Source: Phycisphaerae bacterium (GTDB taxonomy: Bacteria > Planctomycetota > Phycisphaerae > UBA1845). Taken from it: a DNA stretch of 64,000 bases. Of the stretch, positions 1 through 64,000 are shown in pieces; positions within the stretch are counted from its first letter, which is position 1, and the number at the start of each line of letters is the position of its first letter. The notes under the pieces were generated by a model, which did not search any database, was not told where the DNA came from, and saw only the letters and a program-made list of their open reading frames with translations. Both the position numbers and the translations under genes were made by a program. The stretch lies in the NCBI GenBank assembly GCA_963666835.2, contig CAXXGO010000006.1:1760001-1824000 (forward strand). Reading direction: 5' to 3'.

Positions 1-26
1 CACGCTTGCGTGACCATGGGGCGTTT

Positions 27-671
27 CTATGGTGGCACCGGGTCTGCGCGGCGTTCCCACGTCTGCCGCCAGGGTGGCATTTGGTCGATCGTGATACCGT
101 CCCACAAGCCTCGTCCGGTACGCCGGGCTTGCTTTTCGAGGTCCTTGAATTGTCGGTAGTAGTGATGTTTGAACCGATAGTCCGCGTAAGCGTACCCTTC
201 CTCCAGCAGAACCTCATTGAACATCCGTCCGCCGGGCTCGAGATGAACGTACGCAAGCAGCCGCCCGTACTTGCCGCGGGTTCGCTGGGGCGAAAGGACG
301 ACGCGTACGTTTCGACCGTCCAGCGATTCGTCCGCAAACGCTGACGCCTTTGCCCCAAAGTGCATAGCAGGGTGGGGGCCCTTACCGGTCTCCGGAGCGT
401 CGACCCCCCAAAGCCGGATTCGCGTTACGGACTGGTCACCGTCAGGGGCGGCGATGTCGAAAGTGTCACCGTCCACTACGCGCGTTACGCGGAAGACGCG
501 GTCATGATAGCGAGAATGGTCGTTGCCGCGCGGCAGGGCGGGTGCGGAGCGATCCCAGAATATCGCCGCCAACCCAACAATGGCAAGGCCGATGATCGCC
601 GCGTGACGAAGGGGACGACGTGTAAATGTGATGGAATCCGGAAGCCGTCTTCGTCGTCGCGGGCGGAGCAT
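27..671 (-). CDS. Thermonuclease (SNase-like) with N-terminal membrane anchor
   Basis: VTRVVDGDT, IRLWGVDAPE, KYGRLLAYV and ARRTGRGLW motifs; ATG at 671 overlaps the lysC stop (TGATG). Confidence 0.9.
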   Translation of the reverse strand: MLRPRRRRRLPDSITFTRRPLRHAAIIGLAIVGLAAIFWDRSAPALPRGNDHSRYHDRVFRVTRVVDGDTFDIAAPDGDQSVTRIRLWGVDAPETGKGPHPAMHFGAKASAFADESLDGRNVRVVLSPQRTRGKYGRLLAYVHLEPGGRMFNEVLLEEGYAYADYRFKHHYYRQFKDLEKQARRTGRGLWDGITIDQMPPWRQTWERRADPVPP

Positions 672-1903
672 CAGTCGTCGGATCCGCGGGCACCCAGGCC
701 AAAGGCATCGTGAACGCATCGCAGAGCGGCGGGGCCGTGCTGGCGATCCACGATGCAACTGGTGACGATTTCGCTTGTAGAGACATTCATGATGCTGATT
801 CCCGCGGCGGCCAGAGTCTCGAACATGGTCGAGGCGATTCCGGCGTGCGTGCGCATCCCTACTCCGATCACACTGACCTTGGAAACCCCCTCATCAACTT
901 CGACGCTATCGAGACCGAGTTCGACCGCGAGGCGTTCGCAGATAGCGCGTGCCGCATTCACGTCACTAGAGTTCGTAGAGAACCCCAGGCTGGCGCGTTT
1001 CCCGCCTCCGTAGACGTTCTGGACGATGTCGTCTACAAGAATGTGCTGGTCGGCCACCTCGGTGAAGAGCCTTGCCGCTACCCGCGGCGAGTTCGGTATT
1101 GCATTGAGCGAAAAGAACGCGAGGTCCTCCCGGAGCGTTACCCCCTGGACCGCAATAGCCTCCATTCCCGAAGTCTCGGCCATGATTAAGGTCCCCTTGG
1201 CATCGGTGAGTGAACTGCGCACATGGATCGGCACGTTGAACTTCTTGCCGAACGCGATGGCACGCGAGTGGACGACGCTGGCCCCGCTGGCCGCCATCTC
1301 CAACATGACTTCGTAGCTGATCTCGTCAATCTTGCACGCTTGCGGCACTACTCGCGGATCGGCCGCGTACACTCCGTCCACATCCGTATAGATCTCACAC
1401 ACTTCCGCACCCAGGACCGCTGCCAATGCGGTTGCCGTCGTATCCGAGGCTCCCCGGCCCAGAGTTGTTATCTCGCCGCTGGGATCGATGCCCTGGAAGC
1501 CGGCCACTATTACGATTTTCCCCGATTCCAGTTCGCGATCGATTCGGTCGCGGCTGATTCGCTGAATGCGGGCTCGGGTGTGGGTGCTGTCCGTTACCAG
1601 GCCGAGCTGTGCTGCCGTCAGGCTGATCGCGTGATGCCCCGTTGCGTGGATCGCCATGGCCATAAGAGCGATCGAAACCTGCTCTCCGGTCGTCAGCAGC
1701 ATATCCAGTTCGCGCTTCGGCGGGTCGGCACACACTCCCCGGGCAAGACCGACCAGCTCATCGGTCGCCTTCCCCATTGCCGAGACGACGAGGACCACGC
1801 GATGTCCCTCCAGCTTGGCGCGGATCGCGCGGCGCGCGGCGCGGTGGATCTTCTCTACGGTCCCCAAGCTGGTGCCGCCGAATTTCTGGATTACCAGGGA
1901 CAT
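671..1903 (-). CDS. lysC: Aspartate kinase
   Basis: MSLVIQKFGGTS, VVSAMG, TLGRGASDTTA, IYTDVDGVY, C-terminal ACT domains. Confidence 0.95.
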   Translation of the reverse strand: MSLVIQKFGGTSLGTVEKIHRAARRAIRAKLEGHRVVLVVSAMGKATDELVGLARGVCADPPKRELDMLLTTGEQVSIALMAMAIHATGHHAISLTAAQLGLVTDSTHTRARIQRISRDRIDRELESGKIVIVAGFQGIDPSGEITTLGRGASDTTATALAAVLGAEVCEIYTDVDGVYAADPRVVPQACKIDEISYEVMLEMAASGASVVHSRAIAFGKKFNVPIHVRSSLTDAKGTLIMAETSGMEAIAVQGVTLREDLAFFSLNAIPNSPRVAARLFTEVADQHILVDDIVQNVYGGGKRASLGFSTNSSDVNAARAICERLAVELGLDSVEVDEGVSKVSVIGVGMRTHAGIASTMFETLAAAGISIMNVSTSEIVTSCIVDRQHGPAALRCVHDAFGLGARGSDD

Positions 1904-1989
1904 GCCGGCAATGGTAGCGTGCTCGCGCACGGTTGGCGACAGAGTTACTACGGCCGATACGCCGCGAGAAGGTCAATTGGTTGGAATGG

Positions 1990-2619
1990 TCAAACAGGAG
2001 CAGACGGAATCTTCGTGGGGGCCGATTCCGCCTGTTGCGGCGCCGTCAAACGGGATGCTGCATGCCCTGCGGATAGCCGCATGAGGATCGGCCGGGTAAC
2101 ACCGGCGCGAGCCTGCTCCCGGCGGATCTGGCCAAAGAGCTTATCCAGCGGAAGCTCCCAGCGCCGCACGTCACCGGCATGCCCCGGTCGGGGCTCGTCG
2201 TGGAAGCGAATCTCGTCGTAGGCGCTGGTGGCCGCCAGCTCGATGTTCGTATCACCGGCGACATCGTCGCGATAGGCATGTCCCACCAGTCGCCAACCGG
2301 GGACCACGCGTCGGAGCATCTCCATCTGATGCAACACGACGACGTGCAGCAGAGCGTGGGGAGTCGGAGCGATGTGAACCGTAACCGATTCGTCCGCCCA
2401 CCGTTGCATCGCCCTCGTCCAGAAGGCGTCATCCAGCCAGGAAACGGTTTCGCCGTCCACGTCCGTCGCTTCGACCGTTAGTTCGATCGGGCCGGGGACG
2501 ATCCTCTCGCCCAATTTCCCCCGGCTGTCGAGCCCTACATGCACGCGGTTCGGTTCGACGGGCGGTCGGCGCAACCCTTGGGTAGCTCGACGGGCGGCTG
2601 CCTGGTCCTTCGTTTCCAT
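1990..2619 (-). CDS. Hypothetical protein
   Basis: Protein-like ORF (METKDQ...) co-oriented with lysC; no motif recognised. Confidence 0.6.
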   Translation of the reverse strand: METKDQAAARRATQGLRRPPVEPNRVHVGLDSRGKLGERIVPGPIELTVEATDVDGETVSWLDDAFWTRAMQRWADESVTVHIAPTPHALLHVVVLHQMEMLRRVVPGWRLVGHAYRDDVAGDTNIELAATSAYDEIRFHDEPRPGHAGDVRRWELPLDKLFGQIRREQARAGVTRPILMRLSAGHAASRLTAPQQAESAPTKIPSAPV

Positions 2620-2937
2620 GATTCCACGACTCCATTCGTTGGTCACGGCTCTTCGCGCTCGTGATCTATTATCGGAGCAATACTCGCGAATACTTGATGC
2701 CAGCACTGAGAAACGCTGCTATGTACTTCGTTAGGACCCCCCGGCAATGGGTGGCTTGAGATGCCGTTGTGCACGTAAGCATATATGATTGCGGAGGTTA
2801 TGGCTCGTCCGGCGATGACGGTGTTTCTGGCCTTTTGGGGTGTAACGCGGTGAACGGTGATTGCCGGACAATCGAAACCCGCGAAAACTGATGTGAACAC
2901 GTTGTTTCGCCGGCCGTGGTTGGGAGGATCGGGCACT

Positions 2938-5076
2938 ATGCCAAGAGGCAAAGTCCAGAGGACGCTCGGACGTTTCGCGTCGCGCCGCTTGGTTGCTCTT
3001 GCGGCAACCTTTGGCGCGGTAATCGCGATCGGGTCGCTGGGTTGTGGTAGTATACTTGTTACCGCCGGGTTTCTCGGGGCGCAGGCCGACGATCTCAGGG
3101 CCGACGCCGGACTCACGCCGCTTACATTCGGAACTGACGGCGCGGCGTCGACGGCCGTCATCCTCAATGGAACCGCCTCCACCGCTCCGGGCAGCATCGT
3201 ATCGTACAAATGGATGATCGACGGCGCGCTCAGCGCCACGGGTTCCCTGGCCACGGTTGACTTACCGCTCGGAGAGCATGTGGTGATCCTCGAGATCATC
3301 GATGATCGCGGTCGGTCTGCCCAGGATACGATTTCGCTTTCGGTTACGGCGGCAACGCCCGAAGAGGTCAGCCTCACGGTCAGTTCGTCGGGTGAGGGAG
3401 AGACCTGGCCTGCGGCGGGGCTTACGACGTACCCGACCAACACGGCCGTCACGCTACGTGCTCTTCCCGGTGAAGGCTCCTGGTTTGCAGGCTGGACCGG
3501 GGATGTCGACACTGCTGAGCCGACGACCACCATTGTCATGGATAAGAACAAGTTGGTACAGGCAGAGTTTCTTCCGTTTGAGGACGGCGGGGTCCGGCGT
3601 CTCAATCTCCCGTGGTCTGTGGATGCCGCGTACCGGGTGTCTCAGGGCAACTTGGGTGATGGGAGTCACGAGGATCGGTTTGCCTGGGATTTCGCGATGC
3701 CGCTCGGGACGCCCATACTGGCCGGCAAAGGCGGACGCGTGGTCAGTACCAGCGATCCGGGTCTCCATTACGTGTTGGGGCTGACTGAGTTTGAAGATCC
3801 GAGCGCGTTTGTAACCGTCGATCATGGGGACGGGTTAATTGGGGTATACGGTTCGATCGACGAAGAGCGGCCGGCCGTTGTCCCGGGGCAATGGGTAGTC
3901 CGCGGGCAGGTGTTGGGCTACTCGGCGGACTCCGGTTTCTCCGGGCGCCCGCACGCCCACTTTGAGGTGACCGATCCGCTTGGCGGCACGATCTCGACCG
4001 GCTTTGAAGAGGTTAATCGTGCTGACAGCATTGCTGTTGAGGGCGACGTGCTCACTTCTCGAAACACCCTGGACGAAGCCCCGACTGAGAATAGCACTGC
4101 TTCGCTACTTGCTCCCGACGCTTTCGCGATCAATGACATTGAGCTGACGGGGGAAATGCCTCCGGCGCTTTTCTTCGAGACCGAGTGCGATTATGAGGTG
4201 GGCGGACGAGTGCTTAACGATAGGCAGCAGGTGTGTGTCGCCCTGGTCGATCCGGACTCCTTTGAGGTGGCGATGTGTGATTTGATCCCGGTTGAAGAGG
4301 ATGGGACGTTCACGATACCGTTCTCTTTCCCGCCGGAGATGGTCGGGCATTACTGGTGGGGGGTCATCAGCGGCGATGATGGCGCCGAGGGGGTCGTGCC
4401 GGTCTACGCTTGGATCTCCGAGCCGCTGGAGACCGCTGCCGATCCGGTCGCCCTGATTGACCCGCCGGATGATCCGAGTATTGACTTCCTCGGAAGCGGC
4501 GTTCTAAGTGGCTCGGGCAGTTTCTCGTCTCTCGGGCGGCCTTTGACATACCAGTGGGCGCAGGTTTCGGGGCCACCGGCCACCATTGCCGACCCGACCG
4601 CGGCTGAAACGGAGTTCACCATTGAGTTGGGTGCCGGAACGTCCCGGGTATCGTTCCAACTGGTGGTCTTCGACGGCGTGCGGTACAGCCTGCCGGATGA
4701 GGTTGACTTCCTTATGCCGGATACGTTTTTCGTCAGCCGGGTCGGGATTGCCGATACCATGTGCCCATCGCCCGATTCCTGTCCGCTGTTTGATCCACCT
4801 CCGGCGTTGGTTTCGTTTTCCACCGGTACGATTGTGGGTTGGCTAGAGTTGGTTGGGGTCGAACTGGGCGACGTTCTTACGTTCACGGTCGCCGATCCTG
4901 ACGGTGAGATAATCGGAACGAGTGAAGTCGCGATAATCACGGAGCCGGAGAGCATCAGTTTCTGGCGCTTGGCTTTGGGCTCGACGGATCTCGAACTGAC
5001 CCCCGGGCCGTGGACCGGCACCTTTGCCCGCAACGGTTTCCCCATCGCGACGGTCGAATTCCGGGCGATGCCTTGA
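2938..5076 (+). CDS. Secreted M23-family peptidase with PKD/Ig-like domains
   Basis: Signal/lipoprotein-like N-terminus; H...FAWDF, VTVDHGDG, SGRPHAHFEV; YKW and YQWAQVSGP PKD-like segments; start uncertain. Confidence 0.75.
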   Translation: MPRGKVQRTLGRFASRRLVALAATFGAVIAIGSLGCGSILVTAGFLGAQADDLRADAGLTPLTFGTDGAASTAVILNGTASTAPGSIVSYKWMIDGALSATGSLATVDLPLGEHVVILEIIDDRGRSAQDTISLSVTAATPEEVSLTVSSSGEGETWPAAGLTTYPTNTAVTLRALPGEGSWFAGWTGDVDTAEPTTTIVMDKNKLVQAEFLPFEDGGVRRLNLPWSVDAAYRVSQGNLGDGSHEDRFAWDFAMPLGTPILAGKGGRVVSTSDPGLHYVLGLTEFEDPSAFVTVDHGDGLIGVYGSIDEERPAVVPGQWVVRGQVLGYSADSGFSGRPHAHFEVTDPLGGTISTGFEEVNRADSIAVEGDVLTSRNTLDEAPTENSTASLLAPDAFAINDIELTGEMPPALFFETECDYEVGGRVLNDRQQVCVALVDPDSFEVAMCDLIPVEEDGTFTIPFSFPPEMVGHYWWGVISGDDGAEGVVPVYAWISEPLETAADPVALIDPPDDPSIDFLGSGVLSGSGSFSSLGRPLTYQWAQVSGPPATIADPTAAETEFTIELGAGTSRVSFQLVVFDGVRYSLPDEVDFLMPDTFFVSRVGIADTMCPSPDSCPLFDPPPALVSFSTGTIVGWLELVGVELGDVLTFTVADPDGEIIGTSEVAIITEPESISFWRLALGSTDLELTPGPWTGTFARNGFPIATVEFRAMP

Positions 5077-5327
5077 CGCCGTCGTGTGAGGGTGCCCCGT
5101 CCTTTGCCCTGTGTTATACGGCAGTAGAGAGAAAGCCGCGTAGAGGGGTGGAGGCAGCGTACACGCATCATGTCCCAGGCAAAGGGTGGGGAATCGATTG
5201 CTGAATGCGAATCCCCCTCGGATTACCGTCCGTCCCCCACCCATCCCGGCGGTGAGTCGGCACGGCTGTTCCAGCCCGGCAAACGCCGGGATGGCGGACT
5301 CGACTCCGCCGTGCGAGAAAGCCCAAC

Positions 5328-6521
5328 TCAGGTAGGATCGTTTTCCGCTCCTTTCCGGGATTGTCTTGGGACGGGTTCGACAGCCCGACCATTAGGCGGT
5401 CTGAGAGGAACCGCGGTCCATTCAAGAGCACAGTCTAAATACTCCGTGAACCCGGCATCGAGCGCGAGTTTGGCATCAGGGGTGAAGAGTACGTCCAGGG
5501 AGTGTATCGGCTTGATGCTCACAATCTCGGGATCGAAGACGGGAAGTACGGTCGGTTTGTCAGTTGGGAACACCAGCGGCACGCGTATGTGCTGATACTC
5601 TCCAGCACTCGTGGCTTTCATGTGAATATGTCCGGCAAGTGGGATCGGGAGCGATTCGCAGGAGACGAACACGGCGGAGAGGTACGTTCCGGGCTTACCG
5701 ACTGCCCGAATTTCTACAAGATCACGCACGTGCGCCATGAGTTGTGGAGTCTTAACGGGTTTTGCGAACTCCTCGACCGTTCCCGGTTCAATCAACAGCC
5801 GGACCGAGCGTGCGAAGGCCAGCTCCGGCGGCGGCAGATCTGAGCCGCATATGCGGATACCCGTTCCAGAACGCCCCGGCTTGTCGGTCGCAACGCAGGT
5901 GCCCGAGACCGCTACCTCGTGCGAGCCGATACCCAACGCCCCGACTCGGATACGAAAACGCTGCGTCCAGAGGTCGGCCGGATCGTCGAAGCTCTCCACG
6001 GTGAAGGAAGTGGGCTCGCCGTCTACCTCCACGCTCCAGTTCTTCACGGTGGGTGCAAACTGTGTGAACCGAAACCAACCGGTGCTCTCAACCGACATGC
6101 GGAGGCAGACGGACTCGCCGTCCGGGTGAGGGCTCGTGACTTCGAGCGGCGAGAGTAATACTTGCTGGCTGAGGAACGCGGCGGCCTCGGCCTGTGATAG
6201 TTTGCCCTCGCAGAACCTGGTCCGCCAAAGATGCTGCGGAGCCCAATCGACGCCCAGCCGGTCGAGAGCGAGGACCCAATCCGTCGGCAGCATGGCCTTG
6301 AAGTCGATCTCTCGGACGTAGTAGTACGACCCGACTATGATGAACAGGAAGGCTGCCAGCCGGGCGACCGTTCGGATGCGTCGCCGCCGTTGCGTCCTCC
6401 CCGGGGCAACGTCAAGTCCCTCCGATGGCACCTGACCTCCGCACTCTGGACAGATGCCGGGATCGACGGCGTATCCGCAGTGGGGGCAGTATCCCGTGGG
6501 CTTGTAGGGTGTGTTGACCAC
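5328..6521 (-). CDS. Hypothetical membrane protein with N-terminal Zn ribbon
   Basis: CPHCGY...CPECG followed by a basic stretch and one TM helix. Confidence 0.7.
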   Translation of the reverse strand: MVNTPYKPTGYCPHCGYAVDPGICPECGGQVPSEGLDVAPGRTQRRRRIRTVARLAAFLFIIVGSYYYVREIDFKAMLPTDWVLALDRLGVDWAPQHLWRTRFCEGKLSQAEAAAFLSQQVLLSPLEVTSPHPDGESVCLRMSVESTGWFRFTQFAPTVKNWSVEVDGEPTSFTVESFDDPADLWTQRFRIRVGALGIGSHEVAVSGTCVATDKPGRSGTGIRICGSDLPPPELAFARSVRLLIEPGTVEEFAKPVKTPQLMAHVRDLVEIRAVGKPGTYLSAVFVSCESLPIPLAGHIHMKATSAGEYQHIRVPLVFPTDKPTVLPVFDPEIVSIKPIHSLDVLFTPDAKLALDAGFTEYLDCALEWTAVPLRPPNGRAVEPVPRQSRKGAENDPT

Positions 6522-6750
6522 GGAGTCATCTTACCGCCGCTGCGGTGGGCTTGGAACATCTGTGCGGCGACATGCACGTAAGAGACGTGACTGGATGTGC
6601 CCTGTTCGCCATAGTCAAGAGCCCGAGCCGGTTTCGTTCGGGTTGTTCCTCTCGGATGCGCTCCTGATATGAGCTGGTGACTGCCGAGCCTAGCTCACCT
6701 GGCGAGGGACGCTCAACGACTTCAGCGTCGCGGGATAACTTCCCCAGCGC

Positions 6751-6789
6751 AACGCTGCCTCCCCCTTCGATGAAGGAGGAGGCAGCGTT
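6751..6789. terminator. Strong hairpin downstream of the TPR gene, possible terminator
   Basis: AACGCTGCCTCC...GGAGGCAGCGTT inverted repeat; no clear U-tract on the minus strand. Confidence 0.45.
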
Positions 6790-6813
6790 TGATCTCATCC
6801 GGGTAGGATTGGG

Positions 6814-9444
6814 TTACTTGGCGCCGGTTTCTCCGCGTTCTTCCGGGGAGACGTAGTGAATGACGGCCTGAGTTCGCCAAGCCTGCCCGTCAAACGTGGT
6901 GCGGCTTGCCGCGGACTTGTAGAAGTCGATCTTGCGCACCACGGGGGCGAGTTTACTGAGAATGCCTGACACTTTCGCTAATATCGGTCGGACGTTGGGG
7001 TCCGGCACGAAAGCTCCCATCATTCCCAGCATGGTAGCCCCGACTCCGATTCCCTCCGTCAGCTCCTTGCCCATATTACGTTGGTCCGTCAGAGAGACTC
7101 CGGCGAACGGCCCGGTCGGCACGATCAGCTCGCTCATCGCCTGGGCATTGGCCCGGATGTTCGGGTGGTCGCCTTTGGCCGTAGCCAGGCACAAAGCTAT
7201 CGCGTCGGTCGAACTGCTGAAGATCAGGTGTCCGTCGGCGACACCCCAGACAACGGGCTCGGGTGACATGCCGATGTAGAGGTTGTGGAACCCTTCGAGC
7301 TGCTCATGCGTAACCGGCGTTGTACGTACGTTGAGCATGGCCAGCATTGGGTTCTTCCCCGCGGCTTGGGTAAGTTGGGTCGTGAGGAACTCGAGGGCGA
7401 CGGCGATCTTCTCCCGGGCGGCTTGCTCGTCGTTCACCTTCAACATGAACACCGAACCGCCTTTATCCGCCAGGGTAACGTTGACTGAATCGCCCTGAAT
7501 CCACCCGATGATGTCCCTTCGCACATTCACGCCAACCTGTTCCTGAACCCCGGCCCACTTAGCGAGCAGCGTTTCACCCTTCGGCCCACCGTCCCGGATC
7601 ACACCTTCGATGAACTGGTAAAGCCCATCCAGGTCCGGTCCCCCGGCGACTGCGAACGACACGGTTTCCTGGGGTAGGTAACGGTCGAAGTCCGTGAGCT
7701 GCTGGTGTTTGGCCATTACGGGGTAGATGGGCATATCCTTGGCACCGGGAACCAGCATGGTGATGGAGTCGGTCTTTGCAGAGTAACCGTCGGTCGTCTC
7801 CACCATCGCCGAGTAGTCGATAATCCCTACGGTGTCCATAAGGGTGTCCAGGATGTGCGCAATCATGGCAATCTTGCGGTTCTCGCCGTTCTGAGCGAGT
7901 TCGCCCGCCTTCATGCCGGCCTGTTTGACCGCCGCTTGGTACCTAGGATGGTCGTGGAACTTCTTCCAGTCGGGGTCCTTGGAAATGTGCTGCGGGCAGT
8001 AGAAGCCCCCGTCTACCGCCTGCTCCAAGAAGTCCAGGGCTTTGTCGTCGTGTCCGAGCAGGGCGTGGAAACAGGCCAGACTGTAGAGCACCCGGGAATG
8101 ATCGGGCGCGAGAGCATGGGCCTGCTTGGAGAGTTTAAGACCCTGCTCGTAGTCCTTCTCTTCGTAGGCCTGATGAACCTGCAGCAACAAACTGAACGCC
8201 TCACCCTTCTTGGGACCGTTGATGATCACGTCCTCAGCGTGACTGCTCATGGCCAACTCGGCAGCTCGAGCCACAATCGCTTTGAACTTGGGATTGTCGT
8301 GAAGGCTCTGCAGGTCTCCGTCGGCGGCGATCTTGTTGGGCGCGTAGAACCCACCCTCAACTGCCTTCTTCAGCCAGCCGAGTGCTTCATCCTTATGGCC
8401 CAGCCGGGCGTTGAAACACGCCAGGTTGTACAGAACGATCGAGTCGTTCGGGGCGATCTCAAAGGCCTGCTCGGTCAGATCCAGGGCCTGCTGGATGTCA
8501 CCGCGGCCGTACGCCGCCATAGCTTTTCCGTTTAGCGCGTTTGCCTCAGAGCTGCCACCCGTGTTCTGGTAGGCATCCTCCGGGCCTTGCGCCATGCCCA
8601 GGAACATGTCGATGAACGTGCGGAACGGGTTCAGGAGCCTCTGAACGTCAATGAAGAACATGCTGTCTTCAGCGGGTGGGAGCTTGGCAAACGCCGACTT
8701 GAAACGCGGGGTATTCGCCAACGCGGTTTTCTTGCTGCTTCCATTCATGAGCCCCAGGACGTCTTCGAAAAGCTGCTCGCGCAGGGCGATGATTACCACG
8801 TCGTCATGCAGGGCAACGGAAAGATACAGGGGCGGAGCACCCGGGGCCATCCCCAGCATGTTCACGCTTGCTATCTTCACACCCACCTTCGTGGCCTGTT
8901 TCACTACCAGGACCTCGCCACCCGCGGCCGTGTTTATCTCGGCAACCAGTCCCTCGAGGATGTTCGTCAAACCGGTGTAGTTCTGCGCGGCTCCCTCGGC
9001 GCTGCCGCGAAACAGCAGCACCATATCGGGCATGACTATGGGGGGTTCCTGCTTGGAGATTTTCGTCGGAGGGGTCATCCGCTCCGTGAAGGCGGTCTCC
9101 CGTCCGCCGAGTTTCTTCCAGTCTACGCCGGCTACCAGTTCGGACACACGATTCTTGATCCGCTCCGCCTCGGCCACTTGCTCCGAGCCGAGCACGGATC
9201 CGACTAATCCCATTACATCCTCTGTGATGCCGGCTTCAGACAGGGCGTCAAAGACGTCTTGCCAGTACCGATCCAGAAACTCCCGCTCGGTGTTTGGGCG
9301 GGCGTTGTGGAAGAGATAGACGTCATCGGGTACGAACCGGGCGAGCGTGAACCCGTCGTCGGTTGCGGGTGACGCTACTACCAGCGCCGAACCGGCCAAC
9401 GCCAAGCCCAACGAGATGCTCAAGTAGAATGTGGCTGCTCTCAT
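6814..9444 (-). CDS. Secreted protein with duplicated TPR modules (DUF3352-like scaffold)
   Basis: Signal peptide; two LYxLACFxAxLGHxDxALxxLxxAVxGGF repeats; AGGAG RBS. Confidence 0.75.
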   Translation of the reverse strand: MRAATFYLSISLGLALAGSALVVASPATDDGFTLARFVPDDVYLFHNARPNTEREFLDRYWQDVFDALSEAGITEDVMGLVGSVLGSEQVAEAERIKNRVSELVAGVDWKKLGGRETAFTERMTPPTKISKQEPPIVMPDMVLLFRGSAEGAAQNYTGLTNILEGLVAEINTAAGGEVLVVKQATKVGVKIASVNMLGMAPGAPPLYLSVALHDDVVIIALREQLFEDVLGLMNGSSKKTALANTPRFKSAFAKLPPAEDSMFFIDVQRLLNPFRTFIDMFLGMAQGPEDAYQNTGGSSEANALNGKAMAAYGRGDIQQALDLTEQAFEIAPNDSIVLYNLACFNARLGHKDEALGWLKKAVEGGFYAPNKIAADGDLQSLHDNPKFKAIVARAAELAMSSHAEDVIINGPKKGEAFSLLLQVHQAYEEKDYEQGLKLSKQAHALAPDHSRVLYSLACFHALLGHDDKALDFLEQAVDGGFYCPQHISKDPDWKKFHDHPRYQAAVKQAGMKAGELAQNGENRKIAMIAHILDTLMDTVGIIDYSAMVETTDGYSAKTDSITMLVPGAKDMPIYPVMAKHQQLTDFDRYLPQETVSFAVAGGPDLDGLYQFIEGVIRDGGPKGETLLAKWAGVQEQVGVNVRRDIIGWIQGDSVNVTLADKGGSVFMLKVNDEQAAREKIAVALEFLTTQLTQAAGKNPMLAMLNVRTTPVTHEQLEGFHNLYIGMSPEPVVWGVADGHLIFSSSTDAIALCLATAKGDHPNIRANAQAMSELIVPTGPFAGVSLTDQRNMGKELTEGIGVGATMLGMMGAFVPDPNVRPILAKVSGILSKLAPVVRKIDFYKSAASRTTFDGQAWRTQAVIHYVSPEERGETGAK

Positions 9445-9761
9445 GATTACAACTCCTTACCTCAGTGTGTCCCTGGCGAACCGTCGGGCCTGATTCCGCC
9501 GACAATCCGCTGCCGCCCCTTCGCTGCCGGTTTCTGGCCGGCAATGCCGAAGCGACTGTCCCCGCAGTACGGCGTGGCTCCACGCGACGCCTCTATAGGG
9601 CTAAGCGACGGCCCCGCACGGCGCGCCTCACAGGAACGCAGGATTCGGCACATCGGCAACCCAAGGGCGACGCCGGATTCGGTGGGTTAAGTGCATCCAC
9701 AGTGAAACTCTGCCGAGTGCCACCGTAAGATAGTCGACGGGAAAGGTCCGAAGAAGATCGG

Positions 9762-12700
9762 TCAATCTGCGCTTGTCTTGCCGCTGGGGGTTTCCGCCAA
9801 ACGCTGTCGCCACTCGGCAACCTGTGCCGGGCGGGGCCAGGATTCGTATAGCCGGATGATGCGAAGCAGCGCTCGGCGTTTTCGGCTGGCCGGCACGTGC
9901 CGGTTGCCTTCCAGGGCCGAGTATGCTTCCAACAGCAGAGGCTCGGCCTCTTCGACCCGGCCCGCCTGGGCGACGGCATTGCCGATCCGGCTTCTGATGT
10001 CTGCGATCAGCCAGTGTTCTTCCGCTAGCGTCTTCTGCGCTGTGGCCAGCCCCACGCGCAGAAGTGCCTCCGCTTCGGCAAAACGGCCCTGCTGAATAAG
10101 GTCGTCGCTGCGGCTGATAAACCGTGGCTCGGGTTGGACCCCGGGGATCAGGGTCGCGCCGAGCTGCATGCCCAGGGTGCCCCATGGTGCTTCTGCCACC
10201 GCGGCGAGATCGCCCGCCTCCACCAGGAAACGCGCGAGCTCATCCTCCAGCGCCGCCCGGCCGGAGGGCCCTCCGGCTTGCGACCGAGCAATTGCCAGGC
10301 GCTGCGTTGCGATTGCCTGCTCGAGGTCGTTGCTCAGGTAGTATGCGGTTGCCAGAGTCTCGAGGGTGTTAGCGTCGTTTCCGCCGTCCAAGTCGACGGC
10401 GCGCCGGGCTACGGGTAGCGCCGCCTCCGGATCCCGCAGGTCCGCCAGTTCGCAATTCAACAGCTCCCAAGCGTAGGCATGTGCTGCCAGGGCGCCGGCA
10501 CCCGGTTGTTCGGCGGCGCGGCGCAGGTGGGCGAGACGCTCGGTGATTAACGGTCGAGTCTCGTCGGTCTTCCCCTGCAGGCGCAGTACGCGGAGCAGAT
10601 CAGTCATGTGAGTCATCGTATCCGGATGGTCGGAGCCGAGGATTCGTTGCTCCGATTCGTAGGTCCGCCGGTAGAGAGTCTCAGCCGGCTCGTATTCGCG
10701 GCGGTCTTCGAGCAGCAGTCCGAGGTTGTTCATGGTGGCCGTCGTGCAGGGGTGTTCGTTGCCGAGAAGGCGTTGGCAGGTCTGCAGCGTCTCGCGCAAG
10801 AGGATCTCCGCTTCCGCGACCTTACCCAGTTCACGACACACCGCCCCCAGATGTCCTGCGGATTCCAAGGTGTCGATATGTTCCTCTCCGAGCATCCGGC
10901 GCTGGATTTCCCAAGTGCGGCGGTGGATGGCTTCGGCTTCCGAGAACCTCTCCGGCCCCCACAACGCCAGCGCCAGCTCGTTCATTGTCGCCAGGGTGTC
11001 ACTATGCGTTTCCCCGAGCACCCGGAGCTGCGTCTCCGCAGTTTGCCGGAGCAGCGCCTCGGCCTCCGCGAAAGCGCCCTGCACTCGCAACAACCCGGCC
11101 AAAGCGCGATTGGATCGCAGGGTGTCCGGATGCTCATCGCCGAGCAGTTTGCGCCGAAGGGCTTGTGCGGCCCGCAAGTGTCCTTCCGCGGCTTCGTAGA
11201 TCCCCAGGGCTTTGTAGGTCTCGCCAAGTGTCACACGAATAGCAGCTTCCACTACCGGCTGCTCGGCGAGTTCGCCTTCGTCGATCTTCCGGGCAGATTC
11301 ATCCAGAACATAACGCACGGAAACCTCGCGCCCCAGGGCTTTTCTGGGGTCGACCGATCGGAGCATCTCTTGCAGGAACCGACTTACCGTTGCGGACGTG
11401 GCGGCCTCGGTCCGGGCGGCCCGCGCGTGGGCTTCCGCCAGCTCGCGCTGCGCCTTTTCGGCGGTGCGGGCTTGGGTGGCTTGAATGAACCCCAAGGTCG
11501 CCAGTGCCAGTCCGACCAGCAACGCCGCGGCGGCGGTGGAGCCGGCGAACACGGCCAGGCGATGGCGCCGGACGAACTTGCGCAACCTATGGCCGGCCCG
11601 CGGAGGTCCGGCGACGATCGGTTCATCACCCAGGTGTCGCTCTACATCATCCGCCAAGTCCTTGGCAGTAGCGTAACGCCGGGTACGGTCCTTTTCGATC
11701 GCCGTCATGACGATCCAGTCCAGATCGCCGCGAATCAGCCGAGATAGCGCCGCCGGTTCCACGTTGCGATTCCGGGCAATTTCAGCTCCATCTCCGGCGG
11801 TGGTCAGCGTTGCGAGTTTGCTTGATGGTGTCGGTGGTTCCATCTCTCGGATGATCCGCCGAATCTCGTCGAAGGAAGCCTCCCGGAAGGTCTTCCGTTC
11901 AAACGGGGTCCGGCCTGTCAATAACTCATAGAGCAGCACGCCCAGCGAGTAGACATCCGTTCGCGTGTCCACATCCAGCCCGCCGATATCGGCCTGGTCC
12001 GGGCTCATGTATTCAGGTGTGCCCAGGAACTCCCGGAACCCCGTGAACAGCGTCTTCTCCGTCAGCCGCTGGCTGGTTGCCTTGGCGATTCCGAAGTCGA
12101 TCACCTTGGGGATAGGTTTGTTGTCGTGCAACGCCACCAACACGTTGCTCGGCTTCAGGTCGCGGTGGATGATACCTTTCTGATGGGCATGCTGGACCGC
12201 ATGGCATACCGGGATGAACAGCTCCAAACGCTCCCGTGGCGTGAGCTTGTTTCTGTCGCAGTACTCGGTGATTGTCACCCCGTGGACCAGCTCCATGACG
12301 AAATATGGCCGGCCGGTCTCGGTAGCTCCCGCGTCGAAGACCCGAGCGATGTTGGGGTGGTCCATCAGGGCCAACGCCTGCCGCTCCGCCTCAAACCGCG
12401 CGATTACCTGCCGGGTATCCATTCCGTGTTTGATGATCTTCAGCGCGACCTTGCGGGAGACGGGTTCCTCTTGCTGAGCCATATAGACCGTGCCGAACCC
12501 GCCTTCGCCGATCTCCTGGAGGATCTTGTATCGGCCGATTCGCGTTCCGGTCACCTCGCCGATCGTGGGGACTTCGAGCGTGGCGTCAGGATCCAACGGA
12601 GGCGTGTCGAGGAAGGAGCCCACCTTACTGTGGGCGGTCAGCAGTTCGCCAACCTGCCTGCGCAGGTCGGCGTCCGTACCGCAGGCTTGGTCGAGGTACT

Positions 12701-12779
12701 CGTTGCGCTCCTCCAACGAGTCGATCTCCAGAGCCGCGTTGAAGAGCTGCTCCAGTCTCTGATGATTCGGCCTAGCCAC
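9762..12779 (-). CDS. Ser/Thr protein kinase with TM helix and TPR repeats
   Basis: IGEGGFGTVY, VALK, HRDLKPSN, DFG, GTPEYMSP; LGxEHPDT repeats; GTG start at 12779 inferred. Confidence 0.93.
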   Translation of the reverse strand: MARPNHQRLEQLFNAALEIDSLEERNEYLDQACGTDADLRRQVGELLTAHSKVGSFLDTPPLDPDATLEVPTIGEVTGTRIGRYKILQEIGEGGFGTVYMAQQEEPVSRKVALKIIKHGMDTRQVIARFEAERQALALMDHPNIARVFDAGATETGRPYFVMELVHGVTITEYCDRNKLTPRERLELFIPVCHAVQHAHQKGIIHRDLKPSNVLVALHDNKPIPKVIDFGIAKATSQRLTEKTLFTGFREFLGTPEYMSPDQADIGGLDVDTRTDVYSLGVLLYELLTGRTPFERKTFREASFDEIRRIIREMEPPTPSSKLATLTTAGDGAEIARNRNVEPAALSRLIRGDLDWIVMTAIEKDRTRRYATAKDLADDVERHLGDEPIVAGPPRAGHRLRKFVRRHRLAVFAGSTAAAALLVGLALATLGFIQATQARTAEKAQRELAEAHARAARTEAATSATVSRFLQEMLRSVDPRKALGREVSVRYVLDESARKIDEGELAEQPVVEAAIRVTLGETYKALGIYEAAEGHLRAAQALRRKLLGDEHPDTLRSNRALAGLLRVQGAFAEAEALLRQTAETQLRVLGETHSDTLATMNELALALWGPERFSEAEAIHRRTWEIQRRMLGEEHIDTLESAGHLGAVCRELGKVAEAEILLRETLQTCQRLLGNEHPCTTATMNNLGLLLEDRREYEPAETLYRRTYESEQRILGSDHPDTMTHMTDLLRVLRLQGKTDETRPLITERLAHLRRAAEQPGAGALAAHAYAWELLNCELADLRDPEAALPVARRAVDLDGGNDANTLETLATAYYLSNDLEQAIATQRLAIARSQAGGPSGRAALEDELARFLVEAGDLAAVAEAPWGTLGMQLGATLIPGVQPEPRFISRSDDLIQQGRFAEAEALLRVGLATAQKTLAEEHWLIADIRSRIGNAVAQAGRVEEAEPLLLEAYSALEGNRHVPASRKRRALLRIIRLYESWPRPAQVAEWRQRLAETPSGKTSAD

Positions 12780-12850
12780 CGTACCGTCCCCGAGGATTCT
12801 ACCGTAATCCCGCGCTTTCCTGAGCCGCGGTCTGCCCGGCGCGCGGGATT

Positions 12851-13423
12851 CTATCGCGAATCCTCGTCTTCGCCCATTTCTTTTAACAGCCACGCCCGGG
12901 CGAATGCCCAGTAGCGGTCGGCCGTGGCCCGCGACACGCCGAGCAGCTTGCCCGCCTGTTCGACGGTCAAACCGGCGAAGTAGCGGAGCTTGACCAGATC
13001 AGCTTTGACCTGGTCCGCGCGGGACAGTTTCTCCAAAGCTTCGTCCAGGGCGATCAGATCGGTCGGGTCGGACATGACAATGGCGTCGGCCTCGTCGACC
13101 TCACGTTTGCGCAGGCCCCCACCGTGTTTCAGCCGGGCCTTGCGCCGCGCGGATTCCACCAGGATCCGCCGCATGGCCTCGGCCGCGGCGGCGAAGAAAT
13201 GGACACTGTTCTCCCAGTGCTCCGCCTCGACGCCGAGCAGACGCAGGTAGGCCTCGTGGACCAGGGCGGTGGCTTGCAGCGTTTGCCCCGGGCGCTCGCG
13301 GGCCAGCTTGCTTGCGGCCAGTTGGCGCAGCTCGCGGTAGACGGCCGAGAGCAGCCTGTCGGCCGCGCGCTCGTCGCCCTTCTCTGCTTCCCGGATTAAG
13401 CGGGTGACGTCTTCCACCTGCAA
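12851..13423 (-). CDS. ECF sigma factor, planctomycete kinase-associated type
   Basis: VYRELRQLA, TLQATALVHEAYLRL, LRYFAGLT, WAFARAWL. Confidence 0.92.
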   Translation of the reverse strand: MQVEDVTRLIREAEKGDERAADRLLSAVYRELRQLAASKLARERPGQTLQATALVHEAYLRLLGVEAEHWENSVHFFAAAAEAMRRILVESARRKARLKHGGGLRKREVDEADAIVMSDPTDLIALDEALEKLSRADQVKADLVKLRYFAGLTVEQAGKLLGVSRATADRYWAFARAWLLKEMGEDEDSR

Positions 13424-13551
13424 TCTCGCCGTCCACGGTATCTTAAGACTCTATCGACATCATACGCGATCCGCCGTTGAAATCGAAAGCACGTTGTGTC
13501 GGAGCCAGGGGGGCGGTGAACGACCAGGTGGCCCATGGCTTTAGCCGTGGG

Positions 13552-13998
13552 GGATGCCCATACGCAACTTCGCCTATGTCGCACGAGGCCGGCGTTAAGC
13601 CCCTTGGGGCGACAGCTCCTCCAGCCCCACGGCGTAAGCCTGGGGGATCGTCCAGACATTCCGAATCCAGCCCCTTGTGGGCGGCACACCCTCTACGCGA
13701 CATGCGCCTTCGTGGCAGGTCTCGTGCCTCGACCATGCCCTACGAAGTCTTCATGCATCGCGCGCCTATACGGCAGGACGCCCATACGCAACTTCGCCTA
13801 TGTCGCACGAGGCCGGCGTTAAGCCCCTTGGGGCGACAGCTCCTCCAGCCCCACGGCGTAAGCCCGGGGGATCGTCCAGACATTCCGAATCCAGCCCCTT
13901 GTGGGCGGCACACCCTCTACGCGACATGCGCCTTCGTGGCAGGTCTCGTGCCTCGACCATGCCCTACGGAGTCTTCATGCATCGCGCGCCTATACGGC
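13552..13998. repeat. Tandem direct repeat, 2 copies, 224 bp period, each containing REP hairpins
   Basis: 13552-13774 and 13776-13998 are near-identical. Confidence 0.95.
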
Positions 13999-14067
13999 CG
14001 GTCTCGTGCCCAGACCGTGCCCTCACAACTGGTGCTGTTGGCGTATCCGTGGTAGGAAGGGCCGAAC

Positions 14068-14622
14068 ATGAATAAGCGAATCGTAGACGAAAGCATCGAC
14101 GCCCCGAATAGTGTGCTACGCACGTACACGGCGGCGGCGTTGTCTGTTGCTCTGCTGGCTCGCTGGTTTGAACAGGACTCGGGGTGTTGGTTTGCTCTGG
14201 CCTTGTTCGCGGCCGCGCCGATCGGTGGGGTAGTCTACCTGCATTACCGTGTAGGGCGCGAGCATACGCACTTGCGGTGGCGGTGGAGGATTTCACTGTC
14301 CGGTCTGAATGTCGTGTGCTGTGTCATACTCTTTAGCGGCCAAGGTGCCGCCCCACGCCTCGACTTGAGTGATTTGGTTGCCATCCTTATTTTGAGCCTG
14401 GCCGGTGGAGGGGCGACGCACCTGATCGGGCTAGTCGTGGGTTTGGTTGCGGACTTGTTTATGGATCGCGTACGGCGATTCAGGGAGCCACACGAATGCG
14501 GGACATGCGCGTACGATCTTACGGGGAATACGTCCGGGACCTGTCCGGAGTGTGGGAGTTCCGTCCCGCGGTATCTGCGGGCTTGGCTGGAAGAGACAAA
14601 CGATCGAAGTGCGTCCGAGTGA
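14068..14622 (+). CDS. Membrane protein with C-terminal Zn ribbon
   Basis: About 4 hydrophobic segments, then CGTCAYDLTGNTSGTCPECG. Confidence 0.75.
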   Translation: MNKRIVDESIDAPNSVLRTYTAAALSVALLARWFEQDSGCWFALALFAAAPIGGVVYLHYRVGREHTHLRWRWRISLSGLNVVCCVILFSGQGAAPRLDLSDLVAILILSLAGGGATHLIGLVVGLVADLFMDRVRRFREPHECGTCAYDLTGNTSGTCPECGSSVPRYLRAWLEETNDRSASE

Positions 14623-14909
14623 GACTGCCTGAGGTGATGATTGTTGACGGGCGGATTGCGACAGAGAGCGGTGCTGCCGGCACTGAGGGCACAGACTCTT
14701 ACGCGACGCGGGCTTTCGTAGCAGGTCTCGTACCTCGACGGTGCTCTACGAGGTCTTCACGCATCGCGGGCCTTCGTCGCAGGTCTCGTGCCTCGACCGT
14801 GCCCTATGCAATCCGTCCCCCACCCATGCCGGCGGCGGGGCGATACGGCGATTCCAGCGCGCCAAACGCCGGCATGAATGGGGCACCCGGCCGGGACATA
14901 TCCTTGTCA

Positions 14910-15404
14910 TTACTCCGGGCATGCTCCGATTACTAACGGCTCGGTCAATTGGAGAATGTCGTATTCCGGATAGTCATAATCCGTTAGCATCTCCGCGGTT
15001 ACGGTTATCTCGAACGTCTGCTCGCAGCCGTCGTGCGTAACCACCAAGTGGACTTCATCCGGCACAGGGTACTCGGGAACCACAACCTCCGAAGAGAATG
15101 GATTGGGGCATCTGCCGAGCTCATCGGCTCCAAGGTGGACCTGAAAGGTCCCGTCCCGCCAAGTGAAGTTTTCGTCGCTTAGCTGGTGAGTCCCCCCTGC
15201 CCCCGTCTGCTCGCCGGCAGTCCAGGTGTAGGCGCTGACCTCGAAACTCCCCAATGTGATCGTGGCATCCGCCTCGACTCTGCCACGAACCAACATTTGC
15301 GCCGAGATGAGCGGGCACGAGCAACAAGCTGAACCGGACACCAGCCCGATAGCACCTATAACCACGACCATTACCGCGGCTTCTATTCGATTCGTTGTCC
15401 TCAT
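14910..15404 (-). CDS. Putative lipoprotein, paralog B
   Basis: Hydrophobic signal followed by Cys; C-terminal half nearly identical to the 15596-16099 gene. Confidence 0.8.
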   Translation of the reverse strand: MRTTNRIEAAVMVVVIGAIGLVSGSACCSCPLISAQMLVRGRVEADATITLGSFEVSAYTWTAGEQTGAGGTHQLSDENFTWRDGTFQVHLGADELGRCPNPFSSEVVVPEYPVPDEVHLVVTHDGCEQTFEITVTAEMLTDYDYPEYDILQLTEPLVIGACPE

Positions 15405-15595
15405 TGCCAGATCCTCAGAATGCATGCTTAATCCTCTGCGTGACGCGCGCTTTCGCGGCAGGTCTCGTACCTCGACCGTGCCCTACGCAACTTAAGGACC
15501 GCAATCCATCCCCAACCCATGCCGGCGGCGGGGCGATGCGGCTATTCCAGCGCGCCAAACGCCGGTATGGGGCACCCGATCGGGACATATCCTTG

Positions 15596-16099
15596 TCATC
15601 CCTCCGGGCACGCGCCGATCACCAAGGGCTCCGTCAGTTGGAGAACGTCGTCTTCCGGATAGTCGTAGTCCGTGAGCATGTCGGCCGTTACCGGTATCTC
15701 GAACGTATGCTCGCAACCGCCGTGAATAACGACCAAGTGGAGTTCATCCGGAACCGGATACTCGGGAACCTCAACGTTCTCGGAGAATGGGTCGTCACAG
15801 ATGGCCACGCGGTCAGATGACGCAAGAAACACCTGAAAGGTCCCGTCTGCCCAAGTGAAGTCGTCGTCACTATACGATGGTCGTGTCGCTCCGTCCCCCG
15901 TGTAGTTACCATCAGTCCATGTCATGGCACTAACGTCGAAGTCACCGAGCGTAATGGCGCCGTCTACTTGTAGGGCACCGCGAACAAGCATGCCGGCGAA
16001 CGTAAGCGGACAGGGGAAACACGCCGCCCCTGACCCCAAGCCGATGATACCCACGGCCAAGAGCATGGCCGCTACCTCAATGCTCCTTCTCTTCTTCAT
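15596..16099 (-). CDS. Putative lipoprotein, paralog A
   Basis: MKKRR plus hydrophobic signal plus Cys; shared VPEYPVPDE...MLTDYDYPE...LQLTEPLVIGACPE. Confidence 0.8.
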   Translation of the reverse strand: MKKRRSIEVAAMLLAVGIIGLGSGAACFPCPLTFAGMLVRGALQVDGAITLGDFDVSAMTWTDGNYTGDGATRPSYSDDDFTWADGTFQVFLASSDRVAICDDPFSENVEVPEYPVPDELHLVVIHGGCEHTFEIPVTADMLTDYDYPEDDVLQLTEPLVIGACPEG

Positions 16100-16155
16100 C
16101 TTCCGTACCTCATCAAGCATCCTGCTGCTTTCAGCCCAGCAGGGTATAATCCCAG

Positions 16156-17346
16156 TTACTGCCCACGCTCCAGCAAGCTCACCGGTGGGCAGACGCCGGG
16201 ATTAGCGCTCCGAAATTCATCCGCGAACCAGTTGCCGATACGATACGTCTCGCGAGTCTGATCCAACGCTCCACACGAGTGGGCCATTTCGTGGAACATG
16301 GTGTCTGCACATTCGCATTGGTTAGTCCCAGGTTCGCAGAACCACATGGGCGAACCGCCAAGGCTACATCCTCCGGCTGGACCGAGTGGCTCACAGGGGC
16401 CGCAGCTACTCACCGTCGCGCAACTGATCCGTGTCCGGCGGAAGTGTGAGCCGCCGCAGCCGAGGCGGCCTTTCATGCACTTCTTGAACGCCAGGGTGAC
16501 GTCCGGGATCTTGTCGATCTTCTCGTATACGCTGGACAGGTTATCGATGCACGGGGGTGTGCTGCCCTCGCAGCTTTGACCCGGGCCGTCGTTGACCAAG
16601 GGACCGTCACACTGGTATGCATGCGGAGGTGTATAGGGAATCATCATGTCCAAGATGGACGTGACCACCTGCCCGATGATATTGCCGATCAGAATGAATG
16701 TGTTGCCCAGGCTCAGACCCCGAGGGTCATTCTGACGGTCCAGCAACTGACAGTGGAGCATCGCCTCGACGGCGTCGTGAAAGCCCGACTCCGACGTAGG
16801 ATCCTCCCAGACGCCCTCCGCAGGCGAATACAACCAGCCCCCGGACACCGGAGGGTCACCGGCCGTGGTCGTCAAAGTGCCGTAGACTGCCAGCCCGCTC
16901 GGAGTGACCGAGACCGTAAGCTCCAGCGTGCGGGTTACCGAGCCCTCGGTAAGCTGCACGACCGCGTCGACCGACGAGCCCCAACTCTCGAACACCGCGG
17001 TAACCGTGCCCGTCGCCACGAGCAACCCGCCCTCCGACACCAGCACCGGCGCCGTGCCGGTCAGGTCCGCATGAATCGTCGCCTCGCCAACTTCGAGACT
17101 ACCGCTGGTTAAGGCGAAATCCACGTCGGCCCACGCGAAGTAATCGGCGAGGTGCTCGATCCGATCGTATTGCCCCGGGGGACCGGGGTCCGCAACTGCC
17201 GGCCCGCAGTGCAGGTTTCCCATCTCATCCCGGTAGCACCCGTCGATGCTCCGATCGCTTCCCAGGTAGATCGGAGCCGCCTGTGCCCACGCGGTGCTAG
17301 GCATGGCGAGAACCACGCCAAGCCCGGCGACCAGCGCCGTTTTCAC
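16156..17346 (-). CDS. Secreted protein with Cys-rich C-terminal HExxH metallopeptidase-like domain
   Basis: Signal peptide ending AWA; DTMFHEMAHSCG near C-terminus; GTG start inferred. Confidence 0.65.
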   Translation of the reverse strand: MKTALVAGLGVVLAMPSTAWAQAAPIYLGSDRSIDGCYRDEMGNLHCGPAVADPGPPGQYDRIEHLADYFAWADVDFALTSGSLEVGEATIHADLTGTAPVLVSEGGLLVATGTVTAVFESWGSSVDAVVQLTEGSVTRTLELTVSVTPSGLAVYGTLTTTAGDPPVSGGWLYSPAEGVWEDPTSESGFHDAVEAMLHCQLLDRQNDPRGLSLGNTFILIGNIIGQVVTSILDMMIPYTPPHAYQCDGPLVNDGPGQSCEGSTPPCIDNLSSVYEKIDKIPDVTLAFKKCMKGRLGCGGSHFRRTRISCATVSSCGPCEPLGPAGGCSLGGSPMWFCEPGTNQCECADTMFHEMAHSCGALDQTRETYRIGNWFADEFRSANPGVCPPVSLLERGQ

Positions 17347-17926
17347 AAGGGCGGCAGTGCGTCCCCCCCCCCCCCCCTGATTAAAGGACGAAGACCCGTT
17401 TGCCCGCCCCGGCGCATCGCATCGCCAGCCGTAGTGCGACGCACATTCATGACCTGTACTCCCTTCTGTTGGGCCGCTGTTCGAGTGAACCAAGCGATGG
17501 GATCGGCGGGCCCGCCCGCGGCCTCCAAGTTCGCGCCCGCTGTGTACCTGAAAAACATACCCGTGCCCACGGGGGATGTCAAGTGCGAGTTTTGCGTCGC
17601 CGTGTAGGCATCAGGGCAAGCGCGATTATCACGGTTGCGGTCCAGACGGATCAGTAGGGCAGTGTCGAGGTACGAGACCTGCCGTGACCTTTGCGCGGCG
17701 CGGGCCTTTGTGGCAGGTCTCGTGCCTCGACCGTGCCCTACTTGGACCGCGGCGGTTGGGTTGCAGCGATCGCCTCGCGTTTGCCCGTCTGTCAAGCCGG
17801 GCGTAGAGTTGCGGTGATCCGGGGAGGATCGATCCGAATGGGCGCGGTGCCGTAGACCACGCGGGCCGGACAGACGTTAACGGCACGGACGCGTAGTCCT
17901 ATGTGGGGAATGCAGAAGGAGGTCAC

Positions 17927-19315
17927 GTGAAATCGAGTAAGGTCTCTGGGCGAGTGTTTCTGGGATTGGTGATTCTCGGAATGGTCGGCGGGTGTCTGCG
18001 GCCCGCGACGGACCTTGACCTGCTGGACCGCGGTATTGTCGGCGAGGTCATGATGCACAGCGAGCTGGCCGGCAATCTCCGGGCTTTGTGTGTGCCGGGA
18101 GGGCGGCTTAGTGGGTCGCCGAACGGGCACCAGGCGGAGGAGTACATGGCCGGGAAGCTCCGTGAGTACGGCCTGCGTAACGTACACCTCGAGCCGTTTG
18201 AGATGACTAGCTGGCAGGACCGCTCGACTACGGTCACCGTCCTGGGCGATCCGCCGGTGGTGCTCGAGGGGGCGTTGTCGTTGGGCAACTGTCTGAGCAC
18301 TCCGCCGGGTGGCGTCACGGCCGGACTGGTTGATGTCGGAAAGGGCACGGAAGAGGAGTTCGAGCGAGTTGCCGAGGAGTTGCCCGGCAAGTTTGCTTTG
18401 GCGCGTGAGGGCGGTTCGCATCGAAGCCGCAAGATGAGTTTCGCCCTGGCCGGTGGAGCTGCGGGGCTCGTGCATGTGTCACGATTGGAGGATCGGGCGC
18501 GGGTGGGTCAGTGCCATCCTGAACCCCGACCGGAACCCGGGGTGGTGGTTACCGGAGCCGATGGGGCGGCATTGGCGAAACGCCTGGAGGCGGGCGAGGA
18601 CGTTACCATCAACGTCGAGATCGAAGCCCAAGTCTGGGATGCTACGCCGAACAACGTTGTGGCCGAGATTCCCGGAGTCGGATCATTGGCGGACGAGTTG
18701 GTCATCATCGGCGGGCATCTGGATAGCTGGCACTTGGCCGAGGGGGCGATTGACAACGGGAACGGGAGCGTTGCGGTTTTGGAAGCCGCCCGAGCCCTGG
18801 CCGCGGCCGACTGGCAGCCGCGGCGTACGGTTCGCTTTGTGTGGTTCATGGGGGAAGAGCACGGCCTGCACGGCAGCAGGGCGTACGTGAAGGCTCATTG
18901 CGATGAAATGGACCGCGTGGTGGCGATGATCAATGTCGACATGCCCGGCGCTCCGCGGAGTCTGTATACGTTCGGCCATCCGGAGCTCGATCCGTTCTTG
19001 AAGTCCGTGCAGGCGGACTTAGCCGGGTTCGAGATATCTCCCGAAATAGGCAACGCTTCCTGGACTGCCAGCGATCACGCGGCGTTCATGAAGCAGGGGG
19101 TCTGCGCCTTGTCACTATCCGGCGAGCTCGGTCCGGGAGTGAAGTTCTATCATTCCAACGGTGATATGTACGACGTGGTCGACCGCCGGGGCACTACCCA
19201 AGCGGCCGCGGTGCTGGCGATTCTCGTTCGCCGTCTGGCGGATGAAGTTCCTCGACCCAGTGAACGGTTCGACCCGGTCAAGCTCGCCGAGGAAATGGGT
19301 TGGGCGGACGAGTAG
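17927..19315 (+). CDS. M28-family peptidase (carboxypeptidase Q-like) with PA domain
   Basis: GGHLDSW, GAIDNGNG, GEEHGL, SDHAAF, FYHSNGD; AAGGAGG RBS. Confidence 0.9.
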   Translation: MKSSKVSGRVFLGLVILGMVGGCLRPATDLDLLDRGIVGEVMMHSELAGNLRALCVPGGRLSGSPNGHQAEEYMAGKLREYGLRNVHLEPFEMTSWQDRSTTVTVLGDPPVVLEGALSLGNCLSTPPGGVTAGLVDVGKGTEEEFERVAEELPGKFALAREGGSHRSRKMSFALAGGAAGLVHVSRLEDRARVGQCHPEPRPEPGVVVTGADGAALAKRLEAGEDVTINVEIEAQVWDATPNNVVAEIPGVGSLADELVIIGGHLDSWHLAEGAIDNGNGSVAVLEAARALAAADWQPRRTVRFVWFMGEEHGLHGSRAYVKAHCDEMDRVVAMINVDMPGAPRSLYTFGHPELDPFLKSVQADLAGFEISPEIGNASWTASDHAAFMKQGVCALSLSGELGPGVKFYHSNGDMYDVVDRRGTTQAAAVLAILVRRLADEVPRPSERFDPVKLAEEMGWADE

Positions 19316-19522
19316 ACCGCGCGGACAGGCTTGAGACGCGAACTCCAACGCCATGCGTGTCTTTCGAGGATCCGGTTCGCTCCGGCGCCCTCGTTTCCTG
19401 CCTGGTTCTGCTTCCTGGCGAGTAAACTTCGTGAAGACTATAATACGGCCTAACGGCTCTTCCGGTGTTCTGTCTGAAAGGCAACGAGAGGGGCTTGCAC
19501 TGGAATACGGAGTTGCCGGACC

Positions 19523-20635
19523 ATGAAAAATCAACCGCCGCTACCGTCGCATTACGCGAAGCTGACCGATGCCGAGTTAACGGCAGCTATCGGGGAACGC
19601 AAGAAGGCCTTGGGAAGGCGGCTTGTCATTCTGGGCCATCACTATCAGCGGGACGAGGTGATTCAGTTTGCGGATTTCGTCGGCGACAGCCTGAAGCTCG
19701 CCCAGGTCGGTGGCGCTCAGGCGGATGCCGAGTTCATCGTATTCTGCGGCGTACACTTCATGGCGGAATCCGCCGATATTCTCACCCCGCCTTCCGTAAG
19801 CGTCATTCTGCCGGATCTGGGCGCCGGATGCAGTATGGCAGATATGGCCGAACGAGACCAACTCGAAGATGCGTGGCGTTTTTTCGCAGGAGAATGCGAG
19901 GAGAATCTCATCCCCGTCACTTACGTCAACTCGTTGGCATCTATCAAAGCGTTCTGCGGGGCTAACGGCGGTGCGTGTTGCACGAGCGGCAACGCCCGGG
20001 CGGTTCTGGAGTGGGCGTTTCGGCAGGGCGGCAAGGTTCTGTTCCTTCCGGATCAACACCTCGGCCGCAACACCGCCTATGCCATGGGGATTACGCTTGA
20101 CGAGATGGCGCTGTTCGATCCCGCACTTCCCAACGGCGGGCTTACCGCCGAGCGGGTGCGGGCTGTGAAGGTCCTGCTATGGAAGGGCTATTGCGATGTG
20201 CACGGCCTGTTTACCGTTCAACAGTGTGAAGACATTCGCCGCAACGAGCCGGATCGCAAGATCATCGTGCATCCCGAGTGCGCGTGGGAGGTAGTGCAAC
20301 AGGTGGATCTCGCCGGCAGTACCGAGTTCATCATCAAGACCGTCAAGGAGGCTCCGTCCGGGAGCAAGTGGGCGATCGGCACAGAGACTAATCTCGTGGA
20401 GCGGCTCCGCAAGACATTCCCGGATCAATCCGTCATGTCGCTGGCGGGCATCCAGTGCCTTTGCACGACCATGGGACTGATCGACCTGCGGCACTTGCTC
20501 TGGGTGCTCGACGAACTCGCGGGCGGCAACGTCGTCAATCGGATTACTGTGAAAGAGGATACACGGCAGTCGGCGCTCGTTGCCCTGGACCGCATGCTGG
20601 CCAATGTTCCTGCCGCCCCCGCCGCGATCAAGTAG
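19523..20635 (+). CDS. nadA: Quinolinate synthase
   Basis: ILGHHYQ, FCGVHFMAES, AGCSMAD, YVNS, LPDQHLG, HPEC. Confidence 0.97.
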   Translation: MKNQPPLPSHYAKLTDAELTAAIGERKKALGRRLVILGHHYQRDEVIQFADFVGDSLKLAQVGGAQADAEFIVFCGVHFMAESADILTPPSVSVILPDLGAGCSMADMAERDQLEDAWRFFAGECEENLIPVTYVNSLASIKAFCGANGGACCTSGNARAVLEWAFRQGGKVLFLPDQHLGRNTAYAMGITLDEMALFDPALPNGGLTAERVRAVKVLLWKGYCDVHGLFTVQQCEDIRRNEPDRKIIVHPECAWEVVQQVDLAGSTEFIIKTVKEAPSGSKWAIGTETNLVERLRKTFPDQSVMSLAGIQCLCTTMGLIDLRHLLWVLDELAGGNVVNRITVKEDTRQSALVALDRMLANVPAAPAAIK

Positions 20636-20684
20636 GGGGGCTTCCGGAAAAGCCGTGGCCCGCTCAACTTCCTGGAGGCCCTCC

Positions 20685-21230
20685 GTGGATAACGATATCG
20701 CTGAAGTCATCTTCACCAAGGAGGCAATCAAGACTCGGATCGGTGAACTCGCCCGGGATATAACTAACGAGTATTCGGACGTTGCGGGGACCGGCATAAC
20801 CGTCGTTACAGTGCTGAACGGGGCGTTTATCTTCGCTGGGGACCTGATTCGGCGCCTGCCGATCAAGACCCGGATCGGGATGATCACCGTGTCCAGCTAC
20901 CCCGGTAAGAGCACCGCTTCCCAGGGTGCCAGCTTGGAGTCGTCAGTTCTACCGGACTTACGCAACCGGGATGTGTTATTGGTCGATGATATCCTTGAGA
21001 CCGGTAGGACCCTTCGGCTTGTCCAGGACCTGGTACGCCGGGCGGAGCCGTCGAGTTTGCGGACCGCAGTCCTCTTACGGAAGGGGACTAAGGCCCCCGA
21101 GGATGTGCCGGTCGAGTATATCGGCTTTGATGTCGACGATCGTTTCGTGGTCGGCTACGGCCTGGATTACGATGGCCTCTATCGTAACCTGCCACATATT
21201 GCGGTCTTAAGACCGGAGCTGTACCACTAG
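20685..21230 (+). CDS. hpt: Hypoxanthine phosphoribosyltransferase
   Basis: VLNGAFIF, VLLVDDILETGRTL, FVVGYGLDY. Confidence 0.95.
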   Translation: MDNDIAEVIFTKEAIKTRIGELARDITNEYSDVAGTGITVVTVLNGAFIFAGDLIRRLPIKTRIGMITVSSYPGKSTASQGASLESSVLPDLRNRDVLLVDDILETGRTLRLVQDLVRRAEPSSLRTAVLLRKGTKAPEDVPVEYIGFDVDDRFVVGYGLDYDGLYRNLPHIAVLRPELYH

Positions 21231-21292
21231 GAGCATCTCTCGTGAGCGGGTTGTGGATACCGGATATTCGGACGTCCTCGTGTGCTGCGGTT

Positions 21293-21841
21293 ATGTCCGA
21301 TGCGCCGTCACATGCTCGCAAGGTGGTCACCGATTGGTCAACCCTTCCCGGTGGGATCGTGGATGGCGGCGAAATAGTCTTACTGGCCGTAAAGCCGTCC
21401 ATGTGGAGGCCGGTCTTGGACTCCGCCGCATGGTTGGTCACGTGCTGGGTTCTGGCGGCCGTGATTGGTGTCATGGGCACGCCGATCCCCGGCATGTCTC
21501 TGATGGTGACGGTTCAGGCGGTGCTGTTTGTCGGATTCGCCGGGCTGGCCGTGGCCTTCGTCCGCTGGGCTCCGATGTGGTATGTCCTGACCAACCGGCG
21601 CGTTCTTGACGTTCAAGGAGTGCGTGCCCCGCGAATAGCCTCGTGCCTGCTGATCGATGTTCGCAACACGTACCTAAACAGCACGTCCACCGAGAGGATG
21701 GCCGGGCTGGGGACGATCACTTTCGTTACGGACCTTCCCGACGAATCTCCGCGTGCGTGGCAGTCGATCGCCAGGCCGGAAGAGGTTCACGATCGAATCC
21801 GGCGCGCTATCGAAAACGCCATCGACCAACAGGGCGTGTAG
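21293..21841 (+). CDS. Membrane protein with bacterial PH domain
   Basis: Two TM helices, then YVLTNRRV...GLGTI. Confidence 0.7.
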   Translation: MSDAPSHARKVVTDWSTLPGGIVDGGEIVLLAVKPSMWRPVLDSAAWLVTCWVLAAVIGVMGTPIPGMSLMVTVQAVLFVGFAGLAVAFVRWAPMWYVLTNRRVLDVQGVRAPRIASCLLIDVRNTYLNSTSTERMAGLGTITFVTDLPDESPRAWQSIARPEEVHDRIRRAIENAIDQQGV

Positions 21842-21916
21842 GCGCAGATCATCCTGTAACGCAGGCTTCCAGCCTGCTCTCCTCAAACAAGCCTGGGCAA
21901 TGGAAAAAGATCCTGC

Positions 21917-22325
21917 CCGACCATGTCCTACAGGAGGCGACACGTGGGTGGCATGGGCCAACTTGTTGGCCCGTGACATGACATGATGTCGACATGTCTT
22001 GGCGCGATAGGCGACATTGTGGCAGGTCTCGTGCCTCGACCATGCCCTACACCCGCGTGCGTTGCCGGGTGCCGGGTGCCATGGTCCACGCTCGCGTGGC
22101 CATGAAGGGCTGCAGTCTCGTCGGGTCAGCGGACGGTTACCGGAATCGCGCGAAGACGCCGGCAGGTCTCGTTCCTCGACCGTGCCCTACGGGAGGCGAC
22201 ATGTGCGTGTCACGGACCAACTTGTTGGCCCGTGAAATGTCATTATGTCGACATGTCTTCGCGCGATAGGCGACGTTGTGGCAGGTCTCGTTCCTCGACC
22301 GTGCCCTACACCCGCGTGCGTTGCC
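21917..22325. repeat. Imperfect direct repeat (about 150 bp unit, 259 bp period) containing REPs
   Basis: AACTTGTTGGCCCGTGA...CCCTACACCCGCGTGCGTTGCC at 21960 and 22219. Confidence 0.85.
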
Positions 22326-22507
22326 CCACAGGGACGTCGGCGCTACGCACAGCGTTATTCGTTATTCTGGAAGCAGGATGCCTGCGCTGCGCTACGCGGG
22401 GCTTCTGCCCGACTTCCTTTCGGAGCGCACCAAAACCGTCGGCCTTACAAAGAAGTCAGGCTCCCCCGACGAGTATCCCGGAGACGATACCAGCCGCCTC
22501 GAAAGAT

Positions 22508-23773
22508 CTACGTCGTACTCGGTTGAGCGTCTGTCTGGTTCGCAGTCTTGCCGCAGCAACCAACCTTGCCGGCCGAGGTCGTCTTCGTCGCGGCTGCACA
22601 AAGTGCCTGGTCGACGTCGGCGATGATGTCGTCAACGTTCTCTATCCCAACCGACAGACGTACCAGACCATCCGTGATGTTGGCCTGCCGCCGGGCTCCC
22701 GCCCCCATCGAGGCGTGGGTCATGCTGGCCGGGTGCTGGATGAGCGACTCGACCCCGCCGAGGCTGACCGCCAAGCCGCAGAGTTTGACGGCATTCATCA
22801 TGCGGCGACCGGCTTCTACTCCGCCCTTCAGGCCGAATGCGATCATGCCTCCCGGTCCGGACATCTGCTTGAGGCCGATCTCGTATTGCGGATGGCTCTT
22901 CAGGCCGGGGTAGCGAATCCACTCGAGCGCCGGATGGGCGGCGAGATGCTCTGCCACCTTAATGGCATTTTGGCAGTGCCGTTCCATCCGCAAGGGCAGA
23001 GTCTTGATGCCGCGATGGACCAGGAAGGACTCCATCGGCGGCAAAACGCCGCCCTGGTGGTTCAGCAAACGCCTGAACATGGCGTACTGCTCCTGGTCTT
23101 TGGCGACGATAACCCCGCCGACGACATCGGCGTGCCCGTTCAGGAACTTCGTCAGGCTGTGCACGACCACGTCGGCTCCGTGCTTGAACGGTTGCTGAAG
23201 GACGGGGCTCATAAAGGTGTTGTCTACTACGGTTACGGCGTTGTTTTCGTGGGCAATGTTGCACACGGCTTCCAAGTCGGTCATTACGAGCGTCGGGTTG
23301 CCCGGAGTTTCCACGTAGATGACCTTCGTGTTCGGCCGCATGGCCTTCTTCACCGCTTCGAGGTTTGAGGTGTCTACGATTGTAGACTCGATGCCGTAGC
23401 GCGTGAGCACGGTCTTGAGCAGCGTACACGTTGGGCCGTACACCGCATCGCTGCCAATCATGTGATCGCCGCTCTGCAGCAGCCCGGTCAGCGCCGTGTG
23501 GATGGCGGCCATGCCGCTTCCGCAAGCCAGCGATCCGAAACCGCCCTCGAGAGCCGCGATGCACTTCTCGAGCGCTACCACCGTGGGGTTGCCCATCCGC
23601 GAGTAGATGTAGCCGTCTCGCTTCCCGGAGAACAGATCCGCACCCTGCTCAGCGTCTTCGAAGGTGAACGTGGAGGTCTGGTAGATCGGCGGAACGACGG
23701 GCCCGAAGGCGTAGTTATCGACTCCCGCATGAACCGCCAACGTATTAGGGGACGAGTAATCCTGGTGTGACAT
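22508..23773 (-). CDS. PLP-dependent Cys/Met metabolism enzyme, probably methionine gamma-lyase
   Basis: PPIYQTSTF, YIYSRMGNPT, VVDNTF, HSLTKFLNGH, AVSLGGVESLIQHPASMTH. Confidence 0.9.
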   Translation of the reverse strand: MSHQDYSSPNTLAVHAGVDNYAFGPVVPPIYQTSTFTFEDAEQGADLFSGKRDGYIYSRMGNPTVVALEKCIAALEGGFGSLACGSGMAAIHTALTGLLQSGDHMIGSDAVYGPTCTLLKTVLTRYGIESTIVDTSNLEAVKKAMRPNTKVIYVETPGNPTLVMTDLEAVCNIAHENNAVTVVDNTFMSPVLQQPFKHGADVVVHSLTKFLNGHADVVGGVIVAKDQEQYAMFRRLLNHQGGVLPPMESFLVHRGIKTLPLRMERHCQNAIKVAEHLAAHPALEWIRYPGLKSHPQYEIGLKQMSGPGGMIAFGLKGGVEAGRRMMNAVKLCGLAVSLGGVESLIQHPASMTHASMGAGARRQANITDGLVRLSVGIENVDDIIADVDQALCAAATKTTSAGKVGCCGKTANQTDAQPSTT

Positions 23774-23901
23774 TCCGAACAGCCTTTCTTCGTGGTTGGT
23801 TTGAAGGCGGGGCAAAAACCCCTGATCCGATGCCCGTCCCACTGGGGAGGGCGACGTCCAGTGCGCGCTACTTTTTCCCAATCCAGCAGCATTAAGGCTC
23901 C

Positions 23902-23918
23902 TGCAAGATGCGTGCCGC
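23902..23918 (-). promoter_or_regulatory. Putative sigma-54 promoter
   Basis: Minus strand GCGGCACGCATCTTGCA fits GG-N10-GC (-24/-12), about 130 bp upstream of the lyase start. Confidence 0.6.
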
Positions 23919-24192
23919 AAGATCCCCTTCGGGTGTTCGGTAGAAGGCCGGCTCGCGCGGAAGCTCCCCTCGAAAGGCCCTCTCAGGCCCAAGAACTGCT
24001 GATAATGCCGTGCGGCGGCCAAACGTCCGGTCTGCTAATATGTCGACTATAATAGTCGTGAATCTTGACGGATATGTGCGATATAGGGCGCTCGCAGCTT
24101 GGTGCGGGGCTCAAGGTGACGTTTCGCGTGCCGGGTCGTGGCTCTGGGTTTACGCGAGATGGAGGGACTATCTTGCACTACCGCGGACCCGG

Positions 24193-25689
24193 CTACGGCG
24201 TGGCGTAGTGGGGGAGGTGCTTCTGGATCGTGTTGATGAGTTGATGCCGATTGATCGGCTTGCTGCAGTAGTCAACACAACCTGCGTCAAGGCATTTCTG
24301 CCGGTCGGTGTTCATAGCATGCGCCGTCAGGGCGATGATCGGTAGCTTCACACCCTCGTGTCGAAGAAGCCGGGCGGCTTGATATCCGTCCATCACCGGC
24401 ATTTGCATGTCCAACAAGATCACATCGAACGGGTTCCCGGTGTCGCGCGCCGCAAGAGCTGCATCGGCGGCGAGCTTTCCGTTCTCCACGGCAGTGATCT
24501 TAGCCCCAACCTTTCTGAGGATTCCCGTTATGAGGACTCGGTTGGTGGCGTTGTCTTCGGCGAGCAGGATGCGGCAGTCAAGCCTGACGTCTTCCGGATA
24601 GGTTGGGGCCGGTGCGGCGCGCGTGATTCTGGCGGTTGCCGGATCGTTCAGCATCCTGATGCCATCAATCGGACCGGCAGCGAGCGTCACCTTGAAACAA
24701 CTTCCTTCACCGGGCCTGCTCTCGACCGTGATGTCGCCGCCCAGCATTTCGGCCAGACGCTTGCTGATCAACAATCCCAGACCCGTGCCGCCGAATCGTC
24801 GTGTCGTTGACGTGTCCGCTTGCACGAAAGCACGAAACAGCCCGGAGATCTGTTCATCGGACATTCCCAGGCCCGTGTCAATCACATCGAAGCTCATGGT
24901 CATCTGATCGGAGCTGTCGACGTGGGATCGGGCGACCAGTCGAACTGACCCCTTCTCTGTGAACTTGATGGCATTGCCCGTGAGATTGACCAGGATCTGC
25001 TTGATTCGCGTCGGATCACTCGTAATCTGCTCCGGTATTGGGGTGGTGTACTCGGTCTTGAGTTGGAGGTTCTTGGCGTCGGCTCGTACCTGCATGAGTG
25101 CTTTGACGTCCTCCAAAATCTCAAACGGGGAGCAGCTTATACGCTCGGTATCAAGTTTGCCGGCCTCGATCTTAGAGATGTCCAGAATGTCATTGATGAT
25201 CTGCAGCAAGTGCTCGCCATTTCGGCGGATCGTGTTGATGGCGTCGGTTCTCTCAGATTCACTCAACGTCGGATCCAGCAGATTGTCTGCGAAGCCGAGG
25301 ATCGCGGTCATCGGAGTGCGAATCTCGTGGCTCATGTTCGCCAGAAACTCGCTCTTGGAACGGGCGGCCTGCTCCGCCGCCAGGGAGGCCGCTTTGAATT
25401 GTTGCATGGCCTCCTCCGTTGCGGTCCGGGCTTTTTCGAGTTCGATGGCCTGCTGCTTGAGAGTCTTTGCCTGAGTCTCGGCAAGTTCCTTGGTGGCGAC
25501 GAGGTCCCTGGTACGTTGGGCGACGACGTCCTCCAGAGCCAGAGCTCGTTCGAACACGCCGAAGGCGGAGGCGCCGGATGCCAGCCCGTGCTCAACGCGA
25601 TCCATGAGCGTGTTGTTTGTGCGGCGCAGCCGCTCGATCTCTCTTTCGAGCCGGGCGATTCTCTCCAGATGGGTTTCGCCTTCGCTCAT
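24193..25689 (-). CDS. Hybrid histidine kinase (HisKA-HATPase-REC), NahK-like
   Basis: FLANMSHEIRTP, NAIKFT, GGTGLGL, LLDMQMP; soluble coiled-coil N-terminus; overlaps the FIST gene stop. Confidence 0.92.
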   Translation of the reverse strand: MSEGETHLERIARLEREIERLRRTNNTLMDRVEHGLASGASAFGVFERALALEDVVAQRTRDLVATKELAETQAKTLKQQAIELEKARTATEEAMQQFKAASLAAEQAARSKSEFLANMSHEIRTPMTAILGFADNLLDPTLSESERTDAINTIRRNGEHLLQIINDILDISKIEAGKLDTERISCSPFEILEDVKALMQVRADAKNLQLKTEYTTPIPEQITSDPTRIKQILVNLTGNAIKFTEKGSVRLVARSHVDSSDQMTMSFDVIDTGLGMSDEQISGLFRAFVQADTSTTRRFGGTGLGLLISKRLAEMLGGDITVESRPGEGSCFKVTLAAGPIDGIRMLNDPATARITRAAPAPTYPEDVRLDCRILLAEDNATNRVLITGILRKVGAKITAVENGKLAADAALAARDTGNPFDVILLDMQMPVMDGYQAARLLRHEGVKLPIIALTAHAMNTDRQKCLDAGCVDYCSKPINRHQLINTIQKHLPHYATP

Positions 25690-26813
25690 TTGTGGGTCCC
25701 AAGCGCAACACCGGTAAGGGTCTGATTGACGTGCAGGCCGTTGAACTGTTCGCCGTATGTGTTGAAGCCGAACATCTTCATGTCCTCGACAACCTTGCCC
25801 ATCGGCATCACCATATCCCGATCGAGAAGCTCGAGACGGCGATAGAAGCAATCGAAGCCCAGCGTGACGACATGGTTCGGCACTACTGCTTCGATAGCAC
25901 GGCGCTGGCGTTCGGTTTCCTCCACGATGTCCAGTGCTCGCCCCAGACGCATGACAATCCCCTCTTCGATCGCGCAGAACATACTCAGGCTTCCATCCGG
26001 CTCGGTGCGGCGGACGCCGCGCGCGTAATGGTCGGACCCGACCGGCAGCAACAGCGGGTTCTTCGAAGCGTGGATCGCGTTGAATTCACCACACGTTATC
26101 CCCGTCTGCTCCAGGTAGTACTCAGCCGGAGAGATGCCATCGATCTCGAGCAAGCGGCGGTTCTCCGGATCGGCCCGGGTGACGACAAACCGGGTGTCGC
26201 ACGGCGTGAAGTTGTCGGTTTTGAAGACCAGGCAGGGGAGCGACGTCTGGACCAACGTCAAGACTGCGGCATTCGTGCGAAACTGCCCGTCGACCAAGAC
26301 CCGTGTCTCTATTAGCTGGCCTGATTCGCCGGCCGAGCCCCCGGCGATCGGAATGCCGTCCAACGCCCCATAGAGTAAAGAGGCGACGAACTCCTGCCGA
26401 TCGCAGAGTCCGTCGATGAGCGTCAAACCGAAACGCCTTTCCTCGGGTCCACACGGTCCGAGGGCTTCCGAGAGCCGCGTTTTCAACTCCAATGCCGCAT
26501 TGCTGTCAAAATCACGAACATCCGGGATGGGCTCCTGCACCACCCGCATCTCCGGCGAACTCAGGCTTGCTCCCGCCAGCCCGCCTTCAACGTACCCATA
26601 ACCCGGCACGACTTCTCCGGCGGTAGTACAAGCCAGCACCGGACATTCGTACGACTCGCTGATGCCGCGGGCCAGTTCATCCAGGTCATACTTCGGCGAG
26701 CAGAAGATCAGAACGCAAGAAGGCGATGGCTGGGCGATCCTCTCGCCAACCTCCTCGAGGGCTGAACGCGTATCATCCACCGCAGTCCACGCGCATTTGA
26801 AGTCCAAAGCCAT
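25686..26813 (-). CDS. FIST-domain sensor (NosP-like)
   Basis: FCSPKYD, CTTAGE, GGSAG, FDCFYRRLE, GFNTYGEQFNGLHVNQT. Confidence 0.9.
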   Translation of the reverse strand: MALDFKCAWTAVDDTRSALEEVGERIAQPSPSCVLIFCSPKYDLDELARGISESYECPVLACTTAGEVVPGYGYVEGGLAGASLSSPEMRVVQEPIPDVRDFDSNAALELKTRLSEALGPCGPEERRFGLTLIDGLCDRQEFVASLLYGALDGIPIAGGSAGESGQLIETRVLVDGQFRTNAAVLTLVQTSLPCLVFKTDNFTPCDTRFVVTRADPENRRLLEIDGISPAEYYLEQTGITCGEFNAIHASKNPLLLPVGSDHYARGVRRTEPDGSLSMFCAIEEGIVMRLGRALDIVEETERQRRAIEAVVPNHVVTLGFDCFYRRLELLDRDMVMPMGKVVEDMKMFGFNTYGEQFNGLHVNQTLTGVALGTHK

Positions 26814-27426
26814 GTCAGCTCCGATCGTTCATAGAGTACCTGGGGAGTCCAGTGGGACTGGCGCAGCCCGCAATTGCCGCGGCTCGCACAGCGGGTTTCG
26901 CCGCACGCACCTCATTCATAGCCTATCGATTAAGCAGTAAGAGGGCTGAAGCAACTATGACCGCGCAGACCCGGACTACCGGAGGCCGGCGGTTTGTCGG
27001 TTAGCGAGGACCCTCCCTCGGCAGACCGTAATGTCCCATGTTATCAGTTACTGGGGCTTACCCGACCCACGTGACGCCGCTACAGAATCCCCGGCCTAAG
27101 GGGAAGGGAAACCCTTATGATGGCCGGGCGAACCAACGGGCAGTTGCCGGCGGGTCCGCGAGCCGAAGGCGCCTGTCGCAGCCGTGATATCCGCTGGAGG
27201 CTCGCCAAGGGGCGATCGCAAGGGTGGCCTCTTGCAGATCCACCGGGAGTCCTCGTTGACCGGGAAACGTGACGTCGCCGGCCGTGATTCGCCGCGGGGT
27301 GTCGGTCGGCAACGTGCCTGCTATAATGCGCGCGGTCGGTTGGATACGACGGGGCCGGTCCTTCGTGTTTGCCTGCGACGGGGGAGCACCGGACGATCAC
27401 CGTCACAGCCGGTCGAGTTTGGGATC

Positions 27427-27500
27427 GCGCTCGTAGCTCAGTTGGATAGAGCACCGGTTTCCTAAACCGGGGGTCGCAGGTTCGAGTCCTGCCGGGCGCA
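27427..27500 (+). tRNA. tRNA-Arg(CCT)
   Basis: Acceptor GCGCTCG/CGGGCGC, anticodon arm CCGGT-TTCCTAA-ACCGG, T-loop GGTTCGAGTCC; TGCTATAAT upstream at 27319. Confidence 0.97.
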
Positions 27501-27579
27501 TTGTAAACCCTGTTATTATAATACTTTACGCGAGTCCGCTGTCGCATTGCTGTCGCGCGCGGACGATAAGAGGCTTTTA

Positions 27580-27608
27580 TTGCCGGCCTCCCTGCCCGAC
27601 GGTATACT
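27580..27608 (+). promoter_or_regulatory. Sigma-70 promoter of the integrase
   Basis: TTGCCG-N17-TATACT ending 6 nt before the ATG. Confidence 0.6.
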
Positions 27609-27614
27609 CGAGGC

Positions 27615-28718
27615 ATGGGGCGTAAACGTCGAGCTTGGCTGATGAACGGAACGGGCAAGCGGGTCATCCGCGGCAGGACCATGCCCGGGTACTGTGTGGA
27701 ATGGCGGGAGTCCGGTCGGCATCGGACCAAGGTGTTTACTCTCAAGAAGATGGCCACACAGTTCATGCGGGCACTGACTGAGCGATTCGAACGAGAGTCA
27801 GCCGACGGTCTGTTGCCCGTGACGATGCGAGACGCTAGCCGGGAGTATCTGCTGTCAATCGAGACGCTCAGCGACTCCGTCAAGGGCGAGTACGCGACCA
27901 TGCTCGGACTGCTTGCTGCTCAGGTTGGTCAGGATAGACCAGTCGCCAGGGTGACGACGGCTGACATCGAAGAGTACCTGCGAGCGCGATCGACGTGGAA
28001 CCGGAAAGGGGAGACCCGCAAGACCAGTGAGTCGACGTTGGCAAAGCACTACAGCTACCTCCGCCGGTTCTTTCACTGGGCGGCGAAGCGGGGTTACTGC
28101 ACCGGAACACCCACCGAAGGCGTTACGGTAAAGCCGGTTGCCGGCGCGAAGGAACTGGCGGCGTTGCCGACCGACGAGGACATCGCCCGGCTCATCGACG
28201 CCATAGACGACACGCGGATGAAGGTCGCCGCAATGATCGGGTTGACGACGGGACTTGATCGGGGAGTTGTTGCCAGCCTCAAGGCTCAGCACTTCAACCT
28301 CGGCGAACGGACGATTACAGCGCAACGACGGAAGACCCGGCGGAGCAACCCAGGCAATCTGGTTGTGCCGATCCATGGCGCGTTGATTACTCCTCTCCGC
28401 CAGCTATTCGATCGAACTTTGCCAGCAAGGCCGCTGTTTCCGGGCTACATGTTTCGGGCGTGGTATCGCAATGCTCGCCAAGCTGCTGGAGCCCCCTGGA
28501 CTGAGTTGACGGTAGCTGATTTCCGGAAGATCGCGTCCGGGCGGTCGCAGCGGGTGATGCCGTTGACGTCGGTCCAGCGGATGTTGGGGCACAGCTCTGC
28601 ACTGACGACATCCCGTCACTACTCACCGGTAGACCCCGCAGCTCAGCAAGCGTTCGACAGACTGACTCTACCGATACTTGAAGATACTCCGCCAGAGACT
28701 CAACCGAAATCCGCATAG
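27615..28718 (+). CDS. Tyrosine recombinase/integrase with divergent motifs
   Basis: Adjacent to tRNA; YLRRFFHWA core-binding region; VQRMLGHSS...TSRHY. Confidence 0.88.
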   Translation: MGRKRRAWLMNGTGKRVIRGRTMPGYCVEWRESGRHRTKVFTLKKMATQFMRALTERFERESADGLLPVTMRDASREYLLSIETLSDSVKGEYATMLGLLAAQVGQDRPVARVTTADIEEYLRARSTWNRKGETRKTSESTLAKHYSYLRRFFHWAAKRGYCTGTPTEGVTVKPVAGAKELAALPTDEDIARLIDAIDDTRMKVAAMIGLTTGLDRGVVASLKAQHFNLGERTITAQRRKTRRSNPGNLVVPIHGALITPLRQLFDRTLPARPLFPGYMFRAWYRNARQAAGAPWTELTVADFRKIASGRSQRVMPLTSVQRMLGHSSALTTSRHYSPVDPAAQQAFDRLTLPILEDTPPETQPKSA

Positions 28719-28848
28719 GCCGTTTGGTTCGGCCTTTGAGTTTGCCGGCTCGCATCATTCGCCGGATTGCCGGCTGGGAGAGCCCGGCTACGGCCCCGGC
28801 TTCCTCCGCGGAGATCACGGATTCGTAGACAAGGTGGCGTTTCCTCAT
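28387..28848 (-). CDS. Excisionase-like HTH protein
   Basis: SAEEAGAVAGLSQPAIRRMMRAGKLKG...RISVESL; coupled to the upstream ORF; 3' part antisense to the integrase. Confidence 0.6.
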   Translation of the reverse strand: MRKRHLVYESVISAEEAGAVAGLSQPAIRRMMRAGKLKGRTKRPMRISVESLAEYLQVSVESVCRTLAELRGLPVSSDGMSSVQSCAPTSAGPTSTASPAATARTRSSGNQLPSTQSRGLQQLGEHCDTTPETCSPETAALLAKFDRIAGGEE

Positions 28849-29348
28849 GGGCCCACCCCCTCGAGTTCATCGGCCTCCCGGAAGAGCCTGTCGGCCTCGG
28901 CGGGGTCTGTGTCCATGAGTTGCACTGCTCGTTGCCGGAGTGTCCGGGATTCGCTCGGTGGGCGAAGGGGGACGAGTCGGAGGCTCTGGGCCTCGATCTC
29001 GGCCAGGACGGCTACCAATGCCGCGACCTCGGCCCGGGGGCGTGACGCCTCATCGTCCGCCTCGCGATTGGCCACGTACTTCTGCCACATCTGCCGGAGC
29101 CCAAGCGCCATCTTCGGGTGGCCGAGCGAGTGGATTCGCTCGAGCAGCGTATCCAGCACTTCCCGGGGATTCTCGAGGATTGCACGCATCTCGCCCTCGG
29201 AGGCCTTGGTCCGGGCTCGAAGGGTGGACGTCAACGATCCCTTCGGTCGACATCGGAGCCGTCCGTCGCGGATGAACAGCTCGATGCCGTTCGCGGCTAG
29301 ATCAACGAGCAACGACATCGCCGGAGTTGTGATCCCGTCGACCACCAT
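28845..29348 (-). CDS. Hypothetical satellite-type protein
   Basis: Translationally coupled on both sides; LAANGIELFIRDGRLRCRP N-terminus. Confidence 0.65.
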   Translation of the reverse strand: MVVDGITTPAMSLLVDLAANGIELFIRDGRLRCRPKGSLTSTLRARTKASEGEMRAILENPREVLDTLLERIHSLGHPKMALGLRQMWQKYVANREADDEASRPRAEVAALVAVLAEIEAQSLRLVPLRPPSESRTLRQRAVQLMDTDPAEADRLFREADELEGVGP

Positions 29349-31795
29349 TAGACCTCCTCCGAATCGTCGTCGTCATCAACCTCAGCCTTCGGCTCCGTGG
29401 GATCCCGGTCTTTGGTGAGCTCTCTATCCTCGGTGACAGCAGTGACAGGTGACACTACCTTGTTCTTGGGATCGTCAGCAGGGGTAGTGTCATCGCTTTC
29501 GCCCGTTTGCGACGTAGTGTCACCATTCCCACTCTCGGTCGCGTTGTCCAAGAGGGAATACCGGACCTGCGATCCTCCCCCCCGGGGTCCGGACTTGATG
29601 TCCTTGACCTTGGCCACCCCCGTGTCGACCAGTTCCTCCAGGGCCGCCTTTGCGGCTGCCGAGTTCTTGTAGACGCGTTTCAACCTGCCGCGTATGACCA
29701 TCCTGGTCGTGACTGATCCACCCTCGCCCCGGATGAACTCGATCAGCGCAGCTTTCTGCTTTGAGACGTCAACTTCATCGTACCTGTCGGGGACGACCCT
29801 CAACGCTTCGAGAATCCGCTCATGCTCGTAGGCAAACCAGTCGACCAGGTCGGTCGCATTTCGCATGCTCTCAACGTCGATGGAGTTACTGCCAACAGGA
29901 ATCTCCTTCGACGCCTTGCGGACTGCCCAGAAGATCAGTGCGAGACGAAGTGCTATTTCCTCCAGTTTCACAAGGCCTGCTTCGGTGACTTCGTCGAGTG
30001 CAGCATCCTGCCGGACAGCGTGGCGGTCGAAGAATCGCCACCACGCAGATTCAGCCTCTTTAGAGAAGGGTATCTCTCTCGGCCATGCTCGCCCTCGCTT
30101 GTTTCGCCGGAGTTCGAGATCCAGCAGTGCGCGGACCGCCTTCTCGTAGCATTCCCGTACGCCAGAATCTACGTCTGTTGGCCGCTGCCGTTTGCCCGAC
30201 GGGGGCATAACGAAGAGCCAGCGAGACAAGAACCCACTCTCGAGTAGCTCGGGGGTCATCAATCGGCGGAGTGTTCGTGGCTGCACAGTCCCCAGAACCG
30301 ACACCGCGGCTCCGGACACGCGAATCCGTGGCTTGCTCACCCGATCAACGGACAGGACTCTACCATGCCAGAGTTCGATCCAGTTCTGAGCATCGCCCCC
30401 CTTGCCGTTGCGGTACTTGTTGAGGTCATGGAAGAACCCGGAGACTTCGTCACGCAGAACCACGACACCGCGAGGTTGTTTCTGCAGAATCTGCGCAACC
30501 ACTTCGACGGTCACATCCGAGATTACGTGTCGACTTTCGATTGGCTCCGGCGGCTCCTTGGGCCGGTCGCCCTTCCTACCGCCGCGTTCCCATTCCTCAA
30601 CCGCAGCCTTCCATCGGGCCATGTCCTCGGCGTGCTTCCGCTTTGCCCGCCTGTGTTCCTCTTGTGCTTCGTCCTCGACATCCTGCAGTATCTGTGTCGC
30701 CAACCTAAAAGCCGGGCTCTTTCGGCATCCACTTCGTGCGATGGCGGCCCCCCAGAGGATTGGCGGAGCTTTCCACTCGTTCGTGCATCGCAGTTGCGCC
30801 GTCATCCCCAGTGCGGTGCCGCACGTGACCAGGGCGGGGACCGCGACGAGGGCCGGGTCTATTCCGATTGCCCTGCCGCCCTCTACGGCCAAATCGCGAA
30901 TCACTGTCGGAAGCAACTCGACCGGGAACGGCTTCCATGCCATCGCCCCTGGCGAGTCTTCGTCCTCGACCTCGGTGTCGTTCACCATCTTCAGCAGCTC
31001 AGCTCGGGTTTCATCATCAGAACGGCCGGACTTGCGGCGGGCCTCGACGAACTGCACGGAATCCCCTTTCGCCGGAAGGTCGGGCAGGGCAATCGTCTTG
31101 ATTACGGGGCGAGGTTCCAGCTTGTTCAGCAGCCGGAAGACATCATCGCGATACCGCTCACCATCCCGGTCATTGTCGGGCAGAATCACGACCCGCTTGT
31201 CGCCAAGTGGGGACCAGTCCGTCTTGCTGGCCGCTCGGCTTCCACCCGAGCTTGTCGTCGCGACGAGGCCCAACTTGCGCAGGGCGTCGGCGGCCGGTTC
31301 ACCCTCGGTTACGAACACGAGATCCGCGTTGCGCAAGTCCGGCAGGCAGTACAGCGGTCTCGGTCCAGGCATGGCCTTGATCTGCCACCCGGAGCCAATC
31401 CGGGCGATGGGGCGGATGTCCTTTCCCCCGTTTCTCAGATCCCAGCGAATCACCATTCCAACGGGCTCGCCGTCTGCATCGCGATACGTCCATTTCGCCG
31501 ATGCCTTCCCGAGAGTCCGTTCCATCGCTCCCACCGCGGCATCGGAACTGTCGAATTGCGTTTGCGCGGGCTTTTCTCCCTCGGTCCGTTTGTTTGCGGT
31601 AGCCCGCGGCTGGTCGTTTCGCAAGAAAGTAGTGCCCCCGTCGTCAGGATTGGTCTTGTGACGTCGATATCCCGGCGGCGGCTCGTCTGATCGCATGCAC
31701 CGGATCGCGCTCCCGTCGACCGTTCGCCCGCACCAATCGGGCTTGCCGCACACTATGCACGGAGCAGCGCGGGTGACTTCTTGCCAGTCGCTCAT
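29348..31795 (-). CDS. Primase (Zn finger + TOPRIM) fused to DUF3987-like P-loop domain
   Basis: CIVCGKPDWC, VTEGE, LPDNDRDG, SGCRKS, LRDE, GFLSRWL. Confidence 0.85.
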   Translation of the reverse strand: MSDWQEVTRAAPCIVCGKPDWCGRTVDGSAIRCMRSDEPPPGYRRHKTNPDDGGTTFLRNDQPRATANKRTEGEKPAQTQFDSSDAAVGAMERTLGKASAKWTYRDADGEPVGMVIRWDLRNGGKDIRPIARIGSGWQIKAMPGPRPLYCLPDLRNADLVFVTEGEPAADALRKLGLVATTSSGGSRAASKTDWSPLGDKRVVILPDNDRDGERYRDDVFRLLNKLEPRPVIKTIALPDLPAKGDSVQFVEARRKSGRSDDETRAELLKMVNDTEVEDEDSPGAMAWKPFPVELLPTVIRDLAVEGGRAIGIDPALVAVPALVTCGTALGMTAQLRCTNEWKAPPILWGAAIARSGCRKSPAFRLATQILQDVEDEAQEEHRRAKRKHAEDMARWKAAVEEWERGGRKGDRPKEPPEPIESRHVISDVTVEVVAQILQKQPRGVVVLRDEVSGFFHDLNKYRNGKGGDAQNWIELWHGRVLSVDRVSKPRIRVSGAAVSVLGTVQPRTLRRLMTPELLESGFLSRWLFVMPPSGKRQRPTDVDSGVRECYEKAVRALLDLELRRNKRGRAWPREIPFSKEAESAWWRFFDRHAVRQDAALDEVTEAGLVKLEEIALRLALIFWAVRKASKEIPVGSNSIDVESMRNATDLVDWFAYEHERILEALRVVPDRYDEVDVSKQKAALIEFIRGEGGSVTTRMVIRGRLKRVYKNSAAAKAALEELVDTGVAKVKDIKSGPRGGGSQVRYSLLDNATESGNGDTTSQTGESDDTTPADDPKNKVVSPVTAVTEDRELTKDRDPTEPKAEVDDDDDSEEV

Positions 31796-32694
31796 CAATC
31801 GTTCTCCCTGTCGCGGCATGTTGGTGGGTGACTGATGTTCCAGTGGCTGAGGTACTTCTCCATGCTCCGCCGCTCGAGTCGTTCGATGAGCTGCGCTTGT
31901 TTGAATTCGCCGGGACTGATGTGGCGAGTGATGCACTCCTCTGCCAGCTCTCGGAGCTTCCTTGGCGGGATCGCGTCAACGTCGACCGATCCGCCCTCAA
32001 ACCCGCGGGAACGGCTGTCCGACTTCTTCGTTGGCCGCGTCGGTAGATCCCATTCTTCGATCTGCGCAGGAGTGACGGCCACGCGCTCGAAGTGGATTTC
32101 AGCGTCCGGGGCGTATCGTCTGAGCGTCTCCTCGGTGTGCCGTTGGATGTCCTCCCCGCTGGGGTCATGATCCCCGAAGTGGTAGAGAAAGGCCGGCTTC
32201 GCCCCTGCGGCGATCGCCTGTGCTGTCGAGTGGAGGAACGCCTTGGAGGCGTACCCGCGAGACACCATCAGCGGAACGTCCCACACTCCGGTGACCTCCC
32301 AGAGGACCCCGGCCAGCGCGTCTTTCTCGCACCAGACCTCGGCGCGTACGGGTTGATCGCGCCACAGCGCGCGGCGATAGCACTCGATCGTGCTCTTTAT
32401 GGCGGCTCCGATCGTCGAGAACGAGTCTGGCCGCCGGACCCAGCGGGTGTTATCACTTATCCAGCCAAAGGGAATCTCATTCTGCTCCCGCATCACGCCC
32501 AGCAAGCGCACGACGGTGCCTTTGTACTCCTGCTCGCTCTTGCGGATCAGGGCTTCGGATACAAGCCTGTAGAAGATCTGCCGACAGGTGGCGGGGTTCT
32601 CCTCCTCGGCGATGCGATAGATGGCATGCTTTATGCTCTCGATCTCACGTTTCGACCGTCTGCCTTTTGTTGGCCTAGTCTCCTTAATCGCCAT
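31795..32694 (-). CDS. Winged helix + TopoVI-A/Spo11-type TOPRIM protein
   Basis: TCRQIFYRLV, VWCEKDAL, SRGYAS, FGDHDPSG, DVDAIPP. Confidence 0.75.
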   Translation of the reverse strand: MAIKETRPTKGRRSKREIESIKHAIYRIAEEENPATCRQIFYRLVSEALIRKSEQEYKGTVVRLLGVMREQNEIPFGWISDNTRWVRRPDSFSTIGAAIKSTIECYRRALWRDQPVRAEVWCEKDALAGVLWEVTGVWDVPLMVSRGYASKAFLHSTAQAIAAGAKPAFLYHFGDHDPSGEDIQRHTEETLRRYAPDAEIHFERVAVTPAQIEEWDLPTRPTKKSDSRSRGFEGGSVDVDAIPPRKLRELAEECITRHISPGEFKQAQLIERLERRSMEKYLSHWNISHPPTCRDREND

Positions 32695-32923
32695 TGGCCG
32701 CACCTCCCTCGATAGCGGCCTCCCAGTCGTTTTTGACCGAGATACCCTTCCGGCGGAGTTCAAACACTATGAACCGGACGTAGTCGGGACGGATCTGCCG
32801 ACGGCCGTCGACGATCGGGCAAAGGTCGCCCCTGAGTTTCCCATCGTAGAACAGGCGAGTGATTACCGACGGCTTGACGCCGAGGATTCTCGCAACACGA
32901 CCGACACCGAGGACTTCTGGCAT
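32684..32923 (-). CDS. Small HTH DNA-binding protein
   Basis: VARILGVKPSVITRLFYDG; GGAGG RBS; first gene of the coupled operon. Confidence 0.65.
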   Translation of the reverse strand: MPEVLGVGRVARILGVKPSVITRLFYDGKLRGDLCPIVDGRRQIRPDYVRFIVFELRRKGISVKNDWEAAIEGGAANGD

Positions 32924-33071
32924 GGTAGGACCTCCACCTGCGAGGAATCGTCATGGCCGCAACTCGCGGCCCTCACAGATAGAGGCGGAAACTCACGTGT
33001 AGCCGATGGCTACAAAAGGAATGGCCAGCGGCTACAGGATGAGTAGCCGGTGGCTTCAGAGCAGAGGACGG

Positions 33072-34652
33072 TTAATGGGGTTCGTACGGAGAGGTATTCC
33101 ACGCCGGCGGAGCCTCTATCCTGTAGGCCCATTCGCCGTCGATGGAACGGAGGTGTTTGCGGAGATGTTCCCCGAGCGCTGGGATCGTCTTCTCGATCTC
33201 GCCTATGGCCCGTATGATGTTCCCCATGACTCTCTTGCGGGTCTTCTCGCAGACGGGCCTGTTCTGTCGCGGCCGTCCGCGTATTCCGCGGGCCTCATAT
33301 AGCCGCCTCGCCAGCTCTTGCTGCTGATCCTTGAGTGCTGCGGTTTCCTCTTCGCTTACGGAGTCGTCAATCTCACGCTGCAACCGGTGGATTTCGCTCT
33401 CGTAGTGGTCGATGGCCTCCTGGTCCGTCACGGTGTCCTCAGATATTGACTCTACGCACCCTTTGCCGAAGAGAGCCTCAACTTCCATGTAGTGGACTGC
33501 CGATCTATCGCCCGAGCATCTGCGGCCTATCAGGGAGTGGATGAGCGGGAAACCCTGACGGTTCTTGATGTTGGCGTGCGCCCCCATGTAGTCAATCACC
33601 CACGCATCCCCATCCAGACGGAATCCGCAGACCTCTTTGAGGTTCGGGTGGTCTCCGGAAACGACCTCGTCCACCGGCTGATTCACCGTGCTCTTATTGC
33701 CAGCGTCGCCACGGCCACTTGCTTCTTGTGGCTTCTCGACCGTTCGGTCCGATTGCCTTCGCACATCTGGGCATTCCGTGCTGGTTGTTGGTTGCCCCAC
33801 GAGGTCGTCTCCGGTACCGGCACACCAATTGGCAAAGACCCGACAGGCGACAACTGACGTTGCGCAGAAGAGGTGGCAGCGCAGATGAGGGCTGTCGCCG
33901 CTACCATCCCAGAGGAGTTCGTTCACCTCATTCTCGATCGCGTAGGTACGCGCGACGTCAGCGAAGCACTCACGTACTTCATCCGACGGGAAACGCAGAA
34001 CTTTGGCCACCCCATCGATCCCCAGGAGGGTCCCCATGAAATACAGCCAGTAGGACGGAGGACGAAGCTCCACTTTGCACGTGCTCGCGGCGAGACCGTT
34101 ACTGCAATCACAGTCGATCTCGAATGAACCGAAGCGCCAGAAAGGGGGGGGCAGTTCCTTTACTGCGTCTCGCAGAGCGTACGCCGCTGTTTGGGCGAGT
34201 TCTTCCACCTTTCTGACCCACCGTTCGTCATCCTCGTAGTGGTCCGCTGGCACATGATTCAGTGCCTTGCGGAAGCGCAGCTCGAATGACCGGAATGACT
34301 CGACAACCGCCCGAGCCATCTTGTTGGTTGGGCTTACGTCAGCCGGGACTACCGCTCGAATGTCTGGCTCCCACTGCTGGAAGAAACGCGAGACGCTACG
34401 GAAGTCCAGCTCATCAACGGCGGATTCAGCTTTCTCGTAGTTGGACTCGCTCGGGTGTCCTCGCGCGTGCTCCAACACGGGCGTCGGATCGATTCCATAC
34501 TGGCGAAGGAACGGCTTGAGCGCTTTCGCCGCGAAGAAGTTGCTCTCCGGAGAGAAAAGCTCTCCGCTGCTGCGGCTGCGCCAATCTGCCAGAGCCTGTT
34601 GAACGGCTACGAGATGATCGCCCAAACCCGAAGTGTCGCGCTGCATTTGCAC
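33072..34652 (-). CDS. Hypothetical protein with C-terminal coiled coil and helical, possibly DNA-binding, domain
   Basis: 526 aa ORF; EKTRKRVMGNIIRAI...PALGEHL...WAY tail resembles regulator C-termini. Confidence 0.6.
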   Translation of the reverse strand: MQMQRDTSGLGDHLVAVQQALADWRSRSSGELFSPESNFFAAKALKPFLRQYGIDPTPVLEHARGHPSESNYEKAESAVDELDFRSVSRFFQQWEPDIRAVVPADVSPTNKMARAVVESFRSFELRFRKALNHVPADHYEDDERWVRKVEELAQTAAYALRDAVKELPPPFWRFGSFEIDCDCSNGLAASTCKVELRPPSYWLYFMGTLLGIDGVAKVLRFPSDEVRECFADVARTYAIENEVNELLWDGSGDSPHLRCHLFCATSVVACRVFANWCAGTGDDLVGQPTTSTECPDVRRQSDRTVEKPQEASGRGDAGNKSTVNQPVDEVVSGDHPNLKEVCGFRLDGDAWVIDYMGAHANIKNRQGFPLIHSLIGRRCSGDRSAVHYMEVEALFGKGCVESISEDTVTDQEAIDHYESEIHRLQREIDDSVSEEETAALKDQQQELARRLYEARGIRGRPRQNRPVCEKTRKRVMGNIIRAIGEIEKTIPALGEHLRKHLRSIDGEWAYRIEAPPAWNTSPYEPH

Positions 34653-34876
34653 CTACCTTTCTTTCATCGGGTCGGTCCGGGCGAGTTGTTGGAAGGTAGG
34701 TCAAACCAACAACCTCGCCCGGACCGCTTGGCGGGTGTACGGCCCGCCGTCCCGATCGCACCACTATACTATCCAGGCAAGGGTCTGCGGAGAGTGGTGC
34801 GAGCCCCGGCTCCCGTACGGATATTCAAACCACCTTCTGGACACCTGCAAATCCCTCGCTGCCGGTTCTCCCCCGA

Positions 34877-37800
34877 TCATGCCGCTGGCTCATCCCGAAT
34901 CTGGTCGTAGACCTGCTGTGACAGGTGCTCGGCGACGATCTTCTGGAAGTTCTTGTCGTTCATGAACTTCGCGAAGAGTTCTTCGTTCTGCTCCATCCGA
35001 TCGATGAAGAGGCCTTCAAGTACCTTGTAGAAAACGAAACGGAAATTGTCGATCGTGTTCGCGTGAGCAGCTTGTCGCAGGTCTTCGTCGGCAATTGCCT
35101 CCTCGCGGATCTGGTTGAAGAAAAGCTCATCGGCTGGCGTGAAGTCGGTACCGAACCGCTCGTTGATTAGGTCGATGAGAGTCGATAGCTCGACCTGGGG
35201 GCCTTCGCCGCTGCGTGTTCCCACCGCCGTTGGTCCTTTCACTTCGCCGCCTTCACCCGGCTCAAGCTGAATCGTGCCTTCGCTGATCTTCTGGAGGCGG
35301 TAGAACTTGAGTGTAACCTCGTCGTCAAAATCGTACTTCGGCCCCGATGCCCGACGCGGCAGCTTTGACAGCAGGAAACGGGCGTATGTGTACAGCTTCT
35401 CCAGGTCCGAGTCCTGATATGGGATCACCTGCGACAGGAACGAGTAGAGGCTTCTGAAGGTGATCAAAAGGCCGCGGAACTCCTCCCGCTCTTCCTCGTC
35501 AAGAGCATTGAAGCGGGAGACTGCTGGATCGATGATGGCGTTGATCTTCCCGTGGTCGCTCGGTGTCTGCACGGCCTTGGCCTTGAAGAAGACCTTGCAG
35601 AACTCCTCGACTTCCTCTCGGTGATAGACGTGGCGTTCGTCGAGCTTGGCCTGGAGGTCGTAGAGTTGACGCGGGTCGGCTTCCTCGCCAACGTGGGTCA
35701 CTTCGTAGTACGGTTTGAACGCTTCGTAGATCTCGTCCGGCTTGTTCACGAAATCGAGGACGAACGTGTCCTCCTTTCCCGAGCACGTTCGATTGAGCCG
35801 CGAGAGCGTCTGCACAGCCTGGATGCCCGCCAACCGCTTGTCCACGTACATAGTGTGCAGGAGCGGCTGGTCGAACCCGGTCTGGTACTTCTCGGCAACG
35901 ATGAGCACGCTGTACTCGTCCGTCGCGAACTTCTCGGGGAGCCGCTTCTCGGGAAGTGGCTTCCCTTCGGCGTCGCGATTCATGTCCGGCTCGGTGTAGC
36001 TCACACCAGCCGTATCCGGGTCCTCGACGGTCCCGGAGAACGCAACGAGAGTCTTGATGTCGTCGTAGCCCTTCTCACGTATCTGCTTGTCGAATTCCTG
36101 CTTGTAGCGAACGGCGTGAAGCCGCGAACTTGTGGCCACCATCGCCTTCGCCCGCCCGCCGATCTTGTGCTTGGTGAACGTGCGGAAGTGCTCAAGCATC
36201 ACCTCGGTCTTCTGGGCGATGTTGTGCGGGTGAAGGCTCATGAAGCGAGCCAACGCCTGAGCGGCCTTTCGCTTGTCAACCTCGGGGTCATCCTCAATGG
36301 ACTTGATAAGTCTGAAGTAGGTCTTGTAGGTCGTGTAGTGCTTGAGCACGTCGAGGATGAAGCCCTCCTCAATGGCCTGCCGCATGCTGTACAGGTGGAA
36401 GGGGTTAGGCTTGCCGTCCGGCCCCTTCATGCCGAACACTTCGAGCGTCTTGTATTTCGGCGTGGCCGTGAATGCGAAGAAGCTGATGTTGGGCTGCCGA
36501 CCGCGTTTGAGCATCGTCTTGAGAATCTCTTCCTCGTGGTCCACCAGCCCTTCCGCCTCAGCTCTCTCCTTGGCTTTTTCCTTGATGCTATTTGCCGCGA
36601 GCACGCCCTTGAGTTCGGTCGCACTTTCTCCTGATTGCGAGCTATGGGCCTCATCCACGATGACCGCGTATCTTCGGTCTGGCAGGCTCCCGACCTTCTC
36701 CGTCACGAACGGGAACTTCTGAAGCGTGGTAATGATAATGGGCGTTCCGGCGGTGAGTGCTTCTGCGAGCTGCGTCGAGTGTTCGTCGATTTTCTCGACG
36801 ACGCCTTGCCGGTGCTCGAACTGATAAATCGTGTCCTGAAGCTGGCGGTCGAGCACGATGCGGTCGGTAATCACGATGACCGAATCGAAGACCTTCTCGT
36901 CCCGGTCATTGTGCAGGCTCGCGAGGCGGTGGGCCAGCCAGCCGATGGAGTTGCTCTTGCCGCTTCCGGCAGAATGCTGAATCAGGTAGTTATTCCCGAC
37001 ACCGCTTGCCCGGGCGTCGGCTTCGAGCTTTCGCACCGAGTCGAGTTGGTGGTAGCGGGGGAAAATCATCGTCTCTTTGCGAATCTTCCGCCCGCCGACC
37101 GTCTTCTCCTCCACTTGGAGGTGGATGAAGCGAGCCAAAATGTCGAGAAGCGAATCCCGCTGCCAAACCTGCTCCCACAGGTAGGCCGTCCTGTATCCGT
37201 CCGGGTTCTCTGGATTGCCCGGCCCGGTGGCGTCTCCGAGGTTAAACGGTAGGAAGAACGTCTTCTTGCCGCTGAGCCGCGTGGTCATGTAGACCTCGTC
37301 AGGGTCAACGGCAAAGTGAACCAGCGAACGCTTCTTGAACTCGAAGATTCGCTCACGCGGGTCGCGGTCGGTTCGGTATTGGTGTTTGGCATGGCCGACG
37401 TTTTGGCCGCTCATCGGGTTCTTGAGCTCTGCCGTCACGACCGGGATTCCGTTCAAACCGAGCACCACGTCAATCGAGTTCTCGTTCCTAGTGCTGTAAT
37501 GAAGCTGCCGGGTGACCGTTAGCCGATTAGCGGCGTAGAGCCGCTCGGTGTCCGGGTTCATGCTGTGGGCCGGTGCGAAATAAGCAACGTGGATGAGCTT
37601 ACCGAAACATTTGAACCCGTGGCGGATTACGGCCAGCGAGCCTTGTGAGTCCATCGCCTTGCACAGGTCTTCGAGCACGACGGGCTCGGTTTCCGAGCCG
37701 TGCAACTTCTCCAGAGCCTCCCATATCTCGTGCTGCGTCTCCTTGATGAACGGGACAAGCACCGTCGGGTCGATGGCTCGCTCGCGGTAGAAGTTCGCCG

Positions 37801-37885
37801 GGTCGGCCTTAGCGTAGCCTGCAACACTGAGCAGGTGATGCTCAATGGCGGTCTCGAACGCGATTTCGCGGTGGTCAATCGGCAT
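34877..37885 (-). CDS. hsdR: Type I restriction endonuclease R subunit
   Basis: D...AELK nuclease motif, HSAGSGKS, VDEAH, FTATP, TGFDQP, QTLSRLNR. Confidence 0.96.
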   Translation of the reverse strand: MPIDHREIAFETAIEHHLLSVAGYAKADPANFYRERAIDPTVLVPFIKETQHEIWEALEKLHGSETEPVVLEDLCKAMDSQGSLAVIRHGFKCFGKLIHVAYFAPAHSMNPDTERLYAANRLTVTRQLHYSTRNENSIDVVLGLNGIPVVTAELKNPMSGQNVGHAKHQYRTDRDPRERIFEFKKRSLVHFAVDPDEVYMTTRLSGKKTFFLPFNLGDATGPGNPENPDGYRTAYLWEQVWQRDSLLDILARFIHLQVEEKTVGGRKIRKETMIFPRYHQLDSVRKLEADARASGVGNNYLIQHSAGSGKSNSIGWLAHRLASLHNDRDEKVFDSVIVITDRIVLDRQLQDTIYQFEHRQGVVEKIDEHSTQLAEALTAGTPIIITTLQKFPFVTEKVGSLPDRRYAVIVDEAHSSQSGESATELKGVLAANSIKEKAKERAEAEGLVDHEEEILKTMLKRGRQPNISFFAFTATPKYKTLEVFGMKGPDGKPNPFHLYSMRQAIEEGFILDVLKHYTTYKTYFRLIKSIEDDPEVDKRKAAQALARFMSLHPHNIAQKTEVMLEHFRTFTKHKIGGRAKAMVATSSRLHAVRYKQEFDKQIREKGYDDIKTLVAFSGTVEDPDTAGVSYTEPDMNRDAEGKPLPEKRLPEKFATDEYSVLIVAEKYQTGFDQPLLHTMYVDKRLAGIQAVQTLSRLNRTCSGKEDTFVLDFVNKPDEIYEAFKPYYEVTHVGEEADPRQLYDLQAKLDERHVYHREEVEEFCKVFFKAKAVQTPSDHGKINAIIDPAVSRFNALDEEEREEFRGLLITFRSLYSFLSQVIPYQDSDLEKLYTYARFLLSKLPRRASGPKYDFDDEVTLKFYRLQKISEGTIQLEPGEGGEVKGPTAVGTRSGEGPQVELSTLIDLINERFGTDFTPADELFFNQIREEAIADEDLRQAAHANTIDNFRFVFYKVLEGLFIDRMEQNEELFAKFMNDKNFQKIVAEHLSQQVYDQIRDEPAA

Positions 37886-38561
37886 TAGGATTACCTGCCC
37901 GAGTAGTCTCTTGTCGCTCGCCTAACGCCTGTTGCTCACTAATATCTACGGCCTCGGCGAAGTTGTTGAGCTCCGCATATGCGTAAAGGAGCACGCCAAG
38001 ACACCCAGCAAGAATCGCTGCACTCGTTCCAGACAGATTCCCGGGAGGGTATAGGGCTGAAGCCACTACGAGCGGAGCAACGAGGTTCCGCACGAGACGC
38101 CCCTGGGCTCTGCGTCGGTATATCTCGGCCTTGCTCTTGTCGCCGCTAACGGAACGCAATGCCGCCCGGTAAATCGCGTTCCATTCGGCCAGCCAACGGC
38201 ACCTGAACATCAGCCAGGATTTCGTTGAACGCTTAACGTCATCGTCAAACCCGGGGACACGAACGAAATCGTCCTGGAGGTTCTTGCGGGTCCGATGGGA
38301 GAGTAGGAACAACATGAACTGACGCGGTCCACGCTCGGATAATCCGTCGAGAATGAACCGACTCACTACTGCGGAGATAACACCGAGGCCGTAACAGCCG
38401 CACAAAAAAGCGAACGCAGATAGACTCTCGCTGCTAAGCTCTGGCTGTGAAGCCGGCGGCGGCCCAACCGGCGTCGCGGTGTGGTTGTAGAAGAGCCAAC
38501 CGAGAATCACGCCGGGTACAAGGTTCTCAATGTGAACGTTGACGTCTTTCCAGAACTCCAT
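37875..38561 (-). CDS. Hypothetical multi-TM membrane protein inside the hsd operon
   Basis: 3-4 hydrophobic segments; overlaps the hsdR start. Confidence 0.7.
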   Translation of the reverse strand: MEFWKDVNVHIENLVPGVILGWLFYNHTATPVGPPPASQPELSSESLSAFAFLCGCYGLGVISAVVSRFILDGLSERGPRQFMLFLLSHRTRKNLQDDFVRVPGFDDDVKRSTKSWLMFRCRWLAEWNAIYRAALRSVSGDKSKAEIYRRRAQGRLVRNLVAPLVVASALYPPGNLSGTSAAILAGCLGVLLYAYAELNNFAEAVDISEQQALGERQETTRAGNPNAD

Positions 38562-38570
38562 TGCACTCTC

Positions 38571-39986
38571 TCACATACGGGCTTCCATGTCGCGTACGTC
38601 AATCTTGCCGGTAACGGCAGCCGAAATCAGGGCGGAGCGGTACTCCTGAAGCCGCTCGATTGCCCTTGAGACTTGGCCCATCAAATCGTCGTGTTTTGCG
38701 GTTGCCGTTTGCAGGTGCTCGCAAATCTGTCCCTGTTCATCAAACGGTGGCAGGAATAGCTCGAACCCCTTCCACAGGTCCGTTCTGAGGCATTTTGTGC
38801 CATGGCCCGACTCTTCAACAAGAGCGAGAAACGCCGGGGCGATTCCTTGGAGGAGATAGGCCAAAAAATCCGCAGATGTCCCTGAGCGAACTGAAATCGC
38901 CTTCATATCTTGGTTGATTGTCACCGGTACGCTAGTCAGCCCGACCGGGAAACTGTGAGACAGAATCATCCCCCGCACAACGACGAGCACCGCCGGGGGG
39001 GCGATGAGGCGAATCGTCGTCTCGCTCACCGCTTCGTCCGTCACGTGGTCTGCCGAGTCGTCTATGATGCGGCGTTTCATGTCCTTGGGAGACACCCAAG
39101 GAATTGAGCCGTTCCAGTATCCAAGATTGTCTTTGCTCGGAGTTCCGCCACCCTGCATGGTCGTGATGTACCCGAGCTTCCGGAGGCACCAGTGCTCCGG
39201 TACGGGGCCGAGCCAGGCGATTCCGGAGTCCTTCATCGGGGCGTCGGGGTTGAGGCCCTTGGTGACGGCGTGGCTGATGAGGGCGGTGCGTTTCTCGGCG
39301 AGAAGTTCGATGAGCCGCTGCTTCTTGGCGATGAGTTCATCTATTCGAGCTGTCTCGGTGTCGAGGAATGTAACGATGGCTCGTTGTTCATCGGTTGAAG
39401 GAAATGGAAACCTGTACACGCGGAGCTGTTCGCCCGTAAGGTGAGGAATCGTATTCGGATTCCCTCGTGCGACGAACACACCAGTCGAAGCCGCATGCAA
39501 CAGTGCGTAGTAGAGATAGCGAGTCAGGTCACGGCTGGCACGCGGGCGAAGTCGGTGAAGAGCTTTCTGATACGCACATCGAGGGAGCTTATCATTCCAG
39601 ATTGCAGCCCGGCCAACCTCTCCTCCTTCACAAACGAGCAAGTCGCCGTGGCGAAGAATGAAACGAGCCTCTTCGCGTGGCTCAATGTCCATGTCCGGCA
39701 AGGCGGAAGTGTCGATGTAATCCCACTGAACGTCGGCATTACGTAGATACGGTGTGAGGTGCTCGCCCGTAATCCGCTTCGCGTCGAGCATTTTTCCGAG
39801 TTCGAGCCAGTACCGGGCGTACAGCGGTGCAATCGCCCATTCCAATGGCACCTCGCCCAGCCAGTCAGCCCCGGAATCGCGATAAACCGAATAGCGGGCA
39901 AAACTACGAGCCCCGGACTCAACCGCTTCGAGAAGCTGCCCAGAACCTGACAAGGCAGTGGACTCGACGGCACCAGAGTGAGTCAC
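38571..39986 (-). CDS. hsdS: Type I R-M specificity subunit
   Basis: SGADWLGEVP, EQRAIVTFLD, MKDSGIAWLGPVPEHW, EYRSALISAAVTGKIDV. Confidence 0.95.
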   Translation of the reverse strand: MTHSGAVESTALSGSGQLLEAVESGARSFARYSVYRDSGADWLGEVPLEWAIAPLYARYWLELGKMLDAKRITGEHLTPYLRNADVQWDYIDTSALPDMDIEPREEARFILRHGDLLVCEGGEVGRAAIWNDKLPRCAYQKALHRLRPRASRDLTRYLYYALLHAASTGVFVARGNPNTIPHLTGEQLRVYRFPFPSTDEQRAIVTFLDTETARIDELIAKKQRLIELLAEKRTALISHAVTKGLNPDAPMKDSGIAWLGPVPEHWCLRKLGYITTMQGGGTPSKDNLGYWNGSIPWVSPKDMKRRIIDDSADHVTDEAVSETTIRLIAPPAVLVVVRGMILSHSFPVGLTSVPVTINQDMKAISVRSGTSADFLAYLLQGIAPAFLALVEESGHGTKCLRTDLWKGFELFLPPFDEQGQICEHLQTATAKHDDLMGQVSRAIERLQEYRSALISAAVTGKIDVRDMEARM

Positions 39987-40531
39987 TTCGAAGCTCCTTT
40001 CGCTTTTCGTCCGGAGCTTGATGCTTGGGCTTTTTTCGTCGGTCTCTTCGCCTTCGCTTTGTATTCAGGAAGGACTTTCGCTTCTTCCGGCAGGACGTAG
40101 GCTCCCAAAAGCAGATGGTCAATCACCTTCATCGCTGCGATGGTCTGCTTTTCTGTCGGAGCCTTCATTTCGTGAGCCGCCTCGTTTCCGAGCAGGCGGA
40201 TTCCGTGGAGAATCTTCGCTCCGGAAGCAGTGAGCAGACTCTGCGTGACGAGATTGTCAATCTGCTCAAAGAGCGACTTGCCGGGCGTCTTTCGTTCTTT
40301 GCAGATAGCTTCGACAATCGCACGTACGCCGATACCAGCAAGCGTGAACAGCCGTTTCTGAATGGAAGCGATTGTCTCTCGATAAATCGCCTGCACGATA
40401 GCCGGTATGCTCCGCACATCGTCACCGAGGTAGAGGCCATCAACACGCACCTCGTCCGGCGGATAGCACTCAATCGACGTGGGAATGTACGGTTCACCGA
40501 AGTTGCTGGCCATCATTCTCCCCGGATTCAC
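39983..40531 (-). CDS. DUF4145 (HEPN-like) protein, probably 5'-truncated
   Basis: GVRAIVEAIC, IRLLGNEAAH motif. Confidence 0.8.
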   Translation of the reverse strand: MNPGRMMASNFGEPYIPTSIECYPPDEVRVDGLYLGDDVRSIPAIVQAIYRETIASIQKRLFTLAGIGVRAIVEAICKERKTPGKSLFEQIDNLVTQSLLTASGAKILHGIRLLGNEAAHEMKAPTEKQTIAAMKVIDHLLLGAYVLPEEAKVLPEYKAKAKRPTKKAQASSSGRKAKGASK

Positions 40532-40700
40532 CTATTGACCACGGCCTGCGTGGTTGATTGGCAAGGGCTGCCGGCTCCTAAGCTTCGTATCACCGCCTCC
40601 GCATAGCCCACGCGTCCCAAGACTGGACACAATTGTGCAACCTGGACGTGAGAATGTCCAATGCCCCGGTTAGGAGCGTCGGATCGCCGTCAATCCGGGC

Positions 40701-40850
40701 GTACCACCTGCAAACCACACTAACGCCAAGCGGCCTGGCCGATGCTTGGCGACAGCGGGCTGAGGTTCTGAACGCCCAGTACGAGCACATCGGTGAGCAA
40801 GCGAGAAAGTCCGCCCACTTGCACGGCGACGAAACGGGCTGACGGATCAA
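40701..40850 (+). pseudogene. IS66-family transposase fragment
   Basis: YEHIGEQARKSAHLHGDETG*RIN matches the IS66 LHADETGW motif with W replaced by a stop. Confidence 0.75.
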
Positions 40851-41320
40851 CCCGACAAAGACCATCGTGGGCACACTACGAACATACGTAGTCGCCGGCC
40901 AATTCACACCACTTCCCGACGCCGCCGTTGCATACGGCTAACGTGTTGCGGAACATCAACGCCACTGACCGGTTCTGGGACACCCGGCTCGCAATGGCCA
41001 TGACGCAGCCGTCACGTTCATATGATTGGGAGCCTGACCGTTGGTTATATCCGACACGCTGGTGGGCCGCTGCCCGGGCCGGAATAGATCCGCGAGTAGG
41101 GAAAGTCGTATTCACGTCTTCGGAGGCCGATCTTCGAACCCAGAATGTGCGATACAACGGTGCGGAGATCTAGTCGGGCAATCTGCCCACAGACGAAGAC
41201 CCCTGTCAGCAACAGGTCTTTGAATCGTATAATCAAGCGAAGAACCAAACCGTTGTCGTAGCGTGCCGGATTGGTTATATTTGACCTGGAAGACCACAGC
41301 TCGTGCGGAGGATGGAACGT

Positions 41321-42646
41321 ATGCGCAAAATCGATGCCCGTTTTGACATCATAACCAGCATGTTCCTCGGTGGGCCCGAACCTAATAACGTCCACAAACC
41401 GCACGAGCAAGTACCGAATGGCGTCCGCGGTCGAGTTGCCATCCGGCCCCCGTCGGTCAAGGGGGCGTTGCGGTTTTGGTGGCGAGCACTCCGTTGGAAG
41501 ACGTGGATTAAGGCCGCTGGCAACGACGAAGCCGAGGCGCTCACGCGTTTGGCGGAGGAAGAAGGCCGGGTCCTCGGCGCCGCGTACGATTCCTCCTCCA
41601 ACGCGGGCCAGGCAGCCGCTCAGATCATGGTTACGTCCAAGTGTAAGCCAATCAATGGGGGGGAACTGGGCAAGCGGATCAGTAGCGGACATGGTTACTT
41701 GTTGGGGCAAGGTCTCGCCAGACCTCCGAAGCAAGGTGTTACTGTCTGCACACGCGGAGCGATCGACGGTGCCTTCACGTTGCGTATTCTCCTTCACCGG
41801 AGTCTTGATGATTCCCAGGTTACTACCCTTCGGAATGCCGTACTCCTGCTTGGGCTGCTGGGTGGTCTCGGCGCCAGAGCGCGAAGAGGGTTCGGCTCGC
41901 TCGCGATTCAATCGTTGAGAGATGCTGACGGAGCAGCCGTCCCACTTCCTGAGAATCCGGCGGAGTATGCAGAGACGCTGAGGGGCTTGCTTCATGAGTT
42001 GCCCTCGGATGAGCCACCTTTTAGCGCATTCTCGCGTTACACTCGCGTGGACATCTCCGCAACGCATAAGAACGCTTGGTTCCTTCTCAACCATATCGGG
42101 GAGGCACAGATTGAATTTCGTAGCAACGGAAGGCGGACCGGGAAAGAAAGGCAGAATGCACTCAGGCAACGGGTAGCCCAGATGCCATTCAAAGGGGACC
42201 ACGACTCGATGCTCTCCCTCCTTCCTAGTCTCTCTCCTGGGCAGGGGCCGCCCCTGACGCATCCCCGGCGGGTCATCTTCGGGCTTCCGCACAATTATTT
42301 CTTCGGCAGCGTGAATCGGAAAGAAAGCTGGCGGGGACGGAAGGAGGCGAGGCGCCGCGCCACCGTACAGATCAGCCCTGTCAATGACAAGGACTTTGGA
42401 CGTCGGGCGTCCCCGTTGTTGATTCACATACACAGGTTTCCCACCGGTGACGCCGTCGCGGTGCAGACGGTGATGAGGGCTAGGTTCTTGCCCCCCGACG
42501 AGGGAATCAGAATCGCGGCCGGTGTCAACTCTAAGGATTTCCCTGTCGCGTGCGTACCGGCATGGGATGTCCTCGATGACTACTTGGACGGGTTCGGCTC
42601 ACGGACCACCGTTCTGCCTCTTGTGGAAGGTGGCGAAAATGGATGA
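41321..42646 (+). CDS. cmr1: Type III-B RAMP Cmr1
   Basis: IRPPSVKGALRFWWRA, LGGLGARARRGFGS, FGLPH, RRASPL. Confidence 0.93.
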   Translation: MRKIDARFDIITSMFLGGPEPNNVHKPHEQVPNGVRGRVAIRPPSVKGALRFWWRALRWKTWIKAAGNDEAEALTRLAEEEGRVLGAAYDSSSNAGQAAAQIMVTSKCKPINGGELGKRISSGHGYLLGQGLARPPKQGVTVCTRGAIDGAFTLRILLHRSLDDSQVTTLRNAVLLLGLLGGLGARARRGFGSLAIQSLRDADGAAVPLPENPAEYAETLRGLLHELPSDEPPFSAFSRYTRVDISATHKNAWFLLNHIGEAQIEFRSNGRRTGKERQNALRQRVAQMPFKGDHDSMLSLLPSLSPGQGPPLTHPRRVIFGLPHNYFFGSVNRKESWRGRKEARRRATVQISPVNDKDFGRRASPLLIHIHRFPTGDAVAVQTVMRARFLPPDEGIRIAAGVNSKDFPVACVPAWDVLDDYLDGFGSRTTVLPLVEGGENG

Positions 42647-44681
42647 GATGTACTTCCATTTCACAATCGGCCCGGTCCAGGGTTTTGTCGCCCAAGCGCG
42701 GCGGACGCGGGATTTCTGGGCTGGGTCCTTCTTGCTTTCCTGGCTCGCCGGTGTCGCGATGAACGCCGTGTTGAAGCAGTGCTCGGGGAACAAGACCGGG
42801 ATTGTCTTTCCGAGGCCGAGCAAGGAGTTGCTTGATTGGTGGAAAGGCCGGAAGAGCGATGGGCCTCGCCAGGGGACTATTCCCAATCGCTTTCTGGCGC
42901 GCGTCGACGGCGAGGCGTTCAATCCTCAGACCGTTGTCGACAGCGTTATCTTAGCTTGGCGCGGTTTGGCCGCGGCGGTCTGGGATGCGGATCTTGAGGG
43001 AAAGCCAGGGATCTGCTCAGAGCAACGCGTCATCTGGAACCGCCAGATCAACGGTTTCTGGGAGATCTCTTGGGCATTGACCAAAACGAAAAGCCAAGGC
43101 GACGCGCGCGCACTCGACCAGCGCAAGAATTGGAGGACACGTTACCCCACACCGGAGCCGGGAGTTAGCTGCATGGTGATTGATGGCTTTCAGGAGTTGT
43201 CCGGGGAAAGCAAGCCAGGTGCGAATGTGACAAACTTCTGGGAGCAGCAACGCAAGAGGTTACCAACCGACCTTCGCGAAGGAGAGTGCCTCTGTGCTAT
43301 TGCGTTCGTGAAACGGCGGTTCGTTCGGTGTTTTCATGGCCTCAAGATCGACATGCCCGGCAACTGGACTTTGACCGGATGGCGGGGCCTAACTACAAAC
43401 GTACCCTCGAACACGTTCATGGCCGCAACCCCTTGGCTCGCACGTGTTGTGCGTGCCGCGGCGGACGAACCGGCGCGCAGCGCAGAGGGGAAACAGCTTT
43501 CAGACTTCTACGGTACCGCCAAGGCCCTGGCCGACCACGGTGAACGGGCCACGAAGATCAAGCGGATCGAAGAGGCCGTTGGTGAAGCCCAACGAGCGTA
43601 TCCGGCCCACAAAGAGGAAATCGCGAGATTAGTTCAACTCGACGGATCGGTCTTCTTCGACAACTTGCTTGACAATGGTCGCCTGTTCCAGAAACACACG
43701 GAAGAACACGCTGCGATTGTCAGAGAGAAGCTCAAGAAACTGAAGGAGATCGCAGGAGGTGGTCCGGTGCCATTCTATGCTGTCCTGGCCATGGACGGCG
43801 ATAGTCTCGGCGCGAAGATGAGCAAGGAGGAGAACCAAGAGGGAATCGCCTCCGCGCTGAACGAGTTCACCCAAGCCGTAGCCGAGAAGCTCGTCACCGA
43901 GCATCACGGTTTTCTCATCTATGCTGGCGGCGACGATGTGTTGGCAGTGTTCGCCGCTGAGGACGCGCTTGCGGGCGCAGTTGCGATCCGGGAGGAGTAC
44001 CGGAGGTGCTTCAAGAAGCAGGCCGAGCCGGAGGTCCGCAAGTCCACTATCTCGGCGGCCGTGCATTATGTTGACATCCAGCGCCCGCTGACGCGTGTGC
44101 TCGGTGAGACTCACGATCTCCTCGAGAAGGTCGCGAAAGACCAGACCGGGCGAGATTCGCTGGCCGTTCGCCTGACCAGGCCCGGCGGCGTCTCTTTCGA
44201 GTGGTCCATGCCGTGGGAGATCGCACTGACACCAGAGAAGGACGACCAAGGTCGACCGGTTGAGAGATGCCTTGAGGTGGAGAGGTTGGCTGGAACGCTC
44301 AGACCAGATATGCACCCGGCATCCGACGGCGGTCGCGACAACGAAGAGGGCGGGCGTTTCAGCCATGGGTTCTTCTACAAGATCAGAAATCACATCGCAC
44401 TGCTCAATGGCGGAAACGGCGCAGTGCTGGGTGAGAAGGAAGCTAAGGCGATCCTCGCCACGGACTATCTGAACTCTGGCGTGCATGCACCTGGACGAAG
44501 CCTGACATTCGATGATGCTGTGGCGGCCATTGGACCCCTTTTTCAACAATGCCGCCGCATCACCCGGGATCCGGTCTCGGGCGAGATAGCCACGTTAGCC
44601 AAGGACGAGCTTGGCGAGGTGACCGACGATGCCGCCATGCTGGTTCGCTTTCTCGCGACTACTGTCTATGGAGGGGAGTAA
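42639..44681 (+). CDS. cmr2: Cas10/Cmr2 lacking the HD domain, cyclase motif intact
   Basis: Starts directly at FTIGPVQGFVAQARRTRDFWAGS; MDGDSLG; IYAGGDDVLA. Confidence 0.95.
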   Translation: MDEMYFHFTIGPVQGFVAQARRTRDFWAGSFLLSWLAGVAMNAVLKQCSGNKTGIVFPRPSKELLDWWKGRKSDGPRQGTIPNRFLARVDGEAFNPQTVVDSVILAWRGLAAAVWDADLEGKPGICSEQRVIWNRQINGFWEISWALTKTKSQGDARALDQRKNWRTRYPTPEPGVSCMVIDGFQELSGESKPGANVTNFWEQQRKRLPTDLREGECLCAIAFVKRRFVRCFHGLKIDMPGNWTLTGWRGLTTNVPSNTFMAATPWLARVVRAAADEPARSAEGKQLSDFYGTAKALADHGERATKIKRIEEAVGEAQRAYPAHKEEIARLVQLDGSVFFDNLLDNGRLFQKHTEEHAAIVREKLKKLKEIAGGGPVPFYAVLAMDGDSLGAKMSKEENQEGIASALNEFTQAVAEKLVTEHHGFLIYAGGDDVLAVFAAEDALAGAVAIREEYRRCFKKQAEPEVRKSTISAAVHYVDIQRPLTRVLGETHDLLEKVAKDQTGRDSLAVRLTRPGGVSFEWSMPWEIALTPEKDDQGRPVERCLEVERLAGTLRPDMHPASDGGRDNEEGGRFSHGFFYKIRNHIALLNGGNGAVLGEKEAKAILATDYLNSGVHAPGRSLTFDDAVAAIGPLFQQCRRITRDPVSGEIATLAKDELGEVTDDAAMLVRFLATTVYGGE

Positions 44682-45895
44682 TGACCGATAGCCCCACTCG
44701 CACGTGGCGTTTTGAGCAGGTGGACAGCTGGTTCTTCCGCGAAGCCCGCCCCTACGGGACCATTGGCGGAGTCGAACTCTCGAGTGTGTTCCCGCCACCG
44801 GCACGTACGGTGGCCGGCGCGATTCGGACGATGATCGGGGAGCACCGCGGAGTTGACTGGAAGGAGTTCGCCAAAGAGGGGGATCTTAAGTGGTCGCCTT
44901 TACGGGAACAGATTGGGACGGGACGCGGCGACCAGGAGTTTGGTGCGTTTCGCATGAAGGGTCCGTACTTGGAGTATAAGCGTAGGCGGCTCTTCCCGGC
45001 ACCTTCGCTGCTCCTCGCCGGGCGCAAGGCGAAACAACGCACGCTGACACGACTGCGCCCGGGCGAGGCGTGCGTGTGCGACCTCTCGCAGAATGACAAT
45101 GCCGGAGACCAGTTGCCAGTGCGGCTGCCAACTATGACAGATCCCTTGCCGGGGGCCGAACCGCTGTCTGACTGGCTAACACCGGAAGGCTTCGCGGATG
45201 TGCTGTCAGGCAACCTGCCAGCCTGGGCGGACTGCGTACCGCCCGCCGAGTTGTTCGCGGAGGAACCGCGACTCGGGATCGCTCGCGAGTGCAAACAGCG
45301 CACCACTGTCAAGGGGCTCCTCTACCAAACACGCCACGTACGGCTTAACCCTGACGTCAACGTCCGCGCGGACATTTCGGGTATTGCCGACAGCTTCACG
45401 CCTCCGGCAGGCGCCGTCCGTTTGGGCGGGGATGGCCGCTTCTCCCACGTTACAATAGAAGGTGGTAACAGCGAGCATATTGCTCCGCCGGTTCCTTCCG
45501 ACCCCAACGGCAGACAGTTACTGCTCATCCTTACAACCTGTGCCGACTTCGGCGAAACCGGCTGGCTGCCGAGCGGCTTCGCGCCGCACGCCATTGAGCG
45601 CGGCACCGTGAAAATACGTTGCTGGAAGGGTACGATCGCGAATGTCCCGCTTATTATTGAATGCGCATGCATCGGCAAGACTGTCCGTGAGGGAGGCTGG
45701 GATGCTGCACTTAGGCAACCTCGGGAGGTTCGGTCCTTGGTCCCGGCCGGAAGCGTCTACTTCTGCCGCCTCGACGACGGTGCACCGCAAATCGCAGACG
45801 CAATGAAGGCACTCCACGGTGCTACGGTGGAGGGGCAGGGGACCGAGATCGGCTACGGCGAACTAGCCGTCGGCCTGTGGAACGAAGCTTGTTGA
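44681..45895 (+). CDS. cmr3: Cmr3
   Basis: DSWFFREARP, SVFPPP, LGGDGR, GGWD, VPAGSVY, GYG. Confidence 0.93.
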   Translation: MTDSPTRTWRFEQVDSWFFREARPYGTIGGVELSSVFPPPARTVAGAIRTMIGEHRGVDWKEFAKEGDLKWSPLREQIGTGRGDQEFGAFRMKGPYLEYKRRRLFPAPSLLLAGRKAKQRTLTRLRPGEACVCDLSQNDNAGDQLPVRLPTMTDPLPGAEPLSDWLTPEGFADVLSGNLPAWADCVPPAELFAEEPRLGIARECKQRTTVKGLLYQTRHVRLNPDVNVRADISGIADSFTPPAGAVRLGGDGRFSHVTIEGGNSEHIAPPVPSDPNGRQLLLILTTCADFGETGWLPSGFAPHAIERGTVKIRCWKGTIANVPLIIECACIGKTVREGGWDAALRQPREVRSLVPAGSVYFCRLDDGAPQIADAMKALHGATVEGQGTEIGYGELAVGLWNEAC

Positions 45896-45909
45896 TCAGG
45901 AGGTCAGAT

Positions 45910-46863
45910 ATGAGACAGGCCAATGCAATGCTCGGCCTACTTACGCACACTTCTATGCACGCGGGAACCGGGCAGGCAACCGGTGTGATCGACCTGCCCG
46001 TCCAGCGAGAGGGGCATACGGGATGGCCGTGCGTGTTCGGTTCAGCCGTGAAGGGCGCTTTGCGAACCCGGGCAGTCGACCGCCACGGAAGCGCCGGCTG
46101 GATCTACGACGTCTTCGGACCACCTCCTCCCAGGGACAACACCGCCGCATTCCCTCAACCGGGAGACTACGGTGGGGCGCTTGCGGTCGGCGACGCAAAG
46201 CTGCTGCTGCTGCCGATTCGTTCCCTGAGCACCCACTTCAAGTGGGTCACCTGTCCGGCACTCCTCGGCAGGTGGCAACGCGATATAGAACGAAATCGTC
46301 TGAGTGGCAAGTTCGGCGGCAACTGGGATGTGCCCGATGTCGCTGACGACAGAGCATACGTGGCTACCTCTCCGCCTGACCGTAAGCTGTTTCTTGAGGA
46401 GTTTCGTTTCGACGCAGAGGTTCCAGAAAGCAAGCTCGCAGGCGTAATTGCGTCCCTGACAACACTCATAGACGGAAAGCCGGATCAGGGGCAGCCGGGT
46501 CCAACCCGCAAGGCGCTGGAGAAGCAGCTCGCGATCATCAGCGATGACCGTTTCAGCACCCTCTGCCGTTTCGCAGCGCCGGTCGATCCGCACGTCCAAC
46601 TTTACGACAAGAAGACGGTAGCGCAGGGGCCCTGGTACGAGGAGACGCTCCCGCCCGATACGCTGCTCTACGTCGAGTTATTGGGGCATCCGTCACGCAA
46701 GGACCCCGCATCGATGAGTGCGTCGGACATCATGGACCATGCCACAACCAGTCTCTTTGACGACCATGACTCGTACCTGCAACTTGGCGGCAACGAGACG
46801 GTAGGCATGGGCTGGTGTGGCGTCGCGGTGCACAAGGCGAGCGCCCAGCCAACCAGTAAGTAA
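45910..46863 (+). CDS. cmr4: Cmr4 with catalytic Asp retained
   Basis: HAGTG...IDLPVQRE, WYEETLP, QLGGNETVGMG. Confidence 0.96.
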   Translation: MRQANAMLGLLTHTSMHAGTGQATGVIDLPVQREGHTGWPCVFGSAVKGALRTRAVDRHGSAGWIYDVFGPPPPRDNTAAFPQPGDYGGALAVGDAKLLLLPIRSLSTHFKWVTCPALLGRWQRDIERNRLSGKFGGNWDVPDVADDRAYVATSPPDRKLFLEEFRFDAEVPESKLAGVIASLTTLIDGKPDQGQPGPTRKALEKQLAIISDDRFSTLCRFAAPVDPHVQLYDKKTVAQGPWYEETLPPDTLLYVELLGHPSRKDPASMSASDIMDHATTSLFDDHDSYLQLGGNETVGMGWCGVAVHKASAQPTSK

Positions 46864-46887
46864 CGCACAACCAACGGGAGATCGGTC

Positions 46888-47331
46888 ATGCAAACCATTC
46901 AGCAGGAGCGGGCGGGGCACGCACTCAAGGGAGTCAATGATGGCCTTGAGGGGCTGAGTGAAAAGGAGAAACGTGAATACCGAGCCGCCGCCCGTGGGCT
47001 CGGTCCCATGGTGCTGTCGAACGGGCTCGGCCAGGCCGCCGCCTTCTATTGCAGCCGAGCGGACAAGACGCACGTCAAGCTCTACGCTCTCCTCTCCGAA
47101 TGGCTGACGGAATCGCAGATGCCGTACCGCGAGAAGCCGAACCTGCTCGAAGGCATCACCGAGGGGAATATGGACCAATACCTGACCGCTCAAGCCGAGG
47201 CGCTTTTGTACCTGCACTGGGTCAGCATGTTTGCAACCGCGCTGATCCGGACGGAATCGAATCCCGGCCGTGCTGCGGGAGACTCAGACGAATCCCCCGC
47301 GCCGGACGCAGAGGAAGGCAAGGTCGAATAA
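46888..47331 (+). CDS. cmr5: Cmr5 (Cas11)
   Basis: QERAGHA, MVLSNGLGQAAAF; operon position. Confidence 0.92.
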   Translation: MQTIQQERAGHALKGVNDGLEGLSEKEKREYRAAARGLGPMVLSNGLGQAAAFYCSRADKTHVKLYALLSEWLTESQMPYREKPNLLEGITEGNMDQYLTAQAEALLYLHWVSMFATALIRTESNPGRAAGDSDESPAPDAEEGKVE

Positions 47332-48164
47332 TGGCAACGCTCCCCCTCTACAAGAACCACAACAGCCCTCCTCGGCTGGATCGCAACCAGAAGCCTCACT
47401 GCGGCCTCTGGTGGGAGAGATTCTGCACTCTGTACCGGTGCGTGGGCGGGAAGTGGATCGCAGCCGAAGCGCAGAATGACAGAGAAAGCTCACCGAAGCT
47501 TGATTGGATCAACGAATTCGCAAGGGACGCTTGTGGCGACCCTGCGATGCTCGCTCTCGCCGAAAGCCGCATGAGGAACCTGTGCACTACCCTACGCGGC
47601 AGCACGCGGACCTTTGCCACCGACTGGCACTTTGTCACTGGCCTCGGCATCGACCACGCCGTCGAAAACGGCTTCGGCTGGCACCCCACGTTGGGTGTGC
47701 CCTATCTGCCGGGTTGCGCCGTGAAGGGCATGCTCCGTGCGTGGTTAACCCACTGGGACGAGGAGGATAAGAGCAAGCTCGACCGGTGGCTCGGCACCTC
47801 CAAAGAGGCAGGCAAGTTCGTTTTCTTCGATGCCCTCCCCCCGAAGCCGGTGAAGCTCACCGCCGATGTGATGACGCCGCACATGGGCAATTGGTACAGC
47901 GAAGGCGCGTCAATCAGCGCTGTCAGCCATGAAGAGTGCAAGAAGATCCCGGGGGATTGGCACAACCCGGTCCCGGTTCCGTTTCTGGCTGTCCAAGCCG
48001 GCCAGCAGTTCGTGTTCGCCGTCGCACCGAAAAGAAGCGGCGACAGCGCAGAGAGTGACCGGAAGGAAGTGGCCGAAGTACTTGATCAGATTGAGCAGGC
48101 TTTGACGTGGATCGGCGCCGGCGCCAAGACCGCAGTCGGATATGGTCGTTTCGAGCGAGTTTAG
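47331..48164 (+). CDS. cmr6: Cmr6
   Basis: ENGFGWHPTLGVPYLPG, DVMTPH, PVPVPFL, GAGAKTAVGYG. Confidence 0.95.
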   Translation: MATLPLYKNHNSPPRLDRNQKPHCGLWWERFCTLYRCVGGKWIAAEAQNDRESSPKLDWINEFARDACGDPAMLALAESRMRNLCTTLRGSTRTFATDWHFVTGLGIDHAVENGFGWHPTLGVPYLPGCAVKGMLRAWLTHWDEEDKSKLDRWLGTSKEAGKFVFFDALPPKPVKLTADVMTPHMGNWYSEGASISAVSHEECKKIPGDWHNPVPVPFLAVQAGQQFVFAVAPKRSGDSAESDRKEVAEVLDQIEQALTWIGAGAKTAVGYGRFERV

Positions 48165-48208
48165 ACGGCGGACGAACACCTGAGTACTACTTTCGCATCC
48201 GAGATGAC

Positions 48209-50971
48209 ATGCCTGTTTCAGCTCCCAGCTTCTATCGACTCCAGGTCACCTTACGCATGACCGCCCGAGCCTCGCTCCCGGCCCATCATGCCGGTGTACT
48301 CTACTCGCTACTGGCCGCGGCCAACGGACGGGCCGTCGATATGGAGCCCGCTCTGCCGGACGGGCTGATGCTCGACGCCCCGGAACAGTGCCGCATGAGC
48401 CTCTCGCCGGGAGAGCGTTATAACTTCGGCTTCACCCTGCTATCCGACAATGACGATCGCGCGCAAGCGTGCATTGACCAGATCCGTGACGGGCTTGCAC
48501 GACACGGCAAAGAGCGTGCCTACGAGCCCCACGTCTTCGGCGGGAACTTCGCCGTTGCCGAACTTCGCGACCTCGTGGCAAACGCACCCATCGAAGCCGG
48601 GCAGGTCCCCGAAGCCATCCCGCTTGACCACCTGGAGGATGAGTGCCGTCGCCTCGAGTCGGAACCCAGGCTCAGTCTGAGTTTCACCTCGCCGTTACGC
48701 ATGCCGCGCCCGACCCGCTTCCGCGAAGAGGGACACGGGTTCTTCGACGGCCACCAGTTCTATACCGGGCTGTTTCTCCTTCGCCTGTGCCGCCGCCTTC
48801 GTAGGCTCGGGTTCCTCGACATCCCGGAATTCGCTCCAGACGACACGAATCACCTGGCTCACCTTGCGGCGAATCGGCTTGTCTGGCTCGACTTTTCCTA
48901 TGGACCACACGGGCAGCGGAAGTCCCTCGGCGGTGCACTCGGTTTGCTCACGGTTGAGCGCGTAGACCCCCGCGCGATTCGCCCCCTGGTACTCGGACAA
49001 TACGTCCGATGCGGCCAGAACACGCGATTCGGACTCGGTGCCTATCGCATCGCGCAGCTCGGCCCGTCGTCGTTTCCCGCCCGACGTGCCGTTTCGCTCT
49101 TGCGGCTCGCCCTGCGGCAGGATCACCTCGACACCGCCGCGCACCGCTATGAGCTCCCCAGCGGTTTACTCCAGACCCTCGCCGGACGCGTGGAGACCGG
49201 CTCCTATCAGCCCGAACCATCCCACAGTGTCACAATCCCCAAGCCGGACGGCGGCGAGCGCACGTTACGGATCGCGTCACCTGCTGACCGAGCACTGCAG
49301 CGGGTGTTGTTTGAACGCCTCGCGCCCGCGGTCGACGCCTTCTTCGAGGATTCTTCACTTGCGTACCGGCGAGGTCTCGGCAGACGCCGCGCCGCTCATC
49401 GCATCCGGCACGCCTTCCGGGAGGGCTACGGACACGCAATAAAGGCCGATTTCTTCCACTTCTTCGATTCGATTGACCATGCCCTCCTTCGAGCTCGCCT
49501 CAGCGCCTATATTGCAGATCACGAGACTGTCGACCTTATCATGCGCTGGGTAGGCGCCGACGCTCCCGAGCTTGGCCGCGGAATCCCCACCGGCTCGCCA
49601 CTCTCGCCTTTGCTTGCCAACCTGTTCCTTGACGAGTTCGATGAAGAGATCGAGCGGCACGGCGGACGCCTTGTTCGCTATGCAGATGATTTCCTGGTGC
49701 TCTACCGCACCCGCGCCGAAGCCGACCGAGTTTACGAAACGGCCGTCCAAGCCGCCCATGCCTTGGCCTTGGTACTGAACCGGAACAAAACCACGCGTCT
49801 CGATCTTACTGAAGGCTTCGAGTTCCTGGGATTCAGTTTCGAACGCACGGATCGTTGGGTCGCCAAGCCCGGGGAAGGGCCCAGGCACCTGCAGGATCTG
49901 GGTTGGCACGAGTCGCACAACAAGCCCAAGCCGGCCCCCAACCGGCTCGCCTTTGCCGGGGAGGACGCCACCATTGAGCCGTCGAACCGTGCATGGGCCG
50001 TGTTCGGTCCGGGAGCCGTAAAGCTGCGAATCAGCAGTGGCCGGCTGTTGTGCGCATACCGGGATGGTTCAACGTCCGCCGCTCACCTCGACCACGTGCG
50101 GAGTGTACTCGTTCTCGGCCGCCCGACTATGTCCTCCGGAGTACTCGAAGCCCTCCGTCACCACAGTGTACCAATGCTCGTCGCCGACGATTTCGGTCGC
50201 TCCCAAAGCACATTCACCCATAACGAGATTGTCGAGCATCCGCAGGCCGTCGCGGCGCAGGTGAACATGCTCCACGACAAACCGCACCGGCTCGCACTCG
50301 CCAAGCGACTCGTCTGGGCTAAGATCTCCAACTACGCCACTTTGGCCGCGTCCCTGCGCTCCAAGACGGATGGAACGTCCGAGACCCTCCGAGCGTATGA
50401 AACGCGCTGCCGCGAGGCCGCCGATATACAGGAACTCCTCGGCTTCGAGGGCGCTGCGGCCGCCGCCTGGTATCGCGTCTTCCCGCGCCTGTTGCCGGAT
50501 TGGTGCCGGTTTTCGCGCCGCGTGGCCCCCGACGCCTCCGACCCCGCCAATATCCTGCTCAACATTGCCCAGTCGGCATTGCACAACCAGTGTATTGCTG
50601 CGGCGCGCCTGGCCGGGCTTTCGCCGGTTGTCGGGGTCCTCCACGATCTGCGGCAAGGTCACGCGGCCCTGGCCTCCGACCTCCAGGAGCCGTTCCGCCA
50701 CCTTATGGACCGGGTGGTCATAGAGGCTATGCCGCTGCTGAAGCCCAAGGACTTCCGGAGAGTCGAAGGCAGCGAGTATCAGCTTACGATCGCTCCCAAG
50801 GCCATCCGCCTGTTCCTCGCGCACCTTTACGAGACGTTCCATCTGAATTGCCGATCGCGCGGCACGCTCGATACGTGCACCTATCTTGCTCATCTGTCGA
50901 TGAACGCCCGCTCCTTTCGCCGGCACCTGCTTGATCGCAAGGTCTTTCCCCACTACTTTCGTCACCCATGA
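48209..50971 (+). CDS. cas1: Cas6-reverse transcriptase-Cas1 fusion
   Basis: Cas6 G-loop GQNTRFGLGAY; RT motifs IPKPDGGER, ADFFHFFDSI, GIPTGSPLSPLLAN, YADD; Cas1 motifs GFEG, GVLH, SDLQEPFR. Confidence 0.93.
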   Translation: MPVSAPSFYRLQVTLRMTARASLPAHHAGVLYSLLAAANGRAVDMEPALPDGLMLDAPEQCRMSLSPGERYNFGFTLLSDNDDRAQACIDQIRDGLARHGKERAYEPHVFGGNFAVAELRDLVANAPIEAGQVPEAIPLDHLEDECRRLESEPRLSLSFTSPLRMPRPTRFREEGHGFFDGHQFYTGLFLLRLCRRLRRLGFLDIPEFAPDDTNHLAHLAANRLVWLDFSYGPHGQRKSLGGALGLLTVERVDPRAIRPLVLGQYVRCGQNTRFGLGAYRIAQLGPSSFPARRAVSLLRLALRQDHLDTAAHRYELPSGLLQTLAGRVETGSYQPEPSHSVTIPKPDGGERTLRIASPADRALQRVLFERLAPAVDAFFEDSSLAYRRGLGRRRAAHRIRHAFREGYGHAIKADFFHFFDSIDHALLRARLSAYIADHETVDLIMRWVGADAPELGRGIPTGSPLSPLLANLFLDEFDEEIERHGGRLVRYADDFLVLYRTRAEADRVYETAVQAAHALALVLNRNKTTRLDLTEGFEFLGFSFERTDRWVAKPGEGPRHLQDLGWHESHNKPKPAPNRLAFAGEDATIEPSNRAWAVFGPGAVKLRISSGRLLCAYRDGSTSAAHLDHVRSVLVLGRPTMSSGVLEALRHHSVPMLVADDFGRSQSTFTHNEIVEHPQAVAAQVNMLHDKPHRLALAKRLVWAKISNYATLAASLRSKTDGTSETLRAYETRCREAADIQELLGFEGAAAAAWYRVFPRLLPDWCRFSRRVAPDASDPANILLNIAQSALHNQCIAAARLAGLSPVVGVLHDLRQGHAALASDLQEPFRHLMDRVVIEAMPLLKPKDFRRVEGSEYQLTIAPKAIRLFLAHLYETFHLNCRSRGTLDTCTYLAHLSMNARSFRRHLLDRKVFPHYFRHP

Positions 50972-51240
50972 GCCAGTATGTAGCCGCCTATGACGTCTCC
51001 GATGACCAGCGCCGGCGTGCGGTTGCGGCCGTTTTGTCATCCTACGGCCAACGTATTCAGCAGTCGGTCTTCGAGATCTGGCTTGAGCCGCCGGAACTTC
51101 CCGAGTTACGCCGCAGCATCGGACCGTTGTTGGCCGTGACGGATGCGTTCGACCTCGTCCCGATCGACAACCGGGGCACACGCCCGCGCTATCGATGGCA
51201 GCGCCCCGTCGAAACGCAGAAGGCCGTTCTGCTCTGTTGA
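50968..51240 (+). CDS. cas2: Cas2
   Basis: YVAAYDVSDD, YGQRIQQSVFE; ATGA overlap with cas1. Confidence 0.95.
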   Translation: MSQYVAAYDVSDDQRRRAVAAVLSSYGQRIQQSVFEIWLEPPELPELRRSIGPLLAVTDAFDLVPIDNRGTRPRYRWQRPVETQKAVLLC

Positions 51241-51561
51241 CACTCGGAAGCCGGCACACATCTGGACAATATGCTCGATCTGTGATAAGATAATAACAGA
51301 GTTGGGCGGCTGCGCCTTGCTGGGCGCGGTCCAACACGTGCATGCCCCCGGCCGGCCTGGGCCGGAACTTTCGCGCAGGGAGGGGCATCCGGCCGAAGCG
51401 TTGACGCCGGCCCCGAAATGCGTGATTGCGAACCCGCCGTCGCGGTGGGAGGTGGAGGTTGTTCTTTCTCATCGGAATAGAACCTATGATCGCGGCTTCG
51501 CTAACTCCTTTTGACCACACCGATTACGTCGCTTCGGCCCATCGGCGCAAGGAACGAGGGG
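51241..51561 (+). promoter_or_regulatory. CRISPR leader
   Basis: Non-coding stretch between cas2 and repeat 1; the degenerate repeat is at the far end of the array. Confidence 0.7.
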
Positions 51562-53441
51562 GTGAAATGAGCCGTCCTTAAGGACCGCAATCAAAACCAT
51601 TCGCAATTCCTTTCACCAGAAGCCAACCTTGTGAAATGAGCCGTCCTTAAGGACCGCAATCAAAACGCTACCTCCTTAAGTCAGTTCTCAGTTCTCAGTC
51701 CTCGTGAAATGAGCCGTCCTTAAGGACCGCAATCAAAACGTCCAGCTACAATCGTCGGCTGTTGCATCATCCGTGAAATGAGCCGTCCTTAAGGACCGCA
51801 ATCAAAACTTGAGGGTGTTGAGAGTGGTCATGATCGGTCTCCTGTGAAATGAGCCGTCCTTAAGGACCGCAATCAAAACCCAGTAAAAAACATTATTAAC
51901 ATGACTAACACCCGGTGAAATGAGCCGTCCTTAAGGACCGCAATCAAAACTCGAATTTTTTTAATCTCCAGTTTCATTATATCTCTCCGTGAAATGAGCC
52001 GTCCTTAAGGACCGCAATCAAAACGCTACCTCCTTAAGTCAGTTCTCAGTTCTCAGTCCTCGTGAAATGAGCCGTCCTTAAGGACCGCAATCAAAACGTC
52101 CAGCTACAATCGTCGGCTGTTGCATCATCCGTGAAATGAGCCGTCCTTAAGGACCGCAATCAAAACTTGAGGGTGTTGAGAGTGGTCATGATCGGTCTCC
52201 TGTGAAATGAGCCGTCCTTAAGGACCGCAATCAAAACCCAGTAAAAAACATTATTAACATGACTAACACCCGGTGAAATGAGCCGTCCTTAAGGACCGCA
52301 ATCAAAACTCAACCGTTCTTTTCGCGTATCCATGACTTTCGTGAAATGAGCCGTCCTTAAGGACCGCAATCAAAACCGTTCGTCGCCGTCTTGGTGATCT
52401 TGCCGTCGCGTGAAATGAGCCGTCCTTAAGGACCGCAATCAAAACCGTTGAAATAAATCTGTGCTAGTTCCACTGACAGTGAAATGAGCCGTCCTTAAGG
52501 ACCGCAATCAAAACTGATACGAACTCCTTAGAAAGGGAACCTTGGCCAAGGTGAAATGAGCCGTCCTTAAGGACCGCAATCAAAACTATAAGCGTTTCAT
52601 CGCCTATACTCCTACCGGGTGAAATGAGCCGTCCTTAAGGACCGCAATCAAAACAGACAGCTTCCGCTTCCGCTTCCGATCGCGCGACTCAGTGAAATGA
52701 GCCGTCCTTAAGGACCGCAATCAAAACGACGACCATTTCTGGTCTCCTTTCTTTCTGGTCTCTTGTGAAATGAGCCGTCCTTAAGGACCGCAATCAAAAC
52801 TGTTTCGCTGGGGGCAGGCGAGCGTAGGGACGGAACAGTGAAATGAGCCGTCCTTAAGGACCGCAATCAAAACCCTTAACGCTACCATAACCAGATCTCC
52901 ATATCGGTGAAATGAGCCGTCCTTAAGGACCGCAATCAAAACTCAGCCATCTCAGCCTCCCTAATTTTTTTTGATATAACCTTGGTGAAATGAGCCGTCC
53001 TTAAGGACCGCAATCAAAACTCCCGAACACCCCCAGAAACCCAACCACCGCCGCGTGAAATGAGCCGTCCTTAAGGACCGCAATCAAAACTTGCCTGTAA
53101 CTAGACTAAACATGATTGTTCCTTGGTGAAATGAGCCGTCCTTAAGGACCGCAATCAAAACGAAAATTTCGTCGCGTGTCATGATATTGTTCGGTGAAAT
53201 GAGCCGTCCTTAAGGACCGCAATCAAAACAGCCGCTCCTGAACTCATTCTGATACCTCACGAAGGTGAAATGAGCCGTCCTTAAGGACCGCAATCAAAAC
53301 CACCGCCACCAGCAGCACCGCAATCATGTTCTTCTGTGAAATGAGCCGTCCTTAAGGACCGCAATCAAAACGTACTATCACCCTACAAGGCGTGCTACCT
53401 CCCGGGTGAAATGAGCCGTCCTTAAGGACCGCAATCAGAAT
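51562..53441 (+). CRISPR. CRISPR array: 27 repeats of 36 bp (GTGAAATGAGCCGTCCTTAAGGACCGCAATCAAAAC), 26 spacers of 32-42 nt, 22 unique
   Basis: Counted by hand; GTCC-TTAA-GGAC hairpin; last repeat ends CAGAAT. Confidence 0.99.
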
Positions 53442-53562
53442 GTGATGATGTCAATGCACTCGGAGGATATTGCGGAATGAGATGAGCGGCCCCCAAGAGC
53501 TTGCCAAGATTGGAGCCCCTGCGAGTGTGAGGAACTCGCCGAATCGACGGGCCTGAAGAGGC

Positions 53563-54861
53563 TTAGTGTTCAGCGGGTGGAGGTACGGTTCGGGCGTTGT
53601 AGATGATCGGCTTGCAGTCCCCCTCGGTCTGCACGTACTGGAATTGGTAGTGATCATTGAGCGTGACTACTACACCCACCGCACTCGTGACCTTCTGCCC
53701 ACCGGTCACGTCGATGACGGTGTGCTCCGGAGGGATACTCTTATGGCCGCGGTCCTTTCTGCGGAGGTCAGGTAGGATCTCGCCGGTGAGCACGTCGGAC
53801 AATTCATCGAAGCTCTCGAAATCCAGGCCCTCTTTTAGTATAAACTCGACGCTGGGAAGGTAGTGCTCGAGAAGCCTCTGGCAATCTCCGCCCCGCCCGT
53901 CCGACCCATACGTGGTGCGTCCGTTCTTGTCCGTCTTCTTGCGCGAGGTCAACAGGTAGACGTACCGGAGCGGCTGCCCCTTGTACGGAGCGATCGCACG
54001 AAGGAGCTGCTGCCAGTTCCATTTGATGTACTTCTCGTCTTCGCCCCAGCGGCAGAGCGGGTCCTTGCTGCCAGGTGTTGATCGAAGAACGTCCTGTGCC
54101 GGATCGTCACCGAGCAGTACGGTCGGTTCTGACGCGCGCTGCGTGCTAACCCAGATCTCTTTCTTGTTCTCGCCTTGGTTGAAGTCGACGGTGAAGGCGT
54201 TGCTCGACACGTGCAGGATCAGCGCCTCTACTTTCCCGCCTTGTTTCACGTATTCGTCCGCGTCGACGGGCTCTGACAGTGTTCGATGCACCGTTAGATT
54301 TCGGTGCAGCCGGTGGAGGATAATTACCCCGCCGACCACTACCGTCAGGGCGACGCCGTACGCCCAGTTCGGCAGCAAGTGGTGTGCGTGTAACAGGTGG
54401 TGCATGACGATGGCAAAGGCATGTCCGGACAAAAGGGCCAGGGCGGCCATGAGCACCTCAAGAACGTGCGCTCTTCGTTTGCTTGCCTCCAACTGTTGTT
54501 GCGACCCGCTCCCTTTCTCCGACGGCTGGGGCGTGAACCGCAGTGAGTGCAGCTTATCCGCGGAGTATACGAAGATCCCCAAAGTGCCGACCGCAAACAG
54601 GATGCCAAGGGCTAGAGCCCAGCCGGGTCGGCCGGAAACCGTGTTCAGCACCTCCACCATGAGGTACGCCATAATATGACCGGCCGCGAGCACAAAGACG
54701 AGTAATACGATGAAACCGATGAGGCTCTTTCGGTTTACGCGACGCCCTTCCTTAGCCGTTGCCACGGTACTGCGCTTCTCCCCCTCCAACGGGGTGCCAT
54801 CGCTATCGCTCTCGGTTGCGCCAACTGGTCGAACCGGCGACTCTCCGTCATCATTGGACAT
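53563..54861 (-). CDS. Membrane CARF effector (4 TM + C-terminal CARF; Cam-like)
   Basis: Four hydrophobic helices; LILHVS and VIDVTGGQK CARF motifs; next to the array and csx3. Confidence 0.8.
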   Translation of the reverse strand: MSNDDGESPVRPVGATESDSDGTPLEGEKRSTVATAKEGRRVNRKSLIGFIVLLVFVLAAGHIMAYLMVEVLNTVSGRPGWALALGILFAVGTLGIFVYSADKLHSLRFTPQPSEKGSGSQQQLEASKRRAHVLEVLMAALALLSGHAFAIVMHHLLHAHHLLPNWAYGVALTVVVGGVIILHRLHRNLTVHRTLSEPVDADEYVKQGGKVEALILHVSSNAFTVDFNQGENKKEIWVSTQRASEPTVLLGDDPAQDVLRSTPGSKDPLCRWGEDEKYIKWNWQQLLRAIAPYKGQPLRYVYLLTSRKKTDKNGRTTYGSDGRGGDCQRLLEHYLPSVEFILKEGLDFESFDELSDVLTGEILPDLRRKDRGHKSIPPEHTVIDVTGGQKVTSAVGVVVTLNDHYQFQYVQTEGDCKPIIYNARTVPPPAEH

Positions 54862-54917
54862 GCGTATTCTCCCTGAAGGGACTTCAGACGAGACGAGCTT
54901 AACCAAATGCAATCAGA

Positions 54918-55256
54918 TCAGTGAGCATCTGTCAAGTTTGCGATCCGGACTAATTCACCAACTTGCGGCGCTTCGGACTTGTGCCTTGCGACGACGATCG
55001 CGCCATTCTCACGCGGGTCATACAGCGCGAGCCAGGCAAACGCGTGCGCCAAGTGTACTAAATAAGCATAGAGCCATACAGGGCCACGGCCGGAGAGTAC
55101 AAGCCCGAGGTGCCGATATGCATCGAGCTCGACCGGCAGCTTGATCTCGGCCAACCGCCTGTAGTCGAGCAACCCATCAGGCGTGGTCGCGTGGAACTCT
55201 GCATAGCTGAGAGCGTTTCCCGTAGTGATCTTCCAACCGAGCATCTCCGACGTCAT
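54918..55256 (-). CDS. csx3: Csx3/Crn3 ring nuclease
   Basis: GLVLSGRGPVWLYAYLVH...YDPR...AIVVARH. Confidence 0.9.
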   Translation of the reverse strand: MTSEMLGWKITTGNALSYAEFHATTPDGLLDYRRLAEIKLPVELDAYRHLGLVLSGRGPVWLYAYLVHLAHAFAWLALYDPRENGAIVVARHKSEAPQVGELVRIANLTDAH

Positions 55257-55323
55257 TTCTGCCCGCCTCCCTTATTGTGCGTATTCGCTCACCCTTAGGC
55301 CACAACAACAGTGTATTTGTATT

Positions 55324-56187
55324 CTACAAAAAAGGCGACCACCGGGGAACCGCATAGAAGACCCCGGGGGCTGTATTCGTAATGGACGAGAAGCCGCCCA
55401 AGGCGAACACTCGCTCAAAGAACCCGGCCGTGATTGTCACCCCGTCCAGCACGGTCGTGCTGCCTACGCCCATGCTGACGACTACATGATAGCTGTTGTC
55501 TCCGGTATTCAGTCTCGTGATACAGGAGCCACCGCTGCACAACCCTCCGTGCGAATCACAATCTGGCGAGTCCTCCGTACATGGAACCGGCTCATCGTTG
55601 CGCATCAGGTCGCCGTTGAGGATGGTCTCGTTGGCAACGAAATCACGGTCGGCCAAGTTGAACGTGTCTGGGTTTTCATCGCCAAAGAAGCCACCGTAGA
55701 TGGCCACGCCGTTGACTAGCCCAAATGTCTCCGATCGCTCACCGGGTGTAACGATCTCGCCTTCATCCTGATCGGGATAATAGGTTCCACCGGTGACCCA
55801 GATCACATCCCCCTCTTCTGCAACGGCAAGGGCATCCTGGAGATACTTGTATGCCTTGAGCCACGTCGTTCCGTCACCATCGATGGGTGCGTCATCGTCG
55901 ACGTAAATCACGGCCTCTGTGAGCGGAACCCAGAATCCACCGCACATGGTAAAACCCCCATCGCTAGCCGTTCCAGATGCCGGCTGGCTTATGGTCCCCG
56001 TCAATGTAAACTCGCCGCCGAAGGTGGACGCTTTCTCACCACCCCCGGCAATCACCTCCTTCTTCATCTCGAAGTCCTGCGCATAGTCCAAGCGAGGCGC
56101 GCTGAGGACTATCAGAGCACCGATCGCAATGGTGCCGATCCAAGAACGACGGTTACGGTTACCACGCACATCTAGCAATATGTTCAT
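55324..56187 (-). pseudogene. Secreted beta-helix (pectin-lyase-like) protein, probably 3'-truncated
   Basis: IYVDDDA..DGTTW..AYKYLQDAL, IYGGF, NSYHVV, LDGVTITAG, then loss of the pattern and an early stop. Confidence 0.6.
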
Positions 56188-56296
56188 ACTGAACCTCCGT
56201 TGCCGCCGGGACTACCGGCCAAACCATCTGCATCGCTTCCAGGAGGCCGCGTCGCACAGACTGCAGTAAGGTACGAACGACGAGTAACGGTGATTG

Positions 56297-57190
56297 TCAT
56301 GGGATGCAGACACAGCAACTGCCACACTCACCCTCATCAGCAGTTATCGAACAGCTCCCATTATCAGAAGTCGCCTCGCAATGGCCACTGGGCCCCGGGC
56401 AAAAACCGCTACCAAAGTGTACATGGCCTTCGCCACAAACAATGTGACATTGCAGGCTGGTCCAGCAGTCATCCATTTTCTGGCAGACGGCAATCGTAGT
56501 AACGGCCGGCCCAGGTGGCCCCTGCTCGCCTTGGTCACCTTGAATCCCCTGTGGTCCAGGAGGTCCCTGTTCGCCTTGAGCACCTTGTATCCCCTGTGGT
56601 CCAGGCGGCCCCTATTCACCTTGGTCGCCCGGTACACCCTGTGGTCCAGGTGGCCCTTCGGGACCCACCGGACCTGAGCAGTCAAGGACATCCACGAAAC
56701 CGTCACCATTGATGTCTTCGCTTAAGATGTCTCCAATACCGTTCTCATTCAGGTCCCAGCAATTGACGCCGTCGGTACCGGGCGAGCCACTTGCGGCATT
56801 GAGGGCGTGTACGGCATAGGGCGTGGGCGCAAACCGGAAGCGCGGCGAGAGGACAAAGTACGCGCCAACACCCGCGACCCGAACGTGAATCTCCATCCAG
56901 CGGGCGTCACCCGCGAAGATGGCCCCTCCGAAGTCCAGGTCCACGGAGATCTGGCCGTCAGTCACCGGCTCGTTGAGCATTTCAATAGTGGAGCCGACCT
57001 GAGCGCCCCCGAACTCGGCGTCATACACCAGGTATCGAAAGTCAAACTGACCGTTCGCGAGTCCGCTCGCGTCGTTCAGTTGGCCCTGGTAGTGGATCGC
57101 AGTGCCCACGGGAGTTTGAGCGTCAACGGCAAACAAGAAGCCTAGTACACCCACTAGAAAGACCAGAGGTACGGTCGGTTGTGTTCTCAT
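56297..57190 (-). pseudogene. Secreted collagen-repeat protein with an in-frame TAG
   Basis: YQGQL N-domain; GXY repeats continue in frame past the TAG at 56612-56614 to a Cys-rich tail ending CCVCIP*. Confidence 0.8.
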
Positions 57191-57831
57191 GTTTCTTCTC
57201 CTTCGTAGTGTCGTTTGGAGAAAACGCACTTCCACGCCAGCCGCAGCAAGCGCGTTCCCCTTCTCTGGTCCAGACTAACTCAATAAGATTGGTCGCTCGG
57301 GCGCCAGCTTGACATGATCGCAAGCAACGTGATGTTCCCCGCTTTTGGCCATCGCTTCCAGCCGACGTCCCGTAGCGATCGTGAAGCAGCAATAGTACGG
57401 AGTTCCGGCACTGACATCAACAGATGCCGTCGAGTATTCCCGTAGTGGATTGTGGCTCATACGCTCGCTGATCCGACTGTCGTTCCCGAGTATTCGATCC
57501 GTGTGTAACGAAGGCCTCAGAGGCGCGCCATGTGCGGCTTTCCCGAACAACCTACTGCCGCTTCTGGATCGAGCTGGTGTCGGGTCCTCACACACGAACG
57601 TCGGAAGCTCGTCCATGCGAGCGCCCCGAAACCGCCCCACCTCTGATTGGACGGACGATCACCGTTGGACCAACGGTGTCGGTGAGGGCTTGCAGTTCAA
57701 CGACAACGCTAACGCCGTGCCCTCGACGCTGGAGGGATAGCAGACCTGCCGCCCCCCGGTAGACTCTCATTCGCGCCGTACCCCGTACGGCGACTCACTA
57801 TGACGACGCTGGGGAACAGCTGCTGGCACCC

Positions 57832-60800
57832 TCAGGCCCGCCGTGGTCGACGGCGCCTGGGCCCATGAAGCCGTAGGCCGACCCAGCCGAATGTCCCGAT
57901 TACGACGCATACCCACGATCCCTCGCCGCAAGCGCCACATGGGGCGCCGACGTTGGTCTCACAACAGTCTTGCTCCTCGTTGCACCTGTCGCCCACCCCA
58001 CACGGTGAGTTTCCCGTTTGGCACGTCATGTCGAGGCACAACTCTGCCCCATTGCAGAACTGGCCGTCGTCGCAATCCGAATCCTCCGTGCAGTCGACCG
58101 TTTGGAAGTTCGCGGTAATGACTTTGTTGGAGTCCATGGAGACGATCAGTGGATTGTCCTGTTCTCTACCTTGTTCGACGGAACCCGACCATTCGCTGAA
58201 TACGCAGGGACGGGGGCAGTCGACCGACGCTGGAGTCGGCACGCAGCGGCCGTCACAGGTATCCGAAGGACAAACGTCATCACATGTCTGCGGTGCCACG
58301 GCGACGAAGATCCGTACTAATGAAGCGTTCTGATGCAGCGTCGCCGGTAGTTCCTGACCGGGGTCCGACGGAGTTGGATTAACGGAGAGCTCTAGATCCC
58401 AAATACGCTGACAGTCGCCGTCGATACACTGCTCATCATCGGGACATTCGATTGCCACATTCGCGCAACCCGAGATCGGATCGCACGAGTCCTCCGTGCA
58501 GGGGTCATCATCGCTGCAATCAAGTGGCGTTCCATCTACGCATGTTCGCTCTTCGCAGGTTTCCAGCCCGTTGCATGCGTTTCCGTCATCGCATTCTTCA
58601 TCGGACGTACAGGGGCATTCCTCGCACCGATCCAACGCCTCGCAGCAAGGCCCATCACACGGCGGGATACCTGATTCGCAACCGCCATCGACACATTCCT
58701 CCGCACCGTTGCAATAGATGCCGTCGTCGCACACGACGGGGTCGAATATGCAGGCACCGTCGACGCACGTATCCGTCGTGCAGGCATCTTCATCGTCACA
58801 TGTGATCGGCTCATAAACACACGTGCCATCTTCGCAGGAGTCCGTCGTACACTCATCGTCATCATCACAATTCACCCCATCACACGGGTCGACGCCGCAA
58901 CCCGGTATCGGCACGTGAACACAACCGATCGCCGGGTTGCACGAGTCGGTTGTGCAGTCGTTGCCGTCGTTGCAGTTGAGTGCCGTACCGGGTTGACAGC
59001 CGATTGCTGGATCACACGTCTCCTGGCCGTTGCAGGCGTTGCCGTCGCTGCAAGAGGCATCGTCGACGCACGCAGCACCAAACGCGAGATAGGTCGGGCC
59101 CTCAAGACCGCAACCGGTAGCAAAGACGCAGGGATTGGCCGGCGACCCATCGGTCCCGTCGAACTCCAGGATAGCATCGGACCCCAGGCTGGACACAAAG
59201 ACGTTTCCGTTCGGTCCGATTGTGATGCCTTGCGGTCCGCTCAGTCCACAGGTCCCGGGTGCCACGAAATCACCAACGCACCTCTGTGCCGGGTCCTCGA
59301 TCGACAAATCGAACTCCACCACCGAATCTGCATCGTGGTTGGCTACAAGCACGTGCCCGTTCGGCAGCACCGCGATCCCCACCGGCGTATCCAGACCGCA
59401 ACCGCTGGCCACGACCTCACACGTTTCCCCCGTCGTCGTGTCGAACGAGATGATACTGCCCGTTTCCTCGCTCACTACTAGCAGCTCCCCGCCGGCCGTG
59501 AACACGACGCCGTTGGGACCTTCCAGCCCGCAGCCGGCGGCCGCGAACCCCGGGTCCTGTTCGCCCGTCTCCCCGTCAAACCGAAGTACTCGATGAGTAC
59601 GCCAATCCGTGGCGTACAGCTTGCCATCCGGGCCGAACGCAATCCCAGAGGACGTGATGCCTTCGACGAAATCTCGCACGAACTCGCCCGTGCAGTCCCC
59701 TGCCACCTTACGATATTCCTTGATGCTCGACGTCTCGACACTTGCCACAACGAGGTTCCCGGTGTGTGGAGACACCGCAAGGCCATTCGCATAGTCGATT
59801 CCGCCGATACCTCTCGGCACCAACGGCGAGAGGTTCTCCCCCGTCCCCGCGTCGAACAAGGCAACGCTGTCGCCGCCGAAGCTGCCGACATAGACTAATG
59901 CCCCGCGCCCACTGGCCCACGGATTCGGCAGGCACTCCGCACAGTCCTCTACACAGCATTCACCCGCCTCGCATGGGTCACCGGTTGATTCACATTCGCC
60001 GTCGACGCACACTTCATCTCCGTCACAATAGGCCCCGTTGTCCTCGCAGTGTTCATCAACCAGACAGTCCACGCACCTGTCGTTCTCCTCGTCACACTGC
60101 GCTACGCACGGATCCTCCACGTCGCGACATGCGCCGGCCTCGCATTCCTCCTCCCCGTTACAGTATAGGCCATCGGCACACACATTCGAGTCGTCCGGCG
60201 TAAAGACGCACCCCGTACTCGGCTCACACGAATCGTCCGTACATGGGTTTGCATCATCGCACTCTGCATCGGTCATACACACGACGCATGCGTCGTTACC
60301 CTCGTCACATACGAGGCCATCATCGATACACGGATCTCCACTGGACTGGCACGCCTGATCCACGCAGGAGTCAACTCCTGTGCAGAACAGGTGGTCCTCG
60401 CAATCCGCGTCCGAGAGGCACTCAACACACGCCTCCCTGCCCTCGTCACAGACAAGACCTGCCGCGAGGCACGGGTCGCCGGTCGATACGCACAAGCAGC
60501 CGTCATCGCAAACCTCTTCACCGTCGCAAAAGACCCCGTTGTCGTTGCAGTCGCCCGATGTAAAGCAGGCGCAGCACCGTCGGTTGGGTTCGTCGCATAG
60601 TTGGTCCAGATGTGTGCAGGGGTCTCCGTCTGACGCACAGAATCCGTCCATACATACTTCGCTCCCGTTACAGTACACGCCATCATCCGCGCACTCGCCG
60701 TCATGGAAGCACTCCACGCAGTCCTCTAGGTCCTCATCGCAACGAAGTCCGGTGCCGATGCAGGGGTCTCCGCTCGATTCGCACCGGCCGGCATCACATG

Positions 60801-63800
60801 CCTCCGTACCGTTGCAATAGAATGTGTCAGCACAATCCTCGTCGCCCACGCAGTCTCCGCAGCGGTTGGAATCCTCGTAGCAGGCGAGAGGCCAACAGGG
60901 GTCGCCGGCAGATACGCAAACACCGTCAACACACACCTCCCCGCCATCGCAGAACACGCTATTATCAGGACAATCCTCGTCGATATGACACTGCACATAG
61001 ATGCCGTTGAAGACGAGCAGGCCGCCAGCCAAGAGAGTGCGCGTGTCAGGATTCGGGTCGGGAGAAAGCCAATCTGCCACGTCGGCCCATTCGATTGTGT
61101 ACGCACCCGGAACAGCATCTTCGATTACGAGGCTGCCGGGGCCAGCAATCTGAGTGTTGGGCCCTGTCAATGTCCATGACGCGTTAAGTGCGCCCGGTTC
61201 TGGATTCACGACGATTCTTCCCGCGGCAAACGAGTGAATCTGGTCCGTAATCGTCTGCCAGTACAATGAATTGTCCGTGTCGAGTAGATCGAGGTGGTCG
61301 CCGATGCCGTGATCCGCGTTGTTAAAGATGTGATGATGCCCAACAAGGCGGCGCGCAGCGATATTGGCATCCAGCGTGCCGACGACTCCGAGTGTTCGTG
61401 TCGAAAACGGGAGCCCGCCGGATATGTCTAAAAGGAGGGCACTTTGAAGAGGTACGAACCCGTCGTTGGCATGATAGACGGCCGCCCCCGACGCCGTGTT
61501 AGACATCTGCGATTGAAAGACGGTTACCGCAGAGAGTCCAAGATGTTCCGGCGTCAGCCCCGTGGTTGCGGCTGTGGCTTGTCCTCCGCAAACAGCAAGC
61601 AGATCGATGTTGTTTAGCAAGAGAACGTCATACGCGGCAAACGCCGCGATTTTGGCATGGTACTGTTCCGTCTGATTGAGATACGCGAGAGTACCACTCA
61701 TATCTTTGTAGGGATTTCCATAGAACACTGTCACGTCGGTCGACGATGATAATTGGTTGGCGTCCGTGGGCGTTGTTTGCATCCATCCGTCGTTTGAAAT
61801 CGTGACGGGAAAGAGCCGTGCAGTGGAATCCGCAAGCGCGTTATCCGCGTTGTCCCACGCGAGATTGAGGCTACCGAGTTCATCTGGATCGAATCTGTGA
61901 AGGCGTCCAAGTCCTGGTGTTGGCTCAGTGTCGATGATCGTGTCGTAACATCCCAGAGATAAGATATCGAGCCCGAAACGGTCAATCCATGCATATGCAA
62001 CCCAGTCGGGTACGGCAAGTGGCGAGCCATGATGAGGGGTCCCGAGAGTTATAAGGCCAAGGACATCGTCGCCCTGATGCTCATGGTTCATGAAGGCGCG
62101 TACAACGAGGCCGCCGCGGCTGTGTGCGACGAAAAGAACCCTTGTTCCGGCTGGATAATGGTCGTTGGCCAGGAGTGTGCCATAGACAAAGTCGGCAAGA
62201 TCCTCCGCATTGCCGGTATCGCCGTCGAAGCCCACAGCAGCGGTCGAGTCATGAACCCAGGTGTACACGTCGAACGCGCCAAAGGCAGATGGGTGTGCGT
62301 CAATCCACGCCTCGAGGGTGTCCCACCGGGCTTCTGCGTCATGGCCCTCGCTGTGAATGCCGTGCACGAGGACAAGCGGTGTTCTGGTTGACGAGCCCAC
62401 TGGGTCACTCCACGGGGACAAATGCCAATCACGCTCTTCAACCGTTAAGTTGGCCTGCTCTTGAGTCGGTTCGTACACGCTACTGCCATCGTACTTCACA
62501 TGGACGACATAGTCGCCGGGATCGAGGTCTTCGGGAATGACGTAGTACAAGCTGCCGACACCGAAGAAACTGGTTGTGAGGTCGGATAGCGTCACGCCAT
62601 CGTCGGGAAGCGGCTGGCCGAGGAGCTCAAAGTAGATTGGCTCACCCCCTATGTTATCATGCAGGCCCACGTCTTCCTCCAGCTTCGCTTCAAGCCGGAC
62701 CAAAGTGCCCTTTGATGCTGTCACGTCAACGAAATGGTTGCCTCGGAACCGCGTGGGCACACGGCCAACGGAAAAGTCTTCGCATAGTTCATTATTACCC
62801 TCGCCATCGGGAGGACACTCGTTGGCTACTTGGTCCTCAGGATCAATTACAACGCAGACCTGAAGAGTGCCAGACGTGTCAGGGGTGAAGGTGGTGGGTT
62901 CTTCATTACAGTGGCCGGCTAGAAGCCCCGCCGCCAGATAGTTGCTGTCGAGGAAGACGCCATCAATATAGAAGTCGAGACGAAGCATAAGCTCGAGGGC
63001 GTGTTTGTCTCCCTGGTTGCAGAGGTTTGCAGTGATCGTGCCAGGGCGCGCGACGACGAGGGGGTCAGGATCCACCCAAATGTCAGCGACGACTAAGTCA
63101 GAACAAGGGGGTTGCCGGACGTGCATAGTGGCGGTTAAGTCGTTGTTGGCCTCGTTAGATTCAACGACCTCGCCGTTGGCATCTGCGCGTGTCATGATCG
63201 TGTGATTACCCTGAGTAGGCGCTGTCAGTCCACACGCCGTCAATGTGACACACGCACCTGGCGCCACATTGTCGTAGTCGTCTTTGTCCTCGTATGCGCC
63301 ATCGACGTAGAAGAAAGCCTCTTGGTTGCGGAGAGCACCGGCGCTTGCCGTCGCATTGCCGATGTTACACACTGTCCCCTTAATGCAGTACTCCTCGCCC
63401 TCCTGCGGCTCTTCGGGCTCTGTCCAGACCGACTCCACAACGAGGTCCGCATGCGCCACTGGAAACTCCTCCTGCAGCTCGTTGTTGTCTTCACCGCCGT
63501 CCGGGCATTCGTCGACATCATCATCAGCATCAACAGTCACGCAGACCGTGACGTTCGCGCCCGCGGGAACGGTAAAGTCGTCGGTTTCTTCATCGCACTG
63601 ACCGGCAAAAAGGCCAAGCAATAAGACACTATCGCCGACGTGGATGCCGTCGACAGAGTATTCCACATCGATCCACGCGATAGCATCCTCGTCGCCCGTG
63701 TTGCACAGATTGGCGTGAATCGTCCCCGTCTGCCCGGCGACAAGCGGATCGGGCGTTACCCAGATGTCATTTACGATGAGGTCGGGACAACGCAGAACGA

Positions 63801-64000
63801 CATCGAAGTTCTCACACCTCTGGTTATTGCTCTCGTCTTCCTCCTCTATCTCGCTGGCGGGGTCGATGGTTGCGCAGACCTCGATCTCACCCTGCGCGGG
63901 TGGGGTGAAGTTGATCGATTCATCGTTACACTGCCCATCATCTAAACCGAGCGATAGGCTGTCACTTCCAATGTGAATACCGTCCACGAAGTAGTCCAGG
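57832..64000 (-). CDS. Giant secreted protein: CARDB-like repeats, alpha/beta hydrolase, Cys-rich repeats, beta-propeller, C-terminal anchor; 5' end outside the window
   Basis: DLxVxDIW...ExNExNN repeats; VLVHG, AHSRGG, LGTPHHGS, NDGFVP; CxDGxxCNGxExC repeats; CGACG + hydrophobic + RRRR tail. Confidence 0.85.
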   Translation of the reverse strand, partial: LDYFVDGIHIGSDSLSLGLDDGQCNDESINFTPPAQGEIEVCATIDPASEIEEEDESNNQRCENFDVVLRCPDLIVNDIWVTPDPLVAGQTGTIHANLCNTGDEDAIAWIDVEYSVDGIHVGDSVLLLGLFAGQCDEETDDFTVPAGANVTVCVTVDADDDVDECPDGGEDNNELQEEFPVAHADLVVESVWTEPEEPQEGEEYCIKGTVCNIGNATASAGALRNQEAFFYVDGAYEDKDDYDNVAPGACVTLTACGLTAPTQGNHTIMTRADANGEVVESNEANNDLTATMHVRQPPCSDLVVADIWVDPDPLVVARPGTITANLCNQGDKHALELMLRLDFYIDGVFLDSNYLAAGLLAGHCNEEPTTFTPDTSGTLQVCVVIDPEDQVANECPPDGEGNNELCEDFSVGRVPTRFRGNHFVDVTASKGTLVRLEAKLEEDVGLHDNIGGEPIYFELLGQPLPDDGVTLSDLTTSFFGVGSLYYVIPEDLDPGDYVVHVKYDGSSVYEPTQEQANLTVEERDWHLSPWSDPVGSSTRTPLVLVHGIHSEGHDAEARWDTLEAWIDAHPSAFGAFDVYTWVHDSTAAVGFDGDTGNAEDLADFVYGTLLANDHYPAGTRVLFVAHSRGGLVVRAFMNHEHQGDDVLGLITLGTPHHGSPLAVPDWVAYAWIDRFGLDILSLGCYDTIIDTEPTPGLGRLHRFDPDELGSLNLAWDNADNALADSTARLFPVTISNDGWMQTTPTDANQLSSSTDVTVFYGNPYKDMSGTLAYLNQTEQYHAKIAAFAAYDVLLLNNIDLLAVCGGQATAATTGLTPEHLGLSAVTVFQSQMSNTASGAAVYHANDGFVPLQSALLLDISGGLPFSTRTLGVVGTLDANIAARRLVGHHHIFNNADHGIGDHLDLLDTDNSLYWQTITDQIHSFAAGRIVVNPEPGALNASWTLTGPNTQIAGPGSLVIEDAVPGAYTIEWADVADWLSPDPNPDTRTLLAGGLLVFNGIYVQCHIDEDCPDNSVFCDGGEVCVDGVCVSAGDPCWPLACYEDSNRCGDCVGDEDCADTFYCNGTEACDAGRCESSGDPCIGTGLRCDEDLEDCVECFHDGECADDGVYCNGSEVCMDGFCASDGDPCTHLDQLCDEPNRRCCACFTSGDCNDNGVFCDGEEVCDDGCLCVSTGDPCLAAGLVCDEGREACVECLSDADCEDHLFCTGVDSCVDQACQSSGDPCIDDGLVCDEGNDACVVCMTDAECDDANPCTDDSCEPSTGCVFTPDDSNVCADGLYCNGEEECEAGACRDVEDPCVAQCDEENDRCVDCLVDEHCEDNGAYCDGDEVCVDGECESTGDPCEAGECCVEDCAECLPNPWASGRGALVYVGSFGGDSVALFDAGTGENLSPLVPRGIGGIDYANGLAVSPHTGNLVVASVETSSIKEYRKVAGDCTGEFVRDFVEGITSSGIAFGPDGKLYATDWRTHRVLRFDGETGEQDPGFAAAGCGLEGPNGVVFTAGGELLVVSEETGSIISFDTTTGETCEVVASGCGLDTPVGIAVLPNGHVLVANHDADSVVEFDLSIEDPAQRCVGDFVAPGTCGLSGPQGITIGPNGNVFVSSLGSDAILEFDGTDGSPANPCVFATGCGLEGPTYLAFGAACVDDASCSDGNACNGQETCDPAIGCQPGTALNCNDGNDCTTDSCNPAIGCVHVPIPGCGVDPCDGVNCDDDDECTTDSCEDGTCVYEPITCDDEDACTTDTCVDGACIFDPVVCDDGIYCNGAEECVDGGCESGIPPCDGPCCEALDRCEECPCTSDEECDDGNACNGLETCEERTCVDGTPLDCSDDDPCTEDSCDPISGCANVAIECPDDEQCIDGDCQRIWDLELSVNPTPSDPGQELPATLHQNASLVRIFVAVAPQTCDDVCPSDTCDGRCVPTPASVDCPRPCVFSEWSGSVEQGREQDNPLIVSMDSNKVITANFQTVDCTEDSDCDDGQFCNGAELCLDMTCQTGNSPCGVGDRCNEEQDCCETNVGAPCGACGEGSWVCVVIGTFGWVGLRLHGPRRRRPRRA

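Follow-up and report, generated by a model that had tools for sequence, protein, structure and literature searches.

How does a CRISPR system directed at RNA gain useful spacers, and how can it protect the cell without cutting DNA? Both questions are raised by a locus of a Phycisphaerae bacterium lying in a window of 64,000 nucleotides (the whole stretch of DNA that was analysed). A sequence-only reading had listed Cas10, Cmr proteins, a Cas6-RT-Cas1 fusion, a membrane effector and a ring nuclease. All these parts were found, together with a CRISPR array:

41321..42646, + strand: cmr1 (TIGR01894, over cut-off; ATG preceded by a ribosome-binding site)
42639..44681, + strand: cas10/cmr2, 680 aa, HD-less, with MDGD and GGDD and a putative ATP-type acceptor, Asn81
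44681..45895, + strand: cmr3 (PF09700, E 1.7e-58)
45910..46863, + strand: cmr4 (TIGR02580), presumed catalytic Asp position retained in alignment with P. furiosus Cmr4
46888..47331, + strand: cmr5 (PF09701, TIGR01881)
47331..48164, + strand: cmr6 (TIGR01898)
48209..50971, + strand: Cas6-RT-Cas1 of 920 aa, in a clade that is mostly planctomycete (7kft, E 1.4e-73)
50968..51240, + strand: cas2 (PF09827, TIGR01573)
51241..51561, + strand: putative array leader (a degenerate repeat lies at the opposite end, 53406)
51562..53441, + strand: CRISPR array with 26 spacers, 22 of them unique, between 27 repeats of 36 nt
52728..52764, + strand: spacer 17, with 23 nt in common with spacer 22 in the array of L013, a locus of a relative
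53563..54861, - strand: membrane effector of 432 aa, with a hairpin of two helices in duplicate (4 TM) and a CARF domain (PADLOC CARF8/TM+CARF)
54918..55256, - strand: Crn3/Csx3 ring nuclease (TIGR02579, 67.2 against a cut-off of 55.4; aligned to AF1864)

The III-B locus and its genome

Profile (HMM) typing of cas10/cmr2 with cmr1, cmr3, cmr4, cmr5 and cmr6 gave a type III-B CRISPR-Cas system; cmr3 scores 97.1 bits against a TIGR cut-off of 100.4 and is well over the Pfam cut-off. The Asp said to be kept in Cmr4 aligns with that of GVVDQP in P. furiosus, which we take to be the catalytic residue. Cas10 does lack an HD domain: its ATG lies at 42639 and, because the Cmr2_N profile opens within the first ten residues, there is no space for such a domain at the N-terminus. 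The Palm2 cyclase motif GGDD (430) is intact, as is MDGD (385), and this is the single Cas10 match genome-wide. Likewise, no Csx1/Csm6 RNase was found in the window, nor in the 92%-complete genome. Two further claims, that there is no DNase arm and that the only Cas6 is the one fused to RT-Cas1, hold for the III-B locus but not genome-wide, because the genome also encodes Cas3, in complete operons of types I-G and I-C, as well as Csb2 (Cas5/6).

The fusion is encoded by a single frame of 920 aa and carries both YADD and the E/H/D motifs of Cas1. Its Cas6 part stays below the Pfam cut-off (21.9 against 25 bits); nevertheless, the G-rich loop region aligns with the Thiomicrospira Cas6-RT-Cas1 (7kft). 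It shares with the latter (PDB 7kft; PMC8102632, in the part available) and with Marinomonas mediterranea III-B (accessible text of PMC11014452) the three-domain organization, YADD, the Cas1 catalytic motifs and the downstream cas2 and array. It differs from both in belonging to a separate, mostly planctomycete clade and in its partners, a 4-TM CARF protein and Crn3. No account of Cas6-RT-Cas1 in Planctomycetes was found in the literature covered, mainly open-access main texts.

The layout of the locus is in itself ordinary, HD-less Cas10 and a membrane CARF protein with a ring nuclease both being common; among 1113 type III loci, an HD domain occurs in only 39% (PMC11229360). Of greater interest than the gene combination are the content of the spacers and the effector with its four helices; the array, its bias and the four helices had no place in the sequence-only reading.

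Signalling and the membrane effector

In Cas10, Asn81 aligns with the Asn of LPNKA in P. furiosus Cmr2, presumably residue 300 once the chain offset is allowed for. Crn3 carries the conserved His and the Asp-Pro-Arg motif in alignment with AF1864, and we take these to be catalytic. The Asp of SAM-AMP-type enzymes (B. fragilis D70, at the position of P. furiosus N300) is absent, Asn81 standing in its place; as judged by alignment, the acceptor site is ATP-type rather than SAM-type (PMC10600005, in the part available). Two other III-B systems without HD, from Vibrio metoecus (cA3) and from Bacteroides fragilis (SAM-AMP, CorA), likewise combine an intact cyclase with one ancillary effector (same source), whereas the window Cas10 keeps the acceptor Asn instead of the SAM-type Asp, and the CARF effector and Crn3 indicate cA4. 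Indeed, Crn3 is cA4-specific and is not found alongside non-cA4 effectors, and 81% of loci with a Cam1-type effector have a ring nuclease next to it (PMC12409355).

The membrane effector has the CARF fold and the membrane part that had been claimed, but its hydrophobic helices number four rather than one or two. Its hydrophobic segments lie at 47, 80, 133 and 167, the predicted model has four helices (TM region pLDDT 50-70), and the CARF fold gives Z scores of 11.9, 11.3 and 10.2 to Cami1, Can2 and Cam1. The protein belongs to a large CARF-TM family of over 2,000 clusters, and its sequence matched no PDB chain at E<=10. Like Cam1 of Nitrosococcus halophilus (available part of PMC10808066; PDB 8t64-8t66), it joins an N-terminal membrane part to a CARF domain at the C-terminus, and it has no nuclease or other enzyme domain. 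However, Cam1 has a single N-terminal helix per chain and forms a tetrameric four-helix pore lined by D17 (same source), while the window effector has roughly double the length and carries four helices that stem from the duplication of a hairpin, with 18% structural identity. It falls under the loose rule of PMC11229360, a CARF domain with any TM segment, but is not Cam1 proper; no description of "CARF8" was found in the literature covered, again mainly open-access main texts. The four-helix form offers a handle on pore stoichiometry, in a family whose sequence has no match among solved structures.

The chain first proposed, from RNA sensing through cyclic oligoadenylate to a membrane CARF protein switched off by Crn3, remains the best reading, in agreement with the CARF fold, the ATP-type acceptor and the cA4-specific Crn3; we infer cA4 as the signal and a pore as the output. 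The locus probably defends the cell via a membrane protein, a known design.

Gene starts in the spacers

By a strict rule, devised after the window spacers had been seen, 9 of the 22 unique spacers are antisense to SD+ATG, against 1.6 in dinucleotide shuffles (p=0.0005), and none has SD+ATG on the opposite (sense) strand; a looser start-zone rule finds 17 of 22 antisense to starts. The type I arrays of the same genome, a clean negative control, give 0/48 on either strand (Fisher p 7.6e-6). Even sampling of the gene-dense phage T7 would yield 7% overall and 10% in its densest stretch, below the window value (binomial p 1.5e-4 at 10%). After 34 ATGs, counted over the window, L013 and a further locus, L176, 117 codons contain no stop in frame, while the two other frames have 2 and 7, a weak signal. 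The spacers centre on the start codon; the 3' end lies 3 to 27 nt from the ATG, so variable a distance that no fixed ribosome-footprint edge is seen. The targets are lower in GC than those of unbiased arrays (0.47 against 0.57). They are not less folded than their own shuffles (MFE -4.1 against -3.9), and the predicted target of spacer 17 folds as a GAAA hairpin covering the AUG.

The window spacers gave no protospacer in their own genome or in 100 family genomes and no credible one in viral_contigs; phages and plasmids returned weak partial matches only (E>=0.5), 60 relatives a single low-complexity match of 29 nt, and genome_contigs only the array of L013 itself. Since none of the window spacers yielded a protospacer, the window starts are read from the motif and not from mapped genes. 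On this basis, the predicted crRNAs of the window lie antisense to the regions where translation of foreign genes begins, the starts being recognised by motif. The arrays of L013 and L176 gave nothing besides one self match when compared with phages, relatives and the order. The array repeat has no match in metagenome_contigs or in Rfam, and the one sigma70-like site of the leader (51263-51291) is not over chance. The listing of sequencing runs shows no RNA holder, and two contig sets join over the array; this resembles repeat collapse and is not counted as evidence.

Origin of the bias

The explanation that we favour, and hold to be rather probable as a whole, is that of an intact, RNA-only type III-B immune locus in which the bias most likely arises mainly at capture. 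Cas6 would mature the crRNAs, and Cmr would bind invader mRNA over the ribosome-binding site and start codon. Cas10 would then produce cA4, which would bind the CARF dimer of the four-helix effector, depolarise the membrane and arrest growth, until Cmr4 cleavage of the target, together with Crn3, ended the signal. Capture would set the bias because transcripts have a 5' region that is A-rich and weakly folded, and this region, either as RNA or as DNA just downstream of a promoter, would be taken up far more often than the rest. Selection would set the strand: antisense spacers against invaders would be retained, antisense self spacers lost, and harmless sense copies would sometimes persist.

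A gene-start bias per se is already published for a type III-A system. In Streptococcus thermophilus, type III spacers likewise cluster near gene beginnings, an enrichment that comes from adaptation and is independent of interference (PMC8860593; PMC13575424, in the parts available). That system, however, has no RT, and its promoter-driven peak falls past the start codon, 10-50 bp downstream, and is stronger when translation is blocked (same sources), whereas in the natural array of the window the spacers that straddle SD+ATG amount to 41% by the strict and 77% by the loose rule. Among RT-Cas1 enzymes, that of F. saccharivorans shows a skew to AT-rich transcript ends (cited in PMC6821258, in the part available) and that of V. 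vulnificus no gene-end bias (PMC6821258).

Capture is argued for above all by L013, where the unchanged strict rule finds 18/47 spacers and where the non-targeting (sense) strand is also enriched (5/47 against 1.17, p=0.004). One sense spacer is an exact self match to the start of a secreted-type ORF of 108 aa, SD and ATG included. The bias is placed at capture because this non-targeting spacer exactly copies a host gene start, an argument that comes from L013 and not from the window (sense-strand starts 0/22) and from one mapped spacer in a binned genome.

Selection at interference would give the same picture if spacers were captured anywhere and only those whose crRNAs bind a ribosome-loading site for long enough to elicit cyclic oligoadenylate, blocking translation as well, persisted. 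All nine window matches are antisense, immunity without an HD domain rests entirely on RNA binding, and dCas13d acts mostly within a tract of about 70 nt around the ribosome-binding site (10.1101/2023.09.18.558157). We nevertheless think this unlikely: the self-derived sense spacer of L013 cannot reflect selection for immunity, most type III arrays examined show no start bias, and predicted translation strength barely mattered for active Cas13a (10.1101/2021.11.23.469693).

Still less probable is a capture rule peculiar to the RT enzyme, by which RT-Cas1 would take up RNA fragments protected by initiating ribosomes. The three strongest loci, the window, L013 and L176 (7/12), all carry the Cas6-RT-Cas1 fusion, its clade pooled gives 42/320 spacers against 12.7 expected, the spacers centre on the start codon, and RNase-made fragments have been proposed as RT-Cas1 substrates (accessible part of PMC11014452). 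Against it stand the lack of a fixed edge and the loci that miss p<0.001: 15 of 18 in the clade, all 27 with other RTs and all 6 of the further type III loci that have an RT. The fusion enzyme alone fails to explain the bias, since only 3 of the 18 loci that bear it are biased and these do not form a clade, in a quick tree made without L202, for which no ORF was extracted. Moreover, RT-less regions show about twofold enrichment (24/205 against 13.0), and a III-D locus in a genome without RT match (G530) has 6/11 in one array against 2.3 expected, a weak excess.

Very improbable, finally, is a target-driven excess, in which these hosts would meet an invader exposing transcripts that consist largely of short ORFs or of start cassettes in many copies, and starts would be over-sampled with no capture rule of their own. 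In its favour, the bias is patchy and follows neither RT tree nor subtype (III-B in the window, III-D in L013 and L176), one target is common to two hosts, and two L013 spacers overlap a single start. Against it, the densest stretch of T7 gives only 10%, shares of 38-58% would require one gene per 50 nt or so, and the sole mapped source is a host gene.

A bolder version, which we regard as doubtful, is that some planctomycete Cas6-RT-Cas1 enzymes sample translation-initiation regions of RNA almost exclusively, from initiating ribosomes or exposed leader RNA, that the crRNAs trigger the signal and at the same time keep ribosomes from loading, and that the signal opens a pore formed by a dimer of the hairpin-duplicated four-helix CARF protein. 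The array would then be a catalogue of invader gene starts, and the four-helix dimer the equivalent of a tetramer of the common two-helix form. The available part of PMC11014452, on Cas6-RT-Cas1 systems, describes no natural array centred on start codons, and nothing linking RT-Cas1 to SD, start codon or ribosome-binding site was found in the (mainly open-access) main texts. These observations bear on how RNA-targeting CRISPR systems gain useful spacers, and a start-biased RT-Cas1 would double as a translation-start recorder. The natural arrays with 40-75% of guides on start codons (window, L013, L176), set beside sister loci without bias (L179, L202, L241), make a ready comparison of capture with selection and of RT-dependent with RT-independent uptake.

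Layout and catalytic state of the locus

The sequence-only reading listed the parts of the locus correctly, and the system they make up is of a known kind. Two things can be added: an array strongly centred on gene starts, which has good controls and a single clue at the level of capture, and a membrane CARF effector with a duplicated hairpin. On present evidence, there is a new principle in neither. The features are the following:

within 41321-55256, + strand: cmr1-cas10-cmr3-cmr4-cmr5-cmr6-[cas6-RT-cas1]-cas2, then the leader
51562-53441: CRISPR array of 27 repeats, downstream of the leader
53563-54861, - strand: TM-CARF gene, beyond the array and convergent to the cmr/cas operon
54918-55256, - strand: csx3, likewise beyond the array and convergent to the operon

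The best named relatives of the Cas6-RT-Cas1 fusion protein are from Planctomycetota. The host genome (6.0 Mb, 92% complete) matches Cas10 once and Cas1 three times; the two Cas1 genes outside the fusion sit with Cas3 in complete operons of types I-G and I-C. A defence island lies directly upstream of the locus (34877-40531, - strand): besides a type I restriction-modification set, with HsdS identified by Pfam and HsdR by eye, it holds a DUF4145 gene and a hydrophobic ORF of 228 aa that has no match. A protein of >2000 aa (57832-63987, - strand), by eye of secreted type and with Cys-rich repeats and an alpha/beta-hydrolase-like GxSxG stretch, has no relation to the CRISPR locus.

Cas10 had been described as carrying GGDD without an HD domain, and indeed the Cmr2_N region opens the 680-aa protein, in which MDGD and GGDD are both intact. 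In an alignment, its Asn81 falls on the Asn that P. furiosus Cmr2 has in LPNKA and that, with an assumed chain offset, would be residue 300. SAM-AMP synthases are reported to have an Asp at the position of P. furiosus N300 (PMC10600005). Cmr4 keeps its Asp, as claimed, the RT its YADD, Cas1 its E/H/D motifs and Crn3 its His and DPR motif. The absence of Csx1/Csm6 holds across the 92%-complete host genome (n=1), where Csx1/Csm6, Csx1_HEPN, Card1 and NE0113 gave no match while controls were positive. With the catalytic motifs kept and these effectors absent from the searches, the description stands, but the design is common, since an HD domain is reported in just 39% of 1113 type III loci (PMC11229360) and a ring nuclease beside the Cam1-type effector in 81% of loci (PMC12409355).

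Spacers centred on start codons

The last repeat of the array is degenerate, which places the leader on the cas2 side, so that spacers are read as crRNA on the + strand. Of 26 spacers 22 are unique, spacers 2-5 being repeated as 7-10. Close to the leader, a 300-nt block of four repeat-spacer units occurs twice without a difference (51631-51930 and 51989-52288), either by recombination or as an assembly artefact.

By a strict rule (AGGA, GGAG or GAGG, then ATG 3-13 nt on, in the spacer reverse complement) 9/22 spacers qualify against 1.6 expected (2000 dinucleotide shuffles, max 6, p=0.0005), and by a looser one (6-nt SD, or early in-frame ATG) 17/22 against 5.7, both rules having been formulated after inspection of these spacers. 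The opposite strand gives 0/22 by the strict rule. ATG alone (14/22, p=0.02) and a 4-nt SD alone (12/22, p=0.26) are weak; the start signal lies in the SD-ATG spacing. As controls, the strict rule was met by 0/48 spacers of the same genome's type I arrays on both strands, by 2.8% of random host 35-mers and by 7.0% of T7 sense 35-mers (10.1% in the densest stretch).

Unchanged, the strict rule picks out 18/47 spacers in L013, a III-D locus of a Pirellulaceae MAG, and 7/12 in L176, a III-D locus of genome G495, both with the same fusion.

Spacers by the strict rule in pooled loci (observed; expected; loci at p<0.001). Each array was given to the nearest locus, and its orientation came from a crude score of the repeat ends, wrong for the second array of genome G530; the planctomycete groups come from 36 of 63 Cas10 matches, 16 without array; two regions with type I-G-like repeats and locus L006 are left out.
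Fusion clade, window included: 42/320; 12.7; 3/18
Other RT loci: 29/447; 21.3; 0/27
Planctomycete Cas10 regions with RT: 4/76; 2.8; 0/6
Planctomycete Cas10 regions, no RT in region: 24/205; 13.0; 0/12

The biased loci showed no grouping on a quick tree, and the first array of G530, a genome with a III-D locus and no RT match, gave 6/11 against 2.3 expected. Unbiased RT loci, ungrouped biased loci and this RT-less array together show that the RT is not sufficient for the bias and probably not required. In the III-D locus of G530, CARF-Lon (CalpL-like) and Cas10 matches share a single open frame (L302:3-2684, - strand), a possible effector-Cas10 fusion.

Capture, selection and a shared target

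One sense-strand spacer of L013 (31 nt, extended by 4 nt from the end of the repeat) is identical to positions 68005-68039 of G778:C121, in its host genome. The ORF that starts there encodes 108 aa, is rich in His and opens like a signal peptide, and the match takes in both its SD and its ATG. Since a spacer of mRNA sense confers no immunity, its position reflects capture, in a single case from a binned genome. Counting this one, starts are found on the non-targeting strand in 5/47 L013 spacers against 1.17 expected (p=0.004). S. thermophilus III-A spacers are reported to be most frequent at 10-50 bp downstream of a start codon, independently of interference (PMC8860593, PMC13575424). Selection at interference stays a rival source of the bias, because dCas13d is described as working best around the RBS (10.1101/2023.09.18.558157). 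Natural type III spacers are given as 65% coding-strand (PMC8482600). Among RT-Cas1 systems, gene-end bias is reported for F. saccharivorans and not for V. vulnificus (PMC6821258), and the accessible part of a type VI RT report shows no such bias (PMC11662929). Our literature search found no description of natural arrays straddling the SD. Spacer ends, 3-27 nt past the A of ATG, have no ribosome-footprint edge. In L013:13462-16655, spacers 1 and 39 overlap one SD and ATG but differ in their ends, so this start was captured on two separate occasions.

Window spacer 17 and L013 spacer 22 have 23 nt in common; the repeats of the two loci differ and their fusion proteins are 37% identical. Nine cross-locus pairs among 1048 spacers share a 14-mer, the remaining 8 being short or low-complexity by eye. 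The target of spacer 17 is predicted to form a hairpin with a GAAA cap that covers the AUG (z -3.0). Searches of viral and genome contigs gave no source for it; the shared target suggests an element reaching both hosts.

The membrane CARF effector

The effector matches the PADLOC models TM+CARF (E 4.6e-18), CARF8 and CARF_2M. phmmer against PDB gave no chain at E<=10 and Foldseek weak CARF matches alone (best E 3.7e-3); in a wide structural search, residues ~210-425 map to CARF domains (Cami1 Z 11.9, Can2 11.3, Cam1 10.2). The family profile matched 2216 cluster representatives. A hydropathy scan of 158 members (15 from a homologue search, 143 new from the profile search) found two N-terminal hydrophobic segments in 88, one in 39, four in 14, three in 6 and none in 11. 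The window effector has four; its two hairpins resemble one another more than shuffled sequences do (p=0.002), and such an alignment is significant in 3/13 four-helix proteins tested. Scored by a profile of the two-helix form, the extra hairpin lies above all five shuffles in 13/13, the window effector being the weakest (7.9 vs 3.8 bits for shuffles).

Cam1 is described with one helix (PMC10808066), whereas the window effector has four segments; it is thus not Cam1 proper, and we infer that it acts in a Cam1-like mode. Cap1 and Chp1 are reported with other architectures. A dimer would, at a guess, supply eight helices. In L172, a locus of genome G600, a Cas6-RT-Cas1 and its array lie between a CARF-Lon-Csx16 fusion (9091-11160) and a TM-CARF from the window effector's family (16156-17244). 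The longest contig is 18790 bases for both the four-helix effector homologue P0003 and the Cas6-RT-Cas1 homologue P0025, a hint that this pairing may be a repeated one.

Follow-up and report, generated by a model that had tools for sequence, protein, structure and literature searches.

The RT-Cas1-Cas2 of Fusicatenibacter saccharivorans, the Record-seq enzyme, is the described system to which the CRISPR array analysed here is best compared. According to a review, most of its spacers derive from sites beside start and stop codons, and the enzyme prefers AT-rich sequence and favours the antisense orientation (PMC10828431); a later paper describes enrichment for 5' and 3' UTRs together with AT-richness (PMC13501316). 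For the type III-B system of Marinomonas mediterranea MMB-1, the account given in the same review is of spacers from coding regions, in either orientation and with no enrichment for RNA regions, and for the type III-D RT-Cas1 of Vibrio vulnificus it is of RT-dependent uptake with an antisense bias (PMC10828431). In Streptococcus thermophilus type III-A, spacers near gene starts are acquired in a transcription-dependent manner (PMC8860593, PMC13575424). As to the Thiomicrospira enzyme, the RBS-bearing spacer described for it was engineered as a means of selection and does not bear on natural spacer content. The start-site bias reported below, for which the original prediction knew of no equally strong case in a natural array, has therefore forerunners in the start- and stop-codon uptake of F. 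saccharivorans and in the start-proximal peak of S. thermophilus, both already reported in these sources.

Gene content of the locus and orientation of the array

The array (nt 51562–53441, + strand) lies in a 64,000-nt stretch of Phycisphaerae DNA, the whole of which is here termed the window, downstream of a series of cas genes on the same strand. Its gene content is that of a complete type III-B system: cmr1-6, all six of which match type III-B models, together with Cas6-RT-Cas1, Cas2 and a CARF protein of the membrane type. The first is a cmr1-like RAMP gene (41303–42646, +; Pfam RAMPs 8e-15, NCBIfam Cmr1 4.9e-10), delimited as a mechanical ORF whose start is perhaps too far upstream. It is followed by cas10/cmr2 (42522–44681, +; Pfam Cas10-Cmr2_palm2 4.9e-33 and Cmr2_N 1.3e-19, NCBIfam Cmr2 4.6e-40), having at residue 469 of the ORF a GGDD that we take to be the cyclase motif of the Cas10 palm domain, a predicted activity. 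The remaining genes are cmr3 (44549–45895, +; Pfam Cas_Cmr3 1.7e-58), which passes Pfam with 199 bits and falls, with 97.1 bits, just below the NCBIfam cut-off of 100.4, cmr4 (45877–46863, +; NCBIfam Cmr4 5e-51), cmr5 (46888–47331, +; Pfam Cas_Cmr5 1.4e-26) and cmr6 (47049–48164, +; NCBIfam Cmr6 8.2e-35).

A single large ORF (48107–50971, +) codes for a 954 aa protein in which a Cas6-like domain at the N-terminus, an RT domain of the group II intron kind and a Cas1 domain at the C-terminus are joined (Pfam Cas1 4.7e-50, RVT_1 3.6e-28). The Cas6 part scores under the curated Pfam cut-off (3e-4) and matches the MMB-1 Cas6 structure (PDB 6dd5, 2.1e-7), while residues 257–911 align with the Cas6-RT-Cas1 of PDB 7kft (1.3e-73); the system had been recognised originally as a type III-B with Cas6-RT-Cas1, and profile and PDB matches bear this out. 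The YADD motif is intact at residue 525, and the ORF end overlaps by 4 nt the start of cas2 (50968–51240, +; 90 aa; Pfam Cas2 2.7e-12, NCBIfam cas2 2.8e-9). With YADD intact and Cas2 adjacent, the enzyme looks active. Beyond the array, a 449 aa ORF on the opposite strand (53563–54912, −) is a putative membrane-plus-CARF ancillary gene (PADLOC Csx1 'TM+CARF' 4.6e-18; 'CARF, 2 TMs' 7.4e-12), with no match in Pfam or NCBIfam.

The array consists of 27 repeats of 36 nt, 26 of them exact copies (the first at nt 51562) and the last, at nt 53406, degenerate. The 26 spacers between them are 32–42 nt long, and 22 are unique, S7–S10 being repeats of S2–S5. A leader (51241–51561, +) separates cas2 from the first repeat and includes a single sigma-70-like site (51263–51291), a weak consensus match only. 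An Rfam search of nt 51200–53600 gave no match.

Repeat polarity supports the reading of the crRNA from the + strand, in agreement with the transcription originally proposed. Indeed, the 3' end of the repeat, following the hairpin, is ATCAAAAC, and in 8 of 8 related loci the repeat, read in the direction of the RT-cas1 gene, has a similar ATTGAAAC-like end; the degenerate repeat is distal to cas2 and the leader both in the window array and in a related locus (L011). Type III-B crRNAs carry an 8-nt 5' tag derived from the repeat 3' end, and the predicted mature crRNA from the + strand would have the 5' tag AUCAAAAC. Transcription from the minus strand, or no expression of the array, would reverse the antisense reading given below. 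The orientation of the window array is drawn from sequence features only, which leaves some room for this alternative, but the repeat ends, the position of the degenerate repeat and the tag rule, which puts the spacers of another RT-Cas1 array (G207, see below) antisense to coding sequence, make it very improbable.

Start-site motifs in the spacers

As a strict definition of a start site we used GGAG, GAGG or AGGA, followed by 5–9 nt and by ATG. The motif was found in the reverse complement of 9 of the 22 unique spacers and in none of them (0/22) on the spacer strand. The nine are those first pointed out (S1, S4, S6, S15, S17, S19, S20, S22 and S24), all exact on re-reading, and the reported lack of an SD plus ATG in the sense direction stands as well. 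When both strands were scored against dinucleotide shuffles (n = 2000), as the original prediction had proposed, the shuffles averaged 0.90 strict motifs with a maximum of 5, so that none reached 9. Random 35-mers of the host genome carry the strict motif in 1.46% of cases, giving a binomial P of ~1e-11 for the window array. The spacers have a GC content of 0.49 as against 0.60 for both window and genome; AT-richness as the sole cause was ruled out, since GC-matched host 35-mers give only 0.51 strict motifs per 22. Base composition alone thus does not account for the preference.

The two elements of the motif show the same asymmetry when taken separately: an SD core occurs in 12/22 reverse complements compared with 1/22 spacer strands, and an ATG in 14/22 compared with 6/22, all 14 reverse-complement ATGs being followed by a frame that is open to the end of the spacer. 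The looser class 'SD core or open-frame ATG' comprises 17 of the 22 window spacers, and also 10–13 of 22–25 in control arrays. A defensible estimate is that at least 9, and plausibly 12–17, of the 22 spacers would derive from start sites. The claim that the spacers are mostly start sites therefore holds as to the bias, which is real, and not as to its extent, the figure of 20/22 being too high since the looser classes are weaker and frequent in controls. Likewise, the three spacers beginning with TG, which had been counted in its favour, are near chance expectation (22/16 = 1.4). A relaxed motif admitting GTG and TTG starts was discarded as too permissive (11 observed, shuffle mean 5.6). In a few spacers (S2, S14) stop codons occur shortly upstream of the SD; a separate stop-codon class is not evident among the window spacers.

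No protospacer for the window array was found in searches of host, phage, plasmid, viral-contig and order-wide sequences. In the host genome, blastn-short of the 26 spacers retrieved only partial matches of 18–24 nt. BLAST of the whole array gave, as the best result among 50,697 phage records, a 46-nt alignment with 80% identity (E 0.5) and, among 72,556 plasmid records, two unconvincing matches at E 0.5; in viral_contigs, where 8 of the 22 unique spacers were searched by their exact cores, there was no match. The array matched the 278 other genomes of the order marginally only (E 2e-4 to 1e-2 per genome), mostly on the repetitive spacers S16 and S25. Since no protospacer was found, we infer the start-site origin from the motifs only.

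The position of the start codon within the spacers bears on how such fragments might be generated. One explanation is the capture of mRNA fragments protected by initiating 30S or 70S ribosomes, which would give spacers centred on start codons. Indeed, over 22 spacers of the window array and of a second array (G139, see below) the start codon is offset by only 1 nt on average from the middle of the spacer. In addition, where the start codon stands at position 18 or beyond and the SD region is fully visible, all of the window spacers (6/6) carry an SD core, as compared with an SD usage of ~38% in the host; this last figure is rough, being based on noisy start calls (long ORFs were taken to begin at their first ATG or GTG), and stands against a background of 13%, with a shallow GC dip. 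The insufficiency of base composition also fits ribosome protection. On the contrary, no fixed edge was found: the A of the start codon falls anywhere from position 3 to 35, with a standard deviation of 8.2 nt that is close to the 9.5 nt calculated for a uniform spread, and among the nine strict spacers the distance from that A to the 3' end varies between 3 and 27 nt. The spacer length of 32–42 nt, originally described as footprint-like, is ordinary among RT-Cas1 arrays, and the edges are variable; a footprint with a fixed edge was accordingly rejected. Moreover, in S. thermophilus, which has no RT, removal of the start codon raised start-proximal uptake instead of lowering it (PMC13575424). 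Taken together, ribosome protection seems to us an unlikely source of the bias.

Distribution of the bias among arrays

The bias was compared among arrays from the same cell and from related systems, the survey comprising nine RT-linked arrays and six arrays without fused RT. Two type I arrays (I-G and I-C-like) share the genome with the type III-B array; their spacers have a GC content of 0.60–0.61, against 0.49 for the latter, and contain no strict motif on either strand (0/47). As an independent replication, the array of G139, another genome of the phylum, which adjoins a 43%-identical Cas6-RT-Cas1 and was scored after the motif definition had been fixed, has 4/11 strict and 7/11 relaxed motifs, with none on the opposite strand, and none of 500 shuffles matched its count. 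In seven further arrays, each next to a gene for an RT-Cas1 homologue, a single strict motif was present among 106 spacers, and for this reason the start-site bias is not general to the enzyme clade, so that the enzyme family alone is insufficient to produce it. RT inactivation was rejected as the cause of the lack of bias: the six homologues beside these seven arrays that aligned properly all retain YADD, as do the 9 properly aligned of the 11 sequences overall, L019 and L011 being excluded from this comparison since wrong ORFs had been picked. A protein-profile scan of metagenomes yielded only four loci, one of them a duplicate of L011, and a 26-nt part of the repeat had no match in metagenome_contigs. 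In three further genomes (G631, G392 and G181) the gene is present, with no array in the flanking DNA examined.

Among type III-B arrays of the phylum without fused RT, 8–9 of 84 spacers (~10%) have the strict motif, a proportion significantly lower than the 9/22 of the window (Fisher p 0.002), and 2–3 of 84 have it on the opposite strand; these arrays are few and were oriented by the tag rule, under which one is ambiguous. This comparison with non-RT type III arrays, suggested at the outset, bears on a further explanation, namely transcription-coupled uptake of DNA near promoters, with no role for the RT and with orientation set by selection. For one type III-A system that has no RT, uptake has been shown to be start-proximal and to depend on promoters (PMC8860593, PMC13575424), and given that S. 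thermophilus type III-A takes up start-proximal DNA without an RT, the RT may be unnecessary. However, the type III-A peak lies 10–50 nt inside the gene, whereas the window spacers have the start codon near their middle on average, often lie mostly or wholly upstream of it, and in 12 of 22 cases include the SD; arrays of the phylum without fused RT, in turn, reach only ~10%. We regard DNA uptake of this kind as quite improbable here.

A different explanation places the bias after acquisition: spacers would be captured anywhere in transcripts or DNA, and guides against exposed ribosome-binding regions would protect far better, either through access, early detection of nascent RNA or a block of initiation. 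Natural arrays do pass a selective filter, a modest target-sense excess is seen in the type III-B arrays lacking a fused RT as well (8–9/84 versus 2–3/84), and a bias that differs between arrays with similar enzymes would fit different invaders. Against it, the RT-Cas1 array of G207, one of the seven mentioned above, retains 48 spacers, 33 of which were classed as antisense to coding sequence (p 0.013; codon-usage classifier with 73% accuracy on host fragments), with no strict start (0/48). As G207 keeps gene-body spacers, start-site guides are not required for spacer retention in such systems. Furthermore, for selection to leave 9–17 start-site spacers out of 22, the difference in fitness would have to be very large, and none is reported in the sources consulted (PMC8860593, PMC10828431, PMC13575424). 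Selection as the main origin of the bias is, in our judgement, fairly unlikely. Nevertheless, since natural arrays are filtered by selection, capture bias is here inseparable from survival bias.

Proposed origin of the bias and relation to described systems

The reading we prefer, with a confidence falling just short of even, is that the crRNAs of the array would pair with the SD and start region of foreign mRNAs and that the bias most likely arises from capture. Cas6-RT-Cas1 with Cas2 would take short pieces of mRNA, preferentially around start codons, and the antisense orientation may be imposed during integration, may result from the loss of spacers that give no protection, or may have both causes. 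Binding of the Cmr complex to the 5' part of every targeted cistron would follow, with cleavage of the RNA by Cmr4 and a signal from the GGDD-bearing Cas10 to the membrane CARF protein encoded nearby. In favour of capture we count the occurrence of the start motif on one strand only, its absence from the DNA-derived (type I) spacers of the same cell (0/47), its recurrence in G139, its lower frequency in type III-B arrays without fused RT, the gene-body spacers kept in G207, the active-looking enzyme and the F. saccharivorans precedent; the unbiased RT-Cas1 relatives (1/106), in spite of their intact YADD, and the lack of positional bias reported for M. mediterranea are counted against it. In a broader form, some type III-B integrases of Planctomycetota (Cas6-RT-Cas1-Cas2) would draw RNA from initiation complexes or from ribosome-free start regions of invader mRNAs, the array being for the most part a catalogue of invader gene starts whose crRNAs would both elicit Cmr immunity and cover ribosome-binding sites; to this wider proposal we assign a low probability.

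To our knowledge, the spacers of natural RT-linked arrays rarely match known sequence, and there is little direct sign of their RNA origin; non-templated 3' tails are reported for spacers derived from RNA. A start-site signature, being a feature of messenger RNA, could be such a sign and can be read from the spacers themselves; among the arrays surveyed, those of two unrelated genomes show it, and the type I arrays that share a cell with one of them do not. This would extend a laboratory finding on one enzyme to wild populations, and motif asymmetry would provide a cheap test for any array without known targets. If the initiation-derived reading is true, the sequence of unmatched, 'enigmatic' RT-CRISPR spacers could itself reveal an RNA origin. 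The sharp differences among arrays with similar enzymes suggest a further factor setting which part of the transcript is captured, and this is relevant to RNA-recording tools.

With respect to solved structures, the Thiomicrospira Cas6-RT-Cas1-Cas2 (PDB 7kft, 7kfu) is the best relative (E 1.3e-73), although a distant sequence match only. The MMB-1 type III-B system has the same Cas6-RT-Cas1 fusion with Cas2 (6dd5, 2.1e-7); unlike in the window array, no positional or orientation bias is reported for its RT-Cas1 in the review cited above. V. vulnificus type III-D differs from the window array in that a GC bias, and no bias for start or stop codons, is described in the same review (PMC10828431). 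S. thermophilus differs in having no RT, in its peak downstream of the start codon (10–50 nt) and in the modest meta-gene enrichment, which does not make up most of an array. Closer to F. saccharivorans, as far as that system is described in the sources cited, the window spacers lie at start sites, are antisense by repeat polarity of the putative crRNA and are AT-rich (GC 0.49, genome 0.60). Unlike the window array, which is natural, the F. saccharivorans spacers were newly acquired from E. coli RNA under overexpression; in the window, moreover, there is no evident stop-codon class, and GC-matched host sequence is without the bias. The window array is, in this respect, a natural and unusually strong case of behaviour already known.

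The array, its cas genes and its orientation

The CRISPR array (window 51562–53441) comprises 27 copies of a 36-nt repeat, 26 of them exact, separated by 26 spacers of 32–42 nt. Since S7–S10, with their repeats, are copies of S2–S5, due to an exact internal duplication spaced by 358 bp (51631–51930 = 51989–52288) with S6 lying between both copies, the unique spacers are 22. At ~52148, one 120-nt contig from a second sample (run X3) matched a repeat and S9, with 30 letters ahead of this match that differ from the window; either the neighbouring spacer is another one there, or the contig is an assembly chimera.

Upstream of the array, on the same strand, are located cmr1, cas10/cmr2, cmr3, cmr4, cmr5 and cmr6, and a gene coding for a Cas6-RT-Cas1 fusion of 954 aa, the ORF end of which is overlapped by the start of cas2 (90 aa), also upstream of the array. 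ORF limits were set mechanically, and some starts are probably too far upstream. The GGDD motif is kept in Cas10 and YADD in the RT. Among solved structures, the fusion protein was closest to the Thiomicrospira Cas6-RT-Cas1 (7kft, 1.3e-73), and its own N-terminal part matched the Cas6 domain of Marinomonas mediterranea MMB-1. The locus is a complete type III-B system with an RT-linked adaptation module. Directly downstream of the array, a 449-aa ORF on the minus strand (53563–54912) matched the PADLOC 'TM+CARF' models (4.6e-18) and no Pfam or NCBIfam family; together with the GGDD-bearing Cas10, this suggests a putative membrane effector activated by cyclic oligoadenylate. A type I restriction-modification specificity subunit (PF01420, 2e-20) and a DUF4145 protein are encoded upstream of the cas genes (37875–40531, minus strand), the CRISPR locus being therefore placed in a defence-gene neighbourhood.

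The window repeat shows a hairpin and then CAATCAAAAC, and in eight related loci, whose arrays adjoin a homologous RT-cas1 gene, the repeats read on that gene's strand end in CAATTGAAAC, CAATTACAAC, CAATTGAGAC, GATCAAGAC, CTATTGCGAC or GATTGCGAC. We take this repeat end to be the 8-nt tag that crRNAs usually carry when Cas6 processes the repeat. The last repeat copy (53406) has a degenerate 3' end; both in the window and in the related locus L011 the degenerate copy stands at the end distal to cas2 and leader, and the leader carries a weak sigma-70-like site on the + strand. From these features, the crRNA orientation from the + strand appears well supported, and a wrong orientation of the array, with the two spacer strands exchanged, is very improbable.

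Start-site motifs in the spacers and in the other arrays of the host

A strict site was fixed as GGAG, GAGG or AGGA, followed by 5–9 nt and then by ATG. After reverse-complementing the spacers, all of the nine SD-spacing-ATG cases of the original prediction were recovered as stated. Strict sites stood in 9/22 unique spacers on the target-sense strand, and the further claim of the prediction that no SD+ATG occurs in the sense direction held, with 0/22 strict sites on the spacer strand. The comparison with shuffles, which it had proposed for both strands, gave a mean of 0.90 and a maximum of 5 strict sites in 2000 dinucleotide shuffles. Strict sites were present in 1.46% of 200,000 random host 35-mers (binomial P about 1e-11). 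SD cores were found in 12 spacers on the target-sense strand vs. 1 on the spacer strand, and ATG in 14 vs. 6, all 14 target-sense ATGs having a frame open to the spacer end; the tail of the host 16S rRNA is the canonical anti-SD. The spacers of this array have a GC of 0.49. Low GC as the sole cause of the bias was ruled out by a composition-matched test, with 0.51 strict sites expected of 22 from GC-matched host 35-mers.

The wider count of 20 start-site spacers out of 22 depended on classes close to the chance level: three spacers begin with TG vs. 1.4 calculated by chance, and the class 'SD core or open ATG' also admits 10–13 of 22–25 control spacers. The start-site fraction, as judged from these motifs, would be at least 9, and plausibly 12–17, of the 22. 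Four of the non-motif spacers, with 62–68% GC, have a gene-internal look, and the codons that follow the start are AT-rich in some of the start-site spacers and GC-rich in others. Protospacers were found neither in the host genome, nor in the phage and plasmid collections, nor in 278 other genomes of the order, and the exact cores of 8/22 spacers were absent from viral contigs; therefore, statements on gene starts rest on motifs.

Two further arrays of the host genome served as controls: a type I-G array (C1:504347–506155, with GSU0053, GSU0054, Cas3, Cas4-Cas1 and Cas2; 25 unique spacers) and a second one, presumably type I-C-like by its repeat, that runs from C1:2167014 off the contig end (22 unique spacers). 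Their spacer GC (0.61 and 0.60) equals that of the genome, and 0/47 strict sites were found on either strand (Fisher vs. the window array, p 9e-6). The bias is therefore proper to the RT-linked array, and not to the host or its invaders generally. The RT domain was matched in 13 places of the same genome (E 5.5e-23 to 6.7e-23; e.g., C6:477075–477800), most with 508-aa open frames; apparently, a single element of the group II intron type is present there in many copies. More than 12 places hold short clusters of 4–8 regularly spaced, related GC-rich words (e.g., C1:2062770–2063176 and C6:281483–282031), candidates for orphan mini-arrays or for a family of dispersed repeats.

Arrays of related systems and of type III-B systems lacking a fused RT-Cas1

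The full fusion gene was not found in the other same-family genomes searched. Among 400 other phylum genomes and 400 of the class, 9 and 2, respectively, held RT-Cas1 matches at E 1e-45 or better; together with two metagenome contigs, they provided eight arrays with 117 unique spacers, to which the strict rule, fixed beforehand, was applied. In genome G139, with an enzyme of 43% identity, 4/11 spacers were strict on the target-sense strand (7/11 with a relaxed SD set) and 0 on the other, a count that none of 500 shuffles equalled; by eye, 10/11 resemble gene starts. Target-sense strict sites elsewhere amounted to 1/12 in G250, 0/18 in L011 (with a few SD-like cases by eye), 0/12 in G266, 0/48 in G207 and 0/16 in three small arrays together. 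Two arrays are thus strongly biased, the remaining seven summing to 1/106. YADD was intact in 9/9 properly aligned sequences, G207 included (L019 and L011, with wrong ORF picks, are not among them). Given the seven related arrays without bias, the enzyme family cannot be the only determinant.

Host ORFs were used to train a codon-usage strand classifier, with an accuracy of 73% on 34-mers. It assigned 33/48 G207 spacers as antisense to coding sequence (p 0.013), and 10/25 and 13/22 in the type I arrays; on this result, G207 keeps antisense guides against gene bodies. In the L011 array (13336–14728), a stretch of about 18 nt is common to spacers 2 and 3, and one of about 22 nt to spacers 1 and 19; the same target region was therefore sampled repeatedly. 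In that of G266 (L033), with a spacer GC of 0.56 vs. 0.69 for the locus, an ATG lies in the first 11 nt of 4/12 target-sense spacers and one begins with TG, with no SD cores; these may be starts without SD.

A Cmr4 search of the same 400 phylum genomes provided 20 loci from genomes without RT-Cas1 match at E 1e-45. These held eight arrays; two, with a type I-G-like repeat, were set aside, which left six arrays with 84 spacers. Oriented by the tag rule, with one ambiguous array shifting one strict match, they showed 8–9/84 strict target-sense sites vs. 2–3/84 on the other strand, i.e., about 10%, above the 1.5–3% background and well below the 41% of the window array (Fisher p 0.002). In the Csm6-bearing type III-B locus of G402 (L056, 15142–17196), where 3/12 spacers are antisense to SD-ATG sites, a 684-aa protein with TPR and archaeo-eukaryotic primase (PF22548, 1.5e-37) immediately precedes the stand-alone Cas1 and the array, so that G402 is no plain control.

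Origin of the bias and known systems

The bias is real, strand-specific, limited within the cell to the RT-linked array and repeated in one unrelated genome. We tentatively favour, with a little less than even confidence, that it arises at capture from mRNA, since the DNA-derived arrays of the same cell have no bias, gene-body guides serve a related system well, and one RT-Cas1 is reported to behave so. Weighing against it are the seven related arrays without bias and the protospacers not found in the collections searched. Selection for start-site guides, against which the gene-body guides also speak, is unlikely.

Capture of ribosome-protected fragments is somewhat less likely still. Twenty-two spacers with an open ATG were pooled from the arrays of the window and of G139: their start-codon A has a mean spacer position of 16.8 (SD 8.2, range 3–35), 1 nt off the spacer centre (SD 7.7), and the 3' end of the nine strict window cases falls 3 to 27 nt beyond this A. 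Protospacers are thus start-codon-centred without a fixed edge. The footprint-like fragments originally proposed found no support in the sense of a sharp footprint, the spread being near the 9.5 calculated for a uniform model in which the spacer must contain the ATG; loosely trimmed protected fragments would be compatible with it. If true, a ribosome-linked reading would raise the interest of the array.

Transcription-coupled uptake from DNA, with the RT not involved, appears improbable. In S. thermophilus type III-A, without RT, uptake is reported to peak 10–50 nt after start codons, the peaks being promoter-dependent and larger once the start codon is removed (PMC8860593; PMC13575424).

Among RT-linked enzymes, one review (PMC10828431) attributes to F. 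saccharivorans RT-Cas1 a majority of spacers from the vicinity of start and stop codons, a strong AT bias, persisting in gene bodies, and a favoured antisense orientation, to MMB-1 no such specificity, and to V. vulnificus an antisense and GC bias with none at start or stop codons. A 2026 Record-seq study indicates 5' and 3' UTR enrichment and ranks AT-richness first among the local determinants (PMC13501316), and a preprint describes MMB-1 spacers in either orientation, with no regional enrichment and with non-templated 3' tails on the RNA-derived ones (10.1101/2023.09.01.555893). Full-text searches, with most subscription journals outside their coverage, yielded no account of natural RT-linked arrays biased to start sites, and a 2017 paper on RT-CRISPR spacer repertoires lacked all six related terms looked for. 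The locus itself, a type III-B system with Cas6-RT-Cas1, is ordinary, and the preference is already known for one RT-Cas1 in the laboratory. Judged from its motifs, the window array, a natural one, has this start-site and antisense preference to an unusually strong degree.
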